Positions 1-64,000 of a DNA stretch of 64,000 nt are shown piece by piece. A program made the translations under genes and the position numbers. The DNA comes from a bacterium. GTDB lineage: Bacteria; Vulcanimicrobiota; Xenobia; Xenobiales; Xenobiaceae. The DNA is taken from contig JAUNIO010000007.1 in NCBI GenBank assembly GCA_030535355.1, forward strand, positions 15,742 to 79,741, read 5' to 3'. Positions within the stretch are counted from its first letter, which is position 1. Every line of letters begins with the position of its first letter. The notes below the pieces were generated by a model. The model ran no database searches and had not been told where the DNA came from. It saw nothing but the letters and a program-made list of their open reading frames with translations.

Positions 1-10
1 CCTTTTACTC

Positions 11-275
11 CAATGTCATTTAGTTAAGACTCGATAACATTAAAAATATTAACTCATATACAATTATTACTACATTCATGCCTGCGTATAAGCTATGAGC
101 ATAACATAAGCTAAACCTCGCTTCCCCAACTATCTTGGGCACCTCCTCTGTCGCAGCCGCGACTTCTCCCCCTCCCATCCTTCCTATTTTGTCAAGCCAG
201 AAATATCGGTATTTCAAGCTTTAGGGGGAGTTAAATAGTTTTGCAAGTTAGCGAATCTCTAACTAAACGGCATTA
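11..275 (+). mobile_element. MITE-like repeat, copy 1 (about 265 bp, with an internal ~40-nt insertion)
   Basis: Starts CAATGTCATTTAGTTAAG and ends CTAACTAAACGGCATT, which are imperfect terminal inverted repeats. Flanked by CCTTTTAC at 1-8 and 276-283. Homologous to 11848-12072 and 17991-18216. Confidence 0.7.
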
Positions 276-348
276 CCTTTTACCCAATGCCCAAGCCCCT
301 CATTATTTGATGAAATTGGATTTTTTTTCCGTATCTTGCTAATATAAA

Positions 349-3003
349 GTGATGTTTCAGGACCTGCTGCTCTTATTAGGACTCGCCTACATTACTTACT
401 GCGGAGCCCTCTGCGCCAGACATACCCTCCGCCTGACGGGTTTTCTTCCGGCAGCGGCAGCAGGATTGCCGCTAGGCATGAGCCTATTTACGTTAACTGT
501 TCTAATCCTACGCTCTCTGTTCAGCCTGCCGATCAGCGCTGGCCTGGCGCTCATATTTTTGCGCCTAGGCAATTTTCCCAACGATTGGCGGCACCATAGC
601 AAGCAGGATGAAGAGCTCCCCCCTCCCCTGGAACAGCCCGAAGCCTTTGGCCGCTTCACCATGGTTATGCTCAGCGGAACGGTCCTCGTTTTGCTGGCTG
701 TGCTCCATGGAATACAGCTAAGTTCCCTGCCCGCAGACTTTGCCTCTTCCTACCCTTTTACGCGCGTATTCTTAAAAGGGCCGCTGTCCTTTAACGCGCC
801 GTTTTGTCCCACTTACCCCTATACAGGCGGGCTTTATCAAACCGCAGTCTGCGCTTCGCTATCGCTGGCATTAAACGGCGATGTTCTGCGCACAGCCTGG
901 CTGCTGCAAAGCATTTTTTTAATTGACGCCGTCTATCTCTGGGCTTTAGCTCTGCGCCTATTTCTCAGCCGCGCCCTGCCGGCGGCTTTGAGCAGTGTCC
1001 TCCTGTTTTACGCTTTGGCAGCAGCCGCTGTCAAAGCCGGCTGCGCTGCTGACTGTTCCATTTTAATGGGAATATCAGCCTCTGGAGCTCTGTTTTTATT
1101 ATTTACCAATCTCATCAGATATTGCAAAAACCACTGGAAAGTTTCCCCCTGGTCAGCCCTGCTGCTCGGAAGCCTCACCTTTTGGGCCTGGGGACTCAGC
1201 CCTGTAGCTGCAGCTGTTGTCTGCGCTGCTTTTACGGCTATTACAGCCGCTTACAGTTTCAAGCGGCGCTCTTTAGCCCCCGTTATTTGGCGTTCTTTTG
1301 TTATGATCAGCGCAGCCGCTCTATTATGGGGACTCACTCAAGTTTACCTGTGGCAGCAGCTCTGGCTTTGCCACATGCAGGGGCTGGTCTTGCCCCAATT
1401 TCCCTCCCGTCACTTTATGGCCACCGCCTCGGCAGCCGCCGGTCAGACTCAATACTTTTCCCTGCTGTCTCTCGCCGCTCTAAAGCAGCATTCGCTGTAT
1501 TTATGGTTAGCTCTGCCATTAATCATCTGGGCAATCCGGCGCAATTCCTCTAAAGGATTATTCCTCTTCATCGGGGGCATTCTTCTCTACTTTTTACCCG
1601 GAGCTATAGGCTTTCAGACAAAAGGCATGGCACCTCCTTGGATGTGGCGGGCTGCTTCTGACGGCGTTTTTGCTGTATTGACAGGTTTCGCCCTTGGCGA
1701 TATCTATCAGCTTTGGGCGCGCAGCCGCTCGGCGGCGGCAGCCAGATGGCAAAGAACGGTTTTGGCGCTGCTGGCCATGGCCATGATCAGCCCTCTATTC
1801 TGCGATATTGCCGTAGCTTGGCAGCAGCGTTCTCAGCCGTCCTGTCTCCTTAAGTATATCTGCAATCCCTTGTATCCCCCCACTCAGCAGTGGTTAGCCG
1901 ACGTTCCCCAGCTCCAGCTAACTCCTCAGGAGCGTGAAACAGCGAATTGGCTGTGGAATAGCTCCTCTAAAGCCTATCGCACTTTTTTCGATATTCCCGA
2001 TCTAGAATCCGCATCACCGGCTCGGCTGGCCCTTTTAGCCGGCCAGGCCGGCTGTCTTCCCGTAGGCAGCGCTCACAGCATCACCCCAGACCAGCCTGAC
2101 AGCGATTACTTACAGCCCGCCCCTGGCGTTCTGGCCTTCCTGCACTCCCAAAATCCCGTCTATTTGCTGAGCTTAGGCACCGAACTCATCGTAAGCTGGC
2201 GAGAGCTGCCCCTTTGTTCCTCTGAGCACTGTAAAATGCAGCCTTGGCCAGACGCTCTCGCCGCCCCATCACCCGAACGCTCCTGGAAAGCCTACACCAT
2301 ACAGGGCACGTTACCCTGGGACAGGCAGATCGTTCCCTGCCCTACCCCCAGCATCAGCATAGAGCTGCAGGGCTGGCCTGCTTCCCAGCAGATAACCGGA
2401 GGGGCCGTTTATCTGGTAAATGCCAGCTTTAGCCGCAAACTGCGAGGCTGGCTGCTGCCCGCCTGGTATGACACTCAAAAGCGCTGGGTTAGCCAATATA
2501 CCACCTTAGGCGTCTATCTAGACGGAGACAAGCAGCAAATTCCCATCGTAATTCCATTTAAAGAGGGCAAATATCATCTCAGCTGGCTCTTCTATCCCAG
2601 CGAATCGCCAGACTCCAGCCCACGCCGCCCTCTGCAAATGTGGCGCTTAGCAGGCTCGACAGCTATTGAGCACCATCTATCGGCAACGCTGGAGAACAGC
2701 CTGCGGCTGATAAAAGTACAGTGCGCTTCCCCTTCGCACGGCGTGGTAACTATAACCAATATATCGCCCCGCGATTTGAACATCGGCAGCGATCTGCATC
2801 TGCGCTGGAAGATTTGGTCGGCGGACACACATAACTATATATATTATAATAGAGCTGAATCAACTAATCTACCCCTGCCCCTGCCCGCGGGCAGCACGCT
2901 ACAGCTTCCCTGGCGCACAGCTCATGAAATGGGCCAGAATGAGTTTTTAGAATTCAATGTCAGCGTGCCCTTTGGTGTCCAGCATTCCCTTACCCGCAAA
3001 TAA
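349..3003 (+). CDS. large polytopic membrane protein, function unknown
   Basis: 884-aa ORF. The N-terminal ~520 aa contain many hydrophobic helices and the C-terminal ~350 aa look soluble. I recognised no catalytic motif. Confidence 0.6.
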   Translation: MMFQDLLLLLGLAYITYCGALCARHTLRLTGFLPAAAAGLPLGMSLFTLTVLILRSLFSLPISAGLALIFLRLGNFPNDWRHHSKQDEELPPPLEQPEAFGRFTMVMLSGTVLVLLAVLHGIQLSSLPADFASSYPFTRVFLKGPLSFNAPFCPTYPYTGGLYQTAVCASLSLALNGDVLRTAWLLQSIFLIDAVYLWALALRLFLSRALPAALSSVLLFYALAAAAVKAGCAADCSILMGISASGALFLLFTNLIRYCKNHWKVSPWSALLLGSLTFWAWGLSPVAAAVVCAAFTAITAAYSFKRRSLAPVIWRSFVMISAAALLWGLTQVYLWQQLWLCHMQGLVLPQFPSRHFMATASAAAGQTQYFSLLSLAALKQHSLYLWLALPLIIWAIRRNSSKGLFLFIGGILLYFLPGAIGFQTKGMAPPWMWRAASDGVFAVLTGFALGDIYQLWARSRSAAAARWQRTVLALLAMAMISPLFCDIAVAWQQRSQPSCLLKYICNPLYPPTQQWLADVPQLQLTPQERETANWLWNSSSKAYRTFFDIPDLESASPARLALLAGQAGCLPVGSAHSITPDQPDSDYLQPAPGVLAFLHSQNPVYLLSLGTELIVSWRELPLCSSEHCKMQPWPDALAAPSPERSWKAYTIQGTLPWDRQIVPCPTPSISIELQGWPASQQITGGAVYLVNASFSRKLRGWLLPAWYDTQKRWVSQYTTLGVYLDGDKQQIPIVIPFKEGKYHLSWLFYPSESPDSSPRRPLQMWRLAGSTAIEHHLSATLENSLRLIKVQCASPSHGVVTITNISPRDLNIGSDLHLRWKIWSADTHNYIYYNRAESTNLPLPLPAGSTLQLPWRTAHEMGQNEFLEFNVSVPFGVQHSLTRK

Positions 3004-3041
3004 TTGCCGCTGCTAAAATAACTGAGTCAGCCATGACACAA

Positions 3042-3812
3042 TTACAAAATGCGGCATATCCTGGGCGCGGCCAAAGGATAGCGCTGCATGACCTCTGGAT
3101 CGCATCCCGGAAGAACAAAAGCAGTAAACATGCGCATTTTTAGACGCTCGCGTATATCGCGGTTTCCCTCGCACCAATTGAGCGAAAAAGCCTCTCCCTG
3201 CAGATGCCGGTAAAGGGGTACATTGTCCGAAGCCAGCATAACCCGGGATACCCCTTCAGTCATATAAGTCGGCAAAAGAAATCCCCGCGTATGGCCGCCT
3301 ACAACATCTACGCGCAAGTGCTCGTCGATAGCCAAACAGTTTTTCACCAGCTGAAGGCGCGGCGCGGCGCGTAAAATTTCTATTTCTTCAGAGCGGTAGA
3401 GCCTCTTTTTGTTTACAGGATCCCGCAATAATTCCCCCATCGCTCTCAGCTCGCGGGCAGCGATATAGATTCTGGCCTGCAGAAAGCGAGCTATCCCCCC
3501 CACATGAGCTTCATGCCCGTGCGTCAAAACCACATCGGTTATCTGCTCAGGGGAGATAGCAATTTCCGCCAGCAGCTTCTCCACCGGCAAATAATCGTGG
3601 AATCCAGCCTGAAAAGCCAGTTCTTGGCTGCTGTATCCGGTATCAATAAGGATTAGACGCCTAGGAGTGCGCACCAAATAGGCGAAGCAGGAACATTCGG
3701 TCAGTCCTTGCGCCCCGCCGTCTAGTATCTCTTCGGCTGGACAAAATTTACTGCCGATTTGCAGCGCTAACAATTCCGCACTCATGGCCACCTCCTCGAT
3801 TATTCCTGCCAA
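3042..3812 (-). CDS. MBL-fold metallo-hydrolase
   Basis: VVLTHGHEAHVGG matches the HxHxDH-type metal-binding motif. At 256 aa the size is typical. Confidence 0.7.
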   Translation of the reverse strand: MAGIIEEVAMSAELLALQIGSKFCPAEEILDGGAQGLTECSCFAYLVRTPRRLILIDTGYSSQELAFQAGFHDYLPVEKLLAEIAISPEQITDVVLTHGHEAHVGGIARFLQARIYIAARELRAMGELLRDPVNKKRLYRSEEIEILRAAPRLQLVKNCLAIDEHLRVDVVGGHTRGFLLPTYMTEGVSRVMLASDNVPLYRHLQGEAFSLNWCEGNRDIRERLKMRMFTAFVLPGCDPEVMQRYPLAAPRICRIL

Positions 3813-6430
3813 AAAAGTTCCGGCTCAGCCCGGCGTTTTTCTAAAACATGGCGTGAGTTCTGAAATCCCTTAAACCATTTGTCCATGCGCACAAAAGTCT
3901 GAGAATTTTGCCAATCAGCACGGGCGCCGGGGAGACAGTTCTCGGATATTAAGCTAATAACAGCACTTTGTTCGGTCTTATCGCAGGTAATAAGCATCGC
4001 TTCGCTCATAACCTTGATCGCCAGCCACAGCAAATTAGAGCTGGAAATATCGCATATAGCCGCCAGCTGTTTGTCTTTTAGACTAAACTCATAAGTTCCT
4101 TCGTAATTGTTCAGCCACTGCAACAGGCGCTGCCAGGCATGGTTCATATCGCCCGTGCTCAAAGACCAAGCTTTAACATAGCTTTCCATCGCTTTCCAGC
4201 TGCTCTCCGAAAATAGCAAATGCAGACGAACAACGCGCTGCAGCCAACCCGAGCGGCGCAGCTGCTCTAAATCGAAAGGCGGATCGGCCAAGAACACATC
4301 AGTGAAGCGGGGACAGTTCTCCAGCGCCAGCCACTTCTTCCAGGTCAGCACCGTAACCTGGGCCGCTAAGTCCGCAGGAAGAGAGGGAAGGCTGTTTTCA
4401 AAGGCGGCGATCACTCCCAGTCTTTCAGGTCCCGTCTTCGCCTGCAGCCTCTGCAGTTTAGCGATGACCCCTCGCAGATATTCAGGGAGATTGCTATTTC
4501 CCCGCTCATCGATCAGATAATGGCGAACCGCCGGAACCGTTTTAGATGCGGGCGGCACCGGGCGGCGAGGTACACTGCCGCTATCCTGCTCGGCCAATAA
4601 ACGCTTTTTTTCCTCTTCGGGCACAGCGATAGCGATGGGCAGCTGCTCGCAAAAAGGCAGCGGCACAAAGTCCCCGCCGCTATAAGCTGAGACTTCTCGC
4701 GCAATTCCGTCATCCCGATCCAAACGCTGCAGCTGCACGGCATCGGCAGCTAGAGCGTAATCTATATTAACGCAAATCCTGTCTATGCCGCCAAAACTGC
4801 TGATATCTAAACTGCCCACTACATCGCAGACTTGATCCAGCAGCTCGTGGTGTTTTAGATCGTCGGCGCAGCCAAAAGCTGTCATTTTGACTTTGGTCCC
4901 GCCGCCCTGCCATAAACTGCCCGTTAAATAGCGCCCTTCTTTAAGAGAGCGCAAATCGGCAAAGCGCACTCCCCTAAGTAAAAAACACGGGGGCGGGGCT
5001 CCCTGCCCCGTGGGTTCCAATTCCTTGAGCTCGCTGATAAATCCGGCCTCTATCTCATCCAGGCGCATCTCGTAATCGACAAATAAGGGAGGAATAGGGC
5101 GTCTGTGTTTTTGCAGAGCCGAGGAAAATTTATCCAGGAAAGCATCTAGCTTGGAGACTTGCACCGCAAAACCGGCAGCTGAAGCGTGCCCCCCAAAATG
5201 CTCTAAGACGTCTGAGCAATCTTGCAGGACAGCGTGCAAATCGGTGCCTAAAGTGCCGCGCCCAGAACCGATTACGCACTCGCCTTCAAGCCGCCCTACC
5301 AGACATGGCAAACGGTAATCGTTGGTCAGCATTCCCGCAGCAATGCCAACCACCCCAATATGCCAGTCCCCGTATTCAAAAATAAACCCCCGGCGTTTAG
5401 CAGCGGCTATGTCCAGACGGTCTTTGATGGTGTCGACCACCTCGTTCTGCATTTGGCGGCGGCGCAGATTGCAGTCTTCCACATAACCGGCCAGTTTTTG
5501 GCACTGGGCAATATCATCGCTCAGCATCAGCTCCGCCCCAAAGCGCGGATCATCGACGCGTCCGACCGCATTGATCCGGGGGCCCATGAAGTAGCTGACC
5601 GACTTAGCGTTAAAGGTACGGCTGCGCACTCCGCAAATGTCCCCCAAAGCTCTCAGGCTGGGGCGCTTCCAGGATTCGATGGAAGCCAATCCCAAACGGC
5701 AGAGCAAGCGGTTTTCGTTAGTCAGCGACATCATATCCGTAATGGTGGCAAAAGCGACGAAATCCAGCAAATCCAAAGGAACAGGCCGGTTTAAACGTGC
5801 ATACAAGGCGGCCATCAATTTCCAGGCGACAGCCGCGCCGCAGAGATTTTTTTCCGGATAGACGCTGTCTGGGCGCTGCGGATTGACAAAAGCGTCTGCA
5901 TCAGGCCCCAGGGGCGGAACCTTGTGATGATCGGTCACGATTACCTTCAAGCCGCGCTGCCTGGCATAAGCCACTTCTTCGCCATTGGAAGAGCCGCAGT
6001 CCACAGTTATCAGCAGCTGAGCTCCCAATTCTGCGGCTTTGTCTATTTCACGGCGGTTCAGCCCATAACCATCTTTGGCGCGCAGAGGAAGCTGATATTC
6101 GGCCTGCACCTTCAGCGCACGCAAGGCCCGCACTATTATGACCGTCGCGCAAATACCATCGGCATCATAATCACCGCAGACAAAGACCAGCTGGTCTAAA
6201 TTCACCGCCTGGACCAGCAAATCTACTGCCTCAGCGATATCCGGCAGACTAGAAGGATTGTACAGAGAAGAGGCGCAGTCGAGGCTCCATTTCATATACT
6301 TCGCAGGCGTATCTATGCCCCGGTTGATCAGCAGCTGAGCAAAACGCGGACTGCGCTTGATTTTAGCAGCCAAGAGCGAAGCCCTGTCTCTATCGAACCT
6401 TCCCACGCTAATTTCGCTATATCTTCTCAC
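3800..6430 (-). CDS. recJ: single-stranded-DNA-specific exonuclease RecJ with a long C-terminal extension
   Basis: DHH-family motifs: GDYDADGICA, ITVDCGSS, VTDHH and GGHASAAG. The protein is 876 aa. Confidence 0.85.
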   Translation of the reverse strand: MRRYSEISVGRFDRDRASLLAAKIKRSPRFAQLLINRGIDTPAKYMKWSLDCASSLYNPSSLPDIAEAVDLLVQAVNLDQLVFVCGDYDADGICATVIIVRALRALKVQAEYQLPLRAKDGYGLNRREIDKAAELGAQLLITVDCGSSNGEEVAYARQRGLKVIVTDHHKVPPLGPDADAFVNPQRPDSVYPEKNLCGAAVAWKLMAALYARLNRPVPLDLLDFVAFATITDMMSLTNENRLLCRLGLASIESWKRPSLRALGDICGVRSRTFNAKSVSYFMGPRINAVGRVDDPRFGAELMLSDDIAQCQKLAGYVEDCNLRRRQMQNEVVDTIKDRLDIAAAKRRGFIFEYGDWHIGVVGIAAGMLTNDYRLPCLVGRLEGECVIGSGRGTLGTDLHAVLQDCSDVLEHFGGHASAAGFAVQVSKLDAFLDKFSSALQKHRRPIPPLFVDYEMRLDEIEAGFISELKELEPTGQGAPPPCFLLRGVRFADLRSLKEGRYLTGSLWQGGGTKVKMTAFGCADDLKHHELLDQVCDVVGSLDISSFGGIDRICVNIDYALAADAVQLQRLDRDDGIAREVSAYSGGDFVPLPFCEQLPIAIAVPEEEKKRLLAEQDSGSVPRRPVPPASKTVPAVRHYLIDERGNSNLPEYLRGVIAKLQRLQAKTGPERLGVIAAFENSLPSLPADLAAQVTVLTWKKWLALENCPRFTDVFLADPPFDLEQLRRSGWLQRVVRLHLLFSESSWKAMESYVKAWSLSTGDMNHAWQRLLQWLNNYEGTYEFSLKDKQLAAICDISSSNLLWLAIKVMSEAMLITCDKTEQSAVISLISENCLPGARADWQNSQTFVRMDKWFKGFQNSRHVLEKRRAEPELFWQE

Positions 6431-6459
6431 CGATCGCTACCATCTGCCTTTTAGTGTTG

Positions 6460-6537
6460 CCAATGTCATTTAGTTAAGGCTCGATGACATTGGAAAGATA
6501 GTTTTGCATGTTAGCTGATCGCTAACTAAACAACATT
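6460..6537 (+). mobile_element. 78-bp miniature derivative of the MITE family (5' hairpin joined to 3' palindrome)
   Basis: CCAATGTCATTTAGTTAAGGCTCGATGACATTGG is followed by ATAGTTTTGCATGTTAGCTGATCGCTAACTAAACAACATT. The interior of the full element is missing. Confidence 0.6.
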
Positions 6538-6556
6538 CCTGCTGTGGCGTTAAGTT

Positions 6557-7615
6557 TTACAAACCGCCGAAGGTTATAACGGCCATTTTAAGCGGCTGCT
6601 CCCCATCGCTGGTGGGAAAATCATCTTCAGGATAAAGCCGTTCAATATGCGGAACCGGCAAGCCTATTTTCACGGCTGTGCGCTCTAAAACCCGGTGCCA
6701 TTCCTCCCAGCTGACCTTAGCGTGGTGATTGGTAGCCAAAATACTTCCGCCCTCAGCCAGGCTCAAAAGACACGGTTTCAGCATCGAAGCATAATCGCAC
6801 TGCAGATCCACGCGGCCAAAAGGGCTATTGGCCACTGTCGGCGGGTCTAAAATAATAACATCAAACTTCTGGGGCCCGACCCGCAGATACCGGCGCCGGG
6901 CAGAACGTCCCTTCACCCCCAGCTGCGCCAGCTGGCGAATCACGGGAAATACATCTTCCTGCCAAATCTGAAAGCGCGAAGCGGGGACGGAATTGAGGCG
7001 TCCGTTGTGCTGGCCAATTTCCAAGCACCAGCGCGAAAAATCGACATTAGTCACCGCCGCGCCCTTATGAGCGGCCGCAACTCCGGCCGTGCAGGTGTAA
7101 GCAAACAAGTTCAGCACGCGTTTTTCCGCGGCAACATTACGGCGCAGCCAGCGCCGCCCAGCTCTAAAATCCAAATAAAGATAGGGGTCTTTCCCGTGGC
7201 TGGAAGGCGCCACAGCAAAGACCTGCCCCTCTTCATGGCAGAGGGCCTCCAAAGTCCAGCCCCGGCCCTGAGCCAGCAGCCTAGAGCCAGCAGCAGCGCT
7301 GTCTTTGTATATAAGCTGCGACTTATTCTTGGCAGAGCGCTCCCAAACAATCAAAAGCAGCTGCCTGGCAGCCGCATACTCGCGTAAAGCTTCCAATTCT
7401 GCGGGCATAAGGCGGCCGTAAAAAACCATGGCCAGCAAATAAGTGCCGTACCTATCGACGGTCAGACCGGGGCGGCCTTCCACACTGCCGTGAAAGACCC
7501 GCCAGGCATCGGTATTTTCAGAGCGCAGCCGCTCTGTCAGCTTTATCCGGCGCTCGTCTGACTGCTGGAGCAGAAAGTTTAAATCCTTTGGAACTGCGGG
7601 AATATCTGCCTGCAT
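6557..7615 (-). CDS. class I SAM-dependent (RlmI/RlmK-like) methyltransferase
   Basis: VLNLFAYTCTAGVAAA resembles SAM-binding motif I. FDVIILDPP is the catalytic DPP motif. Confidence 0.7.
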   Translation of the reverse strand: MQADIPAVPKDLNFLLQQSDERRIKLTERLRSENTDAWRVFHGSVEGRPGLTVDRYGTYLLAMVFYGRLMPAELEALREYAAARQLLLIVWERSAKNKSQLIYKDSAAAGSRLLAQGRGWTLEALCHEEGQVFAVAPSSHGKDPYLYLDFRAGRRWLRRNVAAEKRVLNLFAYTCTAGVAAAHKGAAVTNVDFSRWCLEIGQHNGRLNSVPASRFQIWQEDVFPVIRQLAQLGVKGRSARRRYLRVGPQKFDVIILDPPTVANSPFGRVDLQCDYASMLKPCLLSLAEGGSILATNHHAKVSWEEWHRVLERTAVKIGLPVPHIERLYPEDDFPTSDGEQPLKMAVITFGGL

Positions 7616-7626
7616 AAAAACGCATC

Positions 7627-8043
7627 CTAAAGATCGCTCGGCCTCCAGCCGACGCGATCATAGTACATCTCACAGCTGGTAATCTGGCCCTCAGCATTAA
7701 ATTCCAGGAATTCGACTCCGTTGTCCTCAAAAACACGGTTATCCACGGTATTGCGCACACGGCGCTTCATAACTATGGCATTATCTTCAATTTTCCAACA
7801 ATCTACCAAGGTAAACTTCCAATCGGGATTGCGCACGAACAGCAATTCCAGATAATCGGCTATGGCGGCCTTGCCGTACAGGCCAGTAGAGCGCACAGGA
7901 TCGCGATACACCGCATCTTCACTCAGCATATCGACAACGGCTTGAGGATCGGTGCCAGACCATGCCTCTAGCCAGCGCTCACAGATTTTTCTACAGTCTT
8001 CTTTCCCGTCCGAATCAGGTTTGTCGCTGGTATCTTTGCCCAC
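7627..8043 (-). CDS. NTF2/SnoaL-like family protein
   Basis: 138 aa. The pattern ERWLEAW...DMLSEDAVYRDP is typical of SnoaL-like folds. Confidence 0.5.
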   Translation of the reverse strand: MGKDTSDKPDSDGKEDCRKICERWLEAWSGTDPQAVVDMLSEDAVYRDPVRSTGLYGKAAIADYLELLFVRNPDWKFTLVDCWKIEDNAIVMKRRVRNTVDNRVFEDNGVEFLEFNAEGQITSCEMYYDRVGWRPSDL

Positions 8044-8624
8044 CTTGGTCTCCTTTACGGCTTATTTTGAACGGCATATTTTACAGCAGCTTATTTTGAC
8101 GGCGGCATTTTTACAGCTCATTATGAGGGCACGCGCTGCTGCGCTTATTTTACGCCGCCACGCTGAACTCTACCGTTTTACTGTTTGCCGCTTCCTACGG
8201 TATGACTGCCAGCCACTACAGCTGGGCTTTACCTCTTTGCAATAACCTAGCGTGAATTGTTATTCTCGCCGCTTATAAATAAGCCGATTTATTATAAAAT
8301 TAACATATACAGCCGCTTCTAGTCAACAGCTAGGCTGGGGCTGACTTGGGCCCACCCTCTGCCGCATTCTCGGCCTTCCCTCACAGCCGGTGGCTGGCTA
8401 AAGCCCAGCCAAAATCTTTAGAGCAGCTTGAAAAATGGCACTGTCCGCCTGGAGGGAGGAAGTTAGAACATGCCAGTGTTTCTGTCTATAGGGCTGCTTA
8501 ACGGAAAAATCAGCCAAGCTCAGCCAGCGTGATGTTATTAATCAGCGCTTCCTTAGGTCTAAATTTACAATAACAACAGGAAAATGAATGTCTATAATAG
8601 AAGAAAAAATAGCCTGCCAAGAGG

Positions 8625-9755
8625 TTGGTTATAATACGCGCGATGGATGAAAACAGCATGGGTACGAACGAGAATGAGGTCGGAAAAGGAACTGAACAAT
8701 CTACTCTTGAGAAGACGGCCTCCGATTCCAATTCGAGAATCTTGCTCGCCATAGGCGACCTGCATGGTGACTATTACCGATTGATGCGCCACTTGCGCGA
8801 ACTGGAACTGCTGCTTCCAGGAACTATGGCCTGGAACCCAGAGCGCAACAATGTCGATTTAATTTTGATCGGCGATTATACCGACTGGCGCGGCGAACCC
8901 TTGGAAACCAGCACAGAAGAGACTACTGAAGACGGTTCCCTAGGCGGTTATCGCATTTTGGATTTAATGCTGCATATCAGCGATGAGCTGCAGAAACTGA
9001 GGCGCATCGTTCCCAACTTTGACAGCCATTTTTATCCGCTTATCGGCAATCACGATGATATGATGCTGAATTCGGCAGACGTATTCAAATTCGTATCCTG
9101 TCAGGAATTAGCTGTTCTTTTAAGCAAGGCCCGCAACTTCGGGACCTGGAAACGCGTTTTATCCGAGGCTGGTCTCAATCCGGGCCAAATCGATCAAATG
9201 TACAGTTTCCTCAACTGGTACGTACAGGGCGGCGAAGTCACCATTCAGGGTTTCGGCGGTATGGAAGCCTGGCGAGACGCCATGGTTGGCGAGATAGGAG
9301 ATTACCTCCGTTATAAATTATATCTGGCAGTCATCGTCAATCACCGCCTCTTCTCTCACAGCCTTCCCGATCAGTCCTGTTTTTGGCGTCCGCTCGAAGA
9401 GATCGTCAAACTGCCAGACAACGAGTTTTTACAGGCCCGCGAGAGTTTCACCTGGGGGCGCAAAGTCTGGGGCTATGATTACAGTTCCGGCACCCGGACC
9501 AACATGTTTTCCAGCGACGAGCTGGACAAGATGCTCCACAGCATTGGCAGCGACAGCGCAGTTATCGGGCATACTCCCATGTCGCACAGCACCGAGCATG
9601 TCATAGCCTATGACGGCCGTGTCATCAATATTGACGTCCACGGCTCACCAGGCGGCAAAGCTTTTATAGAAGAGTATCAAGGAAGTTCCAAAGACAACAA
9701 GGCTCCGCTGCGCTCCAGCCTAATGGGGAGCAGGAGAGTTGAATGTCTGGCGTAG
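8625..9755 (+). CDS. calcineurin-like metallophosphoesterase
   Basis: Motifs GDLHGD, GDYTDWRG, GNHD and GHTP. The true start may be the ATG at 8643. Confidence 0.75.
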   Translation: MVIIRAMDENSMGTNENEVGKGTEQSTLEKTASDSNSRILLAIGDLHGDYYRLMRHLRELELLLPGTMAWNPERNNVDLILIGDYTDWRGEPLETSTEETTEDGSLGGYRILDLMLHISDELQKLRRIVPNFDSHFYPLIGNHDDMMLNSADVFKFVSCQELAVLLSKARNFGTWKRVLSEAGLNPGQIDQMYSFLNWYVQGGEVTIQGFGGMEAWRDAMVGEIGDYLRYKLYLAVIVNHRLFSHSLPDQSCFWRPLEEIVKLPDNEFLQARESFTWGRKVWGYDYSSGTRTNMFSSDELDKMLHSIGSDSAVIGHTPMSHSTEHVIAYDGRVINIDVHGSPGGKAFIEEYQGSSKDNKAPLRSSLMGSRRVECLA

Positions 9756-10684
9756 ATACGACATATCGTTTAGGAAGAGCGCTTTACGCTAACTTAGGAA
9801 AAGTAATTTTAGGCAAGACCGACAAATTATTTATTCCCATAGCTGCCATCTTAAGCGCCGGCCATATTTTGTGCACAGATGTGCCAGGAGTAGGCAAAAC
9901 CGTACTGAGCAAGGCCATAGCGCGTTCTCTAGGTTGTTCTTTCTCCCGCCTTCAGTGCACAGCCGACCTGCTTCCTTCCGATATTATCGGCGTTACTATT
10001 TTTAATCAGAAAACCGCCGAGTTTGAGCTGCGCCGCGGCCCAGTTTTCAGCCAAGTCTTTCTAGCCGACGAGATCAATCGCGCCACTCCTAAAGCCCAGT
10101 CAGCTTTGCTGGAATGTATGGAAGAGCGCCAAGTTACCATCGACGGCAAAGAACTGCCCTTACTGCAGCCGTTTATCGTTTTAGCTACCCAAAATCCCAT
10201 TGAATACGAAGGCACGTTTCCTCTCCCCGAAGCTCAGCTGGATCGTTTCATGGTTTCGCTGTCGCTGGGCTATCCCGATCCTGACGCGGAAAGCTCCATG
10301 TTAAGCCAGCAGCAGCATTACCATCCTTTAGAAGACATCAGCCAAATTACTACTGCTGAAGAATTAAAACTGGCTCACGAAGAAGTGCGCCGGGTCACAG
10401 TCAGCAGCAGCATTGTTAAATACATCGTTTCCTTGGTGAATCACACCCGCCAATCCCATCTTTTAACTTTAGGTTCCAGTCCCCGAGGCTCGCAAGCGCT
10501 TTTCCGAGGTGCTCAGGCTTTAGCAGCTATGCAAAACCGCACCTACGTAATACCAGACGATGTGCAGGCCTTGGCGAGAGCGACTCTCCAGCACCGTCTC
10601 ATTCCTCAGCGCCGCCACGACCGCAATGCCGCCCTGCAGGCCGTAGAAGAAGCGCTCTCCGCCATACCAGTACCAGTCAGCTAA
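9743..10684 (+). CDS. MoxR-family AAA+ ATPase
   Basis: Walker A is PGVGKT and Walker B is FLADEINRA. It also has the ATQNPIEYEGTFPLPEAQLDRF signature. It overlaps the upstream phosphoesterase gene by 13 nt. Confidence 0.9.
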   Translation: MSGVDTTYRLGRALYANLGKVILGKTDKLFIPIAAILSAGHILCTDVPGVGKTVLSKAIARSLGCSFSRLQCTADLLPSDIIGVTIFNQKTAEFELRRGPVFSQVFLADEINRATPKAQSALLECMEERQVTIDGKELPLLQPFIVLATQNPIEYEGTFPLPEAQLDRFMVSLSLGYPDPDAESSMLSQQQHYHPLEDISQITTAEELKLAHEEVRRVTVSSSIVKYIVSLVNHTRQSHLLTLGSSPRGSQALFRGAQALAAMQNRTYVIPDDVQALARATLQHRLIPQRRHDRNAALQAVEEALSAIPVPVS

Positions 10685-10812
10685 ATCGCTGGGAAATGGC
10701 CGCAGGCCAATAATTACGTGGCCGCAGGCCTACAATTAGCAAGTTTTATCCATAACGGCGCCAGTCAACGATTGGCGCTTATATATTAAAGCAATAAGGA
10801 CGCAAAACCGAC

Positions 10813-11847
10813 ATGGCCCTGACAATCGGATTAACAGGACTGGCTCAGTCCGGCAAAACTACCCTATTTAACTCCCTCACCAATATGGCCAACGCCAGTG
10901 AAACTGGAAAAGGACGCCCTATGGCTCATGTCCAGGTTCCCGATCCGCGTCTTTGGGAACTTTCCGAGATATTTAAGCCCAAGAAGACCACTCCTGCCAC
11001 AGTAGATTTTCTCGACATGCCTTCCGGCGGCACTTCCAGCTTAAGCCCCCAAGCTGTAGCTGAAATCCGCACTGCTACCGTATTAGTAGAAGTCGTGCGC
11101 TGTTTTCAGCATCCCTATCTCGAGGGTGTCAACCCGGTAGCTGACATGGAAAACTTTGAAACCGAGCTAATGCTGGCCGATCTCAAAGTTATTGAAGGCA
11201 AACTGGAGCGGGCTAAAAAAATGGACGCCCACGAGCGTTCGCTCATCGAAGCCCTGGCCGCGCCGCTGAGCGATGGAGATTACAACTCTATCCCCCAGTT
11301 TAACGACGAAGATAAAAAAATACTCTCCGGCTTAGGCCTGCTCTGTCTCAAGCCCTGCCTAGTTGTGGCCAATATTCCGGAAGCCGAACTCAGCGGAGAT
11401 AGCCCTGCTTTTAAAAAGGTCCAGGAATTTGCGGCTTCGCGCCACATGCCATCCATAGCCGTATGCGCCGATATTGAAGCTCAGCTGGCCGAATTGAGCG
11501 ATGATGATCGCGCCGTTTTTATGGAAGACCTGCATATCGAAAAGAGCGGCTTAGAGCAGCTCATCAGCATGTGCTATCAGCGCCTGGGCCTGCAGACCTT
11601 CTTCACCGCCGGCGAAGACGAATGCCGCGCCTGGACTACGGCTGTCGGTGCCAAAGCCCCAGAAGCCGCCGGAGAGATTCACACAGATTTGCAGCGGGGG
11701 TTTATCCGCGCCGAAGTCATCAACTACGACACGTTTATGACTTGCAAAAGCTTAAACGCCGCCAAAGACAAAGGCCTTCTGCGCGTTGAAGGCAAGGAAT
11801 ACGTCGTTCAGGACGGCGATATTCTCAACATTAGATTTAATGTATAG
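10813..11847 (+). CDS. ychF: redox-regulated ATPase YchF
   Basis: Has an N-terminal G1 motif (GLAQSGKTTLFN) and a C-terminal TGS-like segment (AWT...GAKAPEAAGEIHTDLQRGFIRAEV...GKEYVVQDGDILNIRFNV). Confidence 0.85.
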   Translation: MALTIGLTGLAQSGKTTLFNSLTNMANASETGKGRPMAHVQVPDPRLWELSEIFKPKKTTPATVDFLDMPSGGTSSLSPQAVAEIRTATVLVEVVRCFQHPYLEGVNPVADMENFETELMLADLKVIEGKLERAKKMDAHERSLIEALAAPLSDGDYNSIPQFNDEDKKILSGLGLLCLKPCLVVANIPEAELSGDSPAFKKVQEFAASRHMPSIAVCADIEAQLAELSDDDRAVFMEDLHIEKSGLEQLISMCYQRLGLQTFFTAGEDECRAWTTAVGAKAPEAAGEIHTDLQRGFIRAEVINYDTFMTCKSLNAAKDKGLLRVEGKEYVVQDGDILNIRFNV

Positions 11848-12072
11848 CCAATGTCATTTAGTTAAGACTCAATGACATTGGAGATGTTGACTCATATACA
11901 ACTATCGCCACGCTTATGCCCGGGTACAAGCTAGCCTATAACATAAGCTAAACCTCGATTCTCCAACAGTCTTGGGCACCCCCTCTGTCGCGTTCGCGAC
12001 TTCTCCCCCTCCCATCCTTTAGGGGGAGTCAGATAGTTTCGCAAGTTAGCTGATCGCTAACTGAATAGTATT
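11848..12072 (+). mobile_element. MITE-like repeat, copy 2, inserted at the ychF/mnmG junction
   Basis: Full-length element flanked by the perfect direct repeat AATGTATAGCC at 11839-11849 and 12073-12083. Confidence 0.8.
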
Positions 12073-12073
12073 A

Positions 12074-14020
12074 ATGTATAGCCATACCGCTTTTCCAAAC
12101 CATTTTGATGTAGCCGTAGTCGGGGGCGGTCACGCCGGCATAGAAGCTTCTTTAGCAGCAGCACGGCTAGGGATGCAGACGGCCTTAGTTACCACCCGTC
12201 CCAATTACTGTGGGCGTATGCCCTGCAATCCTTCTATTGGCGGCCCCGCCAAAGCTCATCTCGTGCGCGAAATCGACGCTCTAGGCGGCGAGATGGCGCG
12301 CACCATCGACCGCACTCACATCCATATCCGCAACCTAAACACCAGCAAAGGGCCAGCCGTTCAGGCTTTGCGCGCTCAAGCCGACCGTCCCCGCTACGCC
12401 CAAGCCATGCAGGAAGTTCTGCAGGGACAAGAGCGTTTACAGATTATATCTGACAGCGCCCGCGAGCTGCTCTGCGACGGGCAGTCTATTGTTGGCTTGC
12501 GCTGCGCCTCGGGATTGGAGATCAGCTGCCGCGCCATAATTCTAACCACGGGAACTTTTTTGGAAGGGCTGCTGCATTTGGGCAATTACAGCACCCCTGG
12601 AGGCCGGTCCGGCGAAGCTCCAGCCCGCGGGCTAAGCGCAGCGCTGGCCAGCTTAGGCTTGCGGCTGGGGCGCATGAAAACAGGGACCTGTCCCCGCCTG
12701 CACCGCGATTCCATTGGCTATGATGGCTTGGACACCCTAGACCCCAGCTATGCAGGCTTAGTCTTTTCCGATCTCTCTCCCCGCCATTCCCCTCCCCAAC
12801 AGGTCCAATGCTTCATCACCCGCACCAATGAGAAGACCAAAGAGATCATTTTAGCCAACCTGTACCGCTCCCCGCTGTACGGATCAGCAGATGTGCCCAT
12901 TACCGGCATCGGCCCGCGCTACTGCCCCTCCATCGAAGATAAATTTGTGCGCTTTCCCGAGCACAAATATCACCTGGTCTTTTTAGAGCCGGAAGGGTTT
13001 GATGTTCCCGAGGTCTATCTGCAGGGCGTCTCCACCAGCTTGCCTTTTGATGTGCAGCTGGCGCTGATCCGCACCCTGCCCGGTTTAGAAAACGCCCAAA
13101 TAGTACGGCCTGGCTACGCTGTCGAATACGATTACGTCGATCCTACCCAGCTGGAGCATACTCTGGCGGTGCGCGGCTGGAAAGGGCTGTTCTTAGCGGG
13201 ACAGATCAACGGCACGTCGGGCTATGAAGAAGCGGCAGCCCAAGGGCTTCTGGCCGGAATTAATGCTTCCCGCTTCGTCAATTCCCAAGAGCTGATCACC
13301 ATAAGGCGCGACCAGGGTTATTTGGGCGTGCTAATCGACGATCTGGTATGTAAGGGGACCCAAGAGCCTTACCGAATGCACACCAGCCGCGCCGAATACC
13401 GCCTGCTCCTGCGTCAGGACAACAGCGATGAGCGGCTCACGCCCCTGGGCCGCGACATCGGTTTAGTCAGCGCTGAGCGCTGGCAGCGTTACCGTGAGCG
13501 GCAAGATGCCGTAGAAGCCGAGATACATAGGCTGAACAGCACCTTCGTCAGCCAGGCGCAAGCCCAGCGCTATAGCCAGGCGCTGCAGCGCTCAGTAGCT
13601 CCCGGGCAAACCTTAGCCAATTTAGTCAAACAGCCTGGAGTAAGCCTGGCTCTGCTCCGCCAATGCGACGGATTAGAGGAGCTCGATCTGCAGGTCAATA
13701 CCAAAACTGAAGTCAGCCTCAAATACGAAGGCTACATCGACGCCCAAAAGCGCGAAGTGGAACGCGCTGCCAAATGGGAACGCCTGACTATACCCGACGA
13801 TTACCGCTACGAAGAATTAGCGGGCATCTCCTTAGAAGCCAAAGAAAAGTGGAACCGCATCCGCCCCCACAATGTGGGACAGGCCTCCCGCATTGCCGGT
13901 ATAGCCCCCGCCGACGTCACAGCTCTGGTCGTAAATCTGCGCGGCCTTCCGCCAGCCAGAAAGCACCAGCGCCCTGCCAATAATGCGACCCCTTCTGGAC
14001 CTCAAGACCATGCCTTTTAA
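12074..14020 (+). CDS. mnmG: tRNA uridine 5-carboxymethylaminomethyl modification enzyme MnmG
   Basis: [11 protein letters not shown] is an FAD-binding motif. [11 protein letters not shown] and [16 protein letters not shown] are classic GidA signatures. Confidence 0.95.
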
Positions 14021-14717
14021 CCGTTTGCTCTCCGCAGGCCTTGCCTCGTTAAATATCACCCCAACCGCCAAACAGCTAGAGCTGCTGGCCCGCTATGCCT
14101 CCAATATGTTCAGCGAAGGGGAAACGCGCGGGCTAACCGCCCTCAAGGACCCGGAAAAATTGGCCCGGGAACTCATCATCGACGCCGTAAGCGCTGTGCC
14201 CTTGCTCCGTGAGGCTGCCCATATTGCCGATTTGGGATCGGGCGGAGGGACGCCGGGCCTGCCCCTGGCCATCATGCTGGAAAACAGCCGCTTTACCTTA
14301 GTTGAATCCAACCAGCGCAAAGCCCGCTGGATCGCCGAGCAAATCGCAGACCTGCAGCTGCAGGATCGGGTCAGCGTCAGCACCAAGCGCATAGAAGAAT
14401 TGGGCAGAGACAGCGCCTACCGGCAGCGCTGCGACGCCGTAGTGGCTAAAGCTCTGGCTGCCCTGCCCGCGCTGGTAGAGTTAGCTGTGCCGCTGCTCAG
14501 AGTACAAGGACAGCTCTGCGCCTATAAAGGCAGCAAATTTGCCCAAGAGATTGCGGATTCCCAACGGGCCTTGCGCGAGCTGCGCGCCCAGGTCCACAGC
14601 GTTTACCATTATAGTTTAGAGGGCATGGATCGGGTCATCGTGCAAATAGTTAAGCTGCAGGATACGCCGAAAATTTATCCCCGGCGCATCGGCCTTCCTC
14701 AGCACAGCCCGCTCTAA
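13983..14717 (+). CDS. rsmG: 16S rRNA (guanine527-N7)-methyltransferase RsmG
   Basis: [15 protein letters not shown] is the SAM-binding motif, and the gene sits directly after mnmG. The true start may be the ATG at 14010. Confidence 0.85.
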
Positions 14718-14774
14718 GCAAATTCCGCCCTGTCAAAAGCCCTGCCAAGAGCGCCTCAGGCCTGCAAAGCGAGT

Positions 14775-16160
14775 TTACTTGCCCAGGCAAAACGCAGAAA
14801 AAACCCGATCGAGAATATCTTCGCTGACATTTTCCCCCGTCACTTCGCCTAGGCAGCCCAGCGCTCTATGCAGATCGCTGAGCAGGCAGTCACTGGGCAT
14901 AGCCAGAGCCACTCCCTGCCGGTAACTCTGCAGAGCATCTCCTGCACGGTTAAGCGCCTGCATCTGGCGCTGATTGACGCTGACAACCCCCTCGCCGTAT
15001 TTATCGGTAACTGCGCGAATGCGCTCGGCAAGGCGCTGCTTAATGAGGGGCAAATCGCTATCATCGAGCAGGCTGACGCTCAGAACACTCCCCGCGGCAG
15101 CGCCGAAATGGACAGCGGCCTCGCTCTCGCTGAGTTTTACACCTAAATCGCGCTTATTGAGCAAAATCAGCGGATCTGTGCCCGCCGTTAAGCTGACCAG
15201 CTCCTCATTTTCTCTATTCCAAGCTGAGCTGCCATCTAAAATAACCACATTGAGCTCGGCCTTTTCTATAGCCTCGCGCGTGCGCTGCATTCCCAGCTGC
15301 TCAACATAATCCGCACTCTGATGCAGCCCCGCCGTATCTATTAAGTGCAGATAGCAGCCATTCACCGTACAGCTGGCCTCTAAACGGTCGCGGGTTGTCC
15401 CCGGGATGGGCGTCACCAAAGCCCTTTCTTCCCCCAGAAGCTTATTCCACAGCGTGGATTTGCCGGCGTTAGGCGGCCCGCTCAGGGCTACGTTTACGCC
15501 TTGGGCCAAAACATCGCCGCTTCGCGCATCGCTTAGCAGCAAATAAATGTCTCTAGAGACACCATCTGCTTCGGCTGTTTGCTCCTCCGCAGACACGCTA
15601 TCTACCTCTTCGCCAAAATCTATTTCAGCTTCTAAGCGGGCAATCAAATTCAGCAACCGCGAGCGCAGGCGCTTTACGCGCTGAGACAAGGCCCCTTCCA
15701 AGCCTTGGGCCTGCAAACGCACTGCAGCAGCGGAACTGGCCTGAATTAAGCCCAAAACGGCTTCTGCCTGGGCCAGGTCCAGCTTGCCATTGAGAAAGGC
15801 CCGCAGGGTAAACTCGCCTGGCTCAGCCAAACGCGCACCCAGTTCCACGCAGCGGTCCACGATTAAAGAGGGCAAAAGAAGGCCGCCGTGGCAGTGAATT
15901 TCCGCTACATTCTCACCCGTATAGCTGTGCGGGGCCGTCATAAACACGGCCAAAACTTCGTCCAAGACTGCTTTCTGGGCATCTAAAACTCTGCCCAGAT
16001 ACATATGACGCGGCTGCCAGCTGTCAGATAAGTGCCGGGGACGCTCGACTAAAGCGCGTAAAATTGTGTCACAGCCAGAACCGCTTAAACGCACAATAGC
16101 TACTCCGCCCTCACCGCGCGGTGTAGCTATCGCCACAATAACTTCAGATAAATTAAGCAA
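14775..16160 (-). CDS. mnmE: tRNA modification GTPase MnmE
   Basis: Has the N-terminal IVRLSG motif, a G domain (GPPNAGKSTL, DTAG, NKRD) and the C-terminal CLGK tetrapeptide. Confidence 0.95.
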   Translation of the reverse strand: MLNLSEVIVAIATPRGEGGVAIVRLSGSGCDTILRALVERPRHLSDSWQPRHMYLGRVLDAQKAVLDEVLAVFMTAPHSYTGENVAEIHCHGGLLLPSLIVDRCVELGARLAEPGEFTLRAFLNGKLDLAQAEAVLGLIQASSAAAVRLQAQGLEGALSQRVKRLRSRLLNLIARLEAEIDFGEEVDSVSAEEQTAEADGVSRDIYLLLSDARSGDVLAQGVNVALSGPPNAGKSTLWNKLLGEERALVTPIPGTTRDRLEASCTVNGCYLHLIDTAGLHQSADYVEQLGMQRTREAIEKAELNVVILDGSSAWNRENEELVSLTAGTDPLILLNKRDLGVKLSESEAAVHFGAAAGSVLSVSLLDDSDLPLIKQRLAERIRAVTDKYGEGVVSVNQRQMQALNRAGDALQSYRQGVALAMPSDCLLSDLHRALGCLGEVTGENVSEDILDRVFSAFCLGK

Positions 16161-16161
16161 A

Positions 16162-16728
16162 TTAGCAATTCCGCGGGATAATGATCACCCGGCGCTCCGG
16201 CTCGTCGCCTTCGGATTCGGTTTCCACATTGGGATTGCTTTTCAGCGTCATGTGAATAGTGCGGCGGTCGCTGGAAGGCATGGGTTCCAATTCGACCTCG
16301 CGCCCCTGCTGAATCGCTAATTCAGCGCTTCTCAAAGCTAAACGACGCAGATTGACCTCGCGGCGCTCGCGGTAGCCTTCGATATCGACGATGATCATGT
16401 GCTCCACTAGCTGCTGATGAGAGTTAATGACGCCCACGATATACTGCAGGGCTTCCAAAGTACTGCCGTGACGGCCAATTAATGCGCCTAAGTCTTTGCC
16501 CTCGACGTAATAGCGCACGTGATCGGGCCAATCTTCCCATTCGATATCGGCATCGGCAAAACCCATGCGGGAAACGATCTCGTAAAGCAAATCGGCGATC
16601 TTATCGTCGGCGACTACCGCGGAATCAGCGCGTTCCTCTTCTTCTGGATCGTCATCGTAATAATCTTCGTCGTATTCATCAGCGCCTTTATCGTCAAAAC
16701 GCTCTTCATCAATATATTTGCGCATCAT
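16162..16728 (-). CDS. jag: Jag-type KH/R3H RNA-binding protein
   Basis: Has a KH-like segment (GALIGRHGSTLEALQYI) and an R3H-like segment (RRTIHMTL). It lies between yidC and mnmE. Confidence 0.8.
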   Translation of the reverse strand: MMRKYIDEERFDDKGADEYDEDYYDDDPEEEERADSAVVADDKIADLLYEIVSRMGFADADIEWEDWPDHVRYYVEGKDLGALIGRHGSTLEALQYIVGVINSHQQLVEHMIIVDIEGYRERREVNLRRLALRSAELAIQQGREVELEPMPSSDRRTIHMTLKSNPNVETESEGDEPERRVIIIPRNC

Positions 16729-17000
16729 TATAAATGACTAATTACCGTGTTAATAACGCAAAGGAGCTAAGATAGACCGTTAAAAAGCTTAGATAAACAG
16801 AAATGAAAAAAGTGGAAAGTAACAGGAATTCGGGAAAGCTCAACGATTAGAAAAATGGAAGATCGAAGCTCGATTTGCCCTAAACAGTGTAACCGCCATA
16901 AACCTCGCTTTCGTAAAAATAGAGAAATAATTTCAGCTCTTGTAAATTAATCAGGCTAAACACCCAAAAAGCAAAAATTTAGTTAAATATAACATAAATA

Positions 17001-17035
17001 ATAAGTAAGCGTCAAATAATATTGCGCTTACTTAT
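17001..17035 (-). terminator. possible intrinsic terminator downstream of yidC
   Basis: ATAAGTAAGCG and CGCTTACTTAT form an 11-bp stem with a 13-nt loop. An A/T-rich tract follows on the minus strand. Confidence 0.35.
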
Positions 17036-17108
17036 ATAAATTATATACGTCAGAATTAAAGCTGCCTTCCAGCAAAATAAAAACAGTCTGCGGCTGAAAG
17101 CCCACTCC

Positions 17109-17813
17109 TTAGCCCGCAGTGGTAGGCACAGAGGTCCCCGAAAGCTGAGAACTTTCGGAACCGCGCATGATCATAACCTGCTGAATTATGGTCAGCAGAG
17201 AGAAAATGCTCCAGTACAGTATCAGCGCACAAGGCCAGTTGTAAGCCCACATCATCCAGGAAAACATTAATGTCATGAATATCGCCATTTGCCGTTGCTG
17301 GCCACTGTTGGCTCCCTGACTGGGAGTTAAGCGCTGAGAGAGGTACATGGTCAGCCCATAAAACAAAATCATCGGCAAATCGCGGCCAGCTAAGCTACTG
17401 GCCAGATAATCGGGGAACCAAGCCTGCAACGGACCCGGATGAATCCACATAAAATAAGAATTTTCAAAGAGACGCTGATCCATCATAATCGCCCGCCAGA
17501 TAGCGAAAAGAATGGGCATTTGAATCAGCATAGGCAGACAGCCAGCCATGGGGTTGATTTTATGATCGCGGAAAAGCTCCATCTGTTTCTGCTGCAGAGT
17601 AGCCTGGTCGTCTTTGTACAGTTCCTGCAGCCGCTGAATTTCCGGCTGGATTTTCTGCATATCCTGCATTGACTGATACTGCTGCTTGGTAGGATAGTAA
17701 AGAACCAGCTTAATCAAAACCGCAAACACAACAATTGCCAGCCCATAGGATTGAGTTATCCCCTCCAGGCAGCGCAAAAGTTCTATCATCAATCCAGCAA
17801 AGTAATCAATCAT
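17109..17813 (-). CDS. yidC: membrane protein insertase YidC (short form)
   Basis: 234 aa. Has the conserved PMAGCLPMLIQMPILFA helix, and the synteny fits. Confidence 0.9.
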   Translation of the reverse strand: MIDYFAGLMIELLRCLEGITQSYGLAIVVFAVLIKLVLYYPTKQQYQSMQDMQKIQPEIQRLQELYKDDQATLQQKQMELFRDHKINPMAGCLPMLIQMPILFAIWRAIMMDQRLFENSYFMWIHPGPLQAWFPDYLASSLAGRDLPMILFYGLTMYLSQRLTPSQGANSGQQRQMAIFMTLMFSWMMWAYNWPCALILYWSIFSLLTIIQQVMIMRGSESSQLSGTSVPTTAG

Positions 17814-17990
17814 TTCGAGTAATGTTTCCGCACAATAATTTAGACCGTTATCTCTTTAGCTAACCTTTACCCTAGCCGTTAGCTTAGCCATTACGTCAGC
17901 CATTAACTTAGCCATTAAATAAACGCTTGACCAAACATCAGCATAGCCGCTTAATTAGCCATTACGCTTACTTAGCCATTAACTAAACAG

Positions 17991-18216
17991 TCAGTCCCGT
18001 TAAGTTAGCAATTAGCTAACTTGCGAACTATCTGACTCCCCCTAAAGGATGGGAGGGGGGAGAAGTCGCGGCTGCGACAGAGGGGGTGCCCAAGACTGTT
18101 GGGGAATCGAGGTTTAGCTTGTGTTATGCTCTAGCTTATACGCCGGCATAAACGTAGCGATAATTGTATATGAGTTAACATTTCCAATATCGTTGAGCCT
18201 TAAGTTAACGACATTG
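17991..18216 (-). mobile_element. MITE-like repeat, copy 3 (inverted orientation)
   Basis: This is the reverse complement of the 11848-12072 element. ACTAAACAG occurs on both flanks, but that sequence resembles the element terminus, so calling it a target-site duplication (TSD) is ambiguous. Confidence 0.7.
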
Positions 18217-18235
18217 ACTAAACAGCGATTAGCAA

Positions 18236-18562
18236 CTAAGGGACTGGGTCGTAGCCGCCTTTAGAAAAGGGATTGCAGCGCAAAATCCTATAGGCCCCCA
18301 TAAGAGAACCCTTTATAAAGCCATACTTAACAATGGCCTGACGCGTATACTCAGAACACGTAGGCCTAAATTTACACACAGGAGGAGTGTGCCGGGAAAC
18401 AAATTGATACATGCCTATAAGAGCCAAGGCGCATCGGCTCACGATGTTTGGTTTTCCGGGCGAATCGCTCCCACTTGCCGTGCTAAGGTCAGGAACCTCG
18501 TCTCCAAGAGCGCAAAGGGCGTCTTGGCTGTCGCCGTTCTCGCTAGAAGTATCAGATCGCAT
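18236..18562 (-). CDS. yidD: membrane protein insertion efficiency factor YidD (true start probably internal)
   Basis: The C-terminal [15 protein letters not shown]...[15 protein letters not shown] is the YidD signature. The N-terminal part of the ORF overlaps rnpA. Confidence 0.8.
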
Positions 18563-18783
18563 TCGACATCCAGCTTACTGCAATTTAAACGGTACACTTC
18601 GCGCATACGCCGCCGCAGGCGATTGCGGACTACCGCGCCGCCCATCTTTTTGCTGACGCAAAAGGCAACGCGGCTCCGGCCTCTGGGGCGGCGCAGCATG
18701 TAAAGAACCAGCTCCGGAGCGCTAACCGATCTGCCTTGACGGAAGACCCTGTCCAAGTCCCGCGATCGGGCGATCGTCAGCAT
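18439..18783 (-). CDS. rnpA: ribonuclease P protein component
   Basis: A basic 114-aa protein with the RNR-like box [12 protein letters not shown]. It lies directly downstream of rpmH. Confidence 0.85.
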
Positions 18784-18793
18784 ACAGCGCCTC

Positions 18794-18928
18794 TTAAGCG
18801 GTTAAAGAATGACGGCCTTTTTTGCGGCGGCGGGCCAATACGTTGCGGCCACCCGGGGTAGCCATTCTGGCGAAGAAACCGTGGGTTTTAACGCGGTACA
18901 GTTTCTTGGGTTGGTAAGTGCGTTTCAT
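18794..18928 (-). CDS. rpmH: 50S ribosomal protein L34 (absent from the ORF track because it is under 60 aa)
   Basis: My translation of the minus strand gives [44 protein letters not shown]. That is the canonical L34 sequence. Confidence 0.9.
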
Positions 18929-19218
18929 GGAAAATTCCTCCTAAAGCGGAAAACCTTAATTAAACTTTCTCTTAAACCGGCTTCTGATTACAGCCGGGCG
19001 GCCCATTCAAATAATAAGCCAAAAAAACTGAAATATCATAATCTCAAATGCGCATTTTGTCAACAACTTAAGGTTAGCTGATCGCTAAGTTGACGGCATT
19101 GATATATAGACAAGTTTTACTTTAATATAACATTCCGGCAATAATTTTATATGCGGCGCGTTTGCTATAAATGTCACAGACAACATTGACATTCTGATTT
19201 GGCGAAGGAGGCATTTTT

Positions 19219-20205
19219 ATGGAAATAAAAACGGCTCTAGCGTCCGGTCTAGAGATTACCGCAGGCGAAACTAACTATGACACTTCCTGCAAACGAGTCT
19301 TGTCGGAAAAGCATGTTCTAGCTTGGATTTTACACGGCTGCACGAAAGAATTCCGCAATTTCGCTATCGAAACCATAGTCACAGAATGCTTCGGTGAGCG
19401 GCTGCACATATCCGAGGTTCCCGTAGTTCCTGACGAAACCGGCGCATTTCTTCAGGCCAGCGAGGCAGGTTTAACTTCGCCTACTGAAGGCAGCGTTTAC
19501 TTCGACATTTTATTCGATGCCGTCGTACCGTCAAAAGACGAGAGCGTGCGGCTGCTAGTAAATGTCGAAGCCCAGTCGGACTTCTATCCCGGCTATTCCC
19601 TGCTGCAGCGCGGCATGTACTATTGCGGCCGCCTGCTCTCCGCGCAGAACGGGACGGTATTTTCCCAGTCACATTACGAAAATCTGTGCAAAGTATACTC
19701 AATCTGGATCTGCCTTAAACCGCCCAAGTCTAGACAAAATACCATAACTCGCTATTATGTAGCAGAGGACAGCATCATTGGCCGGGTCAGGGATGACGTC
19801 CGCCATTACGACTTATTATCAATAGTTGTGATATGTCTGGGAGACCTCAGGGACGAAACCTGCCGCGGGCTGCTGCGCCTGCTGGCCGTCCTGCTGTCTT
19901 CCAAGATAATGCCGGATGATAAAAAACAGATTTTAAGCGGGGAATTCAACATTCCCATGACGCAGACATTAGACAGGGAGGTGGCGTCAATGTGCAATCT
20001 CGGTCATGCCGTATTTGTCGAAGGTGTAGAACAAGGCCGCAGCGAGGGGCGCAATGAGGGACGCAGCGAGGGTCTGCTGGCTGCCGCACGCAGCATAATG
20101 GAAAAACTAGGACTCAGCTTAGACGAAGCCTTAAATGCGCTCAGCATTCCTGAAGCCGAACGCCAGTATTTCATTAACGCCATCAAGAACGGCGCATGCG
20201 AATAG
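19219..20205 (+). CDS. Rpn/YhgA-like PD-(D/E)XK recombination-promoting nuclease / putative transposase
   Basis: The D...VNVEAQS core is typical of the family. So is the C-terminal EGxEQGRSEGRNEGRSEG repeat followed by a helical tail. Confidence 0.65.
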   Translation: MEIKTALASGLEITAGETNYDTSCKRVLSEKHVLAWILHGCTKEFRNFAIETIVTECFGERLHISEVPVVPDETGAFLQASEAGLTSPTEGSVYFDILFDAVVPSKDESVRLLVNVEAQSDFYPGYSLLQRGMYYCGRLLSAQNGTVFSQSHYENLCKVYSIWICLKPPKSRQNTITRYYVAEDSIIGRVRDDVRHYDLLSIVVICLGDLRDETCRGLLRLLAVLLSSKIMPDDKKQILSGEFNIPMTQTLDREVASMCNLGHAVFVEGVEQGRSEGRNEGRSEGLLAAARSIMEKLGLSLDEALNALSIPEAERQYFINAIKNGACE

Positions 20206-20447
20206 CTGCAGGACGCCGCCCCCCCGCGGCGCGGTACTCGATATGCAGCACTCCCGGAAAAGCGCACCGCTAATGAGATTTACGCTGCCGGAAATAATTT
20301 CATTTCAGAAGAAAACTAGAATGACAACGACAAAGCAGCCAAAATTATGAATATTATTTCAGACTGGCAAGAACTGATTTCCGATACCCAGTCAAAGTAT
20401 GTGTTCGGTAAGCCTTTACTTTAAAGCAGTCGTTATTCAAGCAATGC

Positions 20448-20771
20448 GTGAAATCCGCCTTTGAATGGTTTCTGTTGGCCAAAGAACCAAAATATTCATT
20501 TGACCGCTTCGAAACCGAACTGTACGGACTAATCCGCGGTTACTCAGGTATTCCGGCGATTATCAAGAGCAGGTATTCTCTGAAATTTGAGGCCAGTCTG
20601 CACGCAGCGGATACTTTAGCCGGCGCTGTTCCGCATCCTGTGGCCGTGACAGTTGATGCTTCCAGATTGATATATGACTTCTACGTGGACGGCGAATTCA
20701 AGGCGGCGGTCTATGACTTTGAAGCCGGTGACTTGAAAGACTACGCAGCGCTGATAAAAACTGGGGTTTAG
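20448..20771 (+). CDS. hypothetical protein
   Basis: 107-aa ORF with a GTG start and no recognisable motifs. Confidence 0.3.
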   Translation: MKSAFEWFLLAKEPKYSFDRFETELYGLIRGYSGIPAIIKSRYSLKFEASLHAADTLAGAVPHPVAVTVDASRLIYDFYVDGEFKAAVYDFEAGDLKDYAALIKTGV

Positions 20772-20932
20772 GATGATTGACAGGACAGCGGTTCCGTATG
20801 CGCCACATCTGCAGCATAAGAGACAGAGAACGCCGCAACTCTAATGAAGGAATAATCAGCCGTTTCACTTATATTTTCACTTATAAACAAGACATATGGC
20901 TGATTTTTAACGCCGCCTTCAAGGAGAATTAC

Positions 20933-22624
20933 ATGCGTCTTAAATACACCTTCGGCTTATCGCTCGCCGCTATTTCCTGTCTCTGGCTGGCCGGCCCGGC
21001 TTTGGCCACAACACCTCAGGAAGAATTCACCCAAATTCACCAGCGCTATGTGCAGCAGGTAGCCCCTCTGTCTCAGGCCGCGAAAATCGCCTGGTGGAAC
21101 GCGGAGACCATCGGCAGCGACGAGACCTACGCCCAGAGGATTAAAGCGGAAAACGCTCTCACTAATTTTTACAGCGATCCCCAGACGTTCGCCAAACTGA
21201 AAGAATTGCGCCAATCGGGAAAGATCACCGATCCCATGCTCAAACGCGAACTCGACGTCATGTATTTCGAGTACCTCCCCTATCAGGCCGATCCCGAACT
21301 CAGCAAAAAAATCAGCGCCAAGGAAGCCGAGGTCGAGCGCATTTTCAACGTACACCGCAGCAAAGTCGGCGATAAGCGCCTCACCGAAAACGAAGTGCGC
21401 AAAATTCTGAGCACCACCAAAAACAGCGACGAGGCCAAAGCCGCTTGGATGGGCTACATGGCCCTGGGCAGAGATGTGGCCAAGCCCCTGCACGAGCTGA
21501 TCCTACTGCGCAACGAGATGGCCCGCAAACTGGGCTACCGCGATTTCTTCGCCATGCAGCTGGACATTCAGGAACTCAACGAAGAGGAACTGATGACCCT
21601 CTTCGACGACCTGGATAAACTGACCCGCCCCGCCTTCACCGAATTAAAGGGCGAAATCGACGACTACATGGCCAAGCGCTTTAATATACCCAAAAAGGAT
21701 TTGCGCCCCTGGCACCTGGGCGATCTCTTCTTCCAGGAAGCCCCGGAGATGAGTAGCTACAACACCAGCAGCCCCTACGAAGGCAAAGATCCCGTTAAAC
21801 TGTGCCAGAAATATTTCCTGAGCATGGGTTTTGATCCACGGGCTATTCACGAGCGCAGCGATCTCTACGAGCGCCCCAATAAGAGCCCCCATGCCTTCCA
21901 GGAGACTATGGACCGCGGCCAAGACATCCGCCTGCTCTGCAACATCAAGCCCAACGCCAGCTGGATGGATACCATCAACCACGAAACCGGGCACGGACTG
22001 TATGATCAGCACATCAACGCCGATATACCTTACACACTGCGCACCGCCAGCCACACCCTGACCACTGAAGGCATCGCCATGATGATGGGGCGCATGACTC
22101 ACACCCGGGATTTTCTGAAAAACGTTGTGGAAATTCCCGCCGACCAGCTCGACGAAGCCAGCCGAGCCAATCGGCAGATCATGCGCGCCGAACGTTTGAT
22201 CTTCTCGCGCTGGACGCAGACCATGCTGCACTTCGAGCGCGAAATGTACCGCAACCCCGATCAGGACCTCAATAAGCTGTGGTGGAACCTCAAAGCCAAA
22301 TATCAGCTGCAGAATCCCCCCGACGATATGAGCGGCCACGACTACGGTGCCAAAATGCACATCGTCGGCGCGGCTGTTTATTACCACAACTACATGATGG
22401 GCGACCTCTTCGCCAGCCAAGTCACCGCTTACGCCGCCCAAGAGATCCTAGGCCTTAAAGACCCCAATTCCACTTCTTTTTACGGTCACCCCGAAGTCGG
22501 CGACTATCTGAAGAACCAGGTCTTCGCCCCCGGCAACCTCTACAGCTGGAAAGACCTGACCATCAGAGCGACAGGACAGCCGCTCAGTCCCAAAGCTTTC
22601 TCTGAAAGCATAAAGAAGCCTTAG
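20933..22624 (+). CDS. secreted M2-like (peptidyl-dipeptidase A type) zinc metallopeptidase
   Basis: Contains the HExxH motif HETGHGLY. I moved the start to the ATG at 20933, which follows AAGGAG and opens a signal peptide (MRLKYTFGLSLAAISCLWLAGPALA). Confidence 0.7.
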   Translation: MRLKYTFGLSLAAISCLWLAGPALATTPQEEFTQIHQRYVQQVAPLSQAAKIAWWNAETIGSDETYAQRIKAENALTNFYSDPQTFAKLKELRQSGKITDPMLKRELDVMYFEYLPYQADPELSKKISAKEAEVERIFNVHRSKVGDKRLTENEVRKILSTTKNSDEAKAAWMGYMALGRDVAKPLHELILLRNEMARKLGYRDFFAMQLDIQELNEEELMTLFDDLDKLTRPAFTELKGEIDDYMAKRFNIPKKDLRPWHLGDLFFQEAPEMSSYNTSSPYEGKDPVKLCQKYFLSMGFDPRAIHERSDLYERPNKSPHAFQETMDRGQDIRLLCNIKPNASWMDTINHETGHGLYDQHINADIPYTLRTASHTLTTEGIAMMMGRMTHTRDFLKNVVEIPADQLDEASRANRQIMRAERLIFSRWTQTMLHFEREMYRNPDQDLNKLWWNLKAKYQLQNPPDDMSGHDYGAKMHIVGAAVYYHNYMMGDLFASQVTAYAAQEILGLKDPNSTSFYGHPEVGDYLKNQVFAPGNLYSWKDLTIRATGQPLSPKAFSESIKKP

Positions 22625-22646
22625 TTGCCTTAGAGGCCTCAACAAA

Positions 22647-22672
22647 ATAGGGGCGCTTTTGCGCCCCTATTT
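22647..22672. terminator. bidirectional intrinsic terminator between convergent genes
   Basis: ATAGGGGCGC-TTTT-GCGCCCCTAT is a perfect 10-bp stem with A/T tracts on both flanks. Confidence 0.7.
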
Positions 22673-22698
22673 CCCTATTTATTATACCTGCCAAACAG

Positions 22699-23907
22699 CT
22701 ACATTAACGCATCTATACATTCCAGCACATAGTCAACTTCATCTAAACTGTTGTGCCAATGGGGCGCGAAACGCAAATAACCGTCGGGATTGCTGCAGAT
22801 AACGCCTCTCTCCGCCAGGGCTGACACCCACTGCACAGTATTTAAGCCTCCAGCCGGGGGGATAAGGCTGAGAATGCCAGAAGCTGGCCGGGAGCGCATA
22901 CTGGTAAAGCCGCGGTCAATTAACCCCTCCTCCAAACGGTCGTTATATGCGCAGATATGATCGTATATATTGCCGCGTCCCAGCTCTTCGAGGACTTCAG
23001 CAGCGGCCTCTAAAGCCACATAGCCCAGCGTATTGCCTGTGCCCAATTCCACAAAAGTGGCATCGCGGCGCAAAGGCCGCGCATAGTCTAATTTTCCGCC
23101 TTCGGGCTCGTGGAGAAAATCAAAGGTGCGCTCGTGGCTAAGCCAGCCGGCCATAACCTGACGCAGGCGCGGCAGCCACTCCTCAGCGATGTACAGGAAG
23201 CCAGCCCCTTCTACGCCCATTAGCCATTTATGCGAGCCGCAGGCTAAGAAATCAATCCCCCATTCTAAAGCCCGGCATTCGACAGCGCCAACGCCCTGAA
23301 TGCCGTCTACGCACACAGCCGCGCCATAACGGTGACACAGCTCGGCAATGGCACGGATGGGCATCAGCAGACCGCTCTGGAACTGCACCAAACTGACAGC
23401 CAACAGGCGCACATCTCCGCGGCTGCTATCCTGCAGCGCACTTTCCAAAGCCCCCAGCACATCGGGCTGAGCCTGAGCTGCCAGAGGCAAAAACTGTAAA
23501 TCCAAACCGTACAGCTCGGCAGCGCGCTGCCAGGGGGTGACATTGGCCGGGAATTCCCCGGCAAAAGTCAGAATGCGGTCACCCCTCTGCCAAGGGAAGC
23601 ACAAAGCTACGCTGAGCACACCTTGGGTGGTGTTGGGTATCAAGGCAATATTCTGCGGCACCGCCCCACTAAGACGCGCCAAACGCTGCCGCAGCACATC
23701 GCGGTAAGGCAGCCAGCGCTCGAAGGCCAGCGCCCCGAGCTGCTCATACGAACGCAGTACTTCTTCGAGGCGCTGCCTTATTCTAACAGACACGGGTGAG
23801 ATAGAGCAGTGAGCTAAATACGCCCGTGGCTGCAAGCCGGGGAATAACAGGCGTTCACCCAAGCGAGGACGGAGATTATCCGACGGCGCAGTTTTACTCA
23901 CCTTCAT
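22699..23907 (-). CDS. class V aminotransferase / cysteine desulfurase-like PLP enzyme
   Basis: CGSHKWLMG contains the PLP-binding lysine motif (SxHK). Length and layout fit fold type I, class V. Confidence 0.7.
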   Translation of the reverse strand: MKVSKTAPSDNLRPRLGERLLFPGLQPRAYLAHCSISPVSVRIRQRLEEVLRSYEQLGALAFERWLPYRDVLRQRLARLSGAVPQNIALIPNTTQGVLSVALCFPWQRGDRILTFAGEFPANVTPWQRAAELYGLDLQFLPLAAQAQPDVLGALESALQDSSRGDVRLLAVSLVQFQSGLLMPIRAIAELCHRYGAAVCVDGIQGVGAVECRALEWGIDFLACGSHKWLMGVEGAGFLYIAEEWLPRLRQVMAGWLSHERTFDFLHEPEGGKLDYARPLRRDATFVELGTGNTLGYVALEAAAEVLEELGRGNIYDHICAYNDRLEEGLIDRGFTSMRSRPASGILSLIPPAGGLNTVQWVSALAERGVICSNPDGYLRFAPHWHNSLDEVDYVLECIDALM

Positions 23908-24604
23908 TGGCCAAATCTTTTTCCAGTTTGGCGACTAATTTTTCCAAATCGCCTTCTATACTGTTCCAGAAATCGGCACCCAATTTATCGCGCAATTCAC
24001 GGGAAGTGATTTCCTCTTCATGGCAGGCCTCTTCTACGACCTGACGTCCCGACGCTGTCAGCCCGATAAGCACTTCGCGCTGATTAACCTCGCTGCGGCT
24101 GCTGACAACCCAGCCGCTTTCGATCAAAGCTTTCAGATTGCGGCAAACCGTAGTGCAATCCAAATTGAGATGTTTGGCCAAATCGACCTGCACAACTCTG
24201 CCTGCCATTTTATAGTAGTATTGCGCCAGTTCATCTCTTGTTGACCCACCGGCATGTTCCACGCGCTTTTCCCGGATGCCATCCCACCAAGACGTATCGT
24301 AAAGCGCTTTCATAACCGCTAACTGCGTAACCTTAACCTGGATATTTTTGCTGATACCCGTGGCGGTTTCGATGCAAACCTGCGGCATACGAGAATTGTA
24401 TATATTAGTTAACGCCCGGGCGGCACGGCGCAGCTGAACAAACAGCTTATTTTCTTCAGCGAGATTTACGCTGTCAGCTTTCTTCCGGCCTTCAGTTTTC
24501 ACGCTGGCACTGTTTTTTTTAGCGGTGCGGCTATCGTCTCCGCCGCTGTCCTTATCAGCTCTACCCGAAGCAGAAGTTGAAGTAGAAGTACTCTTTTTTT
24601 TCAT
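23894..24604 (-). CDS. MarR-like winged-helix regulator with a Lys/Ser-rich N-terminal tail
   Basis: The central LTASGRQVVEE and DLAKHLNLDCTTVCRNLKALIESGWV segments resemble a wHTH. The N-terminal 50 aa are basic and low-complexity. Confidence 0.45.
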   Translation of the reverse strand: MKKKSTSTSTSASGRADKDSGGDDSRTAKKNSASVKTEGRKKADSVNLAEENKLFVQLRRAARALTNIYNSRMPQVCIETATGISKNIQVKVTQLAVMKALYDTSWWDGIREKRVEHAGGSTRDELAQYYYKMAGRVVQVDLAKHLNLDCTTVCRNLKALIESGWVVSSRSEVNQREVLIGLTASGRQVVEEACHEEEITSRELRDKLGADFWNSIEGDLEKLVAKLEKDLANEGE

Positions 24605-25103
24605 CGTTTAACTTCCCACACAGCCGAGGCTGTATTTTCAATGAAAAATAATATATAATGAGAAATTATTTTATAATCAAAAATAAGCCCTCACAGGCCT
24701 TTTTCTTTCGGGATTAAACAAACCTGAACCTGCTGATAACGCACATTTATTGATTTTTTAACATAATAAAAAAATAAAAAAATAATTAAGGCCACGGTAA
24801 CAGAAGGTTTGCTGCTTAAAAAAACGAGCAATGATCCCAGATTAAAGAGACTTATATCTACAAATTATTAATTTACAAGCTTATTTGTATATTTGTTTGC
24901 ATATTCATTTTTTAGTATATCAACATTTGCTTATAGAAATTTATGGCGTATGTTATAAGATTATGTCCGGCCCAACAGGTAAAGTTTGCAACAGCTTCCG
25001 CGCCGGTGCCGTTTCTATGTAATTATCCGGAGAGCAGCTGGTCATGAAGGGAAAGCTTTAACCTAGAAGAAATTTAGTGTTTTGTATGAATATGGAGGAA
25101 TAT

Positions 25104-26324
25104 ATGTTACCGATTGATGTTATCCGTGCCCTGCCCAAAACCGATTTACACCTGCATTTAGACGGTTCCCTGCGCGAGCAGACACTGATCGAGCTGGCTA
25201 AAGAGCGCAATGTAGAGCTTCCTTCTTACACAGTTGAAGGCCTGAACGAGACAGTTTTTCGCCCCAATTACGCGAGTTTAGTAGAATATTTGCAAGGCTT
25301 CAGCTATACCAATGCCGTCATGATCGACAAAGAGGCGATTGAACGCATAGCTTACGAGTTAGCCTGGGACAATATCAATGAAGGCGTGCGCTATATAGAA
25401 GTGCGTTTCGCTCCCCAGCTGCACGTGCGGCCAGGCTTTTCCATTGATGAAGTCTGCCAAGCGGTCAATGACGGCTTGCGCCGCGCTCAGCAAGAGCACG
25501 CTCAGACTGTTGAAGTTAAAGAAAAGGGAGAGCCGCTTTTCCATTACGGTCTAATCGTCTGCGCTATGCGCTTCTTTGTAGCGCCTTCCTCGCCCTGGTT
25601 TGGCAATTTAATCGCTTTAATGTCCGAGACTCACGCTGAAGAGCTCTACGCGGTCGCTTCTTTGGAATTAGCCAAAGCCGCGGTCAGAATGCGCGACGAA
25701 TTAGGGCTGCCCATCGTCGGCTTTGACTTGGCGGGAGCGGAATTCGGGCACCCTGCCAGCACTCACATTGAAGCTTATAATTATGTCCACAAAAACTTCA
25801 TGCAGAAAACGGTCCACGCCGGAGAGGCTTACGGGCCCGAAAGCATCTTCCAGGCCATCACCGATCTGCACGCCGACCGCATCGGCCACGGCTACCATCT
25901 CTTCTCGCCGGAGCTTTGCGGCCCCAGCATCAAAGACCCGCAGAAATACGTAGATGCTCTCTGCCGCTATATCGCCGATCACCGCATCACCATCGAGGTC
26001 TGCATCACTTCCAATTTACAGACCAACCCCGATATCGGTACCCCGCAGAACCACGCCTTTGGCAAAATGCTGGAGAACAAGCTGTCGGCTACTCTGTGCA
26101 CAGACAACCGCCTGGTCAGCCACACTACGGTAACCAACGAGCTGAAGATCGCTCTGGACACATTTAAGCTCAACCGCAGCCAGCTGCGCGACATTATCGC
26201 TTACGGCTTCAAGCGCAGCTTCTTCCCCGGCACTTATAAAGAGCGCCGCAGCTACGTGCGCCAGGTCCTCAATTATTACGATAAAGTTATCGACGAATAC
26301 GCTGCCGGGCAGCCGAAACAATAG
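25104..26324 (+). CDS. add: adenosine deaminase
   Basis: LPKTDLHLHLDGSL and VHAGE are signature motifs, and TDN is present (CTDNRLV). I chose the ATG at 25104, which follows GGAGGA. Confidence 0.9.
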   Translation: MLPIDVIRALPKTDLHLHLDGSLREQTLIELAKERNVELPSYTVEGLNETVFRPNYASLVEYLQGFSYTNAVMIDKEAIERIAYELAWDNINEGVRYIEVRFAPQLHVRPGFSIDEVCQAVNDGLRRAQQEHAQTVEVKEKGEPLFHYGLIVCAMRFFVAPSSPWFGNLIALMSETHAEELYAVASLELAKAAVRMRDELGLPIVGFDLAGAEFGHPASTHIEAYNYVHKNFMQKTVHAGEAYGPESIFQAITDLHADRIGHGYHLFSPELCGPSIKDPQKYVDALCRYIADHRITIEVCITSNLQTNPDIGTPQNHAFGKMLENKLSATLCTDNRLVSHTTVTNELKIALDTFKLNRSQLRDIIAYGFKRSFFPGTYKERRSYVRQVLNYYDKVIDEYAAGQPKQ

Positions 26325-26441
26325 CCAACAAATTAGCGGAATTTTCATTTTTCGGCAATTAGTTGACATTTAAGCAAAACTTTCCGCCGTCATTACCGCT
26401 ATAATGATTAAAATGGAAGATTAGTCACAGGAGGAACGTGT

Positions 26442-27947
26442 ATGATCTCAGGAATAGGAAATAACAATATTGCGGCCATGCAGTCTCTGCGCTCAATGTC
26501 CGAGACTGTAGCCCCTCAAACTCAAAATGAACCGGCAGCGGTAGCGCAGAACACCAGCGATTCCTGTGACGTCCGTCCTCAGACCAAGCTCGACAAAATG
26601 CTGGGAGCTACCGCTGCCAAAGCCGCCGAGCTGGAAGCTTCCTTAGAGCCTCACGTGCCCGGTCAGGTAATCGTCAAAACCAAGGGTTCTCTCTTCCAGA
26701 GTTCCGGCAGTATCGCCAAAGATTACGGCGCGAAAGTGCTGTGCAAATTCGATATGCCCAACAATCTGACCAAGGGCGTCAGCGGCGATATGCTCCAGCT
26801 GCAGCTGCCCGAGGGCGTCAGCACTGCCCAGGCCATGGCCGCCATGATGGAAGACCCCAACATCGAATACGTGGTCCCCAACACGGTTTACACGCTCGAC
26901 GATCCCGAGCCTCAGGGCGACGGCGTAGGCGGCGGGGTTAACGATAAGGGAGAAGGCAAGCGCCCCAACGACCTCAAAGAGGACTTGTGGGGTCTGGACA
27001 ACCACGGCCAGAAGGGCGGCAAAGTTGATGCCGACATCGACGCCCCTGAAGCCTGGCAGAAGACCACCGGCCTGCCCAACGGCCAGGGTCCTATCATCGC
27101 CGTTATCGACACCGGCGTGGACTACAACCATCCCGATCTGAAGAACAATATTTGGACCAATACCGGCGAGATCCCCGGCAACGGCATCGACGATGACGGC
27201 AACGGCGTGATTGACGACGTCCACGGCTATAACGCCTACAGAGACAACGGCAATCCTATGGACGCTCACTCGCACGGCACGCACTGCGCCGGCACCATCG
27301 CCGCCGAAGGCAACAACGATCAGGGTGTGGTCGGCGTCAACTGGAAAGCCACCATCATGCCCGTCAAAATCTTCGACGACAGCGGCAGCACTAACGCCGC
27401 CGCGATTATCAGGGGTATCAATTACGCCACCAAGAACGGTGCCCGCATCACCTCCAACTCCTGGGGCGGCGGCATGGCCAATCCCGCCATTAAAGAAGCT
27501 TTCGAGTCTTCCGGGGCCTTGCACATCATGGCGGCGGGCAACAGCAGCCAGAACAACGACCTCAACCCGCACTACCCCAGCAGCTACCGCGTGCGCAACA
27601 GCATCGCCGTAGCTTCCAGCGACCGCAACGACAAGCTCTCCTACTTCTCCTGCTACGGCAAGGAGAGCGTCGATATCGCGGCCCCCGGTTCCGATATTCT
27701 CTCCACCGTACCCGGCGGCGGCTATGGAGTCAAGAGCGGCACTTCTATGGCTACGCCTCACGTTACCGGCGCGGCCGGCCTGCTCTTAGCCATGGACCCC
27801 AACATGAGCAACGACGAGATCAAGACCCGCCTGCTGGAAGGCGCGGACAAAGTGGACGCTTTGGACGGCAAGGTAGCCTCCGGCGGCCGTCTGAACGTCA
27901 ACAACGCTATGGAGTTCGATTATCAGGGCTTCATCGCCAACAAGTAA
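26442..27947 (+). CDS. S8 family (subtilisin-like) serine peptidase
   Basis: Catalytic triad contexts are present: VIDTGVDYNHPDL for Asp, HGTHCAGTIAA for His and SGTSMATPHVTGAAG for Ser. AGGAGG lies upstream of the start. Confidence 0.9.
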   Translation: MISGIGNNNIAAMQSLRSMSETVAPQTQNEPAAVAQNTSDSCDVRPQTKLDKMLGATAAKAAELEASLEPHVPGQVIVKTKGSLFQSSGSIAKDYGAKVLCKFDMPNNLTKGVSGDMLQLQLPEGVSTAQAMAAMMEDPNIEYVVPNTVYTLDDPEPQGDGVGGGVNDKGEGKRPNDLKEDLWGLDNHGQKGGKVDADIDAPEAWQKTTGLPNGQGPIIAVIDTGVDYNHPDLKNNIWTNTGEIPGNGIDDDGNGVIDDVHGYNAYRDNGNPMDAHSHGTHCAGTIAAEGNNDQGVVGVNWKATIMPVKIFDDSGSTNAAAIIRGINYATKNGARITSNSWGGGMANPAIKEAFESSGALHIMAAGNSSQNNDLNPHYPSSYRVRNSIAVASSDRNDKLSYFSCYGKESVDIAAPGSDILSTVPGGGYGVKSGTSMATPHVTGAAGLLLAMDPNMSNDEIKTRLLEGADKVDALDGKVASGGRLNVNNAMEFDYQGFIANK

Positions 27948-28031
27948 GCCGTTCCGGGGCGCTGGCTTCCCCGCCTGAGCGGAAGCCAGCGCCTGCAGAG
28001 CTTACGGCGGTATAGGACTTACAATAAAGAT

Positions 28032-28068
28032 GCGCTGTGCAGAATTCGGTCTGCACAGCGCGTTTTTA
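28032..28068 (+). terminator. intrinsic terminator after the S8 peptidase gene
   Basis: GCGCTGTGCAGA-ATTCGG-TCTGCACAGCGC forms a stem-loop, followed by GTTTTT. Confidence 0.75.
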
Positions 28069-28208
28069 TTTACGTCATTATCATACAAAAATGGCGGAGA
28101 GTCCCCCGCCTAAAGGTTGGACCTTGACATAAATGCCAGCCCAAATGCTACTTACATGTTAGCATACAAAAACAACAATTCAAGCTGTAACTGCCACAGT
28201 CCCAAAGC

Positions 28209-30116
28209 CTAATCTATCTTTTTGGCGTTGACTGAGGAAAGCGCGGTGGTAGCGGCGGCCTTATCCTGGCCCTGCTTAACCACGACGTTTTCGAACTTCC
28301 AATCGGCTAATTTCTGGTTGTCCTTATCGGGATCGATAGTCTCAAAGGTCACGGTATATTCGCCTTCAGGAAGCGCTATCTCAGCGACTTCGTTGACGTT
28401 GTAGGACATATCTAGCACAGCAGCGGGGTCCTTGTCTTCTTCGCCCTTTCTGTAGAATTTCAGGTTGGACAGAGCGTTTTTGGCCGCGTTCTTAATGGAG
28501 ATCATCCCCCAAGTGCGGCGATCGGGAGCGGGCAAATCCCAAGTGTAGCCTTTGACCCAAATCGGGCGGAAGGTTTTGACATCACTCTCCTTGTCTCTGT
28601 CGGCAGTCACGCGCAGCCAGCTGTAATTGGAGTACTCCAAAAGCCCATCAAAGCTGAGCTTAAATGCGGTCTTGCTGTTGTCGTCGACCCCGGCGACACC
28701 TCTAGGAACGAACCAGACCCAGGCCTGGCGGACAGTCCACTGCGTGCGGCAGTTCTTGGGCCAATACTTGTCCCAATTATCGCTCTTGGAAGGCTTGACG
28801 TTCTTAGAATTGTAGTCGTAATGCGGCTGATTCGTAGAGCTGTCCAGAGTATAGTCGATATCGTCCATGGAATAGCTAGTGCTGCTGTTCACGGTACGGC
28901 TGAAAGAGGCGGAAATATTTCCCAGCGGGGCCTTGGAGCTAGAGCCTCCGCAGATGGAACCAGAAAAGGTATTGCTGATTCCGTTGCTGTATTGGTGAGA
29001 ATTGATAGCATTCTCGGGCACAGGCATCTGGAAGTACTGCGCGCCTTCAATAGGATTCCCGCTGCTGTCGAGCAGGCGTACGGTGGTAGCCATATGATTA
29101 AACCAATAGCCCACCATAAAAACTTCAGAAAGCCATCCTGAAGAGCAGTGCCAGGTCTGCCACATGTTTTGATTGTACGGCGTAATAGCACAGGTTACGG
29201 CGTAATAATCTCCGGCTTTAGCACCGTTGCAGGACTGCATGTAGAGGGGATACACCTTGAAATTGACATCGACGGAACTCGAGGCATTAATCTTATGCTT
29301 GGCCTGGAGCTTATAGCATTTGCCGCATTCCTCGTTCAGCGAAAACGGGAAATTGGCGGTGAGGCTGACGCCGGCGCTGTCGATGTCGGTCACCAAGCTG
29401 TCATAATTATAACCGTCATTGACCGCAGAGGGATCGCTAGAGGCGATCAAGCTCTTTTCGCGATCTCTCTGGTTAAGCCATCTCAAAAGGGGCACCACGC
29501 GTCCGTGATTATAAACATCTATGTCGGTTTTTAGCAAATTATCCTGGGGTTCCCCGGCATCAAAGCCCTGCTCCCCATAAACTGTATACTGTTTATGAGA
29601 ATTGCAGTGCGCGTAAAAGAGCACATCCCCGCTGGACAAGCCCGTAGGACGGCTATCAACAGCCAGTTTTAATGAAGAAGACTGCTGTTCCACATCCGGC
29701 CGGACTATGACGACGACTGCGCCGCGTTCCTTGCTGTTTTGCAGATCAGCGCTGCGCTCATACTCTTCACTAGTGCAAAAGATTACGTCAGCTTCATCGG
29801 CTGCCGCCTGCTTGGGGAAACGCTGGCGCAGAGTCTCCTGCATTCCCTCCGATAGCGCGGAAATATCTCCGAAATACGCGGTGCCCTCGTACACTTCTTC
29901 CGAAGTGGGCTCCACGCTGGCGTCGACGATGGCAGGGCCTTCGGCGACAGCAGAGTCTTCAGCAACAGAACCTTCAGCAGCAGCGGCCTTAACAGGTCCA
30001 CTGCTCCCTACATTATCGCTCTCACTGTCACCGCAAGCGGTGAGACCGGCTGATAAAGCTGCTGCCAAAGACATAACAGCTGCTATCTTGGCGGTATTGC
30101 GAATCAGTTGCTTCAT
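28209..30116 (-). CDS. lipoprotein, paralog A (possible leukocidin/hemolysin-like beta-pore-forming core)
   Basis: I moved the start to MKQLIRN at 30116, which follows GGAGGTG. The lipobox is LSAGLTAC. The protein aligns over almost its full length with the 48761-50719 product. Its central Gly/Ser-rich alternating segment resembles a toxin stem. Confidence 0.8.
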   Translation of the reverse strand: MKQLIRNTAKIAAVMSLAAALSAGLTACGDSESDNVGSSGPVKAAAAEGSVAEDSAVAEGPAIVDASVEPTSEEVYEGTAYFGDISALSEGMQETLRQRFPKQAAADEADVIFCTSEEYERSADLQNSKERGAVVVIVRPDVEQQSSSLKLAVDSRPTGLSSGDVLFYAHCNSHKQYTVYGEQGFDAGEPQDNLLKTDIDVYNHGRVVPLLRWLNQRDREKSLIASSDPSAVNDGYNYDSLVTDIDSAGVSLTANFPFSLNEECGKCYKLQAKHKINASSSVDVNFKVYPLYMQSCNGAKAGDYYAVTCAITPYNQNMWQTWHCSSGWLSEVFMVGYWFNHMATTVRLLDSSGNPIEGAQYFQMPVPENAINSHQYSNGISNTFSGSICGGSSSKAPLGNISASFSRTVNSSTSYSMDDIDYTLDSSTNQPHYDYNSKNVKPSKSDNWDKYWPKNCRTQWTVRQAWVWFVPRGVAGVDDNSKTAFKLSFDGLLEYSNYSWLRVTADRDKESDVKTFRPIWVKGYTWDLPAPDRRTWGMISIKNAAKNALSNLKFYRKGEEDKDPAAVLDMSYNVNEVAEIALPEGEYTVTFETIDPDKDNQKLADWKFENVVVKQGQDKAAATTALSSVNAKKID

Positions 30117-30653
30117 AATATTCACCTCCGCTTCTTCACGGAATAAGTGGCCGCATTTGCCTATTTGCAGACTCAGTACCTGGCCTGCCTGCGTCAGCTT
30201 CTGCCCGCTGCGCTCAGATGCTGCGTTTAGCAGAACTGCTGCAAAGCCAGGGCGACGGAAGATAGTGCAAACGATAGACGGCATAAATCACAGATGTGTC
30301 AGCCCACAGCTGAAATGCCCCTATACACATTCAGCAAAAATTACGAGTTAAACCAAAATAGCAATCAGTCAGCTTACAATCGGAAAATATTGGTCTAATT
30401 TGTTGGCATTATATTAAAAACAAATGCCATAAGCTATACTCGTCTTAATATGCAAGCCGGAATTAGCGCGGATTTGCATATTGTCAGTTACGGGCCTAAG
30501 ATACACCTTATTGAACATTCAGTCAATACTGTTGAATGCGGTGCATCTGAATAAATGACTATGTATTCTTGAACAGATCCTGAAAGCGAAATTCTCAATG
30601 TTTAGCGTTTAAAGAGATTCGCCTTACGGATGCGGACGGTTGACTGGGACTTT

Positions 30654-30821
30654 GTTTTACTTTTTGTCGAAAAGTAAAATTTAAATGAAATAAAAGTAAA
30701 AATACTCTGCAAAAAGTAAAATGAAATATCTAAAAGTAAAATGAATCCTTACACTTTTGTTTAATAAGGCTTTTGTCAGATAATAGTTATTGTTTAAGGA
30801 ATTTGAGCAAAAGTAAAAATG
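30654..30821 (+). promoter_or_regulatory. array of AAAAGTAAAA(T) repeats upstream of and overlapping the start of the AlbA_2 gene
   Basis: Direct copies start near 30670, 30692, 30712 and 30732, about 20-21 nt apart. Another overlaps the ATG at about 30809, and an inverted copy lies at 30654-30665. Confidence 0.5.
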
Positions 30822-32309
30822 ACTTGTGAAGAATTGCTGGAAATATTAGCGCAAATACAAAACTCAAGATGCGAAACGCAAAATCTGGAGATTAAAGCTG
30901 CGGCCCAGGGCTGTCCCACGCGTTTGTATGATACGCTCTCAAGTTTTTCTAATCAGGATGAGGGCGGAATCATTGTGTTTGGCGTTGATGAAAAAGATAA
31001 TTTCCGCGAATGCGGCGTTTACAATCCGCAAGATTTGCAAAAGAAGATCGCTGAGCAATGTCTGCAGATGGAGCCGAGAGTCAGGCCTTTGCTGACTATC
31101 GCTGAAAAAGATGGGCGTTTTTTTGCCGCAGCTGAAATACCTGGCTTAGATGCAGCTGATCGTCCCTGCTATTATCAAGGACGAGGCCGTCTTAAAGGCG
31201 CTTATGTGCGCGTCGGCGACAGTGACGAGCCTATGACTGAATATGAAGTATACGCTTATGAAGCCTTTAAAAGAAATTACCAAGATGATATTCGTCCAGT
31301 TGAGCGAGCTTTGCGTTCGGCTTTGGACCAGGAACTGCTGCGAAGCTACCTGCGCCGTTTACAGGACAGCAAACCCAATTTAAGCTCGCTCGGCGATGCG
31401 GAAATATGCGAGCTTCTAAGCTATACCAAAAACGGAACGCCGACCCTGAGCGCAGTTCTGTTGTTTGGCAAATATCCGCAGGCGTTTTTTCCTCAGCTTT
31501 GTATTACCGCCGTCGTTGTTCCGGGAACACAGCTGGGCGATACGGGAGAACAGGGAGAACGGTTTATAGATAATCGCCGGATCGAAGGCAGCGTTTCTGC
31601 TATGCTGGATCAGACTATGGCTTTTTTGAGCAAAAACATGCGTACCAAGATAATTATTGACGCCATGACCGGCAAGAGAGAAGATCGGCCCGAATATCCT
31701 CTGATTGCTTTACGTGAGATGCTTCTCAACGCCTTGGTGCACAGAGACTACAGCACGCATACCGAAGGGACGCCTATCCGGGTTATTATGTACAGAGATC
31801 GTTTGGAAGTCTGCAGTCCCGGCGGCATTTATGGACGTCTTCAGGTAAAACAGCTGGGGCTGGTGCATCCCAGCACAAGAAATCCCGTGCTGGCCACAGC
31901 TTTCGAAGTGATGGGGCTGACCGAAAACCGTTATTCGGGAATCCCGGCTATGCGCCGGGCGATGGCGGATTTCGGGCTGCCCGAGCCAGTATTCACCGAC
32001 GAACGGGGCAATTTTACGGCCACGTTATACAACGGCCTAACTGCTGAATATACCGCCAGCCCTGAGCTTTCAGAACCAGAGCGAAAATTGCTGTTATTTT
32101 TGCAAACGCCGCGCAGCAGAAAAGAGATCGCGGAACATTTAGGTCTAAGTTCGGTGGCTTATGCGCTGAAAGAATATGCCGGGCCATTATTAGACCAGGG
32201 TCTGATTACCATGACCATGCGCGACAAGCCCAGGAGCCATAAGCAAATGTTTGTGCTGAGCGATTCCGGGAAGAAGCTAGTTAGGGATTTTTTACAAAAC
32301 CGATATTAG
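30819..32309 (+). CDS. AlbA_2 (Schlafen-like) + HATPase_c_4 + C-terminal wHTH protein (RecG-like putative transcriptional regulator)
   Basis: The N-terminal ETQNLEIKAA...GGIIVFGV fits AlbA_2. The central LREMLLNALVHRDYS fits HATPase_c_4. The C-terminal RKEIAEHLGLS looks like an HTH. Confidence 0.7.
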   Translation: MTCEELLEILAQIQNSRCETQNLEIKAAAQGCPTRLYDTLSSFSNQDEGGIIVFGVDEKDNFRECGVYNPQDLQKKIAEQCLQMEPRVRPLLTIAEKDGRFFAAAEIPGLDAADRPCYYQGRGRLKGAYVRVGDSDEPMTEYEVYAYEAFKRNYQDDIRPVERALRSALDQELLRSYLRRLQDSKPNLSSLGDAEICELLSYTKNGTPTLSAVLLFGKYPQAFFPQLCITAVVVPGTQLGDTGEQGERFIDNRRIEGSVSAMLDQTMAFLSKNMRTKIIIDAMTGKREDRPEYPLIALREMLLNALVHRDYSTHTEGTPIRVIMYRDRLEVCSPGGIYGRLQVKQLGLVHPSTRNPVLATAFEVMGLTENRYSGIPAMRRAMADFGLPEPVFTDERGNFTATLYNGLTAEYTASPELSEPERKLLLFLQTPRSRKEIAEHLGLSSVAYALKEYAGPLLDQGLITMTMRDKPRSHKQMFVLSDSGKKLVRDFLQNRY

Positions 32310-33330
32310 CGGGCAAACCGAGCGGCCCTTCACCCAGCAGTTTGCGCAGCAGCTTCCAGGTGTGCCCGTGCTGCATATGCCCGCGGTAACTGGCGACGAC
32401 CTGCCTTATATCAGTAGCTTCCATGGTCCCCGCGGCATAAGCATTCCGCATATAGCGCAGTTTCTTCTTACAGCGCTTTTTCGTGCTCTGCCGCACCTTC
32501 CTAATGATTTTTCCGGACTCAGCCAGATAGAAATGAAAGCCCAGGTAATCGATGCCATTTCGCAACGGAGCGATCTTGGTCTTAGCGTTGAACTCCAACC
32601 CTAGCTTATCCGCCAGCGCGCGCATCTCCCGCAGGCAATAGCGCAGATAGGATTTATCGCGATGGATCAGCACCATATCATCCATGTAACGGGAAAAATA
32701 CGCGATCTGCAGGCGCTCCTTGATCAGCCGATCCATTTCATCCAGATAATACAGAGCGAACCACTGGCTAGTCTGATTGCCCAGGGGCAGCCCCTTGCCC
32801 GGGACAGTCTCGTAACTGTCGATGATTACGTGCAATAGCTGCACAAGCCCAGCTTCCTGGAATATTTGGGAAAGCTTGGCTTTAAGCTTTTCGTGATCGA
32901 TATTGTCGAAGAATTTGCGGATGTCGCACTTGAGAAAATAGCCGTCAGGGCCCTGATGCTTATAGTAATCTGCTAGGAAATGCGTAACCCTATGGATGGC
33001 GAACAGGGTTCCCTTGCCTATGCGGCAGGCGGCATTGTCATAGACAAGCCGCTTATCCAGCTCGGGCGCTATTATTTCGTCGCAGAGGCAGTGCTGCACC
33101 ACCCTGTCGCGGTAATGCAGGGCGCTGATGATGCGGGGCTTGGGATCGAAGACGGGAAACTGATAATATCCCGACAGCCTGTAAGAGCCATTGCGCAGGG
33201 CATCCGCTAAGGTCACGAGATGCCAGGAAAGGTTCATTTCGAACTCAATGATCTCTTTTAGGTCGCGTTTGCCCAGCCGGGCCTTTTTATGCGCCTTGTA
33301 TAGATTGGCAAAGGCGCAAAGTTTATCCAT
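32281..33330 (-). CDS. DGR reverse transcriptase
   Basis: LPLGNQTSQWFALYY matches the DGR-specific (I/L)GxxxSQ motif, and YMDDMVLI is the catalytic YxDD box. VFDPKPRIISALHYRDRVVQHCL is also present. From memory, the protein is colinear with Bordetella phage BPP-1 Brt. Confidence 0.92.
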   Translation of the reverse strand: MDKLCAFANLYKAHKKARLGKRDLKEIIEFEMNLSWHLVTLADALRNGSYRLSGYYQFPVFDPKPRIISALHYRDRVVQHCLCDEIIAPELDKRLVYDNAACRIGKGTLFAIHRVTHFLADYYKHQGPDGYFLKCDIRKFFDNIDHEKLKAKLSQIFQEAGLVQLLHVIIDSYETVPGKGLPLGNQTSQWFALYYLDEMDRLIKERLQIAYFSRYMDDMVLIHRDKSYLRYCLREMRALADKLGLEFNAKTKIAPLRNGIDYLGFHFYLAESGKIIRKVRQSTKKRCKKKLRYMRNAYAAGTMEATDIRQVVASYRGHMQHGHTWKLLRKLLGEGPLGLPANIGFVKNP

Positions 33331-33689
33331 TATCAGCTGCCTGCCTTTCCGCTAAGCTCCATAATTGAATAAGTCCCCTATAATCAACGATATTACCTTA
33401 AACCTTTTTACAATTGCCTCATACAGCGTCACGCCGATCGCCTCTCCACTCCGCTCCTTCAAGCAAAGATATGATATTGCCCGCTTAGGCAATGGCCAGC
33501 TTAGAAAATGTAGAGAGGGGCGGCAGGGGAAATATCCCGAAAGCCCGCAAGCGCAATATGCGCGTGAAAGCTCCTGCCGCCATGTGTTTTCATGGCAGAA
33601 ACCAGCGTCCTGCTCATGAGGGAAGGCAGTTCCTTTGTTCTCCGCGCACCGGTCAGCTGCACCTGCAGACTAACATCACACCAGCGGAG

Positions 33690-33818
33690 CAATGCGGGAC
33701 GAACACAGCCAGAATCATTATTAACGTTGTTGCCATTAGTATTGATGTCGCCATCGTTATTTACGTTCGCGGCGTTATTACTATTATTGCCGGGGGAGCG
33801 GAGCCACCACCAACAAGC
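33690..33818 (-). repeat. DGR template repeat (TR)
   Basis: Matches the VR at 34419-34546. Read on the minus strand it encodes ACWWWLRSPGNNSNNAANVNNDGDINTNGNNVNNDSGCVRPA, with 13 AAY Asn codons. It lies between avd and the RT gene. Confidence 0.9.
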
Positions 33819-33853
33819 TCGCCCATACAACTGCCTCCCCATTCAAACCCGCT

Positions 33854-34258
33854 TTACGCAGGCTTAAATCTCTTTCTGTCAGAACTTATCCAAGCTCCGG
33901 TCAGGCGTTCCACATCTGTGGTCAGCCTAGAAATCATCTCAAACTGCTTCATGGTGAGCGCTTTCGACTCCATCGCCAGCTGAGAGACATAAGCCAAAAT
34001 TTTAGCCTCCGAGATGGACTTATGCTGAAATTCCAAGCGTATTCCCCAGCTGGCCAAGTTTTCCCGCGTGACAAACGTATCGTTAGCGCGATAAAGATTC
34101 TCCAATATATCCAGCGCCAGGTTCTGAAGCCTGCTCACAAAGGTAAACCTAAACTGCTTGGGAGATTTGGCCGTAGCGTTGATCACATAGCGGCACAAAT
34201 CCTTAGCTTTGGTGATAACCGTCAGTTCTGATTGATATTCTTTAGCCATATTAATCAA
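33854..34258 (-). CDS. avd: Avd-like four-helix-bundle accessory variability determinant
   Basis: 134-aa helical protein with the basic C-terminus GAWISSDRKRFKP. It lies between the target gene and the TR, as in canonical DGRs. Confidence 0.8.
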   Translation of the reverse strand: MINMAKEYQSELTVITKAKDLCRYVINATAKSPKQFRFTFVSRLQNLALDILENLYRANDTFVTRENLASWGIRLEFQHKSISEAKILAYVSQLAMESKALTMKQFEMISRLTTDVERLTGAWISSDRKRFKPA

Positions 34259-34418
34259 CTTGTTCCGCGCGGCATACCGCCGCGCGGGATGGACACCTAG
34301 ATCAGCCGAAATCTTTAGCTCTAATACGCCATTTAACAGACAAGCTTCTGCTTACGCCCATCTTGAACACAAAAAGTAAAAAAATTAAAAAAGATTAAAA
34401 GAATTAAAATTTTAGATA

Positions 34419-34546
34419 CAAAGCGGGACGAACACAGCCAGAATCATCATAAACGCAGCTGCCATTAGTATGGATGTCGCCATCGCAATCTAAGGACGCG
34501 GCGAGATACTACTATAGCCGGGGGAGCGGAGCCACCACCAACAAGC
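34419..34546 (-). repeat. DGR variable repeat (VR) at the 3' end of the target gene
   Basis: Compared with the TR it has 16 substitutions at TR adenines, one G-to-T change and a 1-nt deletion at an A. The last ~25 nt (GATTCTGGCTGTGTTCGTCCCGC) are identical, like an IMH (initiation of mutagenic homing) element. Confidence 0.9.
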
Positions 34547-35413
34547 GCCGTTATCCTTGTAATTTGCTATTCTCGCCTTACCTGAAGCAAACAGCGAACC
34601 CGCTTCATCAACGGACAGCAGGAAAAGCGTATCCTCACAGCCAACATCGCTAAGCTTCGTTTTCAGGATCCTGGTCCGATCTTTAGCGGAGAAATGCTTC
34701 TTTAAGAATTCACCGTTCAAGTATTGCCGCAAGCTACACCTGGCCCAGCTGTTGGTGCTCTGATCCGTATGAAACGCCCGTTGATCGACGCAATCCTTGG
34801 TGATGAGCAACGCGTTATCGCCAGATTTTCTCAGGACCAGCCAATCGAAGTCCCCGAAATGCACAATGCTGCCGACTTGAGCGCTTTTCATCACGGTCCG
34901 ATAGGCTTGTTCCTCTTTCGCTTCCTTCTCCTTCTCGACATCTTTCCTGCGCCGCTCTTCCTCAGCGCTGGCTCGGCTCTTTAATTCTGCCTCAAATTCC
35001 TGAAGCTCCAACTCGCTCAGCTTATTCTTGGTAGCCGCTAAAAGCACGCAATTCTCGAGGACGATACCCTTATCCTTAAGACTGATATTCTTCTCAGCTA
35101 TAGATAGGGCGAGGACGGGCCGGGGAAACTCCCCCAGCTCCAGCCCCACATATTTTACATTGCCCACCTGGTAGGGCGCGGTAAAGCGATGACCTATAAG
35201 ATACACGATCAGCTTTTCCCGCCTCTCTTCGGCAGCGCTTTCGAGTATGTCGTAAAGGTCTTCCTGGGACAAAGCAATAGAATCTATCTTCTTGAGGATT
35301 TCCGCATTATCCGTAATCCGGCGCAAACGCCCGAGTTTATTATCCTTTTCCGCAGCCAGAGGGTCGCTAATTTCCATTACGCTCTTAGATACATTGTTTT
35401 CCATTCTCGACAT
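34490..35413 (-). CDS. DGR target protein, C-type-lectin/FGE-like (WWLRSPG-type) variable domain; apparently truncated by a frameshift in the VR
   Basis: The C-terminus ...NGACWWWLRSPGYSSISPRP* overlaps the VR. The N-terminus has no signal peptide. A Lys/Glu-rich coiled-coil stretch lies mid-protein. Confidence 0.85.
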   Translation of the reverse strand: MSRMENNVSKSVMEISDPLAAEKDNKLGRLRRITDNAEILKKIDSIALSQEDLYDILESAAEERREKLIVYLIGHRFTAPYQVGNVKYVGLELGEFPRPVLALSIAEKNISLKDKGIVLENCVLLAATKNKLSELELQEFEAELKSRASAEEERRRKDVEKEKEAKEEQAYRTVMKSAQVGSIVHFGDFDWLVLRKSGDNALLITKDCVDQRAFHTDQSTNSWARCSLRQYLNGEFLKKHFSAKDRTRILKTKLSDVGCEDTLFLLSVDEAGSLFASGKARIANYKDNGACWWWLRSPGYSSISPRP

Positions 35414-35472
35414 ATTATTTACTCCTCACAGACAGGCGGCCAGCCTAACAGCAACCAACGGCTGAGATAACC

Positions 35473-35670
35473 TCAGCGCGGATCGCTGACCGTATCCACA
35501 TAGCCTTCACTCATCTTCCCTAAAATAAACTGAGCCTGCTCTACAGTCATATCCGGCGCTCTGTTGGGCGAATTCTCGGCCTGAGTATCTTCCGCGTCGC
35601 CGGGCCGCACGGCAGATAAGGTCCTAGCCACATCGGCGCTGGCAGCTCCTGAGCGAGGCGTGGCACGCAA
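35473..35670 (-). CDS. small hypothetical protein
   Basis: 65-aa ORF on the same strand, between the operon and the DGR target. No motifs. Confidence 0.3.
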   Translation of the reverse strand: MRATPRSGAASADVARTLSAVRPGDAEDTQAENSPNRAPDMTVEQAQFILGKMSEGYVDTVSDPR

Positions 35671-35753
35671 GCCTGCGGCCCAGGCCGCGTGCGCTTTAAG
35701 AGGAAGGGCAGGGGCGCGTCCGGCTTTTTTCTCCGGTTAATCTCCGGTTTAGA

Positions 35754-36455
35754 CTACGGTTTAGACTCCGCAGACGGCTGCTTCTCTGGACGCTGAGGCG
35801 CGGTACTCGGAGACTCCGGCGGCGGAGCAATCGCTTTGGCCACAGAAGAGGGCTGGCGCGGCACCATCACCTTCGCAGCGGAAGAGGACTGACGCAGCGC
35901 AGGCGTTAGCCCCTTATCCAAGCTGCCGTATATTTTCAACCCCAGCCACCCCTTAGCGTTCAGGGACGTAACGGTCACGAGGGCATCGTTCTTGACGTCC
36001 TTGAGGCGCAGTCCCGGCCCAAACGGCTGCTCCTGCAGATCCAGAAAAGTCTGGAAATCCTCCTGTTTCCAAGGAATATCCTCATACTGGTTTCGCGAGG
36101 CCGCACTAGCCTGCCAAAGCTCATCCAGAATTCCCGTCATTTCAATAACTAGCGCAGGATCGCTGCTATCAGAGAGCAGACAGACACTCCTCCCCTCCAA
36201 AGAGGGCAGCTGCCCGCTCTTCCCCTGGTACGTATGCCCCTGCGGAAACTCCTGACTGTTTAAGCTCATGGCGTTTTTCCACTGCTGCAGATAGCCTTCC
36301 ATCTGTCCTGGGGCCTGGCTGGGGTCCTGACATTCCACCCCGTCTAAGCGCTTCAGATCAAATACCGTCGGATCTTCCCGCACTATATACGCCCAAACTT
36401 TATGATCGGAGAGGGCAAACAAATACCTGACAACCGTCACCTTCCGCGCACTCAT
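35754..36455 (-). CDS. hypothetical protein with a Pro/Ser-rich tail
   Basis: 233-aa ORF. Its start overlaps the upstream gene's stop by 4 nt (ATGA), suggesting translational coupling. Confidence 0.6.
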   Translation of the reverse strand: MSARKVTVVRYLFALSDHKVWAYIVREDPTVFDLKRLDGVECQDPSQAPGQMEGYLQQWKNAMSLNSQEFPQGHTYQGKSGQLPSLEGRSVCLLSDSSDPALVIEMTGILDELWQASAASRNQYEDIPWKQEDFQTFLDLQEQPFGPGLRLKDVKNDALVTVTSLNAKGWLGLKIYGSLDKGLTPALRQSSSAAKVMVPRQPSSVAKAIAPPPESPSTAPQRPEKQPSAESKP

Positions 36456-36940
36456 AGCAGATCATCGTCCTCCATCATTCTGCAGTTTTGCATCTCCCTG
36501 CGCCCAGCGGCAAACTCCCCCGCCAAGCTCTGCCACTGGCGGTTATGTTCGCGCTTCCAGTCGCCGCACCGCCGCTTCACCTGCTCTCTATGCTCCCGGC
36601 CTTCCCGCTCCAGCCTGCCGATCCGGGCCGCGGCCACCCGCATAGCTAAGGATTCCGCTCCGTCCACAGCCGCCGGGACTTCCCCTTTAGGCAGGCGCAA
36701 GGACTGCGACTCCAGCTTTTGCCGGGGTGACAGGCTCTGCTGGGCCTCCACACTGTTTTTATAACGCTTCAGCCCGTCGTTCAAGCGTTCGAAGCTCGCT
36801 TTATGTTCTTCTCCAGCTTTAGAGTGCAATTTTGCAGCAGCCTCGGCCTCCACTTGTTCGGTCACGGTTTTCTTTATTTTGGCACCCGACGAAGCTATCT
36901 CCCAGCTCTTCTTGTCCATTTCCTCCCAGCTCATCTGCAT
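36452..36940 (-). CDS. hypothetical helical, charged protein
   Basis: 162-aa ORF, coupled by a 4-nt overlap to the downstream gene. Confidence 0.55.
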   Translation of the reverse strand: MQMSWEEMDKKSWEIASSGAKIKKTVTEQVEAEAAAKLHSKAGEEHKASFERLNDGLKRYKNSVEAQQSLSPRQKLESQSLRLPKGEVPAAVDGAESLAMRVAAARIGRLEREGREHREQVKRRCGDWKREHNRQWQSLAGEFAAGRREMQNCRMMEDDDLL

Positions 36941-37044
36941 TTCCCCTGTCAGTTTTTCCGTAAATTTCTACGCCAACTTCCACGATCGAGGTCTATTATC
37001 AAGTGCTCACGTCAGCTTCTCCTATCAGCTTATCCTGTAAGCGG

Positions 37045-37959
37045 CTAGAGGCGCTCCGCCGCGCCCTGCTCGCGCTGCTCTGCCAAAGCTCCCTCGCGCA
37101 GCATCTTTTTATCCTCGGGAGCCATGCCGTAAGCATCGAAGATCATGGGGTCATCGCGCAGCAGCTTCTCGCGCTGCTCCTGCAGCTCCCCACGGTACAT
37201 CTTAGCCACAGCCTGGTGCGACTTATCCAAACTGGCCGCCCGCCAGTCGCGCAGAAGCTCCCGCAGCTGCACGGGATCGCGATCGGGGCAGTGCTTCTGC
37301 AGGGCCGCCAGCAGAGCATCTCTAAGACGCAGCATATCGTTCTCCGGCAGCAGGCCCTGCAGGTACTGCTTGATTTCCACCCTGCTGTAGCCGGACTGTT
37401 TAAAGGCTTCAATGACCGCCAGCTGCTCCTCCGGCTCCATGCGGCACAGCGCGGCCTGCTCCATAAAGGTATCCGGCAGCACGATCCCCTCGCGCTCACC
37501 GATCTCCTCTTTCAGAACGGTCACCCCCACAGCCTGGTAATTCACCTTTTCGGGCAGGTCCATCGCCTCAGTCTCCACTATCGGCAGTTTCTCTTTCAGG
37601 TAACCGTAGTAATCGGCAAAGGAGGGAAAATCTTTCCTTTCCATCCAGTCGGTCTTTTTGACGGCCTCGGCCACGCGGTAGCCGATCTCCTCCGCCACTT
37701 CTTGCTTAACGGTAATGCCCAGGGACTTCGCCAAGAAGGTGACCGTTTCCGAAACAAACTTCTCGGCCACCAGACCTAAAATCTGCCCAACGACAGGTCC
37801 CAGCGGCCCGCCCACCATGACGGCGGACAGCGCTCCTGTCAAAATGGAAGCCCCAGCGGATATGGCTCTTCCCACGCCGCTGAAAATGGCCTTACCGACG
37901 CTGCAGATACTGCTGACGCAGCTGCCGACAAGGCTGCATAAACCACTCAAGAAACCCAT
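37045..37959 (-). CDS. glycine-zipper membrane protein with a helical cytoplasmic domain
   Basis: The N-terminal ~70 aa (MGFLSGLCSLVGSCVSSICSVGKAIFSGVGRAISAGASILTGALSAVMVGGPLGPVVGQILGLV) carry repeated small-xxx-small motifs. Confidence 0.6.
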   Translation of the reverse strand: MGFLSGLCSLVGSCVSSICSVGKAIFSGVGRAISAGASILTGALSAVMVGGPLGPVVGQILGLVAEKFVSETVTFLAKSLGITVKQEVAEEIGYRVAEAVKKTDWMERKDFPSFADYYGYLKEKLPIVETEAMDLPEKVNYQAVGVTVLKEEIGEREGIVLPDTFMEQAALCRMEPEEQLAVIEAFKQSGYSRVEIKQYLQGLLPENDMLRLRDALLAALQKHCPDRDPVQLRELLRDWRAASLDKSHQAVAKMYRGELQEQREKLLRDDPMIFDAYGMAPEDKKMLREGALAEQREQGAAERL

Positions 37960-38167
37960 AATGTTACCTCCTCTGCTCCCTTACTTTAGAAATGTCATTT
38001 ATTAACAATGTCATTTTGTTAATACTTCGCGAACAAGTTATCGTTTACACCAGCTTCCGCGCCAGCGCAGCTTTGCTCAGCTCAGAAAGTCCTTGAGCAG
38101 GATTGTGACTCGCTGTATTTGCTGCCCAGCCAGCGTCAGAATACTTAATTGAACCAGCCAGGTTTGC

Positions 38168-41100
38168 TCATTGAGTTCCTGCCCGCCAGGCCTGAGCTTC
38201 TAAATTGAAAAGCAAATCAAGCCTGGTCTTCTCGTCGAGTTCCAGCTCGCCCAGCCAATAGCGAAGCATCGTTTCCAGAGCCTCTGCTTTGCTGGCGCAG
38301 GTACGGCCATAGATATTCCCATAAATATAGTGCACCAGCAGGGCAAAATCCGCACCTTCCAGCTTAAGTTCCGAACGGACAAAGCCCAAATGTTCCTTAA
38401 ACGCTCCTTCCGGATTGTCGGCAGGTTTTTCGGAGTCTGTGATCACAGCCTGGCGATAGAGCTGCAGCAAACGCCTGTCCCGCATTAGCTGCAAGTATTT
38501 GCGCACTCTTTTCGGGGTAATTTCACCCGGGGAGAAATGCTCCAGTCCCGGCAGCACGCCCAGCTTACAGTTTTGGGGCTGAGCGTAATAAACTTCGGCC
38601 ACCTCCCGCACCTGCTCATCATCGGCCTCGAGCAGCTCTCCCGCATCGTTGTCGATCTTGACCTGCACGGCCTTGGGCCAGTCCTGGGTCAGCACGATGG
38701 CGTAGCCGGCGCGCAGATTGGAAAGGAAAGCTTTTTGGTCATCCTCCAAAGCCATAGTATTGCCGATAGCTTCCTTGTCGTCCTGAGCGAAGAGCCTGTG
38801 CACGATTTTGGTATTGGTGTTTTTCAGAACCTCCGGCGTCATCTTATCCGGGATTTGATCTACGATAATCAGAGACTCTCCGTATTTGCGCACCTCCGCC
38901 AGCATATTGGCGAAGACCTCGACGCCCTGGCGCTTGCTGGGGCTGTCGCCGGGCACAAAGCGGCTGAACAGGCGGTGGGCTTCCTCCACCAGGGTAATGT
39001 GCTGAAAGCGCCGGCCCTCTTTGCGTCTTGCGTAGTATTCCAGCTTCACGGCCTGAAGCAGATTGGTCATGATAAAGCCCATAATCATGGATTTTTCCGC
39101 GCCATTGCGGATCTCTTCCAGTTCAATAACCACCTGGCGGTGAATCAAATCGCGGAAATTCACCGAGCGCGGCGTGTTCAGCATCAGGCCCTTAGCTCCC
39201 ACCATCAGGCTGTTGATACGGGCGCGCAGAGAACCCAGGTACTCGGCTTGCAGGCGCTCGCCGAACTCCTGTTCTATGGTGACCTCCTCCACAGCCTTTT
39301 TGAAATCCGTTAGGGTAGGGAAAGCGTAGCTGCCCGGGGCGAAGGGGTCCTCCTTCTTCCCATTCACGAACCACTCGTCCGTGCTGACATTCCAGCCCTT
39401 ATACTCGTAAGCGCGATAGACGCCAGCCTCCAAAATTTGGGGAATAGCCGCTTCCATCTCAAAGGCCGCTTCCATGGTGGCCTTGATCATATCCGCCCGG
39501 GCCGACACCGGCTCGCCCGGAAACAGCTCAAAGGGATTGAGGTAAAAGGGCGCGGTATCCTGTTGGCCAGGCGTGAAATAGGTCAGCTGAGGGAAACGGG
39601 GCTGGCCTTGGTCATCTTTCTGGCCGTAGAGCGTGCGATACTCTGTCTTGACAGGTTCGATGACCAGAAAAGGTACGCCGCATTCGCGCAGGATTTTCTG
39701 ACAGGTCGTGGTCTTGCCGCTGCCCGTAACCCCGGCCACAAAAGTGTGCTTGTCGAGAACCCTTCTATCCAAGGCGATCGGCACCTGGCGGCGCACCGTG
39801 CCGCACTGCACCAGATGGCCCAGCTCCAAGCGATCTTCCTGCGGCTGCGGCACGTTCAGGCCGAATTCCACCTCCCGGCGCAGGCCCAGGCCGATAACAT
39901 CTCTTTGGGGCAGGCCCGTCAGAATTCCCAGCTCCTCGGCTGAAAGCCAGCTGCCGCAAAAGACCTTCTGATTCCCAGAAGTTTTCTGAGAGAGCGCCGC
40001 CATACCCAGGCGAACCAATTCCCCCTCCCGGCGCTTAGCATGAGGTATCTGCAGATTCTGCAGCGCTTCATAGCAGCGTTTGTGCTTGGGAGAGTCTCGC
40101 TCGATCTCGGCGAAGGATAAAGCCGAACGGTTGCCTTGCTGGCTGCTGTAGAGCGACATCGCCGTATTGGCCAGCCGGTACATGACCGGACGGTCGTCGC
40201 TGAAGAGAAATGCGCAGGTCAGGAAAAGCCCTTTGCCCCGCCCCCGATCCAGGCGAGGCAGCAGCACATCGTCCAGATATTTGCTCCAGCCCGAAGCTTC
40301 GCGGTTGTCACTGCGCAGCTGCACGGTTAAATTAACGCTGCGGCTGGAGCTGGAAGTGTCCGAACGCGTTTTGTGGTGCGCATAGGTGGTGCTGAAGCTG
40401 TCATCCCGGCTGCTGCCCGTCTGGGAGCCGCTGCTGCTGGATTGGCTGCTGCCATCCGTAGTGCTGTAAGAGTCGCTGTACTGGCGCTGCTCACTGCTGC
40501 TGGTAGAATAATTTTTCCGTCCATCATGCCCAGCGCTGTAATTTTCGGAATCACTCTCCGATTGGGTGTTCGAGCTACCGCCAGAAGACTTGTTATTCGA
40601 TGTGCTCTTCGACGAAGTCGAGGAATTGTGCTGGCCATATTCCTCGCTCGTATTGCTGCCCGCTGACGCCTGGACCTGGTTGGTGCGCGTATGGCGCACC
40701 TCCTCATCAGTGCGGTTGCTGCTCTCGCTCTCGTGCTGCGATTCCGTTTGGTGCACGCCGTGCGAGGACTGCCGGGCATGGCTGATGCTGCCGCTCGCAC
40801 TGTTGCTGTCTGAGCTGCCCTCTGTGAATTGCCGCGTCAGATTGGCCAGCGGGGCCAGCAAGTCGAAAACCCGCAGCAGGTCGGCCTCGAGAGCATCCAT
40901 TTCCGCTTCGGTATAGGGCTGGGCCAGCACCACAAAGCCAAAGCTGCTGCCCCCCATCACGTCGATCAGGCGGTCCACGCCCTGGAAATCTCCCTGAGCC
41001 TGATCGGGATCGGCCCCGGGCACTCCGGTCAGCACGCCGAAATATTTAGCACTGCGCATACGCTCCAGCACCTCAGCCTTCTCCGCCGCCCGGTTTTGCG

Positions 41101-41563
41101 AGCCCAGCTCGGTCACCTGGCTGCCCCGAAAATTGCCCTCTATGCTCGGCTTAAGGAGCTTGCTGACTAAATCGTACTCGTTGAGCTTGAATTCGGAGGG
41201 GTTATTTTCGGTGAGATCGCGGCCCACCCCGAAGTAAAAATCCACTTTGCCCTGGCCGTCGCCGAGGATTATGTAGATAAAATTCATGGCCTCGCAGCGC
41301 CGGAAGGCGCCCAGGATATTCTCCAGGGCCTCGCGGCGCGGGGCCTTTTCCTCGAACATGATCTCATCTATATGGCAGAGAAAAAACTGATCCGCGGCCA
41401 GACTGCGGGGCAACGGCAGCCATTCCGTTTCCCCCGCCAGCAGGGAACGGTGAGCGGGAGCGCGCAAATATTTGAGCAATTCCCGGGACTTCTCATTCTC
41501 AAGATCGGCCTTCTCCAGGTCCTGACCATCGGCTCCGCGCTGTTCAGCTCTCATCTCGTCCAT
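38168..41563 (-). CDS. HerA/FtsK-superfamily P-loop ATPase with an N-terminal unknown domain and a Ser-rich disordered insert
   Basis: Walker A is VAGVTGSGKTTT and the DEAH-like Walker B is ITLVEEAHRLF. A SLIIVDQIPDK motif is also present. Residues ~245-415 are low-complexity Ser/Thr/Asn/Gln. Confidence 0.8.
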   Translation of the reverse strand: MDEMRAEQRGADGQDLEKADLENEKSRELLKYLRAPAHRSLLAGETEWLPLPRSLAADQFFLCHIDEIMFEEKAPRREALENILGAFRRCEAMNFIYIILGDGQGKVDFYFGVGRDLTENNPSEFKLNEYDLVSKLLKPSIEGNFRGSQVTELGSQNRAAEKAEVLERMRSAKYFGVLTGVPGADPDQAQGDFQGVDRLIDVMGGSSFGFVVLAQPYTEAEMDALEADLLRVFDLLAPLANLTRQFTEGSSDSNSASGSISHARQSSHGVHQTESQHESESSNRTDEEVRHTRTNQVQASAGSNTSEEYGQHNSSTSSKSTSNNKSSGGSSNTQSESDSENYSAGHDGRKNYSTSSSEQRQYSDSYSTTDGSSQSSSSGSQTGSSRDDSFSTTYAHHKTRSDTSSSSRSVNLTVQLRSDNREASGWSKYLDDVLLPRLDRGRGKGLFLTCAFLFSDDRPVMYRLANTAMSLYSSQQGNRSALSFAEIERDSPKHKRCYEALQNLQIPHAKRREGELVRLGMAALSQKTSGNQKVFCGSWLSAEELGILTGLPQRDVIGLGLRREVEFGLNVPQPQEDRLELGHLVQCGTVRRQVPIALDRRVLDKHTFVAGVTGSGKTTTCQKILRECGVPFLVIEPVKTEYRTLYGQKDDQGQPRFPQLTYFTPGQQDTAPFYLNPFELFPGEPVSARADMIKATMEAAFEMEAAIPQILEAGVYRAYEYKGWNVSTDEWFVNGKKEDPFAPGSYAFPTLTDFKKAVEEVTIEQEFGERLQAEYLGSLRARINSLMVGAKGLMLNTPRSVNFRDLIHRQVVIELEEIRNGAEKSMIMGFIMTNLLQAVKLEYYARRKEGRRFQHITLVEEAHRLFSRFVPGDSPSKRQGVEVFANMLAEVRKYGESLIIVDQIPDKMTPEVLKNTNTKIVHRLFAQDDKEAIGNTMALEDDQKAFLSNLRAGYAIVLTQDWPKAVQVKIDNDAGELLEADDEQVREVAEVYYAQPQNCKLGVLPGLEHFSPGEITPKRVRKYLQLMRDRRLLQLYRQAVITDSEKPADNPEGAFKEHLGFVRSELKLEGADFALLVHYIYGNIYGRTCASKAEALETMLRYWLGELELDEKTRLDLLFNLEAQAWRAGTQ

Positions 41564-41642
41564 CTAGCCCTCCTGCTCTTATCCTTCTCCGCTTATCCTT
41601 AGCTCAACCTCAGCTTAACCTTGCTTACCCCACTGGGAACGC

Positions 41643-44600
41643 TCACTTCAGCTCCTGGCGGTGGGTTTTGCGCTGCACTTCGGGCTTAGCAAAATCTTCC
41701 GGCCGGCCCACGGCATACTCGATAGTGTTCGGATCTACTTTTCTGATATAGATGGCTGTGTCTGGGGAATCGCTAACCTCATCGTCATCCAAAGAGCAGA
41801 ACAGGCAAGAGACCGCTCTTTTCGGCAGCACACCCGGCTTCGCCGCCCGCGGCTCCGAGGTATAATAGAGGTAGAAACAGTTCTCATTGGCATAATCGTA
41901 TTTATTCCACACTCCATAACCGCCATTGGGAGGGATAACGGTATTAAATTTATCCTCGTCGTCGAGGTTGCCGAGATACCAAATAAAGGGAGCTTCTCCG
42001 TCCGCGCGGTTCTCATCGTCGATGCGCACGTCTTTGCCGCTGCGACGGCAGCGCAGCAAACCGAAGGCCACCCCGGTCTTACCGGTGCACGTGCGGTCCA
42101 GCTCAATGGCCAGGCGCTCTGCCTCAGCGGCAAGCGCGGCCTCCGTTTCCTTCTTAGCCTGGTCCGCTCCCGGCTGCTGATCGGAAGCGGCCTCCTCCTG
42201 CATACCCAGAGGCAAATGCAGGGCGAACATCACTTTGGTATTGGCCTCTTGACCGCGTTCTTCCAGGAGACGCTGCTGCCCGTTTTTCTCTATGGCCTCG
42301 ATCTTGCGCTGAAATAGCTTCTTAACCACCGGGCTTTTGCAGGAATTGCCCGCCAGCAAAATATGGATTGGCAGCTGTTTCAGACGGTCTGGGTAATTCT
42401 TTGGGCCAAATACCTGAAACAGCATATCGAAAAAGTTATCCACCCCGACTTCAATGCGGCGTTCGACGAGCTTTTCCAAGGCGTCGACTTTGATCACCAG
42501 CTTGACGGAGACGGGACCCTGCTGCTCTCCACCCAAACTGTACAGATTAATACTCGTATTTCCTTTGCTGAACTTGTTTTGATACCCCTCATGTTTTTCC
42601 CAGATGGGACGCATAAGCTCGGCCAGCGCCCGCCGGTTCATATAGGCCTCCTGCGGTGCCTGATCGGTTTTGTACACCAGCCGCTCCGCGCCCGCGAAAG
42701 GCTCCGCATCCGGCGGCAGCACAAAAGGAATAAACATAGAGCGCATCACCTGCAGGTTATCCTTATAGACCTCATAAGCCATGAGGTTCAGTAAATTTTC
42801 CCCGCCTAAGTTAACATCGCCGCTGGCCCCAAACTGATGCAGGATAAATTTGCCAAAGCGCCTATCCTCGGGTTTCTCCTCGACACCGAAATCGAAATCG
42901 GTCGTGCCCCCGCCGAAATCGAAGATCGCATAGGAGACGCGCTGCCCGCTCTCCTTGGGCTGCAGTCCCAACTCTTTCAAAGCGCAGGCGGCATAAGCGG
43001 CAGGCTCGCTGACGAGCGAATCGACGAAAAAGTATTTCATGACTTTATCATCGCTAAGAATGGAGGGCGGCAAAGATTTTCTCAGGCCGCGCTCAAAGCT
43101 GGCCTTCAGGCGCCCACACACATCTTTGCCGTAATTGACGGGAAACGACAAATTATAGCGCAGAAAAATGCCGTGCATCATGTTGTTGATGTACAGGCCC
43201 AAATAATAGGCGTAAACCTCGATAGGGTCGAAATCACCATTCTCGAGTTCCAGATAAGGCTTCAGCTCCAAGTCGCGCCCTTGGCCGTCCTCTAAAAGCA
43301 GGCGGCGTTTCCTATCGTTGGCCCACTGCTTCAGCTCGCTGAATATCGAGTATCCGCCTATGTCTTTCAGATCATTATAGGCTTGATGGGAAACCGTCAG
43401 TTGCTCCCATTCGGTCAAAGGACGCCCCTCGCGGGCCTCGTAGGCGCGGCGGAAGCCCTGCAGATCGCGCAGTTCGATCACCGTGGGGTTTTCAAAATCC
43501 TCCAGCACGGGCGCGGCAGCGTAATTGCCCTTGCCCACGCGCAGCAGACGCTCGTCCGTGCCGCGCGCACAGGCTACCACCGTGCTCTTGGTGCCAAAGT
43601 CAATGGCAACCTCGCCATTTTGGATTATATCATTTTGGGGAGGGCGCGCGAAAACCGGCTGCTCCAGCTGAATAGCGGAGTACCCCGCCTCATCGCGCTG
43701 CTTTAACCCTTCAAAGAGTTCCCAATGTCCCTTGTTGCGGTCGGTCAGCTGATCTTCAGAGTATGGAGTCAGATCGGCCCTGCGCTTATCGGAGTTAAGG
43801 TAATAATCGAAGATGAGCTTAACGTCGCTGCCCGAGAGGACGGCGTCGGTATTAGCCTGATAATCGTACCTGACGCCATAGACCGAACGCTTGATCCTGC
43901 CCGCCCGGAAATTCGCTAAAAGAGCGCCTATTTTCAGAGAAATGCCGCCTTTAGCCTCTTCTAGGTAAGGCAAAAATACTTTTAAATCCTCAGCATACGG
44001 CGTTTCCAGCATACGCCGGAACGCGTCTTCCTGCTCGGCGCTCAAGCCCTCGGGTATGAGTTTCCAGCACAAAAGCTCCCAAATGGTTTCGGGATAGCTC
44101 AAGGGCAGGGCATTGTTCCCCCGCAGCCGGCAGACAGCCATAAGAGGAAACTGCACGCTCTGGCCCACGGCCGCTAATCTCCCCGCCTCTTGGGCGTTGC
44201 CGTTATTGAAGCTTAAAAGCCGCCCGCTCTCTGTTTTTAAGTCGTTTTTCAAACCTCCAAAAGAGCCGCTAAAGAGATAGCTTTTATAGGTGCTTCCCGC
44301 TATTTGCAAATATCCGGCTTCATTTAAATAAGGATTGCCATTGCCCTGGCAAAACGTCCGCATTCCCTCCTGAGCGGTCACCGGCTCAAACCGCAGCCCG
44401 CCGCAGGCCAGTTCAGTATAAGCGCCCACCTCCGCAGCGTAATGGCCGCAGCCCAGCCGTAAGCTTACTCCCGCCTTCTCCCATTGAGGATAGAGGCCCG
44501 CCACCTGGCGGTCCAGCCACAGCGGATCGCTTTTCATCTTTATAAAGCGCCTGTCGCAGGGTTCGCGCAGCAGGTTTAACAGCTCGGTGAACTCGCGCCC

Positions 44601-44708
44601 CAGCTGGCCCAAACCGTCATCAGCCTTTTTAATTATGCTGCTTTCTATTTTCGTTTTGGGCAGTTTTACGCTTTTCACGGGAATGGGAGTAACTGTACAC
44701 AAATCCAT
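41643..44708 (-). CDS. Hsp70/actin-fold ATPase-like protein with large N- and C-terminal extensions and no canonical substrate-binding domain
   Basis: Hsp70 nucleotide-binding motifs are present: AIDFGTKSTVVA (phosphate-1), SEPAAYAA, IFDFGGGTTDFDFG (phosphate-2) and ILLAGNSCKSPVV (adenosine). Confidence 0.8.
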   Translation of the reverse strand: MDLCTVTPIPVKSVKLPKTKIESSIIKKADDGLGQLGREFTELLNLLREPCDRRFIKMKSDPLWLDRQVAGLYPQWEKAGVSLRLGCGHYAAEVGAYTELACGGLRFEPVTAQEGMRTFCQGNGNPYLNEAGYLQIAGSTYKSYLFSGSFGGLKNDLKTESGRLLSFNNGNAQEAGRLAAVGQSVQFPLMAVCRLRGNNALPLSYPETIWELLCWKLIPEGLSAEQEDAFRRMLETPYAEDLKVFLPYLEEAKGGISLKIGALLANFRAGRIKRSVYGVRYDYQANTDAVLSGSDVKLIFDYYLNSDKRRADLTPYSEDQLTDRNKGHWELFEGLKQRDEAGYSAIQLEQPVFARPPQNDIIQNGEVAIDFGTKSTVVACARGTDERLLRVGKGNYAAAPVLEDFENPTVIELRDLQGFRRAYEAREGRPLTEWEQLTVSHQAYNDLKDIGGYSIFSELKQWANDRKRRLLLEDGQGRDLELKPYLELENGDFDPIEVYAYYLGLYINNMMHGIFLRYNLSFPVNYGKDVCGRLKASFERGLRKSLPPSILSDDKVMKYFFVDSLVSEPAAYAACALKELGLQPKESGQRVSYAIFDFGGGTTDFDFGVEEKPEDRRFGKFILHQFGASGDVNLGGENLLNLMAYEVYKDNLQVMRSMFIPFVLPPDAEPFAGAERLVYKTDQAPQEAYMNRRALAELMRPIWEKHEGYQNKFSKGNTSINLYSLGGEQQGPVSVKLVIKVDALEKLVERRIEVGVDNFFDMLFQVFGPKNYPDRLKQLPIHILLAGNSCKSPVVKKLFQRKIEAIEKNGQQRLLEERGQEANTKVMFALHLPLGMQEEAASDQQPGADQAKKETEAALAAEAERLAIELDRTCTGKTGVAFGLLRCRRSGKDVRIDDENRADGEAPFIWYLGNLDDEDKFNTVIPPNGGYGVWNKYDYANENCFYLYYTSEPRAAKPGVLPKRAVSCLFCSLDDDEVSDSPDTAIYIRKVDPNTIEYAVGRPEDFAKPEVQRKTHRQELK

Positions 44709-44830
44709 ATCTCTATACCTCCGGCCTCCAGCAGCCTGCTGCAGCTAGGGCAGCCAGGCAGAAGCGGCCTCTGAACTAACAAATATGACCAACGATTATT
44801 ACCAACAAATATTAAACTTCTGTCCTGTCC

Positions 44831-46111
44831 TCACTCCACATGAACGATGCTCTTCCTGATCATCTTAACACGGCCGCCTATGCGCTCCAGATACAGATTG
44901 CGGTAGCCCGGCAGCAGGACCCGCGTAACCCGGCCCTGAGCGCGGCTGGAACGATCCGGCGTGTGGCGGTCCATATCGTAGGGCTGTCCGGCCGCCTCAT
45001 CGGCCTGCGCATAAACCTCTTCCGATTTAGAGGCATTCACCAGCTGCATAGCATAGCTGAACAGTTCGCGCAGATATTGCAGGTCAGCAGCGGCCCCCTC
45101 GCGCAGGCACAGTTCCATCTCGTCCCAAATGCTCTCCAAACCATCATCCTGGGCCCCGCCGCAGATAAAAGACATAAAGCTGGGCTGACGGCAGAGGCAC
45201 TCCAGACGCTGGCGGCTCGCCGGGCGCAGATTTTCCCAGCGCTGATAGAGGTCCCAGCCCTCGGGAAAGCGCTGCTGCAGCTGATTATCCAGCTCTTCAT
45301 TGACATCTTCCAGCTCATTCTTCTGCTGCTGCAGTTCTGTCAGCTTAGCGTTTAATTGGCTGCGGAGCCGCTGTTCGCGCTCGCGGGCTTCGTCAAGGTC
45401 GCGCTGGTACTTAGCGGTAATCTCCCTTACCGCTTCCTCCTTCTCTTCCGCCTTCTGCCGGGCGACATCAGCCAGCCGCCTCACCTCCTCCTGGGCCCTG
45501 CTGACCTCCTGCTGGGCCGAAGTTCGTATCTGGCGAATCTCCCGCTCGGACTCCGCTTTAATCCGGCTGCACTCGCGCTCGGACTCTTCCTTAAGACTGG
45601 CACATTGCTGCTGAGCGCTCGCAAGCTTTTGACTTAACTCCCGGTTAGCATCCGTATGCCCTTTGCACAAGCGCTGCAGCTCTTGGTAATTCTGCTGCAG
45701 CTCTCGATGCTGCTTCTCCAGGCCTGCGTAACTGCTGTTTAGTTCTGCATATTGACTTTCGAGCTGGCCATATTGATTTTTAAGCTCTTTGATTTCTCTA
45801 GACTGCTCTTCACTCGCTGGCGTAGTTGCTAACTGCTCTTGCGTCCCGTACTGCTGATTCTGGCCCAAGAGCAGGCTAGCGTCAGGGCCACCATCTCTGC
45901 CGCTATCCCTTGAGCGCGAGTTTGTCATTGAGTGCGAGTTGACAGCGGTTTTTCTAGTTGAGCTTTCACCTGCGCCTTCAGCGCGGGACTGCACTACCTC
46001 GCGCAGCTTCTGCTGAATCTCGGATTCGTCCAACAAATTTAGCACCAGCTCTAAAAGGCTGGCGCGCGATTTGCTGTTTTTATTATAATTCTCGTTTCTG
46101 GCGAAACACAT
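44831..46111 (-). CDS. long coiled-coil protein with a GrpE-like C-terminal domain
   Basis: Contains ~200 aa of heptad-like Glu/Gln/Arg-rich sequence. The C-terminus GQPYDMDRHTP...GRVTRVLLPGYRNLY...MIRKSIVHV resembles the GrpE pattern G.xFDPxxH...V..V.xKGY....R.IRxxMV.V. Confidence 0.6.
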   Translation of the reverse strand: MCFARNENYNKNSKSRASLLELVLNLLDESEIQQKLREVVQSRAEGAGESSTRKTAVNSHSMTNSRSRDSGRDGGPDASLLLGQNQQYGTQEQLATTPASEEQSREIKELKNQYGQLESQYAELNSSYAGLEKQHRELQQNYQELQRLCKGHTDANRELSQKLASAQQQCASLKEESERECSRIKAESEREIRQIRTSAQQEVSRAQEEVRRLADVARQKAEEKEEAVREITAKYQRDLDEAREREQRLRSQLNAKLTELQQQKNELEDVNEELDNQLQQRFPEGWDLYQRWENLRPASRQRLECLCRQPSFMSFICGGAQDDGLESIWDEMELCLREGAAADLQYLRELFSYAMQLVNASKSEEVYAQADEAAGQPYDMDRHTPDRSSRAQGRVTRVLLPGYRNLYLERIGGRVKMIRKSIVHVE

Positions 46112-46130
46112 TTCTCAGCCTACTTCCAAA

Positions 46131-46196
46131 TTAACAGGGTTTAACAGGGATTATCAAGGGAATATTAGGGATTTGCGGAGGATTATCGAGGGATTC
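46131..46196 (-). promoter_or_regulatory. six phased AATCCCT-like repeats (minus-strand reading) just upstream of the operon start
   Basis: The plus strand reads TTAACAGGGT TTAACAGGGAT TATCAAGGGAA TATTAGGGATT TGCGGAGGAT TATCGAGGGATT, with a period of 10-11 nt. The array lies 20-85 nt upstream of the ATG at 46111. Confidence 0.45.
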
Positions 46197-46418
46197 GTAT
46201 CTGTAAAGCGACATTTTCATGAGCGCGGGGCTTGCAAACACGTCCTTGACGCTCTCTTTGTTCACTTAAGCCAATAGATTCTCCTGCCCAAACGTCTGCG
46301 CTACTGGCAAAAAAAAAAAACATAAGACATACAAATTTGCAGCCGCGCCAAATAGCACTCCTTCAAAGAACAGAATCTCATCCTTACCCAAGACCCTTGC
46401 CTGAAGGCTTAACGGCAT

Positions 46419-46471
46419 AAAAAAAACGCGTTCCCCGGCCTCAGGCTCTCAGCCTGACACCGAGAAACGCG
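46419..46471 (-). terminator. possible intrinsic terminator after the lipoprotein pseudogene
   Basis: On the minus strand a CGCGTT...AACGCG outer stem encloses an AGGCT/AGCCT inner stem, followed by T8. Confidence 0.4.
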
Positions 46472-46487
46472 GCAAAACACACCCAGC

Positions 46488-47792
46488 CTAATCTATCTTC
46501 TTAGCGTTAACCGAAGATAAAGCCGTGGTTGCAGAAGCCCGATCGCGGCCCTGGGCCACCTGGACATTCTCGAACATCCAATCGGCTAATTTCTGGTTGT
46601 CTTTATCGGGATCGATAGTCTCAAAGGTAACGGTATATTCGCCTTCCGGCAGAGCTATTTCCGCGATTTCCCCGACGTTGTAGGACATGTCCAGCGCAGC
46701 TGCGGGAGGCTTATCCTCTTCGCCCTTTTTATAAAACTTGAGATTGGATAAAGCGTTGTGGGCAGCGTTCTTGATGGTGATCAGCCCCCAAGTGCGGCGG
46801 TCAGGAGCGCCACATGTTCTGATTGTACGGCGTAATAGCGCAGGTCACGGCGTAATAGTCCCCGGCTTTGCCGCTGTTGCAGGACTGCATATAGAGGGGA
46901 TAGACCTTGAAATTAACGTCGACGGAACTCGAAGCATTAATCTTATGCTCTTCCTGCAAAGTATAGCATTTGTCACAGGCCTCATTCAGAGAAAAGGGGA
47001 AGTTGGCGGTGAAGCTAACTCCATCATTGTCGATATCGGTTACCAGGCTGTCGTAGTCATAACCGTCTTTGTCCTGCGAAAAAGAATGGTCTTCTCTAAG
47101 CAGCTTTTCGCTCGCTACCCGATTCAGCCAGCGCACCAGAGGAGTTACGCGCCCATGACAATACTCTGCCGTATCGTCTTGGCTAGAGCTATCAGAGCTG
47201 CCCCAGCTGCCAGAACTATCAGAGCTATTTTGACTGTTTTGACTACTTTGGCTATTTTGCGGCCAATCACCGCCGCAGGCGCTCTGACCATAGACTGTAT
47301 ACTGCTTATTAAGATTGCAGGCCGCATAAAACAGCACATCGGTGCCAGGCAGCTTAGAGGGAACGCTGATGGCGGACTGATTTAACTGGGAAAGCTCTAG
47401 GGACGCTTCCGGCTTAACTACGACTATCACTGCGCCGCGATCCCAGCTTTTTTGCAGATCGCGGCATTGCTCGCGTACTCGTCTGGGGCGCAGAAGATTA
47501 TGTCAGCTTCAGCGGCGGCGGCCCGATTAGGGAAACGCTGGCGGAGAACGTCCTGCATCATATCGGAAATAGCAGATATATCCCCAAAATGCACGGTGCT
47601 CTCGCACACTTCCTTAGAGTCAAGTTCCACGCTGTCATCAATAACGGCCGGTCCGTAAGCGGGAACAGCGTCCGCGGCACTCCCACTTTTATTTCTGTCA
47701 CTATCACCACAAGCGGTGATGCCGGCTGACAAAGCCGCTGCTAAAGAAAAAACAGCTGCTATCTTGGCAGTATGGCGAATCAGCAGTTTCAT
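46488..47792 (-). pseudogene. decayed lipoprotein paralog B (frameshift plus ~700-bp internal deletion)
   Basis: Three ORF fragments (47427-47801, 46801-47430, 46488-46688) align colinearly with paralogs A and C. The frame breaks at about 47430. The segment between QNMW and DRRTWG is missing. Confidence 0.8.
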
Positions 47793-47937
47793 AATCGTCA
47801 CCTCCGATTCCTTAAGTATTACTGCAATGACGTGCAGCCGGGTAATGCTCTGAGTTAGGCAATGCTAGTCAACTAATCACCAAACATACAATATTAAATG
47901 ATTATTCAATTATTTAACAAGATTATCAATTAATTAA

Positions 47938-48240
47938 TCATCTGATTAAGGACACTAAACTGCAAATAATAATCAAAAACGTGATCTCATAGACCATGCC
48001 CAGGGAAAGCACAGAGGTGCCTCCATAAAAGGCCGAGCACTTGCCCGGCTCCTGCGCATCGCTGATCGCGCTGCCCTTGACTGCAGCAGGCGCACTGACA
48101 GCAGCGGGACTGCAGGAAGCTACCGCCATGATCTCCTGGCTTTCAGGGCACGGGATAAGGCCAGCAGATAAAGCAGTGGCCCAGGAATAAACAGCTGCCA
48201 TGTGGGCGATATTTAGGCTCGGATTCTTCATAATCTCCAC
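47938..48240 (-). pseudogene. short remnant of a lipoprotein-family gene (signal-peptide-like N-terminus only)
   Basis: The N-terminus MKNPSLNIAHMAAVYSWATALSAGLIPC resembles the family's signal peptide and lipobox. The family's conserved upstream region lies at 48300-48660. Confidence 0.35.
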
Positions 48241-48760
48241 CCCACTTTCCGAGAGAATTAATGTTTCTCTTTAATTTTTTATCGTTAATGATTTAGGGAG
48301 GACATAAATCATAGATTTGCCAGCCAGCAAATCAGCATCTCTGCTGGCATTCATCTGAGAATTGTAAGATTAGTCAAATAGTTAATTAATAGTCAATTAG
48401 CGATTTTTCAATTAAGATATTGTTCTAAATTAACAGCGTTACAGCAAAATAAAATGCTGTTAAATATATTGATATTGATAAGTTGTATTTATATATACGC
48501 AAATAAGATCAATCGCTAATTTGCATATTGTCGATTACTGACATACAATACACCTTATTCTACAATCAGTCAAGACTGTTAAATGCGATTCACCTGAATA
48601 GACATCTATACTTTTCTAAATATAAACTGAAAATATAATTCTTTATTTGCAATACTGATTATTTAGTCAATATAACAACGTTTAATAATATTGACTAAAT
48701 AAATAATCACATACGGCGCTGCTTCGCTGCGCTCAGACGCTGCGCTTGGCAAAACGGAAC

Positions 48761-50719
48761 CTACTCTATTATCTTGGCATTGACCGAGGAAAGAGCGGTG
48801 GTAGCAGCAGCCTTGTTCCGGCCCTGTTTCACCTTGACATTTTCGAACATCCAGTCGGCCAATTTCTGATTGTATTTATCGGGATCGATAGTCTCGAAAG
48901 TGACCGTGTATTCGCCTTCGGGGAGGGCAATCTCGGCGATTTCCCCGATGTTGTAGGACATATCCAGCCGGGCCGCGGGTTCCTTGTCTTCTTCGCCTTT
49001 CCTGAAGAACTTAATGTTCGACAAAGCGTTGTTGGCGGCATTTTTAATGGTGATCATACCCCAGGTGCGGCGGTCGGGGGCGGGCATATCCCAGGTGTGG
49101 TTTTTCACCCAGATAGGAGTGAAGGTCTTAACCCCGCCGGCCTTGTCCGAAGCGGTGGGACAATACATCCAGCTGTAATTCGAATACTGTAAAAGCCCGT
49201 CAAAACTGAGCGTAAATGAAGTATCGCTGTTGTCGTCCACTCCGGCGGTCCCTCTGGGCACGAACCAGATCCAGGACTGGCGCACGGTCCACTGGGTGCG
49301 GCAGTTCTTGGGCCAGTATCTGTCCCAATCATCGCTCTTGGAAGGGTGGACATTTTTGGAATCGTAGTCGTAATGCGGCTGATTGGTGGAACTATCCAAG
49401 GTATAGTCGATATCGTCCATGGAGTAGTTGGTGCTGCTGTTCACTGTATGGCTAAAAGAAGCGGTCACGCTTCCCGCAGGATTACCGGAGGCAAATCCTC
49501 CGGAGACGGAACCGGAAATAGTATCGCTGGTGCCGTTGCTGTAACTGCGGGAATTGATAGCGTTTTCCGGCACGGGCGTCCGATAGTATTTGACACCTGA
49601 GACAGGAACGCCGTTTTTGTCGAGCAGGCGAATGGTAGTGGCCATGTGCTTAAACCAATAGCCGACCATATAGACTTCGGAGACAATCCCGGTCGAACAG
49701 TGCCAAGTGCGCCACATATTCTGATTATACGGCGTGATGGCACAGGTTACAGCGTAATAGTCACCCGCTTTGTCGCCGTTGCAGGACTGCATGTAGAGCG
49801 GGTACACCTTGAAGTTGACGTCAAAGGAGCTGGCAGCGGAGATGGTATGTTCACACTGGCGAGTGTAGCATTTTTCGCAAGGCTCACACAGAGAGAACGG
49901 AAAATTGGCTGAAAGGTTTTTTCCCTCATTATCGATGTTGGTCACCATGCTGTCGTAATCGTAACCGCTGCTGTCCGCGGAAGCGGAGTTCAGCGCCTTC
50001 AGGCTTAAGCCGCTGTCCGGCTGTTTGTTTTCGAGATTTTTATTCAGCCAATGCACGAGCGGGGTCACGCGGCCGCCGCAGTAAGCGTTGGCTTCTTCCA
50101 CGTCATAGCTGCCCGCAGCCAGGTCGTCTTCCACACCGTGCTCACCGTAAACAGAATATTCCTGATTATTATTGCGGGAAGCGTGAAACAGCAGATCGCC
50201 GCCGGGCAGTTCATCAGATACGCCGAAGCTCTTGCTACTGGCTTTGCGCTCGTCTTTGCCGTATTCAGGTTTAACGATAACTATGCACGCCCCGCGTTCC
50301 CGGCACTCCCGCAGCTCAGCGCTGCGGCATAACTCATCCTGCGTGCAGAAGAGTACTTCGGCTTCAGCCGCTTTGGTTTGCTTGGGGAAACGCTCGCGCA
50401 AAGCCGCCTGCATATCGGCGGACAGAGAAGATATGTCTCCGAAATATACTGACGCCTCACAGTCTTCCAGCGGATCCAGTTCCACGCTGTCGTCGATAAC
50501 GGCGGGACCGTCAGCGGCAGAATCGCCGTCAGGTCCACTGACAGAACGTTCCTGCCCGCTGACGGCAGGAACAGAAACCTCGGCGGCCTCTCTTTTGCCG
50601 GTGCCGCTGACCGAGCATTCCGGCCCGCTGTCATCACAGGCGGTTATGCCGGCCGATAAAACCGCAGCCAGAGAGAAGACGGCTACCGCCATACCAGTAT
50701 TGCGAATCAGTTGCTTCAT
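48761..50719 (-). CDS. lipoprotein, paralog C
   Basis: I moved the start to MKQLIRNTG at 50719. The lipobox is LSAGITAC. It is colinear with paralog A, including the C-terminal MSYNxxEIAEIALPEGEYTVTFETIDPDK domain. Confidence 0.8.
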   Translation of the reverse strand: MKQLIRNTGMAVAVFSLAAVLSAGITACDDSGPECSVSGTGKREAAEVSVPAVSGQERSVSGPDGDSAADGPAVIDDSVELDPLEDCEASVYFGDISSLSADMQAALRERFPKQTKAAEAEVLFCTQDELCRSAELRECRERGACIVIVKPEYGKDERKASSKSFGVSDELPGGDLLFHASRNNNQEYSVYGEHGVEDDLAAGSYDVEEANAYCGGRVTPLVHWLNKNLENKQPDSGLSLKALNSASADSSGYDYDSMVTNIDNEGKNLSANFPFSLCEPCEKCYTRQCEHTISAASSFDVNFKVYPLYMQSCNGDKAGDYYAVTCAITPYNQNMWRTWHCSTGIVSEVYMVGYWFKHMATTIRLLDKNGVPVSGVKYYRTPVPENAINSRSYSNGTSDTISGSVSGGFASGNPAGSVTASFSHTVNSSTNYSMDDIDYTLDSSTNQPHYDYDSKNVHPSKSDDWDRYWPKNCRTQWTVRQSWIWFVPRGTAGVDDNSDTSFTLSFDGLLQYSNYSWMYCPTASDKAGGVKTFTPIWVKNHTWDMPAPDRRTWGMITIKNAANNALSNIKFFRKGEEDKEPAARLDMSYNIGEIAEIALPEGEYTVTFETIDPDKYNQKLADWMFENVKVKQGRNKAAATTALSSVNAKIIE

Positions 50720-50837
50720 AATCTTCACCCCGCTTCCCCACGGAATTATTGACAATTCTTGATTATATATTCAGTCAGCAAAATAGACTATCAAGAACAT
50801 CATTATTTTAACTTTAGTATTTAATTAACAGATTAAT

Positions 50838-50886
50838 CAATGTCATTTAGTTAAGGCTCGATGACATTGGAAATGTTGACTCATAG
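50838..50886 (+). mobile_element. 5' fragment of the MITE family
   Basis: TCAATGTCATTTAGTTAAGGCTCGATGACATTGGAAATGTTGACTCATA matches the first ~50 nt of the element. Confidence 0.55.
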
Positions 50887-51307
50887 TGCAGCGGAATATC
50901 GTCAGGAATCAGTTTTTCCTCACTCACTGGAGCCATCCCGGCGGCGGACACGCTGCAGCGCCATTGGCCGCCGTTATATTTTAGGGAAGACATAAGCGAT
51001 CATTTGCAGGCCGACAGCTGAGATTTTTCATGCTGCCTGTCATGCGGGAACTACAGTATTAAGCAAACAGTTAATCAGCTAGTCTGCAATCGAAAAGATA
51101 TTGCACTAAATAAACGACATTACATTAAAAACAAATGCCGTAATCTATACATCATTATATGCAAATATATCCTAGCGCAAGTTTGCATATTGTCCGATAC
51201 GGGCATACGATACACTATAATGAGCAATCAGTCAATAAAGATAAACGCGATTCACCTGAAAAGAAATCCATACTTTTTTAAATATAAACTGCCAAGATGT
51301 CGGCAAA

Positions 51308-53317
51308 TCATTCTATAGTCAAATACGTATATTTTCCTAAACCGCGCTCAAAATTGTTAAGCAGATGCTGCGACTTATCGAGATCGATAGTCCCGTGCAG
51401 CAAAGCGGTTTCGCACTGCTGGCGCAAATTCTCAAAAAGGCTTTCCGCGTCGTACTGCACATCTCCCAAGACCTCACCTACGGTTTCTCCACGCACGATA
51501 TGTTTGACCGAATAGCCCATGGGATTGATCTCGATGTAAGCGGCGTTGGTTTCGCCAAATAAATTATGCAGGTTGCCCATAATCTCCTGATAAGCGCCGC
51601 ACAAAAACATGCCCAGGCAATATGGCTGATGCTCCCCGCGCCCAACCGGCCCCTCCGCAGCTGAAGAGGCGTTGGGCACTAAGCTATGCACTTCCAAAAG
51701 GCTGCTGGTATCTTCTTTCTGAGCTATAAAGCGATCGATTTTTCCGTCCGAATCGCAGGTTAAATCGGCCAAAGTGGCCCGCACCGTGGGTTCTTCATCT
51801 AGGCGGTGAATAGGCATGATGGGGAAAAGCTGATCGATGGCCCAATGGTCAGGGGCGGAACGGAACACCGAAAGGTTGATATAGTAGATCGACGCAAACA
51901 TGCTCTCCAGCTCCCCTATATCTTCGGGCACATCCGGCAAATGCCCGGCGATCTCCTGAATGCGCTGGCAGGAGGCCCAATACAGACAGTCAGCCTGGGC
52001 CCGCTGCTCTAAGGTCAGCAAACCGTACTGAAATGCTTCGCTGGCCTCTTTCTTGTAGTGCACGGCATCATGGAAAGCTTCCTGATAATTGTCCTCGCCG
52101 ATTTCGGAATAAATCTCGTACAAAACGCGCAGCGCATGAGGGGCGTCTGCGGCGGGAGGCTCAATATGGCCGAAACTGATTTTTCCTTCGCCCAAGACAT
52201 CGAAGAGCAGAACCGCCTGATGACTGGATAAGGCCCTCCCGCTTTCGCTGATAATAGTGGGAACATCGATTTTAGCCAAGGCGCAGCAGTCATTAATTTC
52301 AGCGACCACGTCGTTGGCGTAATTCTGCGTGTTGTAATTCTTGGAAGCGTAAAAATCGCTGCGCGAGCCGTCGTAATCGACGGCCAAGCCCCCGCCGACG
52401 TCCAAATATCCCATAGGAGCGCCCATCTTCACCAAATTGACGTAAATACAGCCCGCTTCTTTTAGGGCATTTTTGATATTGGCAATCGAAGAGATCTGCG
52501 AACCCATGTGAAAATGCAGCAGCTTAAGGCTGTCCAGCATACCGTGCGAGCGCAGAATCTCCACAGCCGCATGAACGTCGATGATGGAAAGGCCAAATTT
52601 AGCCCGCGTGCCGACTGTGCCGCCCCAGTGCCCTTTGCTGAGCGCGGACAGTTTGACGCGCAAACCGAATACGGGCTTAATCCCCAGCCGCTTGGCGACT
52701 TTAACGGCTAAGATTACTTCGTCGAGCTGTTCCAAGACAATAACGACCTGCTTGCCCAAACGGCTGCCCAGCATCGCCGTTTCCATATAGGCTTTATCTT
52801 TATAGCCATTGCAGATCAGCAGAGCCCCGGGAGTGTCCAGACAGGACAGAGCTATCAGCAGCTCGGGCTTAGAACCCGCTTCCAAACCAAAGTGAAGATC
52901 GCGCCCATATTCCACCACGCTTTTTACAAAATGGCGCTGGTTATTGCATTTGACGGGAAATACCCCGCGGTACGCGCCTTTATAGCCATACTTGGCGATA
53001 GCCCGGGAAAAAGCTGAATGCAGGCGCTCCATGCGGTCGTGCAGGATGTCGGAAAAATGCACGACTAAGGGCAGTTCTAAATTGCGCTTGCGCAGCGACT
53101 GCAGCAATTCATACAGGTCTATAGAGGACCCATTGTCCCCGCGGGGAGATACCATAACGTGCCCCTGGGCATTGATGGAAAAATAGGGATGACCCCACTG
53201 GCTGACGCGGTAGAGTTCCGCGCTTTTATCGATATTCCACACCTGCCTGGCTTCTGTTCCCTGATTATTCTCCTGAATGTTCTGAGTATTCTCGTGCAGT
53301 TGTTCCGAAACGTCCAT
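51308..53317 (-). CDS. speA: biosynthetic arginine decarboxylase
   Basis: 669 aa. Has the VFPVKCN motif containing the PLP-binding lysine, LDVGGGLAVDYDG, and the SpeA-type N-terminus (YFSINAQGHV). Confidence 0.9.
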   Translation of the reverse strand: MDVSEQLHENTQNIQENNQGTEARQVWNIDKSAELYRVSQWGHPYFSINAQGHVMVSPRGDNGSSIDLYELLQSLRKRNLELPLVVHFSDILHDRMERLHSAFSRAIAKYGYKGAYRGVFPVKCNNQRHFVKSVVEYGRDLHFGLEAGSKPELLIALSCLDTPGALLICNGYKDKAYMETAMLGSRLGKQVVIVLEQLDEVILAVKVAKRLGIKPVFGLRVKLSALSKGHWGGTVGTRAKFGLSIIDVHAAVEILRSHGMLDSLKLLHFHMGSQISSIANIKNALKEAGCIYVNLVKMGAPMGYLDVGGGLAVDYDGSRSDFYASKNYNTQNYANDVVAEINDCCALAKIDVPTIISESGRALSSHQAVLLFDVLGEGKISFGHIEPPAADAPHALRVLYEIYSEIGEDNYQEAFHDAVHYKKEASEAFQYGLLTLEQRAQADCLYWASCQRIQEIAGHLPDVPEDIGELESMFASIYYINLSVFRSAPDHWAIDQLFPIMPIHRLDEEPTVRATLADLTCDSDGKIDRFIAQKEDTSSLLEVHSLVPNASSAAEGPVGRGEHQPYCLGMFLCGAYQEIMGNLHNLFGETNAAYIEINPMGYSVKHIVRGETVGEVLGDVQYDAESLFENLRQQCETALLHGTIDLDKSQHLLNNFERGLGKYTYLTIE

Positions 53318-53706
53318 TTAACAATTCCTAATTCTAATAATGCTAAAGTTCAGTATCTTTTTACATAAGCGCCGTAAACCTTGCTTAAGGCTAATGCAGG
53401 CCAATTAATAATTTCACCCGCTTTTAAGAAAGCTAGGTGCTGAGCTATATGCTGTACGCGCAATAGGACTAAAAATATTCAGGCGCTGAAATCATGTTCG
53501 TGCCATGCGCTGCGACAGTTCAGCGTTTTTACAAAGCAAACATGAATCAAGCTGAAAACATGTGCGCGCCCGGCGCTGCGGCAGTTCTGGCAAGCGCAGC
53601 AATTGTGTAAAATGTCCTGCAGAAACGCTTAAGTGGACTTAAGTGGACGGTATTAAGTTAACGGTATTAGGAAAGGGGCTGCCTGCCCAAACGCGAAAAA
53701 AAAACT

Positions 53707-54969
53707 ATGGCTATTCAAGAACGTTTTTGTCGTTACGCTTCCATAGACACCCAGTCTAGCGAAGAATCATCAACTTATCCCTCAACCCTCACTCAAGTGG
53801 AATTCAACCGCCAGCTTAAAGCTGAACTTGAAGAGATGGGCTGCCAAGACATAGAGCTGGACCAGTACGGCATTCTCACTGCCACCATTCCCGCCAACCG
53901 GCCCGGAGTCCCGGTCATGGCCTGGTTAGCTCACGTCGATACCTCGCCCGAAACCAGCGGCCATGGAGTAAAACCCCAGGTTTATCCCAACTACCAAGGC
54001 CAGGATTTGCCTCTGCCGGGGCTAGGCAAAGTCCTGAGTCCCCAGGAATTCCCCGAATTAAAGGATTACCTCGGCCAGACCGTCATCACCTCCGACGGTT
54101 CCACCCTTTTGGGAACGGACTGCAAAGCCGGTTTAACCGCTATAGTCGAAGCTGCCGAACGGCTGATCCAAAACCCCTCCATTCCCCACGGAGAGATTCG
54201 CCTGGTCTTTTCCGTCGATGAAGAAGTCGGGGCTGGGACCAAGCACATGGGGCCGGACCGCCTTAAAGCCGATGTCGCTTACACTTTAGACGGCGGCGCG
54301 CACAGCATGGTGGACTGCGAAACTTTCTCGGCCAACCTGGCCACCGTCAAAATTACCGGCGTCAACACCCATCCCTCTTACGGCAAAGGACAGATGGTCA
54401 ACGCCATCCGCATCGGCTGCGATTTTATCTCCCGTCTGCCTCAAGTAAGTCTCTCGCCCGAAACCAGCGACAAGCGCCAGGGTTTCCTGCACCCCTACTC
54501 CATTGAAGGCGGTGTGGACAGCGTCATCATCAAAATTATTCTGCGCGATTTTGAGACTCCGGCCTTAGATGAGTACAAAGCGCTGCTGGAAAGCATCGCC
54601 GTAGCCTTGCGGGCTGAACATCCCAAAGCCGGCATTGAGATTGAGATAACCAGGCAGTACCGCAATATGCGCGACGGTTTGGTGAAGGAGCCGCGGGCTT
54701 TGCTGTACGCTCTGGAAGCTATGCGCCGCGTGGGCTGCACGCCCAAAAAGACCATCATCCGCGGAGGCACCGACGGTTCTGGCTTAACCGAAATGGGCCT
54801 GCCCACCCCCAACCTCTCCAGCGCCCAGCACAACATCCACTCTCCCTACGAGTGGACCACGGTCGAGGAGATGGAACTGACCACCCAGCTGCTGCTGGCT
54901 CTGACGGCGATCTGGGTGGAAGCCCCCGATGTGAGCACCATCGAAGATGTGCCTATCCATTTAGGTTAA
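53707..54969 (+). CDS. pepT: peptidase T (tripeptide aminopeptidase, M20B)
   Basis: N-terminus RFCRYASIDTQS, AHVDTSPE, DEEVG and GGTDGS are typical PepT motifs. Confidence 0.9.
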   Translation: MAIQERFCRYASIDTQSSEESSTYPSTLTQVEFNRQLKAELEEMGCQDIELDQYGILTATIPANRPGVPVMAWLAHVDTSPETSGHGVKPQVYPNYQGQDLPLPGLGKVLSPQEFPELKDYLGQTVITSDGSTLLGTDCKAGLTAIVEAAERLIQNPSIPHGEIRLVFSVDEEVGAGTKHMGPDRLKADVAYTLDGGAHSMVDCETFSANLATVKITGVNTHPSYGKGQMVNAIRIGCDFISRLPQVSLSPETSDKRQGFLHPYSIEGGVDSVIIKIILRDFETPALDEYKALLESIAVALRAEHPKAGIEIEITRQYRNMRDGLVKEPRALLYALEAMRRVGCTPKKTIIRGGTDGSGLTEMGLPTPNLSSAQHNIHSPYEWTTVEEMELTTQLLLALTAIWVEAPDVSTIEDVPIHLG

Positions 54970-55102
54970 ATTATTAAGCTAAGTGGATAATTAAAAAAAA
55001 TATATAGCCTAAAATTAGAACAAGGCTAAGAATGCACTGGAAAATCGCATAACGCCAATTTAACGGCGTGGGCGCTTCTGTTAGGTTATCATAATATAGC
55101 TC

Positions 55103-55138
55103 AAAAAGGGCCGGGAAGAAAAAATCCCGGCCCTTTCT
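55103..55138. terminator. bidirectional terminator between pepT and the first AIM24 gene
   Basis: AGGGCCGGGA-AGAAAAAA-TCCCGGCCCT is a 10-bp stem flanked by A and T tracts. Confidence 0.65.
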
Positions 55139-55155
55139 CTTTTCTCGCTCAGCAA

Positions 55156-56001
55156 TTATCTTTCACTGTAAGGCAGCAAATTGGCGCTAGGATCAGATTT
55201 TTCAATCAGAGCCAGCAATATTTTGCCGGTGCCGCGGTACACGTTAATATATCCCTCACCGGAAGCCCCGGACGCGACCGCATCTTTGACCATGCCCTTC
55301 AGGTCGAAAAAGCCTTTTTTTTGACCCATTTTTGTTGCCAATTCTGTAGAGAACTGCAAAGAGGCCGACCAGGCCACAGCCATATTGCCGTCGATGCACA
55401 TCACATCATTATCCAGCTCGATCTCGGCTAAATGAGCGTAAGGCACAGGGCTTTCGACAATAACTACCCCTTTGCCGTCTAAGACCATATTGAACACGCC
55501 TTCGCCGCCAGCGACCGCAGTGCGCAGGCTCTTATTCATGCGCACGCTAATAGACACACTGTCTTCGCAGCCCAAATACGCCCCGTCGTCGAGGACAATG
55601 CCGCCCCATTCCTCCACGCGCAGCGGGAAGAGATACTTCAGAGTCGGTTCCAGCATGAGCAGACCCGTTCCGCTATAGACGGGTTTAATCGCCGATTCGC
55701 CGGTGCTCATGCCCGAGAAAGCCTTGCCCACGAGATCGCCTACCCCCTTAACGCCAGTCTGCAAAGCGACCTGGCCTACGGTCCACTGCATAGCCCCAGC
55801 AGAGACCTTAAACGAGGAATTATCTAAAGTAATCAAAGCCTGGCGGTTGCGCACATTCATCTTGCTCAGGCGGTAATTTAGCCCCACATCGTATAAATTG
55901 GCAGTGCTCATATTGCGCTGATGCTCCAGGATGCGCACCGGTCCCATTTCATAAGTGATTTTAATATTGGGATTATCCAGCAAATTGTTAATTTTGTACA
56001 T
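55156..56001 (-). CDS. AIM24 (DUF124/TIGR00266) family protein, paralog 1
   Basis: MYKINNLLDNPNIKITYEMGPVRILEH... matches the family pattern. Close paralog of the next two copies. Confidence 0.75.
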   Translation of the reverse strand: MYKINNLLDNPNIKITYEMGPVRILEHQRNMSTANLYDVGLNYRLSKMNVRNRQALITLDNSSFKVSAGAMQWTVGQVALQTGVKGVGDLVGKAFSGMSTGESAIKPVYSGTGLLMLEPTLKYLFPLRVEEWGGIVLDDGAYLGCEDSVSISVRMNKSLRTAVAGGEGVFNMVLDGKGVVIVESPVPYAHLAEIELDNDVMCIDGNMAVAWSASLQFSTELATKMGQKKGFFDLKGMVKDAVASGASGEGYINVYRGTGKILLALIEKSDPSANLLPYSER

Positions 56002-56065
56002 TAGATGTCCTTTACATAGCCAAACGTATAGACAAAAAAAACAAAAGCGCAGGCCGCAGCCGGGC

Positions 56066-56872
56066 TTACTCGACTAAGGCTACCAACACTTTGCCCGTGC
56101 CGCGGAAGGCGTTGACATAACCTTCACCGGTAGCCCCTGAGGCCACGGCATCTTTCATTTTGCCAAAAAATCCCTTGGATTCTTTGCTCTCGGGGTTATT
56201 GTTGTTTACCGCGAGTTCGGTAGTGTAGTTCAGAGAAGACGACCAGGCTACCGCCATATTGCCATCGACGCGCAGCTCGTCATCTTCGAGCACGACTTCC
56301 ATCAGATGCGCGTAGGGCACAGGGCTTTCCACGAGCAGCACGCCGCTGCCGCTGCAGCAGAGATTAAAGAAACCCTCTCCGGCTAAGCCGGTGCGCAAGC
56401 CAGCGTTTTTCTTAACGGTAAGGGATACGGAGGTTTCGCAGCCCATATAAGCCCCGTCGGTAAGGGTTATGCCTCCCCATTTTTCTACGCGCATCGGGAA
56501 TAAATGCTTCAAAGTCGGTTCCAGCATCAGCAATCCCGTCCCCGTATAAACGGGCTTGACTGCGCCTTCGCCCGTAACCATGCCCGAAAGGGCCTTGCCG
56601 AAATAATCGCCCACGCCTTTAACGTTAGAGGAGAGCTTCACATCGCCCAAAGTCCACTGCATAGCCCCGGCGGAAACCATAAACGAAGAATCTTCCAAAG
56701 TGATCAGAGCCTGGCGGTTGCGCACGTTCATCTGAGAATAACGATAGTTGGCGGGAACGTCGGCGAGATTGTCCATGCTCATGTTGCGGTAGTGCTCCAA
56801 AATGCGCACCGGCCCCATTTCATAGGTAACTTTTATATTCTCGTTGTTCAGCAGATTGTTAATTTTGTACAT
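56066..56872 (-). CDS. AIM24 family protein, paralog 2
   Basis: MYKINNLLNNENIKVTYEMGPVRILEH... is colinear with paralog 1. Confidence 0.75.
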   Translation of the reverse strand: MYKINNLLNNENIKVTYEMGPVRILEHYRNMSMDNLADVPANYRYSQMNVRNRQALITLEDSSFMVSAGAMQWTLGDVKLSSNVKGVGDYFGKALSGMVTGEGAVKPVYTGTGLLMLEPTLKHLFPMRVEKWGGITLTDGAYMGCETSVSLTVKKNAGLRTGLAGEGFFNLCCSGSGVLLVESPVPYAHLMEVVLEDDELRVDGNMAVAWSSSLNYTTELAVNNNNPESKESKGFFGKMKDAVASGATGEGYVNAFRGTGKVLVALVE

Positions 56873-56984
56873 AAAACCTCCGGCTACATTAGAAAGCAGC
56901 TATGTGTGTTGGTTTTTACATTTTATATGACATTTATTGTTAAGTCAATAGAAATAATTAACATTATATGCTAATATAGACAGC

Positions 56985-57332
56985 GTGGATATACTGAGAA
57001 ATAGACTCAAGCAGGCCAGAGAAGAAGGCGGGCACACTCAGGCTGAACTAGCTAAGGCCCTGGCGGTCAGCGTCCAGACGGTATGCAGATGGGAAACAGG
57101 CAGCGTCACTCCCAGGCTGCGGCAGATGCAGCGCATCTGCGGTTATACTGGGAAGCCTTTATACTGGTTCTTTGCGCCCGATTCTATTTTGGGCTGTTTA
57201 ACACAGGACGGAAGCAGCAAAAACTTAACAGCGGAAATAGCGGCCCAATGTCAGAGACTAAACTATGATGGGGTAAAACGGGTAAAACAATACGCCGAAG
57301 ATATGGCCTGTATCCCAAAATATTCAAGATAG
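56985..57332 (+). CDS. XRE-family helix-turn-helix regulator
   Basis: LKQAREEGGHTQAELAKALAVSVQTVCRWETG is a classic HTH_3 motif. Confidence 0.75.
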   Translation: MDILRNRLKQAREEGGHTQAELAKALAVSVQTVCRWETGSVTPRLRQMQRICGYTGKPLYWFFAPDSILGCLTQDGSSKNLTAEIAAQCQRLNYDGVKRVKQYAEDMACIPKYSR

Positions 57333-57343
57333 TTCAGATATGC

Positions 57344-57385
57344 GGACATGCTAAAGGCGGGGCTTTGCCCCGCCTTTAGCATGTC
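57344..57385. terminator. bidirectional terminator hairpin
   Basis: GGACATGCTAAAGGCGGGG-CTTT-GCCCCGCCTTTAGCATGTCC is a perfect ~19-bp stem between convergent genes. Confidence 0.7.
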
Positions 57386-57405
57386 CAAAATTAAACTAAT
57401 AATTA

Positions 57406-58203
57406 TTACACCACGGCCAGCAGAACTTTACCAGTGCCGCGGAAGGCGTTGACCAATCCCTCACCGGTAGTATTAGATTCTATGGCGTTTTTCAAGAACC
57501 CAAAAGCGCCAGAATTAGTCTTTTCCGCTTTCTTGGTGGCAAATTCCGAAGTGAACTGCAAAGAGCTAGACCAAGCCACAGCAAAATTGCCGTCAACGCG
57601 CAGAGCATCGTCCTGCAGCTCAACTTCAACCAAGTGCTCGATGGGCACGGGACTTTCCAGCAGCACCACTCCTTCGCCCTCGCAGGAAAGATGGAAAAAA
57701 CCCTGACCGCTGGTCATAGCCGTGCCCAGGCTCTTTTCTGTTTTGACCCTTAAAGTGACCGACCCCTCACAGCCCAAGAAAGCGCCATCATTGAGCATTA
57801 TGCCGCCCCATTCTTCCACGCGCAGCATAAACATGGGTTTTAAAGTAGGCTCCAGCATCAGCAGGCCGGTACCGTAATACAAAGGCTTAATAGCCGATTC
57901 ACCCGTCATCTTGCCGGATACAATTTTGGAAATATAATCAGCGGCACCTTTGACATTGGAAGAGAGACTGACATCGCCGAGCATCCACTGCATGGCACCG
58001 GAAGATATCATAAAGGATGATTGATTGAGGGTTATCAAAGCCTGACGGTAATGAATATTCATCTTGGAGAAGTAATAGAGCGTACTCATAGAGCTCAGAT
58101 TGGAAACATTCATATTGCGCTGATGCTCGATAATGCGCACTGGCCCCAATTCCGAGATCACTTTAACATTGGGGTTTTCAATCAGATTATTGACTTTATA
58201 CAT
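57406..58203 (-). CDS. AIM24 family protein, paralog 3
   Basis: I moved the start to MYKVNNLIENPNVKV at 58203. It is colinear with paralogs 1 and 2. Confidence 0.75.
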   Translation of the reverse strand: MYKVNNLIENPNVKVISELGPVRIIEHQRNMNVSNLSSMSTLYYFSKMNIHYRQALITLNQSSFMISSGAMQWMLGDVSLSSNVKGAADYISKIVSGKMTGESAIKPLYYGTGLLMLEPTLKPMFMLRVEEWGGIMLNDGAFLGCEGSVTLRVKTEKSLGTAMTSGQGFFHLSCEGEGVVLLESPVPIEHLVEVELQDDALRVDGNFAVAWSSSLQFTSEFATKKAEKTNSGAFGFLKNAIESNTTGEGLVNAFRGTGKVLLAVV

Positions 58204-58395
58204 GACACCCTCCCTTGCTGGCAGCTTAGCAAATACACTCATGTGTATTCATGATATTGTTTATAGAAAACAACGTACGTTACCTTTAGGGGCAATGTCA
58301 TATACACAAAAAAAGGATTGAACTCTGTTTTCTCTAAAAAAATGAGATTGTGCAATAAAATGTGCTTATTCCAGATTTAATAGGGGTACTTAATT

Positions 58396-59994
58396 TTGTC
58401 AGACACCCAAAATAACAGCGCCCCAGCTCCGGCCCCAGACAAAAAGAAACAGCCCAAAGGCCTGTACATCTTATTCGGCACCGAAGCTTGGGAACGTTTT
58501 AGCTACTACGGTATGCGCGCCATCCTCGTGCTGTATCTCTGCGATGCGGTCATGAACGGCGGCAAAGCATACTCCCGCGCCGACGCCTTAGCGCTTTACG
58601 GCATCTATACCGGTTTGGTCTATCTAACCCCCATGATTGGCGGCTACTTGGCAGACCGCTTCTTAGGAGCGCGCAAAGCCATCATCATCGGCGGTATTAC
58701 TATGGCCTTAGGCGAACTGTGCATGGCCTTTCCCGCCCTTCTCTATCCCGCTTTAGCCCTGCTGATTATCGGCAACGGATTCTTTAAACCCAACATTTCC
58801 AACATCGTAGGCGGGCTCTACGACGACAATGATCCGCGCCGCGACGGCGGTTTCACCATATTCTATATGGGCATCAACCTAGGTGCCTTCTTCTCGCCCT
58901 TGGTCTGCGGCACTTTGGCCTCAATGTACGGCTACCGCTGGGGATTTATCGCAGCCTGCCTGGGCATGGTCATCGGCCAGATCATCTTCAACCTAGGCTT
59001 TAAGCATTACGGCCTGACCGGCTATCCCCCAGATATGAAATATGTCAAGCCGGGAACTCCTCTGCGTTTCAAAGACTGGTTCGATATCTTCGCTTATATC
59101 GCCGCCATAGGGGCGATCATCGCCGCCTCAATATTTATCGGCAAAGCGGCTGTGCCCAACAATATCAACGCGCCCCTGCCCATTGCCGTGGCGATATTTG
59201 CCCTGGCCGCCGTAGCCCTGTCTTTCACCTCTAAGAAAAATAGCGGCAGCCCCGTCCCGTCGGCATCCCAGGCAGCCATCGAAGCAGCTACCGCTGCCCC
59301 TGCCGGCAGCTCGAAGATGGTGCTCGGTTTCACCGTGGAAGAATGGCAGCGCATCGCGGTTATCGTCATTCTCTCCTGTTTCGTGATCTTCTTCTGGATG
59401 GGCTTCGAACAGGCCGGAGGTTCCATGACGCTCTTCGCCGAGCAGAAGACCGACCGCGCCGTAGGCAGCTTCACCATTCCCGCTTCCTACTTCCAGGCCG
59501 TCAATCCCTTCATTATCTGCACCTTTGCCCCTCTCTTCTCCATGATGTGGTACGCTTGGGACAATTCCAAGTACAAAATCTCCACGCCCTACAAGATGGT
59601 CATCGGCTTATTCTTCCTGAGCTTAGGTTTTGTGGTCATGTACATAGCCGACGGACGCGTGGTGTTAGACAGCGCGGGCAACGTTTCCCAAGGAGTCAGT
59701 CCCTGGTGGCTGGCTTCAGTGTATTTCCTGCACACCATGGGCGAGCTTTGCCTGTCTCCCGTTGGCCTCTCCATGGTAACTAAACTGTCCCCGCAGCGCA
59801 TAATGTCGGTGATGATGGGCTTCTGGTTCCTCTCCTCCGCCGCCGCCAACTACATGGCCGGTATGCTGGAGACCCTGCTTTCTAGCACGGGCATGAATAT
59901 GTGGCACTTCCTCATCCTCTCCTCTGCCGGAGCGGGTGTGTTCTTGCTCTGTCTCTGCCCCATCCTGAAGAAGTGGATGCACGGACGGGCCTAA
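58396..59994 (+). CDS. dtpT: POT/PTR2 family di-/tripeptide:proton symporter
   Basis: Contains the PTR2 signature GTEAWERFSYYGMRAILVLYL and FYMGINLGAF. It has many transmembrane segments and a TTG start. Confidence 0.85.
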   Translation: MSDTQNNSAPAPAPDKKKQPKGLYILFGTEAWERFSYYGMRAILVLYLCDAVMNGGKAYSRADALALYGIYTGLVYLTPMIGGYLADRFLGARKAIIIGGITMALGELCMAFPALLYPALALLIIGNGFFKPNISNIVGGLYDDNDPRRDGGFTIFYMGINLGAFFSPLVCGTLASMYGYRWGFIAACLGMVIGQIIFNLGFKHYGLTGYPPDMKYVKPGTPLRFKDWFDIFAYIAAIGAIIAASIFIGKAAVPNNINAPLPIAVAIFALAAVALSFTSKKNSGSPVPSASQAAIEAATAAPAGSSKMVLGFTVEEWQRIAVIVILSCFVIFFWMGFEQAGGSMTLFAEQKTDRAVGSFTIPASYFQAVNPFIICTFAPLFSMMWYAWDNSKYKISTPYKMVIGLFFLSLGFVVMYIADGRVVLDSAGNVSQGVSPWWLASVYFLHTMGELCLSPVGLSMVTKLSPQRIMSVMMGFWFLSSAAANYMAGMLETLLSSTGMNMWHFLILSSAGAGVFLLCLCPILKKWMHGRA

Positions 59995-60018
59995 GCGAGA
60001 GCATAATTCAGATACCAT

Positions 60019-60057
60019 AAAAAAATCCCCAGAGCGCTTGCTCCGGGGATTTTTTTA
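60019..60057. terminator. bidirectional terminator between dtpT and htpG
   Basis: An A7 tract, the TCCCCAGAGC-GCTT-GCTCCGGGGA hairpin, then a T7 tract. Confidence 0.7.
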
Positions 60058-60085
60058 TAACCAAACTAAGCTATTTGCTGAGCAC

Positions 60086-61993
60086 TTATTTGCTGAGCAC
60101 CTTGGTCAAGATATCGGTCAGGCTATGGGCAAACTTGCCGGGATCGGACAGTTCGCCGCCTTCAGAAATAAGCGCCTGGCCATAGAGAACCTCCACCACG
60201 CTCTTCAGTTCGGGATCGTCGTGGCGCTCTTCGTAAAGCTCGTGCAATTTCTCCACTAAGGGATGCTCGGCGTTGAGTTCCAGCACGCGCTTGACAGGAG
60301 GCATCTCGTGGCCCATAGCCTTCATCATCTTCTCCATGGCCGGAGAAGGAGCATCTCCGTCAGCGACCAGGCAGGCAGGAGAGCTGGTCAGACGCGAAGA
60401 CAAACGCACCTCTTTGACCTGCTCGGAGAGGCTGCTGCCCATCCAGCTCAGCAGGGAAGCTAAATCCTTTTTGCGCTCATTGAGCTTTTCTTCCTTAGCT
60501 TTCTTCTCGTCTTCGTTTTCGGCGGAGACATCACTGCGCAGCACCGATTTGAAGCTCTTCTCTTTATAGTTATCGACCATCTCGATCCAGAAGGCATCTA
60601 CGGCGTCGCTGAGGAGCAGAACTTCGTAGCCCTTGGCTTTAAAGGCCTCCAAATGCGGGGAATTCTCCATAACTGCCCGGTTTTCGCCGGTGATGTAATA
60701 GATAGCGTCCTGACCTTCGGGCATCCGCTTGATATAATCCTCCAACGAGGTCAGTTCCTCGGAATTAATGGAAGGCAGCAGGACCAAATCCAGCAAAGTG
60801 GTGTTCTGCTCAGGAGAGCGGAACAGGCCCTCTTTAAGGATGCGCCCAAATTCACCCCAGAATTTTTTATAAACGTCGAAGCGCTCTTTCTTCATCGTTC
60901 CCAGCGTGCTGAGCACCTTGCGGGTGATGCCCTTGTTGATGGCGCGAATCTGGCGATCTTTCTGCAGCAGTTCGCGGGATACGTTCAGCGATAGATCCTG
61001 GGCATCGACTACGCCTTTGATAAAGCGCAGATAGTCGGGGACGAGCTCTTCGCAGCGGTCCATGATGAAAACGCGCTTGACGTAAAGCTGCACACCCTTG
61101 TGGAATTCCGCAGTGAATAGATCGGGAGTGGCATGTTCGGGTATAAACAGCAGCGACTGGAATTCGAAGGTACCTTCGCCCTTAAAAGCAATAGTTTCCA
61201 GCGGATCGTTCCAATCGTGAGCGATGTGCTTATAAAACTCGTTATACTCCTTAGCCTCAACTTCATCACTGCTGCGGGCCCACAGGGCTTTCATAGAGTT
61301 AAGCGTCTCGTCTTCTTCGGTAACTTCATCGTCATGCTTGTGAGTCACCTTCATAACCACAGGATAAGCGATAAAATCGGAATAGCGCTTGACCAAATCG
61401 CGCAGCACCCATTCGGAGGTGTAGTCAGAGATTCCGTCCTCTTCATCCACAGGCTTTAACTTCAGAGTGATAGTAGTTCCCTGAGGGCGCTCGCCCTCGA
61501 TCTCCTCTATAGTATAGCTGCCGTTGCCATCGGATTCCCAGCGGTAAGCTTGGGCTTCGTCAATTTTGCGGGTTTCGATCGTAACCTTGTCGGCCACCAT
61601 AAACACCGAATAAAAACCTACGCCGAACTGGCCGATCAGCTCAGCGGAATTAGCTTCGCTCTGGCTGTTTTTTATCTTGCTGATAAATTCCGCCGTGCCA
61701 GAACGGGCGATAGTGCCGATCAGCTCGCGCAGCTCCTCGCCATTCATGCCAATACCGCAATCGACAACGCTCAAAGTGCGCTCATCCTTATTGGGAACTA
61801 AGCGTATCTGCATGTTCTCGGTATCGGCTTTGAGTTCGCTGTCTGTCAAAGTGCGCAAACGCAGTTTATCCATAGCGTCGGAAGCGTTAGAGATGAGCTC
61901 GCGCAGAAAAATATCCTTGTTGGAATAAATCGAATTGATAACTAAGCTCAGCATCTGCTTAGCTTCAGCCTGGAATTCATAGGTCTGAGCCAT
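60086..61993 (-). CDS. htpG: molecular chaperone HtpG (Hsp90)
   Basis: The N-terminus YEFQAEAKQMLSLVINSIYSNKDIFLRELISNASDA and GQFGVGFYS are Hsp90 signatures. Confidence 0.95.
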   Translation of the reverse strand: MAQTYEFQAEAKQMLSLVINSIYSNKDIFLRELISNASDAMDKLRLRTLTDSELKADTENMQIRLVPNKDERTLSVVDCGIGMNGEELRELIGTIARSGTAEFISKIKNSQSEANSAELIGQFGVGFYSVFMVADKVTIETRKIDEAQAYRWESDGNGSYTIEEIEGERPQGTTITLKLKPVDEEDGISDYTSEWVLRDLVKRYSDFIAYPVVMKVTHKHDDEVTEEDETLNSMKALWARSSDEVEAKEYNEFYKHIAHDWNDPLETIAFKGEGTFEFQSLLFIPEHATPDLFTAEFHKGVQLYVKRVFIMDRCEELVPDYLRFIKGVVDAQDLSLNVSRELLQKDRQIRAINKGITRKVLSTLGTMKKERFDVYKKFWGEFGRILKEGLFRSPEQNTTLLDLVLLPSINSEELTSLEDYIKRMPEGQDAIYYITGENRAVMENSPHLEAFKAKGYEVLLLSDAVDAFWIEMVDNYKEKSFKSVLRSDVSAENEDEKKAKEEKLNERKKDLASLLSWMGSSLSEQVKEVRLSSRLTSSPACLVADGDAPSPAMEKMMKAMGHEMPPVKRVLELNAEHPLVEKLHELYEERHDDPELKSVVEVLYGQALISEGGELSDPGKFAHSLTDILTKVLSK

Positions 61994-62050
61994 AATTGAA
62001 CTGTTTCACTCCTATATTTTTAATTATCAGTTAAAAAGAATTAGTCATTT

Positions 62051-62545
62051 TATGCAGTTAAAGCTTGATGAGCAACCCCCTCTGTCGCATTCGCGGCATC
62101 CTGTATTTGCATATTCACAGCCTCAGCGCCTGGCTTTCTTGCGTCAGCTTCTGCCCGCTACGCTGCTTCGCTACGCTCAGAGGCTAGCCGATTACCACCC
62201 AAACGGCATTAATTATACACAAACAATATTATAGAATCGTTAGATTCGCATTATAAATATGTAACCGTCAAATATGATTGCTTCGGCGTTTAGTGAAATG
62301 CTAATGTTTACGCTTACAGCTTTGTCCCCTCCCTCTATCGCATTCATAACACCTTATATTTGCATATTCGCAGCCTCAGCGCCTGGCTTTCTTGCGTCAG
62401 CTTCTGCCCGCTTCGCTGCTTCGCTACGCTCAGAAGCTACGCTTAGCAGAACTGCCGCAACGCCAGGGCAGCAAAAATCCTTTAGGGTGAGTTAGACAGT
62501 TCGCTTGTTAGCTAATCGATTACTAAACAACATTACAGCTAATAT
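62051..62545 (+). repeat. two tandem composite copies of a MITE-related repeat
   Basis: The block ATTTGCATATTC(A/G)CAGCCTCAGCGCCTGGCTTTCTTGCGTCAGCTTCTGCCCGCT occurs at about 62105-62190 and about 62345-62440. The second copy ends with the MITE 3' end at about 62480-62540. A related segment lies at 30140-30265. Confidence 0.6.
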
Positions 62546-62550
62546 ATAAT

Positions 62551-62579
62551 AAAAAAAGGCCCGCTGTGCAGCGGGCCTT
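62551..62579 (-). terminator. intrinsic terminator of the 62600-63154 gene
   Basis: On the minus strand, AAGGCCCGCTG-CAC-AGCGGGCCTT is followed by T7. Confidence 0.75.
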
Positions 62580-62599
62580 ACAATATGATCAGGCCTACC

Positions 62600-63154
62600 C
62601 TACTTATCTTTTTCGACAGGGTCGATTGGCTGAGCCACGACGGGATCAATGGGATCCCAGACGATGAAACGAGCATCGATGTTCTGAGCAGAATGATTCT
62701 CTACGCGAACAGTAATATTCTCGTAATTCTCGCCATCACGGGGAATGCTCCAGGGACTGTTAACGCGGGCATTCTTATAAGAACCGATCTCATCACCGTT
62801 GGGATTATAGAACTTCACCACAAAGTTCTCTAAACGGTTGCTAGTGGGAGATGCCATACCTAATAAATCACTGTAGCACTTGTGATTGGTAGTCATCGAC
62901 ATATTGAAATGCGAAGTTTCAAGCATCCAATATTTACCGTTCTTCGCAGAGAACTCAACATAACTGTTGGGATAGAAGAAGAAATTCGTGGTATGAGAGG
63001 GATACTGGGCGACATTGTAGGAAAACGGACCTAAATCGGTCTGGTAGTTAACCTGCCCTATATCCTCATTAGCCATAGCCGGCACAGCAGTAACCGCCAG
63101 AGTTCCCAGCGACAGCGTGGCCAGCAGGAAGAGTGTGGCCGTAAATTTACGCAT
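62600..63154 (-). CDS. secreted hypothetical protein
   Basis: Signal peptide MRKFTATLFLLATLSLGTLAVTAVPAMA. No recognisable domain. Confidence 0.6.
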   Translation of the reverse strand: MRKFTATLFLLATLSLGTLAVTAVPAMANEDIGQVNYQTDLGPFSYNVAQYPSHTTNFFFYPNSYVEFSAKNGKYWMLETSHFNMSMTTNHKCYSDLLGMASPTSNRLENFVVKFYNPNGDEIGSYKNARVNSPWSIPRDGENYENITVRVENHSAQNIDARFIVWDPIDPVVAQPIDPVEKDK

Positions 63155-63329
63155 ATTAGCCTACTCCCCTCGCTTTCTTGGCCCCCTCGGGCCTATAAAT
63201 TATATCCCCGAGGTTGCCGAAGTTACCCTCGAGAGCGGACTTAGAGCGCGCATTGCGCATGCTAGTCCTTAACCTACTAAACGTAGGAATGATTCTTTCC
63301 AGGACAAAAGAGCATTTCCTTCTTATCAC

Positions 63330-64000
63330 CTAAATAACCTGGCCAAAAAAAGAGCGGTTTTCCCAACAGGAAACCACATGCATTCCGCAGGCATTCATTT
63401 CTTCCACGCAGCTGTTAAACTCATCGATAGAGCCGCAAAAAACAACACGCCACTTAGAACTGTCCAAAACATTGCGCCGCAGAGAAATTACCCTGGCATC
63501 GGCAGAAAACTTCTTCATGTAAGCCATAGCTTTATAGCCAACCTGAGCGTTTAGCGTCTGAATCTGAAAAAGATGATAGCGGGTCAGCTGAGACTGCAAA
63601 TCAGCGCTTCTGCCCTGAAGAAACATATAGCCGTTTTCTAAATAACAAAGCTGATCCGCCAATTCGGCAAAATCTCCCAGCTGAGACCCCGACAAAAGCA
63701 AAGCTTTGCCGCGCCGCCGAATATTATTGAGAATATCCAGGAAAGATTTTATGTGCAGATGGTCAACATCTGTCAAAACTTCATCAATGACCAGCAGGCG
63801 CGGGTCATGGACTAAAGCTCTGGCCAGGCACAGGCAGCGCCGCTTATATTCATCTTCTAAATCTCCTATCAGCGTATCTTCGTAGCCTTCCAGATGGACC
63901 AAAGCTAAGGCCTCACGGATAATATAAGGCCGGTAATGCCGCTCCACGCCAAATATCTCCGAAAACATGCCCAGATATTGCAGACAAGTCAGTTCCGCAT
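63330..64000 (-). CDS. ABC-transporter ATP-binding protein, 5'-truncated by the window edge
   Basis: The Walker B sequence LLVIDE is preceded by a degenerate signature region. The reading frame stays open to position 64000. Confidence 0.55.
   Translation of the reverse strand, partial: AELTCLQYLGMFSEIFGVERHYRPYIIREALALVHLEGYEDTLIGDLEDEYKRRCLCLARALVHDPRLLVIDEVLTDVDHLHIKSFLDILNNIRRRGKALLLSGSQLGDFAELADQLCYLENGYMFLQGRSADLQSQLTRYHLFQIQTLNAQVGYKAMAYMKKFSADARVISLRRNVLDSSKWRVVFCGSIDEFNSCVEEMNACGMHVVSCWENRSFFGQVI

Follow-up and report, generated by a model that had tools for sequence, protein, structure and literature searches.

Our results identify positions 32281-35413 (minus strand) of the window, the whole 64 kb stretch of DNA analysed here, as a chromosomal diversity-generating retroelement (DGR), a reverse-transcriptase cassette that rewrites one end of a gene for a binding protein, in which the variable repeat (VR) would be renewed by homing through a mechanism like that of Bordetella phage BPP-1, and in which the current VR allele is frameshifted. 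We place the probability of this reading at roughly 90%. The order on the minus strand is target gene, avd, template repeat (TR) and reverse transcriptase (RT), as proposed in a first-pass annotation of the sequence, and each component was located in that order. The same annotation called the element complete, which holds for the cassette but not for the target gene, the reading frame of which is broken within the VR. No phage genes flank the element, and its location is chromosomal rather than phage-borne.

Results

As a copy of the TR, the VR departs from its template almost solely at adenines. A computed local alignment pairs the TR (33690..33820, minus strand; sequence ACWWWLRSPGNNSNNAANVNNDGDINTNGNNVNNDSGCVRPAL) with the VR (34419..34548, minus strand) over 130 columns and yields 17 A-to-N substitutions, with T at 7 of these sites, G at 6 and C at 4. 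An alignment by eye had listed 16 substitutions, all at TR adenines; these are recovered within its coordinates, and one more lies at the 5' edge just beyond them (33819/34547). The single G-to-T change also listed is the sole non-adenine substitution and falls at TR 33764 / VR 34493. Tabulated by TR base, the mismatches are far from evenly spread: adenine makes up 35 of 131 TR bases (27%) yet takes 17 of the 18 substitutions (binomial probability of 17 or more out of 18, P = 2.4e-9). Of the 96 non-adenine positions just 1 distinguishes the repeats, so in evolutionary terms the VR was recently rewritten from the TR. The TR carries 13 AAY codons (8 AAT and 5 AAC), matching the count of Asn codons first reported, and 32 of its 34 in-frame adenines occupy codon positions 1 and 2. 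Across species, the VRs of orthologues differ mainly where this TR has A. No further VR-like copy of the TR is present within the 64 kb window.

The VR also lacks one base, between 34508 and 34507, opposite the TR AA dinucleotide at 33778-33779 (TR AGT AAT AAC against VR AGT -AT CTC). This single-base deletion was noticed at first reading, but its consequence for the target was overlooked. The VR sits at the 3' end of the target gene and the deletion shifts the target frame, so that the open reading frame stops within the VR, at a premature TAG (34490-34492, minus strand) five codons after the frameshift. As now read, the target gene (34490..35413, minus strand) encodes a truncated protein of 307 amino acids ending ...SPGYSSISPRP*, followed by an out-of-frame remainder (34404..34489, minus strand) that in the TR frame reads ...LAASLDCDGDIHTNGSCVYDDSGCVRPALYLKF*. 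Truncation costs the target approximately 28 residues including the ...VRPALYLKF end, while all four orthologues (P0002-P0005, 317-332 amino acids) are in frame and end SG(S/C)VRPALYLKF. Frameshifted and without its last three β-strands, the current target allele is most likely null.

Residues 199-301 of the target match Pfam DUF6273 (PF19789) at 1.9e-16, and the score of 60.8 bits clears the cutoff of 23.5. The match spans profile positions 2-138 of 172, with the remainder of the profile falling in the frameshifted tail. The target has no recognisable signal peptide. DUF6273 is a documented DGR target (PMC11792537, PMC10743442), and the VR here maps to the C-terminal end of the DUF6273 or C-type-lectin-like domain, in agreement with PMC11792537. 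The fold was judged on an AlphaFold model of orthologue P0002, which is 70% identical and is modelled with pLDDT above 90 over residues 150-331, the C-terminal domain. Its best Foldseek match in the PDB is 9qa6 (E 2.7e-7). The part matched is presumably the IgAse N-terminal domain, described by its authors as having a C-type-lectin-like core (PMC12237041). The snake C-type lectins 3ubu, 1bj3 and 3wwk were matched only at E 1-9, and neither Mtd nor TvpA appeared among the Foldseek matches to this model. The target domain is therefore modelled as having a C-type-lectin-like fold.

The RT gene (32281..33330, minus strand) is intact and encodes 349 amino acids that match Pfam RVT_1 (6e-21). By phmmer, its best match in the PDB is the BPP-1 enzyme bRT (8ub7_A; E 3.9e-45, 157.8 bits, residues 2-328). 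Next come a group II intron RT (1e-12) and retron RTs, the best of which reaches 1.2e-12. Both of the motifs that had been put forward as DGR hallmarks, LPLGNQTSQ and YMDD, were found in this open reading frame. Residues 183-189 (LGNQTSQ) align with bRT IGSLTSQ and hold the SQ dipeptide of motif 4 ([I/L/V]GxxxSQ), a signature of DGR RTs (PMC3521204). Leu183 aligns with bRT Ile181, Arg66 with bRT Arg74, and the YMDD motifs with each other. These alignments assign the RT to the DGR RTs rather than to those of retrons or group II introns. Among the 33 closest RT relatives examined in GTDB genomes, 25 share the same layout with an adenine-biased TR/VR pair.

Between target and TR lies avd (33854..34249, minus strand), which encodes 131 amino acids from its ATG and was listed as an open reading frame from a TTG at 34258. 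An Avd-like gene had been proposed at this place. The product matches NCBIfam DivGenRetAVD (2.4e-12, profile positions 1-103 of 104), although its 47 bits fall below the curated cutoff of 80, and likewise Pfam bAvd (8e-8; 33 bits, cutoff 40). Homologues were found by tblastn in 40 of the RT-related loci, and DivGenRetAVD recognises each of the 14 homologues that were aligned from related DGR loci. Sequence and profile searches of the PDB with Avd gave no match. A single-sequence AlphaFold model is all-helical and of low confidence (pLDDT 58), and Foldseek relates it to 2rld, 8ub7_B and 4dwl only at E 0.1-1. On the profile evidence, this small gene probably encodes a divergent member of the Avd family.

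The 359 nt spacer between TR and RT (33331..33689, minus strand) is presumed to form the 3' part of the DGR RNA, with a structured core at approximately 33590-33669. In an alignment of the spacers of 14 related DGRs, 83.9% of cells pair in three conserved helices, whereas sliding the partners gives 37-54%; the covariation score is 0.434 against at most 0.175. The spacer RNA matches no Rfam family.

An IMH-like element (34392..34435, minus strand) spans the VR end and consists of a GC-rich part shared with the TR, GTGTTCGTCCCGC, followed by an AT-rich part found only at the VR, TTTGTATCTAAAATTTTAATTCTTTTAATCT. It shows a single purine difference among five lineages, though the coding sequence upstream diverges. 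The part common to TR and VR is GATTCTGGCTGTGTTCGTCCCGC, and the VR flank TTTGTATCTRAAATTTTAATTCTTTTAATCT is conserved in the five lineages. The TR flank beyond CCCGCATTG is unrelated to that of the VR. The VR end is accordingly arranged like an IMH and the TR end like a divergent IMH*, as far as sequence comparison can tell. The invariant ~25 nt at the 3' end of the repeats had been likened to an IMH; TR and VR are indeed identical over the 25 nt at 33694-33718, but these correspond to the shared GC-rich half alone, and the conserved VR-specific half lies further downstream, at 34392-34418.

A GC hairpin, CCGCGCGGC-GGTAT-GCCGCGCGG (34265..34287, minus strand), is positioned between VR and avd where it had been described, with a stem that folds as 9 bp rather than 8, entirely of GC pairs, around the 5-nt loop GGTAT. 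Its sequence is identical in four lineages in which the coding flanks are about 75% identical. It begins 131 nt past the end of TR/VR homology. In phage DGRs of the BPP-1 type, a stem of 7-10 bp carries a 4-nt GRNA loop, and the hairpin follows the VR at a distance of 4-34 bp (PMC3240598). The stem fits this rule, whereas the loop length and the spacing to the VR do not. The hairpins of relatives have GC stems of 6-8 bp and loops of GTAA, GAAA or GTA, and most lie 35-170 nt after the VR, so the whole clade departs from BPP-1-type spacing.

One other assembly covers the VR. This independent assembly (L001, from SRR24915812) has an identical VR allele, deletion included, and agrees with the window over 9 kb save for three differences, all of them outside the VR deletion. 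Compared with L001, the adjacent upstream gene is disrupted in the window by a nonsense codon and by the loss of one base. Pattern scans of JGI metagenomes and IMG/VR returned no further VR alleles. In two sister lineages (L083 and L084) avd, the TR and the first ~270 RT codons are deleted, with the left junction exactly at the GC hairpin.

Discussion

Among the closest known systems is the prototype DGR of phage BPP-1 (mtd-avd-TR-brt), which has the same gene order. The RTs are homologous over their full length, with SQ, YMDD and the equivalent of bRT Arg74 kept, and both systems have adenine-specific TR-to-VR differences and an accessory gene that belongs, in the present case probably, to the Avd family. 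In both, the VR forms the C-terminal end of a domain with a known or, here, predicted C-type-lectin fold. Both also have a GC-rich segment common to the two repeats with a VR-specific segment after it, as in IMH versus IMH*, a downstream GC inverted repeat and a structured TR-RT spacer RNA. The BPP-1 element is phage-borne and diversifies the tail-fibre protein Mtd, whereas the present element is chromosomal, targets a DUF6273 protein, has a 359 nt spacer and a more distant hairpin with a 5-nt loop, and carries a VR that is out of frame. By analogy with BPP-1, an RT-Avd complex would bind the avd-TR-RT transcript at the structured spacer and reverse transcribe the TR with random incorporation opposite adenines. 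The cDNA would then replace the VR, guided by the IMH-like element and the hairpin. In this way as many as 13 Asn (AAY) codons, which would lie on the target's ligand-binding face, might be recoded. The element may or may not be active at present. Since neither the cassette nor any of the cis elements is damaged, another round of homing could restore the target frame.

DUF6273 DGRs of gut Bacillota and their prophages, including Faecalibacterium prophages (PMC11792537) and the 'tentaclin' phages (PMC10743442), share with the present element the target domain family, the position of the VR at the DUF6273 C-terminus and the WWLRSPG...VRPAL signature. Clostridia MAG contigs with the same layout encode RT and Avd proteins 55-64% identical to those described here, and in IMG/VR the identity of RTs to the present one does not exceed 43%. 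Unlike the prophage elements, this one has no flanking phage genes, and the N-terminal 175 residues of the target, together with its operon, are confined to the present lineage. The DGR is genuine but ordinary, of a kind already known, in an uncultured gut-type bacterium. The non-canonical differences between its TR and VR also have precedent. In a survey of 372 DGRs, TR/VR indels were found in 25 and shifted the frame in 11, 74% of indels adjoined AAC, and RT slippage was proposed for AAC-adjoining TR contexts such as AAT-AAC; a non-adenine substitution, of which there is one here, occurred in 23% of the surveyed DGRs (Wu et al. 2018, PMC5758913). The frameshifting indel next to AAC in those elements resembles the present one, except that here it leads to a premature stop rather than an alternative C-terminus, and four in-frame orthologues serve as comparison.

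It is possible, if rather unlikely, that the locus is a DGR by descent only, now inactive, with a frozen VR decaying towards the cassette loss seen in the sister lineages. The G-to-T substitution and the frameshift would fit decay after the last homing event, as would the identity of the VR in two assemblies, the disruption of the adjacent upstream gene and the loss of avd, TR and much of the RT in L083 and L084. However, RT, avd, TR, spacer helices, IMH-like flank and hairpin are all without lesions, and outside the adenines a single position out of 96 sets the VR apart from the TR. The deletion itself lies in an AAT-AAC context, where it would be expected of RT slippage during homing (PMC5758913), and later decay is therefore not required to explain it. 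It is very improbable that the deletion arose as an artefact of assembly or sequencing and that the target is in fact intact. Diversifying VRs can assemble poorly, and two contigs (L002 and L108) do break at the repeat, but the separately assembled L001 has the same deletion and the site is not a long homopolymer. An identity outside the DGRs, as a retron, group II intron or defence-type RT beside a chance or duplicated gene fragment, is effectively refuted. Generic RT models do match (group II RT/maturase 4.8e-29, Drt3a 1.5e-22, PADLOC RT models), yet far under their curated cutoffs, and bRT is the best full-length match in the structural database by some 33 orders of magnitude. Adenine-specific mismatches at P 2.4e-9 and a TR/VR architecture common to the relatives point the same way, and the Rfam search turned up neither a group II intron nor a retron msr/msd RNA.

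Beyond a routine DGR that homes as BPP-1 does, we consider two further readings that, even taken jointly, are quite unlikely. The clade may recognise its target unlike BPP-1, through a module in which an (A)ATC(T) array with a period of 7-8 nt, immediately adjoining the VR, is combined with GC hairpins ~65-130 nt away. Alternatively or in addition, the element may act as a reversible on/off switch, in which slippage at AAY runs writes frameshifted null target alleles and later homing erases them. If so, the occurrence of the null allele in two samples, with a nonsense mutation arising subsequently in its operon partner, would represent selection for the OFF state.

Identity of the element

The element is a real diversity-generating retroelement (DGR), and both its architecture and its target family are standard. 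Computed alignment of the minus strand between 32000 and 36000 pairs the template repeat (TR, 33690-33820) with the variable repeat (VR, 34419-34548) over 130 columns. Tabulated by TR base, 17 of the 18 substitutions fall on adenines (7 to T, 6 to G and 4 to C), for which the probability of 17 or more is 2.4e-9 given that A accounts for 35 of 131 TR bases. The sole exception is a G-to-T change at 33764/34493, which leaves 1 of 96 non-adenine positions differing between TR and VR. The VR is also one base short opposite an AA of the TR (AGT AAT AAC in TR, AGT -AT CTC in VR). A repeat finder returned the same pair in two pieces divided at this indel, and no further TR copy or second VR was found across the 64 kb window. 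The first-pass annotation, aligned by eye, had described 16 substitutions all at TR adenines, one G-to-T change and one deletion; the computed alignment agrees and adds a 17th adenine change at the 5' edge. Its factual statements all hold, and its interpretation of the locus as a DGR is supported. The in-frame TR translation, ACWWWLRSPGNNSNNAANVNNDGDINTNGNNVNNDSGCVRPAL, includes the 13 AAY codons it had counted, with codon positions 1 and 2 holding 32 of its 34 in-frame adenines, and the invariant 3' end that it put at about 25 nt corresponds to 25 nt at 33694-33718 without any TR/VR difference.

The reverse transcriptase (RT) is a 349-aa ORF (32281-33330, minus strand) matching Pfam RVT_1. 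Among all PDB sequences its top match by far is the RT of the prototype DGR from Bordetella phage BPP-1 (bRT; 8ub7, E 3.9e-45, residues 2-328), with group II intron and retron RTs at 1e-12 or weaker. In the same alignment LGNQTSQ pairs with IGSLTSQ of bRT and YMDD with YMDD, bearing out the earlier reading of LPLGNQTSQ as a DGR-specific motif, present together with YMDD. The SQ dipeptide is a mark of DGR RTs (PMC3521204), and Arg66 and Leu183 pair with bRT Arg74 and Ile181, which are reported to promote adenine mutagenesis (PMC7826257). Assignment as a group II, Drt or retron RT was rejected, as the NCBIfam and PADLOC models match far under their cutoffs. Rfam searches of the locus at permissive E-values and of the whole window at gathering thresholds returned no DGR RNA, group II intron or retron RNA family.

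Between target and TR lies a 131-aa ORF (33854-34249, minus strand) at the position of the accessory gene avd. Two Avd models hit it below their curated cutoffs, NCBIfam DivGenRetAVD along the full length of the profile (E 2.4e-12) and Pfam bAvd (8e-8). Homologues occupy the same position in related loci, and all 14 of those aligned match DivGenRetAVD. Searches of PDB sequences with the single Avd sequence and with a 14-member profile gave nothing relevant, a single-sequence structure model was too poor and gave no significant Foldseek result, and the exact protein from its ATG was absent from the assembly index. Identification of the 131-aa protein as a divergent Avd is supported but not proven.

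An RT scan of GTDB species representatives returned 80 loci, the best of them, at 55-64% identity, in Clostridia-type MAGs of gut, rumen and similar sources. A simple self-BLAST screen recovered an adenine-biased repeat pair in 25 of the 33 closest loci, in which the TR follows the VR at ~650-800 nt and precedes the RT by ~200-360 nt. Of 30 pairs, 24 are gapless.

Target protein and VR frameshift

The target ORF (34490-35413, minus strand) scores above cutoff for DUF6273, a domain already known as a C-type-lectin-like target of DGRs that carries the VR C-terminally (PMC11792537, PMC10743442). The AlphaFold model of its orthologue P0002 (70% identical) is confident at residues 150-331, and the structure it matches best is that of the IgA peptidase from T. 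ramosa (9qa6, E 2.7e-7), the N-terminal domain of which has been described as C-type-lectin-like (PMC12237041). Inspection by eye showed neither a signal peptide nor a membrane segment in the target. The missing VR base shifts the target frame, so that as it reads the ORF ends ...SPGYSSISPRP at a TAG within the VR. In the TR frame the rest of the target would be LAASLDCDGDIHTNGSCVYDDSGCVRPALYLKF followed by a stop. SG(S/C)VRPALYLKF forms the C-terminus of each of the four closest orthologues (317-332 aa, 64-71% identity), and the window allele is therefore taken as a truncation, one that would cost the domain, as modelled, its last three β-strands. The deletion is not peculiar to one assembly. 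Logan contig L001 (SRR24915812), which shows just three differences from the window in 9 kb, all clustered, has an identical VR, deletion included.

In a survey of 372 DGRs, TR and VR differed in length in 25, with frameshifting in 11 of those 25; 74% of indels adjoined AAC of the TR and were ascribed to RT slippage, and non-adenine substitutions occurred in 23% of DGRs (PMC5758913). The non-canonical TR/VR features of the window thus fit a known minority pattern. RT slippage at DGRs has also been discussed elsewhere (PMC12875486).

Candidate cis elements

The TR-RT spacer just 3' of the TR can be aligned across related DGR loci. Covariation supports three helices. Specified by hand from these same sequences, which makes the control somewhat lenient, they have 83.9% of cells paired against 37-54% with slid partners and a covariation score of 0.434 against at most 0.175 in controls. 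The consensus that RNAalifold itself derives is weak (-4 kcal/mol). All three helices are present in the window, the third hairpin being longer. An alternative helix overlapping helix 3 (GGGAG/CTCTC) was discarded, as the window's own sequence gives it no support.

The VR 3' flank (GTGTTCGTCCCGC TTTGTATCTRAAATTTTAATTCTTTTAATCT) is near-identical in five lineages, and the TR flank is wholly divergent beyond CCCGCATTG. This pattern is the one expected of an initiation of mutagenic homing (IMH) element at the VR and its counterpart IMH* at the TR. The GC hairpin noted at 34265-34287 in the first-pass annotation is present; it lies 131 nt from the VR, and its computed fold has a stem of 9 bp and a loop of 5 nt. 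It is near-identical in the four lineages with contigs reaching it, whereas coding sequences are only ~75% identical. In phage DGRs the hairpin is 4-34 bp off with a 4-nt GRNA loop (PMC3240598), and that of the window fits neither description. In relatives the VR is followed, mostly at a distance of 35-170 nt, by one or two GC hairpins whose 6-8 bp stems carry GTAA, GAAA or GTA loops. A canonical terminator was rejected for the window hairpin, which has no T-run, and a consensus promoter and terminator scan found nothing beyond shuffled expectation.

In the first ~60 nt past the VR, the related loci L003-L035 carry 4-6 copies of (A)ATC(T) at 7-8 nt spacing (for example L009:5104-5160 and L025:4932-4990), with a degenerate form in the window at 34392-34418. 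The array crosses the target stop codon and terminates at small GC hairpins with AATC flanks. Counted over 19 loci, ATC occurs 93 times in VR flanks against 22 in TR flanks, and the array may represent the VR-specific half of IMH. To our knowledge, such an array has not been described.

Genomic setting

The DGR is chromosomal. Window genes include an arginine decarboxylase, an adenosine deaminase, a subtilase and peptidases, PHROGs identified no phage structural genes among the flanks, and base composition indicates no obvious island. RT relatives in IMG/VR are at most 43% identical and so give no evidence for a phage-borne element. Homology to contig L083, which is annotated, identifies rpmH (L34), rnpA, yidD and yidC at ~17150-19075; this set commonly adjoins the replication origin, which places the DGR ~15 kb from that region.

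The target is the last gene of a cluster of uncharacterised proteins (35754-46111, minus strand) of 426 (coiled coil), 1021, 1131, 304 (glycine-rich hydrophobic N-terminus), 162 and ~327 aa. Pfam, NCBIfam, PHROGs and PADLOC gave no function for the 304, 162, 327, 1021 and 426 aa proteins; in the 1131-aa protein there is an ATPase domain of HerA/FtsK type (DUF87), with CedD-like and PADLOC mad8-like matches under cutoffs. The last three cluster genes are syntenic with the target in the related contig L108. The gene just upstream of the target is broken in the window into ORFs 35754-36455 (233 aa) and 35473-35670 (65 aa), by three lesions (GAG to TAG, C to A and loss of one base) that all fall in a 16-nt stretch, 35741-35756 (minus strand), of a tandem repeat of GAGTCTAAACCG (ESKP). 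It is a single 327-aa gene in the otherwise identical L001, and its 296-aa orthologue in L108 shares the C-terminus ...EQAxFIxGKMxEGxVDTVxDPR. Convergent with the RT gene and overlapping its 3' end by 29 nt is a gene for a 496-aa protein (30819-32309, plus strand) with Schlafen AlbA_2, HATPase_c_4 and Fic-like C-terminal domains and weak PADLOC matches to pAgo-associated protein models. In the adjacent 691-aa ORF (28209-30284, minus strand) a lipoprotein-like signal (...LSAGLTACGDS) comes after an internal Met; Pfam, PHROGs, NCBIfam and PADLOC gave this ORF no family match.

Cassette loss in sister lineages

Two sister lineages, L083 (GCA_024712465.1) and L084 (SRR21912368), share the neighbourhood and keep the target orthologue. 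Both lack positions 34264-32529 of the window, and with them avd, the TR and ~270 codons from the start of the RT gene. The deletion junction (L083:1399-1401, L084:1464-1466, joining window 34264 to 32529) falls directly after the conserved GC hairpin and is followed by a 75-aa RT C-terminal remnant. Window 32308-28184 is also missing, and with it the 496-aa gene and the 691-aa ORF. The two orphan VRs differ mostly at positions that are A in the window TR, which reflects either diversification after the deletion or VR alleles older than it. In a third lineage, L109, the hairpin is still followed by the start of avd. Only this small lineage group has the target's N-terminal 175 residues and the three genes upstream of the target (304, 162 and ~300 aa), unlike the avd/TR/RT cassette and the DUF6273 domain, which are widespread.

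Of two independent short-read contigs, L002 breaks at its position 1 (window 33818), exactly at the TR boundary, and L108 ends 12 nt past the target stop, just after the VR. The TR/VR repeat would produce such breaks in assembly graphs, so that short-read breaks reduce the number of VR alleles recoverable from public assemblies. Pattern scans, two of JGI metagenomes (one with VR flanks around a variable gap, one with the 3' flank of the VR) and one of IMG/VR, gave zero hits and so no population-level VR alleles.

Discussion

By analogy with BPP-1, an RT-Avd complex would bind the spacer RNA and make cDNA, misincorporating at adenines, and this cDNA would home to the VR guided by the IMH-like flank and hairpin. 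Since TR and VR differ at only 1 of 96 non-adenine positions, the last homing event was recent when set against the ~25% by which the lineages diverge, and the one-base deletion probably arose by slippage in that event. Judged by its sequence the cassette looks functional, and a new round of homing could restore the target frame. That the DGR is instead already inactive would accord with the VR being identical in two assemblies, with the broken gene upstream of the target in the window and with loss of the cassette in sister lineages; we regard inactivity as less likely than not.

DGRs, chromosomal and prophage, that diversify DUF6273 or C-type-lectin proteins are already known from gut Bacillota (PMC11792537, PMC10743442), and as a DGR the element therefore adds little. 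Three details deserve record: the frameshift in the VR, the cassette deletion that the hairpin bounds in sister lineages and, downstream of the VRs of this clade, the periodic ATC array with its distant hairpins. Array and hairpins could refine the target-site recognition rules of DGRs beyond the BPP-1 model. Closely related genomes present three states of one locus as a natural-history series: cassette intact with the target in frame (the L109 lineage, at least up to the avd start); cassette intact with the VR frameshifted at an AAT-AAC slippage site (the window and L001); and, in L083 and L084, an orphan VR that remains after deletion of avd, TR and most of the RT exactly at the GC hairpin. 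The series offers a tractable system for asking at what rate homing generates null alleles, whether it can mend them and by what routes cassettes are lost.

What the first reader, a model, noticed from the sequence alone, without database searches (positions are those of the whole stretch)
34490..35413. The DGR target looks cytoplasmic, not surface-displayed
- The target has no signal peptide, lipobox or transmembrane segment.
- Its first ~190 aa include a Lys/Glu-rich coiled-coil stretch (EAELKSRASAEEERRRKDVEKEKEAKEE).
- A WWLRSPG-type lectin/FGE-like variable domain follows.
- Phage and many bacterial DGR targets are receptor-binding or surface proteins. An intracellular hypervariable ligand-binding domain next to ATPases points to sensing of invader components inside the cell.
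Basis: inference. Interest (0 to 1): 0.6.

Follow-up and report, generated by a model that had tools for sequence, protein, structure and literature searches.

The report
Signal-less, frameshifted DGR variable protein
The gene rewritten by this bacterium's mutagenic retroelement encodes a soluble protein with no export signal, so it may work inside the cell, but this copy is cut short by a one-base deletion and its link to the neighbouring ATPases looks coincidental.

Summary
The ORF at 34490-35413 (-) is the target of a complete DGR: RT 32281-33330, TR 33694-33818, Avd 33854-34258, VR 34423-34546.

**Observation: mostly holds.**
- The target has no signal peptide, lipobox or TM segment. The same scan flags secreted paralogues in this genome.
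- A DUF6273 C-type-lectin domain follows a charged helix. That helix is an E/K/R-rich single helix, not a heptad coiled coil.
A 1-nt deletion at a template adenine (34506/34507) removes the last ~31 residues that intact orthologues (317-332 aa) carry.

**Interpretation: partly supported.**
- A cytoplasmic location is the default reading.
- The adjacent HerA-type and "Hsp70-like" genes are probably chance neighbours. They differ in GC (0.56 vs 0.50), and their homologues elsewhere lack DGRs.
- The target's N-terminal domain belongs to an unannotated, always signal-less family. That family is fused to swappable Sel1/LRR/TPR binders and sits in a conserved cassette with a different, classical AAA+ ATPase (34 of 45 loci). 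Two copies lie elsewhere in this genome.
- This fits an intracellular recognition role but does not prove it.

Cytosolic DGR targets are already published, so this is a new variant of a known kind.

The parts
34490..35413 (-). DGR target ORF as assembled (307 aa), ending at a premature TAG
   Evidence: ORF, GAGGAG RBS, DUF6273 hit at 199-301, no hydrophobic segment
35024..35356 (-). N-terminal domain (residues ~20-130) of an unannotated family ('ND sub2')
   Evidence: phmmer finds 196 representative proteins at E<=1e-3. A family HMM scores E 1.6e-22. AF2 model has pLDDT 72-88. No fold match: best PDB Z 3.8, BFVD E>=0.2.
34895..35014 (-). E/K/R-rich single long helix (residues ~134-173), a spacer of variable length among orthologues
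   Evidence: Helix 134-173 in the P0002 model. No heptad register, 11 i/i+4 salt-bridge pairs. Indels in this stretch in alignment A2.
34493..34885 (-). DUF6273 C-type-lectin-fold domain, in-frame part (residues ~177-307)
   Evidence: Pfam. Fold of orthologue: Z 18.0 to 9qa6, 8.9 to 8q4e, 8.1 to TvpA 2y3c, 5.8 to Mtd 1yu0. Profile hit to 9qa6 at E 4e-12.
34404..34499 (-). Out-of-frame remainder of the target gene (31 codons plus stop) that orthologues read in frame
   Evidence: translation ends ...SGCVRPALYLKF*, as in P0002-P0005
34423..34546 (-). Variable repeat (VR)
   Evidence: 16 substitutions and 1 deletion at TR adenines, 1 G>T, no other differences inside the repeat
34506..34507 (-). 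Site of the 1-nt deletion relative to the TR (TR codon AAT reads A-T)
33854..34258 (-). Avd-like accessory gene (134 aa)
   Evidence: bAvd E 8e-8, 33.2 bits, below the curated 40; 23S_rRNA_IVP E 5e-4. It lies between VR and TR.
33694..33818 (-). Template repeat (TR), 12 AAY codons
32281..33330 (-). DGR reverse transcriptase (349 aa; LGNQTSQ and YMDD motifs)
   Evidence: RVT_1 E 6e-21. 38-44% identity to DGR RTs of gut phages nd12, FP_Toutatis, Lelie and FP_Brigit. It is the only such RT in the genome.

Best explanation
The gene is the variable protein of a complete, recently active DGR.

**Architecture (shown).** Intact forms (317-332 aa) have three parts:
- a ~110-residue N-terminal alpha/beta domain of an unannotated family;
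- a ~40-residue E/K/R-rich single helix acting as a spacer;
- a C-terminal DUF6273 C-type-lectin-fold domain, whose last ~40 residues are rewritten at 12 AAY codons.

**Localisation (inferred).** The protein has no Sec, Tat, lipoprotein or membrane signal, so by default it stays in the cytoplasm of a host that appears to be diderm.

**Role (inferred).** The N-terminal domain is the constant module of proteins whose C-termini are swappable binding domains (Sel1, BspA-type LRR, TPR, here a lectin fold). These are normally encoded in a co-oriented cassette with a classical AAA+ ATPase, a ~350-540-aa protein with a glycine-rich membrane-like tail and, in 17 of the 45 loci, a WYL regulator. I therefore read the target as a DGR-diversified member of this binder family: an intracellular recognition subunit. 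If it has an ATPase partner, that is more likely the classical AAA+ ATPase encoded on contigs C86, C106 and C33 of this genome than the HerA-type or 'Hsp70-like' genes next door. The target keeps only the second of the family's two N-terminal subdomains, so even that link is uncertain.

**State of this copy (shown).** As assembled it is switched off by a 1-nt deletion at a template adenine inside the VR. The TR is intact, so a further round of retrohoming would overwrite the VR and restore the frame. The deletion could instead be an assembly artefact of a heterogeneous VR.
For: - **DGR anatomy and A-specific TR/VR differences:**
- **Export signals:** none in the target or orthologues, with positive controls in the same genome. 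Omp85 is present and WXG100 was not found.
- **Lectin fold and long helix:**
- **N-domain family:** 196 representatives. C-terminal Sel1 in 12, LRR_5 in 8, TPR, and DUF6273 in 4 of 66. 0 of 148 have a signal-peptide-like N-terminus and 4 of 148 have any TM-like stretch. The family HMM hits the target at E 1.6e-22.
- **Cassette:** the AAA+ ATPase lies beside the N-domain gene in 34 of 45 loci by tblastn. ORF clustering places the AAA+ ATPase and the third ('X497') protein in 32 loci each, and WYL/WCX in 17, all on the same strand. The ATPase has PF00004 plus AAA_lid_3, an IetA-like ATPase domain, and a full-length match to phrog_8638.
- **Own-genome copies:** C86:1-2789 and C106:28351-32373. 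C86 is compositionally native.
- **Independence from the neighbouring module:**
Against: - No localisation predictor (SignalP, DeepTMHMM) and no experiment was available. Hydropathy cannot exclude non-classical export.
- The target lacks the first N-terminal subdomain of the family. No AAA+, X497 or WYL gene of the cassette lies on its contig.
- The function of the cassette itself is unknown.
- In DUF6273 relatives with a TM segment, the lectin domain lies on the far side of the membrane from the kinase, TIR, DnaJ or Zn-ribbon domains.
- The closest solved structure is a domain of Thomasclavelia ramosa IgA protease, which degrades IgA, an extracellular substrate.
- One Lachnospiraceae locus (L065) also has an N-domain gene 3 kb downstream of a HerA-type/'Hsp70-like' module. 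This is a second co-occurrence that pure chance explains less easily.
- The copy here is truncated, so it may have no function at present.
Confidence: 0.5

Rival explanations
1. The protein is exported without a classical signal and its lectin domain binds extracellular ligands. Export could run through the glycine-rich membrane protein and AAA+ ATPase of the N-domain cassettes, or through another non-classical route.
For: - In DUF6273 relatives with one TM segment, the lectin domain follows the TM and lies opposite kinase, TIR-TPR, DnaJ or Zn-ribbon domains.
- 14 of 61 relatives have N-terminal hydrophobic signals.
- The closest solved structure is a domain of an IgA protease.
- 21 of 30 X497 proteins have a hydrophobic, Gly-rich C-terminal segment that could sit in the membrane.
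- Most cellular DGR targets are membrane-anchored or secreted (PMC8144416).
Against: - No known secretion signal or apparatus was found: no WXG100, and no C-terminal sorting motif, because the C-terminus is the VR itself.
- 0 of 148 N-domain family members has a signal peptide. That would require a wholly new export route.
- WYL regulators and the toxin-antitoxin and Mrr-like neighbours seen in one locus (L065) fit a conflict system better.
Confidence: 0.15
2. The target is a remnant of a phage or other mobile-element DGR. Its product was a particle-associated binder, such as a tail or head decoration protein, which needs no signal peptide because it is released by lysis.
For: - The RT is 38-44% identical to DGR RTs of gut phages whose targets carry DUF6273 (PMC11792537, PMC10743442).
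- The lectin part is ~30% identical to the Hoc-like decoration protein of phage FP_Brigit.
- P0002 hits phrog_9958.
- The DGR is patchy in the order, in 2 of 40 genomes.
Against: - None of the 19 neighbouring ORFs scanned has a phage structural domain.
- The N-domain has no PHROG hit, no match in 50,697 phage records and no BFVD fold match.
- The DGR's GC equals the genome's.
Confidence: 0.1
3. One reading: the target works together with the adjacent HerA-type and 'Hsp70-like' ATPases as their hypervariable sensor.
For: - Same strand, 340 nt downstream of the last gene of the module.
- A second case of an N-domain gene ~3 kb downstream of such a module, in Lachnospiraceae UBA7086 (L065).
Against: - Homologues of the HerA-type gene in 7 other genomes have no RT, Avd, DUF6273 or N-domain gene in up to 20 kb of flank. 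The only exception is a 37-aa RT-like hit in L043.
- The module is in 6 of 18 family genomes and the DGR RT in one other. The two sets do not overlap.
- GC is 0.562 against 0.499.
- In L065 the N-domain gene has its own WYL regulator, as in the AAA+ cassettes.
Confidence: 0.07
4. The gene is simply dead. The frameshift is real and fixed, and the DGR target is decaying and has no current role.
For: - The 1-nt deletion truncates the conserved C-terminal strand of the lectin fold.
- There is one non-adenine TR/VR difference.
- No independent assembly of this allele exists.
Against: - RT, Avd and TR are intact. 16 adenine-specific substitutions show recent activity.
- The deletion sits at a template adenine, as expected of an RT error that the next retrohoming round would overwrite.
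- A heterogeneous VR is also a classic source of assembly error.
Confidence: 0.15

Closest known systems
Canonical C-type-lectin-fold DGR variable proteins: Bordetella phage BPP-1 Mtd (1yu0), Treponema denticola TvpA (2y3c), Legionella LdtA
   Same: VR at the C-terminus of a CLec fold (Z 8.1 to TvpA, 5.8 to Mtd). AAY-codon template, adenine-specific mutagenesis, and RT plus Avd next to the target.
   Different: Mtd is a phage tail-fibre tip. TvpA and LdtA are exported lipoproteins. This protein has no signal or lipobox, and it has a different N-terminal module and an ER/K helix.
DUF6273 targets of gut phage DGRs (Faecalibacterium phages Lelie, Roos, Pioen, FP_Brigit; tentaclins of phages nd4 and nd12; PMC11792537, PMC10743442)
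   Same: Same Pfam domain with the VR at its C-terminal end. The RT is 38-44% identical.
   Different: Those targets are fused to Ig-like, Fn3 or tail-fibre domains and sit in phage genomes. Here the partner domain is the N-domain of a cellular AAA+ cassette family, and no phage genes are nearby.
Cytosolic DGR targets of conflict or signalling systems: cyanobacterial kinase-CLec proteins (PMC7517822); STAND-NTPase and MoxR-vWA 'ternary' systems of Thiohalocapsa PB-PSB1 (PMC10907252; Kaur et al. 2020, PMC7159879); CPR AAA-CLec fusions
   Same: A signal-less hypervariable CLec domain, proposed to act as an intracellular ligand or 'antigen' sensor.
   Different: The target has no NTPase, kinase, TIR or peptidase domain, and no MoxR/vWA neighbours. 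Its only link to an ATPase is indirect, through the N-domain family's cassette with a classical (Cdc48/FtsH-type, IetA-like) AAA+ ATPase.
N-terminal domain of Thomasclavelia ramosa IgA protease (PDB 9qa6)
   Same: Closest solved structure and the only sequence-detectable PDB relative of the lectin domain: Z 18.0, 159 residues, rmsd 2.1, 24% identity; profile E 4e-12.
   Different: It is a domain of a large protease that acts on IgA, an extracellular substrate; it is not a DGR target.

Membership tests
DGR variable protein (target gene) | VR/TR repeat pair whose differences fall at template adenines | tested here: met
   Inside the repeat: 16 A>N substitutions, 1 A deletion, 1 G>T
DGR variable protein (target gene) | DGR-type reverse transcriptase and accessory Avd in the same cassette | tested here: met
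   RVT_1 E 6e-21, and 38-44% identity to phage DGR RTs. Avd-like: bAvd E 8e-8 but 33.2 bits, under the curated 40.
DGR variable protein (target gene) | Open reading frame continuous through the VR | tested here: not met
   A 1-nt deletion at 34506/34507 gives a premature TAG at 34490. The remainder is out of frame.
Pfam DUF6273 / C-type-lectin fold | Profile match above the curated cut-off, and a CLec fold | tested here: met
   60.8 bits against 23.5. Orthologue model pLDDT 90-98; Z 18.0 to 9qa6, 8.9 to Lcl, 8.1 to TvpA. The window copy lacks the last ~31 residues.
Surface-displayed DGR lipoproteins (TvpA / LdtA type) | N-terminal signal peptide with lipobox (or Tat signal) | tested here: not met
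   Max KD19 0.97, no Cys in the first 40 residues, no h-region after RLRR. Controls are positive. Hydropathy only; SignalP was not available.
Phage receptor-binding or decoration DGR targets (Mtd, tentaclins, Hoc-like) | Gene lies among virion structural genes of a phage or prophage | tested here: not met
   19 neighbouring ORFs scanned with Pfam show no phage structural domain. The N-domain has no PHROG hit or phage match.
DGR-diversified NTPase conflict systems (STAND; MoxR-vWA-VMAP) | CLec sensor fused to a STAND/AAA NTPase, or adjacent conserved MoxR and vWA genes | tested here: not met
   No NTPase domain in the target. The neighbours are a HerA-type gene and an unannotated 1021-aa gene, and their adjacency is not conserved.
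N-domain / AAA+ / X497 / WYL cassette family (unnamed, defined here) | Second N-terminal subdomain (sub2) | tested here: met
   Family HMM E 1.6e-22, residues 26-129; phmmer finds 196 hits
N-domain / AAA+ / X497 / WYL cassette family (unnamed, defined here) | First N-terminal subdomain (sub1, MAKKxKFPLDMGN...) | tested here: not met
   No sub1 HMM hit in any frame of the window. Orthologues start at the same place.
N-domain / AAA+ / X497 / WYL cassette family (unnamed, defined here) | Adjacent co-oriented classical AAA+ ATPase and X497 gene | tested here: not met
   No hit on contig C15. Copies lie on C86, C106 and C33. 11 of the 45 reference loci also lack the ATPase in the stretch fetched.

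The most novel reading that the evidence does not exclude
The target is the hypervariable recognition subunit of a so-far undescribed AAA+-based conflict cassette of gut bacteria: a WYL regulator, N-domain binders with swappable Sel1/LRR/TPR/lectin heads, a classical AAA+ ATPase and a glycine-zipper membrane protein. The DGR would give that system an adaptive, antibody-like repertoire inside the cell, working in trans with the AAA+ copies on other contigs.
Probability: 0.2. Interest if true: 0.75.

Novelty: new variant of a known kind. Interest (0 to 1): 0.45.

Why it matters
- Most cellular DGR targets are membrane-anchored or secreted binders (PMC8144416). Signal-less ones are the basis of the 'hypervariable intracellular antigen sensor' idea, which has never been tested at the bench.
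- This locus adds a compact three-part example: constant N-domain, rigid helix, lectin head. Its constant domain ties it to a widespread, unannotated AAA+ cassette of gut and rumen bacteria. That gives two concrete, testable objects: the cassette, and its DGR-coupled offshoot.
- It also shows that adjacency to ATPases in an island of mobile cassettes is weak evidence of partnership.
- A DGR can switch its own target off by an indel at a template adenine, and this is in principle reversible.

Tried and rejected

**Searches that found nothing useful**
- The search for related loci with the orthologue alignment found no relative in genome, metagenome or viral contigs.
- No full-length orthologue was found in the 40 genomes of the order.
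- Sequencing runs: no RNA holder is listed. Only small-share DNA holders exist (0.05-0.09). Laid on 28000-47000 they gave short, low-depth contigs, none covering the VR, so the frameshift and VR diversity could not be checked. The depth peak at 34340-34973 comes from the A/T-rich stretch after the gene.
- The promoter and terminator scan of 32000-36600 was no better than shuffles.
- Rfam found nothing in 30000-37000.
- The N-domain fold has no convincing match: best PDB Z 3.8 (beta-helix/LRR-like rows), BFVD E >= 0.2. PADLOC has no hit for the target or the N-domain proteins.

**Ideas rejected**
- Heptad coiled coil.
- Remote VRs: the six other DUF6273 paralogues of the genome differ from the TR at all base types, so they are not targets of this TR.
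- A hidden upstream exon carrying a signal peptide or sub1: only 4 codons are open upstream, and there is no sub1 HMM hit in the window.
- C86 as bin contamination: GC 0.508 and tetranucleotide r 0.93 to the genome.

**Not done**
In P0002 numbering they fall at ~295-318, in the beta-hairpin 299-315 and its flanking loops.
Full report
**What is there.**
The window (contig C15 of a 3.54-Mb, 126-contig genome, GC 0.498) carries one complete DGR on the minus strand:
- target ORF 34490-35413
- VR 34423-34546
- Avd-like gene 33854-34258
- TR 33694-33818
- RT 32281-33330

Inside the repeat the TR and VR differ by 16 substitutions and one deletion at TR adenines, plus a single G>T. Eleven of the twelve AAY codons are changed. 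This is the only such RT in the genome. Six other DUF6273 paralogues are not targets of this TR.

**The ORF is a truncated gene.**
- The VR is one base shorter than the TR: TR codon AAT reads A-T between 34506 and 34507. This shifts the frame and gives ...SPGYSSISPRP* with TAG at 34490.
- The next frame (34404-34499) encodes ASLDCDGDIHTNGSCVYDDSGCVRPALYLKF*.
- Four orthologues at 64-71% identity (P0002-P0005, 317-332 aa, from ENA, NCBI and Logan assemblies) read through and all end ...VRPALYLKF.
The lectin domain as assembled lacks most of its variable hairpin and its last strand.
- I could not tell a real allele from an assembly artefact. No public run covers the VR.
- RT, Avd and TR are intact and the deletion sits at a template adenine. 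A retrohoming error that a later round would overwrite is therefore plausible (inference).

**Export signals.**
- The protein has no 19-residue stretch above Kyte-Doolittle 0.97, no Cys in the first 40 residues, and no hydrophobic core after its RLRR.
- Only four codons are open upstream of the ATG, which has a GAGGAG site 9 nt before it.
- The same scan flags two tandem paralogues on C2 (KD15 2.8 at residues 13-27) and a TM segment in the C118 paralogue. None of the orthologues is flagged.
- The genome has an Omp85 homologue (E 4e-46). The host therefore appears to be diderm, and display would require passage of two membranes. No WXG100 gene was found.
- This is hydropathy only. SignalP and DeepTMHMM were not available.

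**Architecture.**
An AlphaFold2 model of P0002 (58-sequence alignment) shows three features:
- A confident C-terminal domain with pLDDT 90-98.
- One long helix at 134-173.
- A poorly modelled N-terminus.

The C-terminal domain matches these structures:

| Structure | Z |
|---|---|
| N-terminal domain of Thomasclavelia ramosa IgA protease, 9qa6 (159 residues, 24% identity) | 18.0 |
| Legionella Lcl C-terminal domain | 8.9 |
| TvpA | 8.1 |
| Many C-type lectins | 6-7 |
| Mtd | 5.8 |

A family profile also finds 9qa6 by sequence (E 4e-12). The CLec fold is therefore confirmed for the intact form.

The 'coiled coil' is 47% E/K/R with 11 i/i+4 opposite-charge pairs. No heptad register has more than 27% hydrophobic core positions, and its length varies among orthologues. 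I read it as an ER/K single-helix spacer.

**The N-terminal domain.**
- Residues ~20-130 hit 196 representative proteins in an exhaustive phmmer search.
- In those proteins the domain ('sub2') usually starts near residue 90, after a conserved ~90-residue 'sub1' (MAKKxKFPLDMGN...).
- It is followed by variable C-termini: Sel1 in 12 of 66, BspA-type LRR in 8, TPR, DUF6273 in 4, or unannotated.
- Neither subdomain is in Pfam, PHROGs or PADLOC.
- A model built on 66 sequences (pLDDT 72-88 over 20-130) has no convincing fold match: best Z 3.8, BFVD E >= 0.2.
- None of 148 representatives has a signal-peptide-like N-terminus, and four have any TM-like stretch.
- The target and its orthologues have sub2 only.

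**The family's cassette.**
- Forty-five loci were found in GTDB genomes of Lachnospiraceae, Ruminococcus, Clostridium, Eubacterium, Selenomonas, Veillonella and others.
- They share a co-oriented cassette: one or two N-domain genes, a classical AAA+ ATPase of ~498 aa, a 340-550-aa protein ('X497'), and a WYL/WCX regulator.
  - The ATPase is present in 34 of 45 loci by tblastn, at 46-80% identity.
  - By ORF clustering, X497 is in 32 loci and the regulator in 17. Many of the loci without these genes sit on short contigs.
- The ATPase has PF00004 plus AAA_lid_3. It resembles the ATPase domain of the defence protein IetA, and it matches phrog_8638 over its full length.
- X497 has a Gly/Ala/Ser-rich, weakly hydrophobic C-terminal segment in 21 of 30 members.
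- This genome has two such cassettes:
  - C86:1-2789 carries the AAA+ ATPase and an N-domain protein with Sel1-type repeats. C86 is compositionally native.
  - C106:28351-32373 carries a sub1 protein, the AAA+ ATPase and an X497-like protein.
- A third, more distant AAA+ copy lies on C33.
- What the cassette does is unknown. A sensor-ATPase-membrane-effector conflict system is my inference, based on the swappable binders, the WYL regulator and, in locus L065, neighbouring toxin-antitoxin and Mrr-like genes.

**The neighbouring ATPases.**
- The upstream 1131-aa protein has a HerA/DUF87-type ATPase domain.
- Homologues of the HerA-type gene occur in 8 other genomes of a 401-genome phylum sample.
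- For 7 of these I fetched up to 20 kb of flank. They contain no RT, Avd, DUF6273 or N-domain gene, apart from one 37-residue RT-like hit.
- The module is in 6 of 18 other genomes of the family. The DGR RT is in one other (G014), which lacks the module.
- GC is 0.562 for the module against 0.499 for the DGR cassette and 0.498 for the genome.
- One counter-observation: in Lachnospiraceae UBA7086 (L065) an N-domain gene lies ~3 kb downstream of such a module. It is preceded by its own WYL regulator, as in the AAA+ cassettes, so I read this as two cassettes side by side in an island.

**Evidence against a cytoplasmic role.**
- Of 61 mid-length DUF6273 relatives, 14 have N-terminal hydrophobic signals. 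Seven have an internal TM segment that puts the lectin domain opposite kinase, DnaJ or Zn-ribbon domains.
- Most long TIR-TPR-DUF6273 proteins likewise have one TM segment before the lectin domain.
- Signal-less forms also exist: TIR-DUF6273 (P0056) and DUF4062-coiled-coil-DUF6273 (P0018).
- The RT and the lectin domain resemble those of gut phage DGRs, whose targets need no signal peptide (PMC11792537, PMC10743442). No phage structural gene lies near the locus.

**Comparison with the literature.**
- Most cellular DGR targets carry a TM segment or a signal peptide (PMC8144416).
- Cytosolic targets are described for cyanobacteria ('most ... predicted to be cytosolic', PMC7517822).
- They are also described for STAND and MoxR-vWA conflict systems of Thiohalocapsa PB-PSB1 (PMC10907252), building on Kaur et al. 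2020 (PMC7159879).
- Earlier notes of this scan list many cytoplasmic DGR targets in gut genomes, mostly MoxR fusions.
- The concept is therefore known. New here are the N-domain/ER-K-helix/DUF6273 architecture and its tie to an unannotated AAA+ cassette.

**Verdict.**

| Reading | Probability |
|---|---|
| Intracellular variable binder of the N-domain family, with the neighbouring ATPases coincidental | 0.5 |
| Non-classical export | 0.15 |
| Decaying pseudogene | 0.15 |
| Phage or particle remnant | 0.1 |
| Partner of the HerA-type/'Hsp70-like' module | 0.07 |

These figures are judgement, not computed.

Noticed in passing
L047-L091 (e.g. L049:6900-12600, L064:4790-9871); own genome C86:1-2789 and C106:28351-32373: A conserved, apparently undescribed co-oriented cassette in gut and rumen bacteria. 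It comprises a WYL/WCX regulator, 1-2 proteins with a constant two-part N-terminus and swappable Sel1/LRR/TPR heads, a classical AAA+ ATPase (IetA-like ATPase domain, phrog_8638) and a 340-550-aa protein with a Gly-rich hydrophobic tail.
   Followed up: partly
window 37045-37959 (N-terminus of the 304-aa protein) and own genome C106:28351-29679 (C-terminus of the X497-like protein): Both proteins carry similar Gly/Ser/Cys/Ala-rich, glycine-zipper-like segments (e.g. ...SGIKSCVSSFCSGISSFFGF against GFLSGLCSLVGSCVSSICSVG...). The HerA-type module and the AAA+ cassette may therefore use the same kind of membrane-active component.
   Followed up: no
L065:1-13436 (Lachnospiraceae bacterium UBA7086): An 'Hsp70-like'/HerA-type module with two small genes is followed by a WYL regulator, an N-domain gene, Phd/ParE-like gene pairs and an Mrr-like gene. 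This is an island of stacked cassettes that resembles the window's layout.
   Followed up: partly
own genome C86:1311-2789: The AAA+ ATPase is 80% identical in protein sequence to copies in Ruminococcus sp. XPD3002 and R. flavefaciens (L058, L082), although the host genome has an Omp85 homologue and the contig is compositionally native. This suggests recent transfer between distant gut bacteria.
   Followed up: partly
window 34493: This is the single non-adenine TR/VR difference (TR GTA, VR TTA). It lies directly beside the premature TAG created by the frameshift.
   Followed up: no
own genome C2:8109-9585, C36:40652-41975, C108:113697-114908, C118:78526-80196: There are six further DUF6273 paralogues, none matched to the TR. 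Two in tandem have signal-peptide-like N-termini. Two in tandem are short and signal-less. One has Zn-ribbon motifs, and one has a Zn-ribbon, a TM segment and a long linker. The same genome thus holds both exported and signal-less forms of the domain.
   Followed up: partly
window 30819-32309 (+): An AlbA_2/Schlafen-HATPase_c_4-Fic-like_C gene converges on the RT gene, and its 3' end overlaps the RT's by 29 nt. It has weak PADLOC similarity to pAgo-associated proteins.
   Followed up: no

Follow-up and report, generated by a model that had tools for sequence, protein, structure and literature searches.

This locus raises the question of whether a row of ATPase genes that lies directly upstream of a DGR works as one unit with it or stands on its own, and what such a row of genes might do. 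In the window (the whole stretch of 64,000 nt that was analysed), an earlier note had counted six or seven minus-strand genes from 46111 down to the DGR target gene at 35413, tightly linked (one 4-nt overlap, largest gap 208 nt), and had called a GrpE-like, an Hsp70-like, a HerA-like, and a glycine-zipper membrane protein among them. The ORF list bore out these positions, and the measured spacing agreed with the linkage: the gaps from A to E were, in order, 122, 79, 208, and 104 nt, the stop of E and the start of F share 4 nt, and gaps of 83 nt (233-aa to 65-aa ORF) and 59 nt (to the DGR target) follow (Table 1). The four fold calls (genes A to D) were upheld, that for A with support below family thresholds, and so were six genes, but not the seventh, since the 233-aa and 65-aa ORFs are a single gene, F. 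The region 46111-35473 is best explained as a self-contained, horizontally mobile module of six genes (A-F), with a GC content of 0.562 compared with 0.52 for the whole window, and we hold this architecture, together with its independence from the DGR, to be very probable.

Table 1 Features of the module and of the adjoining DGR cassette in the window
Feature	Position	Strand	Description
Gene A, 426 aa	44831..46111	minus	Long N-terminal coiled coil and predicted GrpE-like C-terminal domain
Gene B, 1021 aa	41643..44708	minus	Predicted divergent Hsp70-type ATPase
Gene C, 1131 aa	38168..41563	minus	HerA/FtsK-superfamily P-loop ATPase
Gene D, 304 aa	37045..37959	minus	Glycine-zipper membrane protein
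Gene E, 162 aa	36452..36940	minus	Small charged protein (ORF list)
Gene F, 327 aa when intact	35473..36455	minus	Split into two ORFs in the window
ORF of 233 aa (F N-terminal part)	36455-35754	minus	
ORF of 65 aa (F C-terminal part)	35670-35473	minus	
DGR cassette, adjoining element outside the module	32281..35413	minus	Target-Avd-TR-RT
DGR target	35413-34490	minus	Pfam DUF6273, E 1.9e-16
VR	~34546-34419	minus	TR/VR repeat
Avd	34258-33854	minus	Pfam bAvd, 8e-8
TR	~33818-33690	minus	TR/VR repeat
RT	33330-32281	minus	Pfam RVT_1, 6e-21

Conserved motifs and an AF2 model together show gene B as a predicted Hsp70-type ATPase, catalytically intact and highly divergent. Foldseek of the model (pLDDT 82.7) returned DnaK, BiP, and Ssb as best matches (E 2e-19), and the motif cores DFGTKS, FDFGGGT-D, and LAGNS as well as the residues SEP-AYA were invariant across 60 homologues of a family that comprises 1098 clusters at 50% identity. 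The protein is laid out as an N-terminal domain (~1-340), an Hsp70 nucleotide-binding domain with inserts (~340-890), and a C-terminal domain (894-1019); no Pfam family matched, and the NCBIfam HscA and DnaK models covered residues ~562-651 only (E 0.003-0.02). The previous description of B as lacking a substrate-binding domain holds at the sequence level but not in the model, where residues 894-1019 form a nine-strand beta domain, and the Foldseek alignment to full-length DnaK spans ~690 columns compared with 560 for the longest alignment to a nucleotide-binding domain only.

For gene A, the role of a predicted GrpE-type nucleotide-exchange factor dedicated to B is supported, though below family thresholds. 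The comparison of 36 A homologues with a GrpE alignment by hhalign gave a probability of 86% (E 5e-6, 159 columns, GrpE 27-191), and AF2 modelled its last 200 aa (pLDDT 84) as a long helix, a helical bundle, and a beta sheet; Foldseek placed Thermus GrpE at rank 3-4 without significance (E 0.3). Scans of A against Pfam and NCBIfam returned coiled-coil-type matches only, and Pfam GrpE matched just 2 of the 26 A-family members (E 0.1), so the GrpE-like call once made by eye gained profile-profile support but did not reach the Pfam threshold. Where the gene upstream of B is complete, it mostly retains the conserved C-terminal ~130 aa, with the loci of oral Selenomonas/Centipeda as the main exception.

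A and B resemble a DnaK-GrpE pair in that B has the Hsp70 nucleotide-binding fold with all ATP-binding motifs and a beta-rich domain at the position of the substrate-binding domain, and that the adjacent A is GrpE-like in sequence and topology. However, B has no Pfam HSP70 match and aligns with the NCBIfam DnaK model over ~80 residues at most, its N-terminal part is longer by ~340 residues, its nucleotide-binding domain holds large inserts, and it has no helical lid. The coiled coil of A is far longer than that of GrpE, a Pfam scan turned up no J-domain partner among the module genes, which also include those for a HerA ATPase and a membrane protein, and the module is sparse and accessory, whereas DnaK-GrpE is universal.

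Gene C is a HerA/FtsK-type ATPase; its Walker motifs are intact, and it carries a serine-rich insert. It consists of a conserved N-terminal domain (~60-240), for which no relative was found in the PDB, a low-complexity insert (~245-420) with 55 serines in 176 residues, and the ATPase (~600-980), whose Walker A (GVTGSGKTT) and Walker B (LVEEAH) both lie inside blocks that are 52-87% conserved. Pfam DUF87 matched with 25.7 bits (cut-off 23.2), HerA/DUF87 chains of the PDB with E as low as 2.9e-10, and the PADLOC models mad8 (7e-21) and HerA (2e-18) over the generic HerA ATPase domain only. The best NCBIfam model was CedD (4e-25, C-terminal ATPase part only). Residues 540-957 also align to positions 695-1128 of NF033849 (E 1.2e-16), a curated NCBIfam family of ~1160-aa proteins named “serine-rich protein” (ser_rich_anae_1), which suggests by sequence that the two share one layout; but C scores 59 bits, far under the family cut-off of 650, which makes it a distant relative rather than a member.

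The hydropathy scan showed D, the only hydrophobic protein of the six, to be the sole membrane-associated component of the module. Its residues 1-66 are Gly/Ser/Ala-rich and hydrophobic with a GxxxGxxxGxxxG zipper, and a conserved cytoplasmic helical domain follows, with motifs such as EEIGYR..EA..H.DWK in the alignment of 23 orthologs. D matched no Pfam, NCBIfam, or PADLOC family; tblastn located it behind C in type I loci and, with a weak match, on an Acinetobacter plasmid. E is poorly conserved, charged, and helical-looking by eye, with no match in Pfam, PADLOC, or NCBIfam, and a gene of 95-199 aa holds its position in Negativicutes type I loci. F has a conserved N-terminal domain, a Pro/Lys/Ser-rich linker, and a conserved C-terminal tail of ~25 aa (20 homologues aligned), with no match in the PDB, Pfam, or NCBIfam and no similarity to B. 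In the window, F is split by a stop and a 1-nt indel (35736-35756), but it is one 327-aa ORF in L088 and L089, two further assemblies from this organism. Over 15 kb, L088 and the window share 99.98% identity and differ at just three positions, 35756, 35741, and 35736, where the last is a gap of 1 nt. The F orthologues in L006 and L086 are single ORFs of 285 aa.

B has relatives in at least 447 species out of 185,579 representatives, mostly in Firmicutes, spread sparsely over many families. A-B-C-D, usually with E and/or F, forms one fixed order across Firmicutes: it recurs in dozens of unrelated genomes, counting metagenomic and genomic loci, so the gene order is no chance arrangement. Among 77 genome loci, 24 have a C homologue behind B, and these 24 were counted as A-B-C-D (usually plus E and/or F). 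That the module genes are conserved together answers a check proposed in the earlier note. Many B homologues are accompanied by A only, without C or D, which means that B may function without them; two B paralogues lie within many loci, and some MAGs have two loci with B homologues.

Components of the module also recur, in a different order, on the proteobacterial plasmid mentioned above: the Acinetobacter record has a C gene (37% identity), two B paralogues, and a gene weakly similar to D, next to an integrase, HipA, and a HEPN protein. A B homologue was present on 2 of 72,556 plasmid records, one of which also carries C, and absent from the 50,697 phage records and 2.9 million viral contigs searched. 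On a Helicobacter plasmid, genes for an HNH endonuclease, an SMI1/KNR4 immunity-type protein, and an FtsK/SpoIIIE protein lie close to that for the B homologue. The flanks vary, with none of 120 locus pairs having three or more flank families in common; WYL regulators and NERD/UvrD helicases recur in a raw tally. One flank helicase is a full-length match to PADLOC RTasNERD-Hel (7e-58), and further flank matches were LeoBC-like dynamin, JetC/JetD, and AbiEii. In the window, the module is flanked by the DGR and by a gene of the AlbA_2/Schlafen type. Patchy hosts, variable flanks, GC, and the plasmid copy are best explained by a module that is accessory and mobile.

No Pfam, NCBIfam, or PADLOC model covers the module as a whole and no description was found in the literature, in agreement with the novelty claimed before. 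Like the HerA-scaffolded anti-phage systems Sir2-HerA and DUF4297-HerA and the archaeal HerA-NurA, it encodes a HerA-type ATPase alongside non-ATPase partners, and the ATPase at the C-terminal end of C matches both the PADLOC HerA models and solved HerA structures, Sir2-HerA (8xau) among them; but Sir2, DUF4297, and NurA were not detected in the module (Pfam, PADLOC), C is twice as long with a novel N-terminal domain and the serine-rich insert, and it is accompanied by an Hsp70/GrpE pair and a membrane protein. GAP1-N2 DO-GTPase systems of Firmicutes and Actinobacteria are predicted conflict systems that encode Hsp70 together with GrpE as exchange factor and, in some cases, another Hsp70 protein without a peptide-binding domain (Kaur et al. 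2020, PMC7159879). The module also pairs Hsp70 with a GrpE-type protein, but the DO-GTPase and GAP1 core and the FNIII/DnaJ components were undetected in it (Pfam, PADLOC), and those systems have no HerA ATPase (PMC7159879). Type III-A CoCoNuT extensions have an Hsp70-like NBD/SBD protein, CnuD, in the operon (Bell et al. 2024, PMC11090510), and some CoCoNuT variants have an EccE3-HerA/VirB4-like ATPase with a variable insertion, a small helical protein, or a glycine-zipper protein (PMC11090510). The module too joins Hsp70-like, HerA-like, and glycine-zipper proteins (C was likened to EccE3-HerA by description); however, CoCoNuTs are defined by the McrB-type GTPase CnuB, the DUF2357 protein CnuC, and usually a HEPN domain (PMC11090510), all undetected in the module (Pfam, PADLOC), and the ATP-binding motifs are degenerate in CnuD and intact in B.

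We tentatively propose, with a chance slightly short of even, that the module is an autonomous conflict system that uses its Hsp70/GrpE and HerA ATPases to control D, the membrane protein. It would be an accessory system aimed at phage or mobile elements. By analogy with hexameric HerA, C might be tethered to the membrane via the cytoplasmic domain of D, and B, cycled by A, may spend ATP on binding and remodelling flexible segments, with the serine-rich insert in C and, in F, the linker and the conserved tail as candidates. A trigger would thereby change the state of D, whose glycine-zipper helices could then perturb the membrane, and E and F may be adaptors or regulators. The assigned folds of A, B, and C, D as the sole hydrophobic protein, the conserved module, its mobile distribution, its independence from the DGR, and the conflict-type neighbours argue for this proposal; against it, the module has no recognisable nuclease, NADase, or other classical effector, and D is cast as effector from its glycine-zipper anchor alone. 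Other points noted against a conflict role are that L003 and L005 sit amid ordinary housekeeping genes, that B is often with A only, that a J-domain partner is missing from the module, and that the GrpE match of A stays below the Pfam threshold (Foldseek E 0.3).

Rather unlikely, but the next reading to weigh, is a non-defence machine, a specialised chaperone and translocase in one, for assembling, repairing, or remodelling a structure of the membrane or envelope. Here the Hsp70/GrpE pair would handle the client while the HerA-type ring works mechanically at the membrane via D. Hsp70/GrpE pairs are classical protein-remodelling machines, and the lack of a classical toxic effector domain (Pfam, PADLOC) fits, as do the housekeeping surroundings of some loci (e.g., Lpt genes, def, FAD synthase), the membrane-remodelling dynamin-family GTPases downstream of F in L018 and L019, and a canonical Hsp70-vWA fusion upstream in L052. 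But a cellular machine sits poorly with the patchy spread over many families, the unconserved flanks, the plasmid-borne copy beside integrase, HipA, and HEPN genes, the recurrent WYL and NERD-helicase neighbours, and fast-evolving E and F, which tblastn detected in the closest relative only.

We consider it improbable that the module is a DNA or protein translocation device of a mobile element, akin to conjugation, archaeal Ced, or type VII secretion, with C as pump and D as partner. The match of C to CedD, a DNA-translocating ATPase, its weak matches to TrwB, FtsK, and VirB4 models, the two plasmid records, and the Helicobacter neighbourhood point that way, but the window shows neither a relaxase, coupling protein, pilin, or WXG100 substrate nor a polytopic channel protein within the module or beside it, and the anchor of D is a short glycine zipper only. 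B homologues are also rare on plasmids and absent from the phage and viral sets, and most copies are chromosomal, with flank family tables free of mobile-element genes.

The DGR is a separate element and a chance neighbour of the module. It does follow directly downstream on the same strand, as first described, but the window RT and Avd used as tblastn queries found nothing within 10 kb in 82 related loci, neither appears in the gene table of L086/L087, the other lineage nearest to this one, and the GC of the DGR is 0.50, so the idea of a DGR-encoded sensor is not supported and the suggested conservation of the module with DGRs was not found. That idea, in which module and DGR are one unit with the DUF6273 target as sensor, the two ATPases as transducers, and D as effector, is very improbable here and largely refuted as a general rule: F does end shortly before the target start codon with no recognisable terminator found by scan in between, the target lacks both a signal peptide and transmembrane segments and is thus cytoplasmic, and DGR targets coupled to NTPase conflict systems have a precedent, some systems of Kaur et al. 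(2020) being DGR-linked (PMC7159879), but the MoxR-vWA or DO-GTPase-GAP1 cores that define those (PMC7159879) were absent in family scans of the module proteins, flanks elsewhere are unrelated, and the target-Avd-TR-RT cassette is complete and self-sufficient. A 1-nt deletion in the target VR also truncates the variable C-terminus, and this truncation recurs in an independent assembly. Given the 59 nt on the same strand, co-transcription from F to the target is possible in this organism only.

The module is a real, widespread and uncharacterised unit, in which an Hsp70-type ATPase (gene B) is joined with a GrpE-like protein (A), a HerA-type ATPase (C), a membrane protein (D) and two small genes (E and F). 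ORF calling in the window gave seven minus-strand ORFs with the DGR (the target-Avd-TR-RT cassette) next, and the spacing in the earlier note (gaps of 122, 79, 208 and 104 nt, a 4-nt overlap, then 83 and 59 nt) agreed with the ORF list. That note had counted six or seven genes, and six is correct, since the ORFs of 233 and 65 aa are one gene, F, which is a single 327-aa ORF in L088 and L089, two further public assemblies of the window's organism. Over 15 kb, L088 and the window were 99.98% identical, and they differed only at the positions listed in the table, where the changes in the window create a stop and a frameshift and thus split F. The changes fall within 21 nt, in a stretch with a short duplicated motif (gtctaaaccg), and the interruption reflects an assembly error or else a true polymorphism. 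The F orthologues of the closest genome relative (L006) and of the closest other lineage (L086) were also single ORFs, of 285 aa. In this family a Pro/Lys/Ser-rich linker joins a conserved N-terminal domain to a conserved tail of ~25 residues, which in the window sits in the 65-aa piece. A profile search of PDB found nothing for F, and comparison with B showed that F is not part of B, so we rejected the idea that it is a B fragment. E is a small, charged and poorly conserved protein of 162 aa. Promoter and terminator sites between 32 and 47 kb were no more numerous than in shuffled sequence, and the scan was therefore uninformative on operon boundaries. Upstream of A there are three small ORFs without family match, two with lipoprotein-like N-termini (124 and 100 aa) and one with a Ser/Gln/Asn-rich stretch (209 aa), and the GC content falls to about 0.48 there.

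Coordinates of the features in the window and in related loci
Feature	Sequence	Position	Strand
Module genes A to F	window	46111-35473	minus
Differences from L088 within F	window	35756 (T/G), 35741 (A/C), 35736 (1-nt gap)	
Three small ORFs upstream of A	window	46801-48240	minus
DGR	window	32281-35413	minus
VR	window	34419-34546	
TR	window	33690-33818	
Stop of the DGR target ORF	window	34490	
AlbA_2/Schlafen-type gene	window	30819-32309	plus
406-aa protein upstream of the module	L006	5887-7104	
Dynamin-family GTPase and 621-aa protein	L018	18374-22896	
Module with extra B paralogue	L001	6094-21363	
Module with extra B paralogue	L086	92-18534	
Hsp70-vWA fusion with A-B	L052	3424-12853	
B homologue on plasmid and its neighbours	L084	5115-13810	

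B lies outside the canonical DnaK family, because the curated Hsp70 models were not passed: Pfam PF00012 gave no match at E<=0.1, and the NCBIfam matches to HscA (16 bits, cut-off 708) and DnaK (13.6 bits, cut-off 648) were marginal and covered ~80 residues. A single-sequence search of PDB gave no significant match, and in a profile search the DnaK match had an E of just 0.002 and lay on the phosphate-2 motif, so fold comparison was needed. The AlphaFold2 model of B (pLDDT 82.7, built on 60 homologues) had the actin-like (ASKHA) nucleotide-binding fold of Hsp70, and best matched DnaK, BiP and Ssb in Foldseek (E 2e-19; TM-score 0.60-0.64, normalised to NBD-only targets). The phosphate-1, phosphate-2 and adenosine cores (DFGTKS, FDFGGGT-D and LAGNS) and the residues SEP-AYA were invariant among the 60 homologues, and in the profile alignment the phosphate-2 motif was aligned with DLGGGTFD of DnaK. 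The Hsp70-fold call made in the earlier note is borne out by the match to DnaK together with these motifs. B has the conserved nucleotide motifs and the catalytic Glu of Hsp70, and since the motifs are invariant, ATP hydrolysis should be retained, as predicted from sequence. About 340 residues of its N-terminal part were without an assigned fold. B had also been described as lacking a substrate-binding domain, which is true at the sequence level only, because the model has a nine-strand beta domain at residues 894-1019, in the position of the substrate-binding domain, and the Foldseek alignments with full-length DnaK were ~130 columns longer than the longest alignment with an isolated NBD. The beta domain showed no sequence similarity to the substrate-binding domain and no helical lid, and no DnaJ match (Pfam, E<=0.1), that is, no J-domain co-chaperone, was found among the module proteins.

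A (426 aa) is mostly coiled coil, and in most loci whose upstream gene is complete, its last ~130 residues were conserved ahead of B. The C-terminal motif, G-D-x-F-D-x-x-x-H ... G-x-I-x-x-V-L-L-x-G-Y ... I-[KR]-K-S-x-V-x-V, mirrors the C-terminus of GrpE. The window protein did not match the Pfam GrpE family (PF01025), of which A is thus not a member, only 2 of 26 homologues matched it at E 0.1, and a profile search of PDB found no GrpE. Single-sequence hhalign against GrpE gave E 0.005 with low probability, and profile-profile hhalign of 36 A homologues against five GrpE sequences (those of Geobacillus and human were taken from PDB alignments) gave a probability of 86% and E 5e-6 over 159 columns, corresponding to GrpE 27-191. 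This span covers the helix, the bundle and the beta domain, as in a remote homologue of GrpE, and the AF2 model of A has the same kind of topology, with a long helix, a bundle of helices and a beta sheet; in Foldseek, Thermus GrpE ranked third and fourth (E 0.3). The GrpE-like reading of A was therefore sustained by hhalign, and A is predicted to be a GrpE-type nucleotide-exchange factor for B, which is supported but not proven.

C is a HerA/FtsK-superfamily ATPase, as had been read from the sequence, with a Pfam DUF87 score of 25.7 bits (cut-off 23.2) and conserved Walker motifs (A GVTGSGKTT, B LVEEAH) in its P-loop domain. It matched HerA (2e-18) and mad8 (7e-21) in PADLOC, CedD in NCBIfam (4e-25), and the HerA chains 8yho (2.9e-10) and 4d2i (4.3e-8) in PDB; a search of the MADS literature, made to interpret the mad8 match, found nothing relevant. 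Ahead of the ATPase there are a conserved N-terminal domain, for which a PDB profile search found no solved relative, and a 176-residue insert with 55 serines, and this serine-rich insert was found in all C homologues. Hydropathy analysis agreed with the earlier call of D (304 aa) as a membrane protein, because D is the only module protein with hydrophobic segments (residues 1-66, including GGPLGPVVGQILG). After these comes a well-conserved, helical cytoplasmic domain.

Relatives of B were found in at least 447 of 185,579 species representatives, and at least 499 were found in the 90% clustered collection; the family has 1098 clusters at 50% identity (709 at E <= 1e-30). Carriers include Selenomonadales, Veillonella, Megasphaera, Phascolarctobacterium, Lachnospiraceae, Ruminococcus, Peribacillus, Ureibacillus, Paenibacillus, Natroniella and one Cloacimonadota MAG, so that human oral and gut genera (Selenomonas, Veillonella, Megasphaera, Phascolarctobacterium) and soil Bacillales are among them. 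In type I operons, B was followed by C (24 of 77 genome loci, and metagenomic loci), and where the contig continued, D and the small genes came after C in unchanged order. The B branch has a GrpE-like partner of its own and is in fixed association with a HerA-type ATPase and a membrane protein. Most other complete loci had only the A-B pair (type II), oral Selenomonas loci had another, non-GrpE-like protein upstream of B, and a second B paralogue was common across the loci. On a plasmid of Acinetobacter piscicola there were a C gene with 37% identity, two paralogues of B, a gene weakly resembling D and one for a HEPN protein; an integrase and HipA toxins were their neighbours. No B relative was found among 50,697 phage records, and the 2.9 million IMG/VR viral contigs gave only matches of 60-90 residues near the phosphate-2 motif, which are not members of the B family, so a phage origin of B was rejected.

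The earlier claim of novelty stands, because PADLOC, Pfam and the full-text literature gave no named system and no published description for this gene combination, and the observation as a whole was confirmed, with corrections to the gene count and the substrate-binding domain. In PADLOC only C, in its generic HerA ATPase part, and A, as coiled-coil noise, gave matches, and B, D, E and F gave none. The module shares single elements with each of the DnaK, HerA, CoCoNuT and GAP1-N2 systems. It is not a known HerA system, since there is no NurA, Sir2 or DUF4297 partner; the cognate partners of HerA-NurA, Sir2-HerA, DUF4297-HerA and MADS were all absent (Pfam, PADLOC). The cores of DGR-linked NTPase conflict systems are MoxR-vWA or DO-GTPase-GAP1 (PMC7159879), whereas the family scans of A to F gave no MoxR, vWA or GTPase match. 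Some GAP1-N2 DO-GTPase systems contain Hsp70 and GrpE (PMC7159879), and CoCoNuT type III-A is defined by a McrB-type GTPase (CnuB) and the DUF2357 protein CnuC (PMC11090510). Neither identity was accepted, because the defining components of both were absent from the module, those of CoCoNuT also from the scanned flanks (Pfam, PADLOC). Compared with type VII and conjugative systems, C had only sub-threshold matches to TrwB, FtsK and VirB4 (E 0.017-0.03), WXG100 or relaxase was not found in the module, and D has an N-terminal anchor only.

The DGR beside the module is genuine. Its target matched DUF6273 (Pfam, E 1.9e-16), the other parts are a bAvd-like accessory protein and an RVT_1 reverse transcriptase, and in the 129-nt TR/VR pair all substitutions except one (G-to-T) were at TR adenines. 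The earlier note had proposed the DGR target as the sensor of the system. However, tblastn with the RT and Avd of the window found neither in 82 related loci (flank up to 10 kb), and the gene table of L086/L087 contained no DGR, although L086 has the full module, with a B 52% identical to that of the window, between a WYL regulator and a NERD/UvrD helicase. Module and DGR thus did not co-occur in either set. Among the flanks of 16 type I loci, none of the 120 pairs had three or more families in common, and the GC content was 0.562 in the module, 0.50 in the DGR and 0.52 in the window. The DGR is a neighbour of the module and not a component, and the attractive idea of a DGR-encoded sensor is unsupported. 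Co-transcription of F and the target is possible in the window's organism only, given their 59-nt same-strand spacing.

Compared with TR, VR has a 1-nt deletion at an adenine run, which shifts the frame so that the target ORF ends within VR and about 24 codons are lost, among them the conserved CVRPAL end; L088 has the same truncated target (307 aa). Convergent with RT lies a gene for a 496-aa AlbA_2/Schlafen + HATPase_c_4 + Fic-like_C protein, the 3′ end of which overlaps that of RT by 29 nt. In L006, a 406-aa protein without family match is encoded two genes upstream of the module, and it is weakly similar (27% over 96 aa) to the non-variable N-terminal region of the DGR target.

The patchy distribution, the plasmid copy, the unshared flanks and the GC offset mark the module as an accessory, horizontally moving unit. 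Conflict or mobile-element classes were often found among its neighbours, counted as raw occurrences. These were WYL regulators and NERD/UvrD helicases (the L086 helicase matched the PADLOC model RTasNERD-Hel over its full length, at 7e-58), and matches to LeoBC-like dynamin, JetC/JetD and AbiEii. In L018 (and also L019), an 887-aa dynamin-family GTPase (Pfam Dynamin_N 1.5e-14, PADLOC LeoBC 3.7e-11) and a 621-aa protein directly followed F, and a dynamin-family fragment came after the HEPN gene on the Acinetobacter plasmid. The HEPN protein, HipA and the integrase on that plasmid are of this type too, and the window's own neighbours of this type are the DGR and the AlbA_2/Schlafen-type gene. 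Together with the accessory character, these neighbours favour a conflict system, and we infer that the function of the module is probably conflict-related. A caveat is that several loci sit among housekeeping genes, and the main rival is a specialised chaperone or translocase with a cellular role at the membrane, which would be an unrecognised membrane-associated machine of Firmicutes. The module is less likely to be a translocation device of mobile elements, since it lacks relaxases, substrates and channel proteins.

If the module is a conflict system, the Hsp70/GrpE cycle and the HerA ring would control the membrane protein D, with C's serine-rich insert and F's linker and tail as candidate Hsp70 clients. 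No classical effector domain was found in the module proteins. We propose, tentatively and as an unlikely possibility, an unrecognised immune or abortive-infection class, in which the Hsp70-GrpE cycle would be the transducer that remodels the HerA ring and frees or activates the glycine-zipper effector. The transducer would then be a dedicated chaperone cycle and not a nuclease, cyclic-nucleotide signal or STAND NTPase. If true, this would be the first Hsp70 cycle known to act as a switch in bacterial defence, in a new deep Hsp70 branch of about 1100 clusters at 50% identity, and a defence role would mean a new signalling principle in bacterial immunity and a new partner class for HerA-scaffolded systems. 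Hsp70 is among the best-studied protein machines, yet B is a distinct, unannotated branch with intact catalytic motifs. Cultured carriers exist (Veillonella infantium, Neobacillus dielmonensis, Evansella tamaricis), so the module is directly testable.

Several loci showed other arrangements around B. In two lineages (L001 and L086) an extra B paralogue of ~967 aa lies between A and B, and the module of L001 is bracketed by the same kinds of genes as that of L086; this arrangement could represent an extended version of the system. In oral Selenomonas/Centipeda (L027-L045), B is shorter, with 885-906 aa and a match that begins at about residue 220. Three conserved genes (about 290, 235 and 233 aa) come before it, and the product of the nearest is not GrpE-like; this is a different operon type around the same ATPase. 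In Ureibacillus xyleni (L052), a canonical Hsp70-vWA fusion (HSP70 3e-102, VWA 9e-21) precedes A-B, with a 1084-aa protein distant from B (22% identity, E 5e-5) between them. Oddly fragmented Hsp70-containing operons have been reported in Helicobacter (PMC11090510), and on a plasmid of Helicobacter sp. NHP19-012 (L084) we found a 628-aa B homologue encoded in one row together with an HNH endonuclease, a protein of the SMI1/KNR4 immunity type and an FtsK/SpoIIIE protein.
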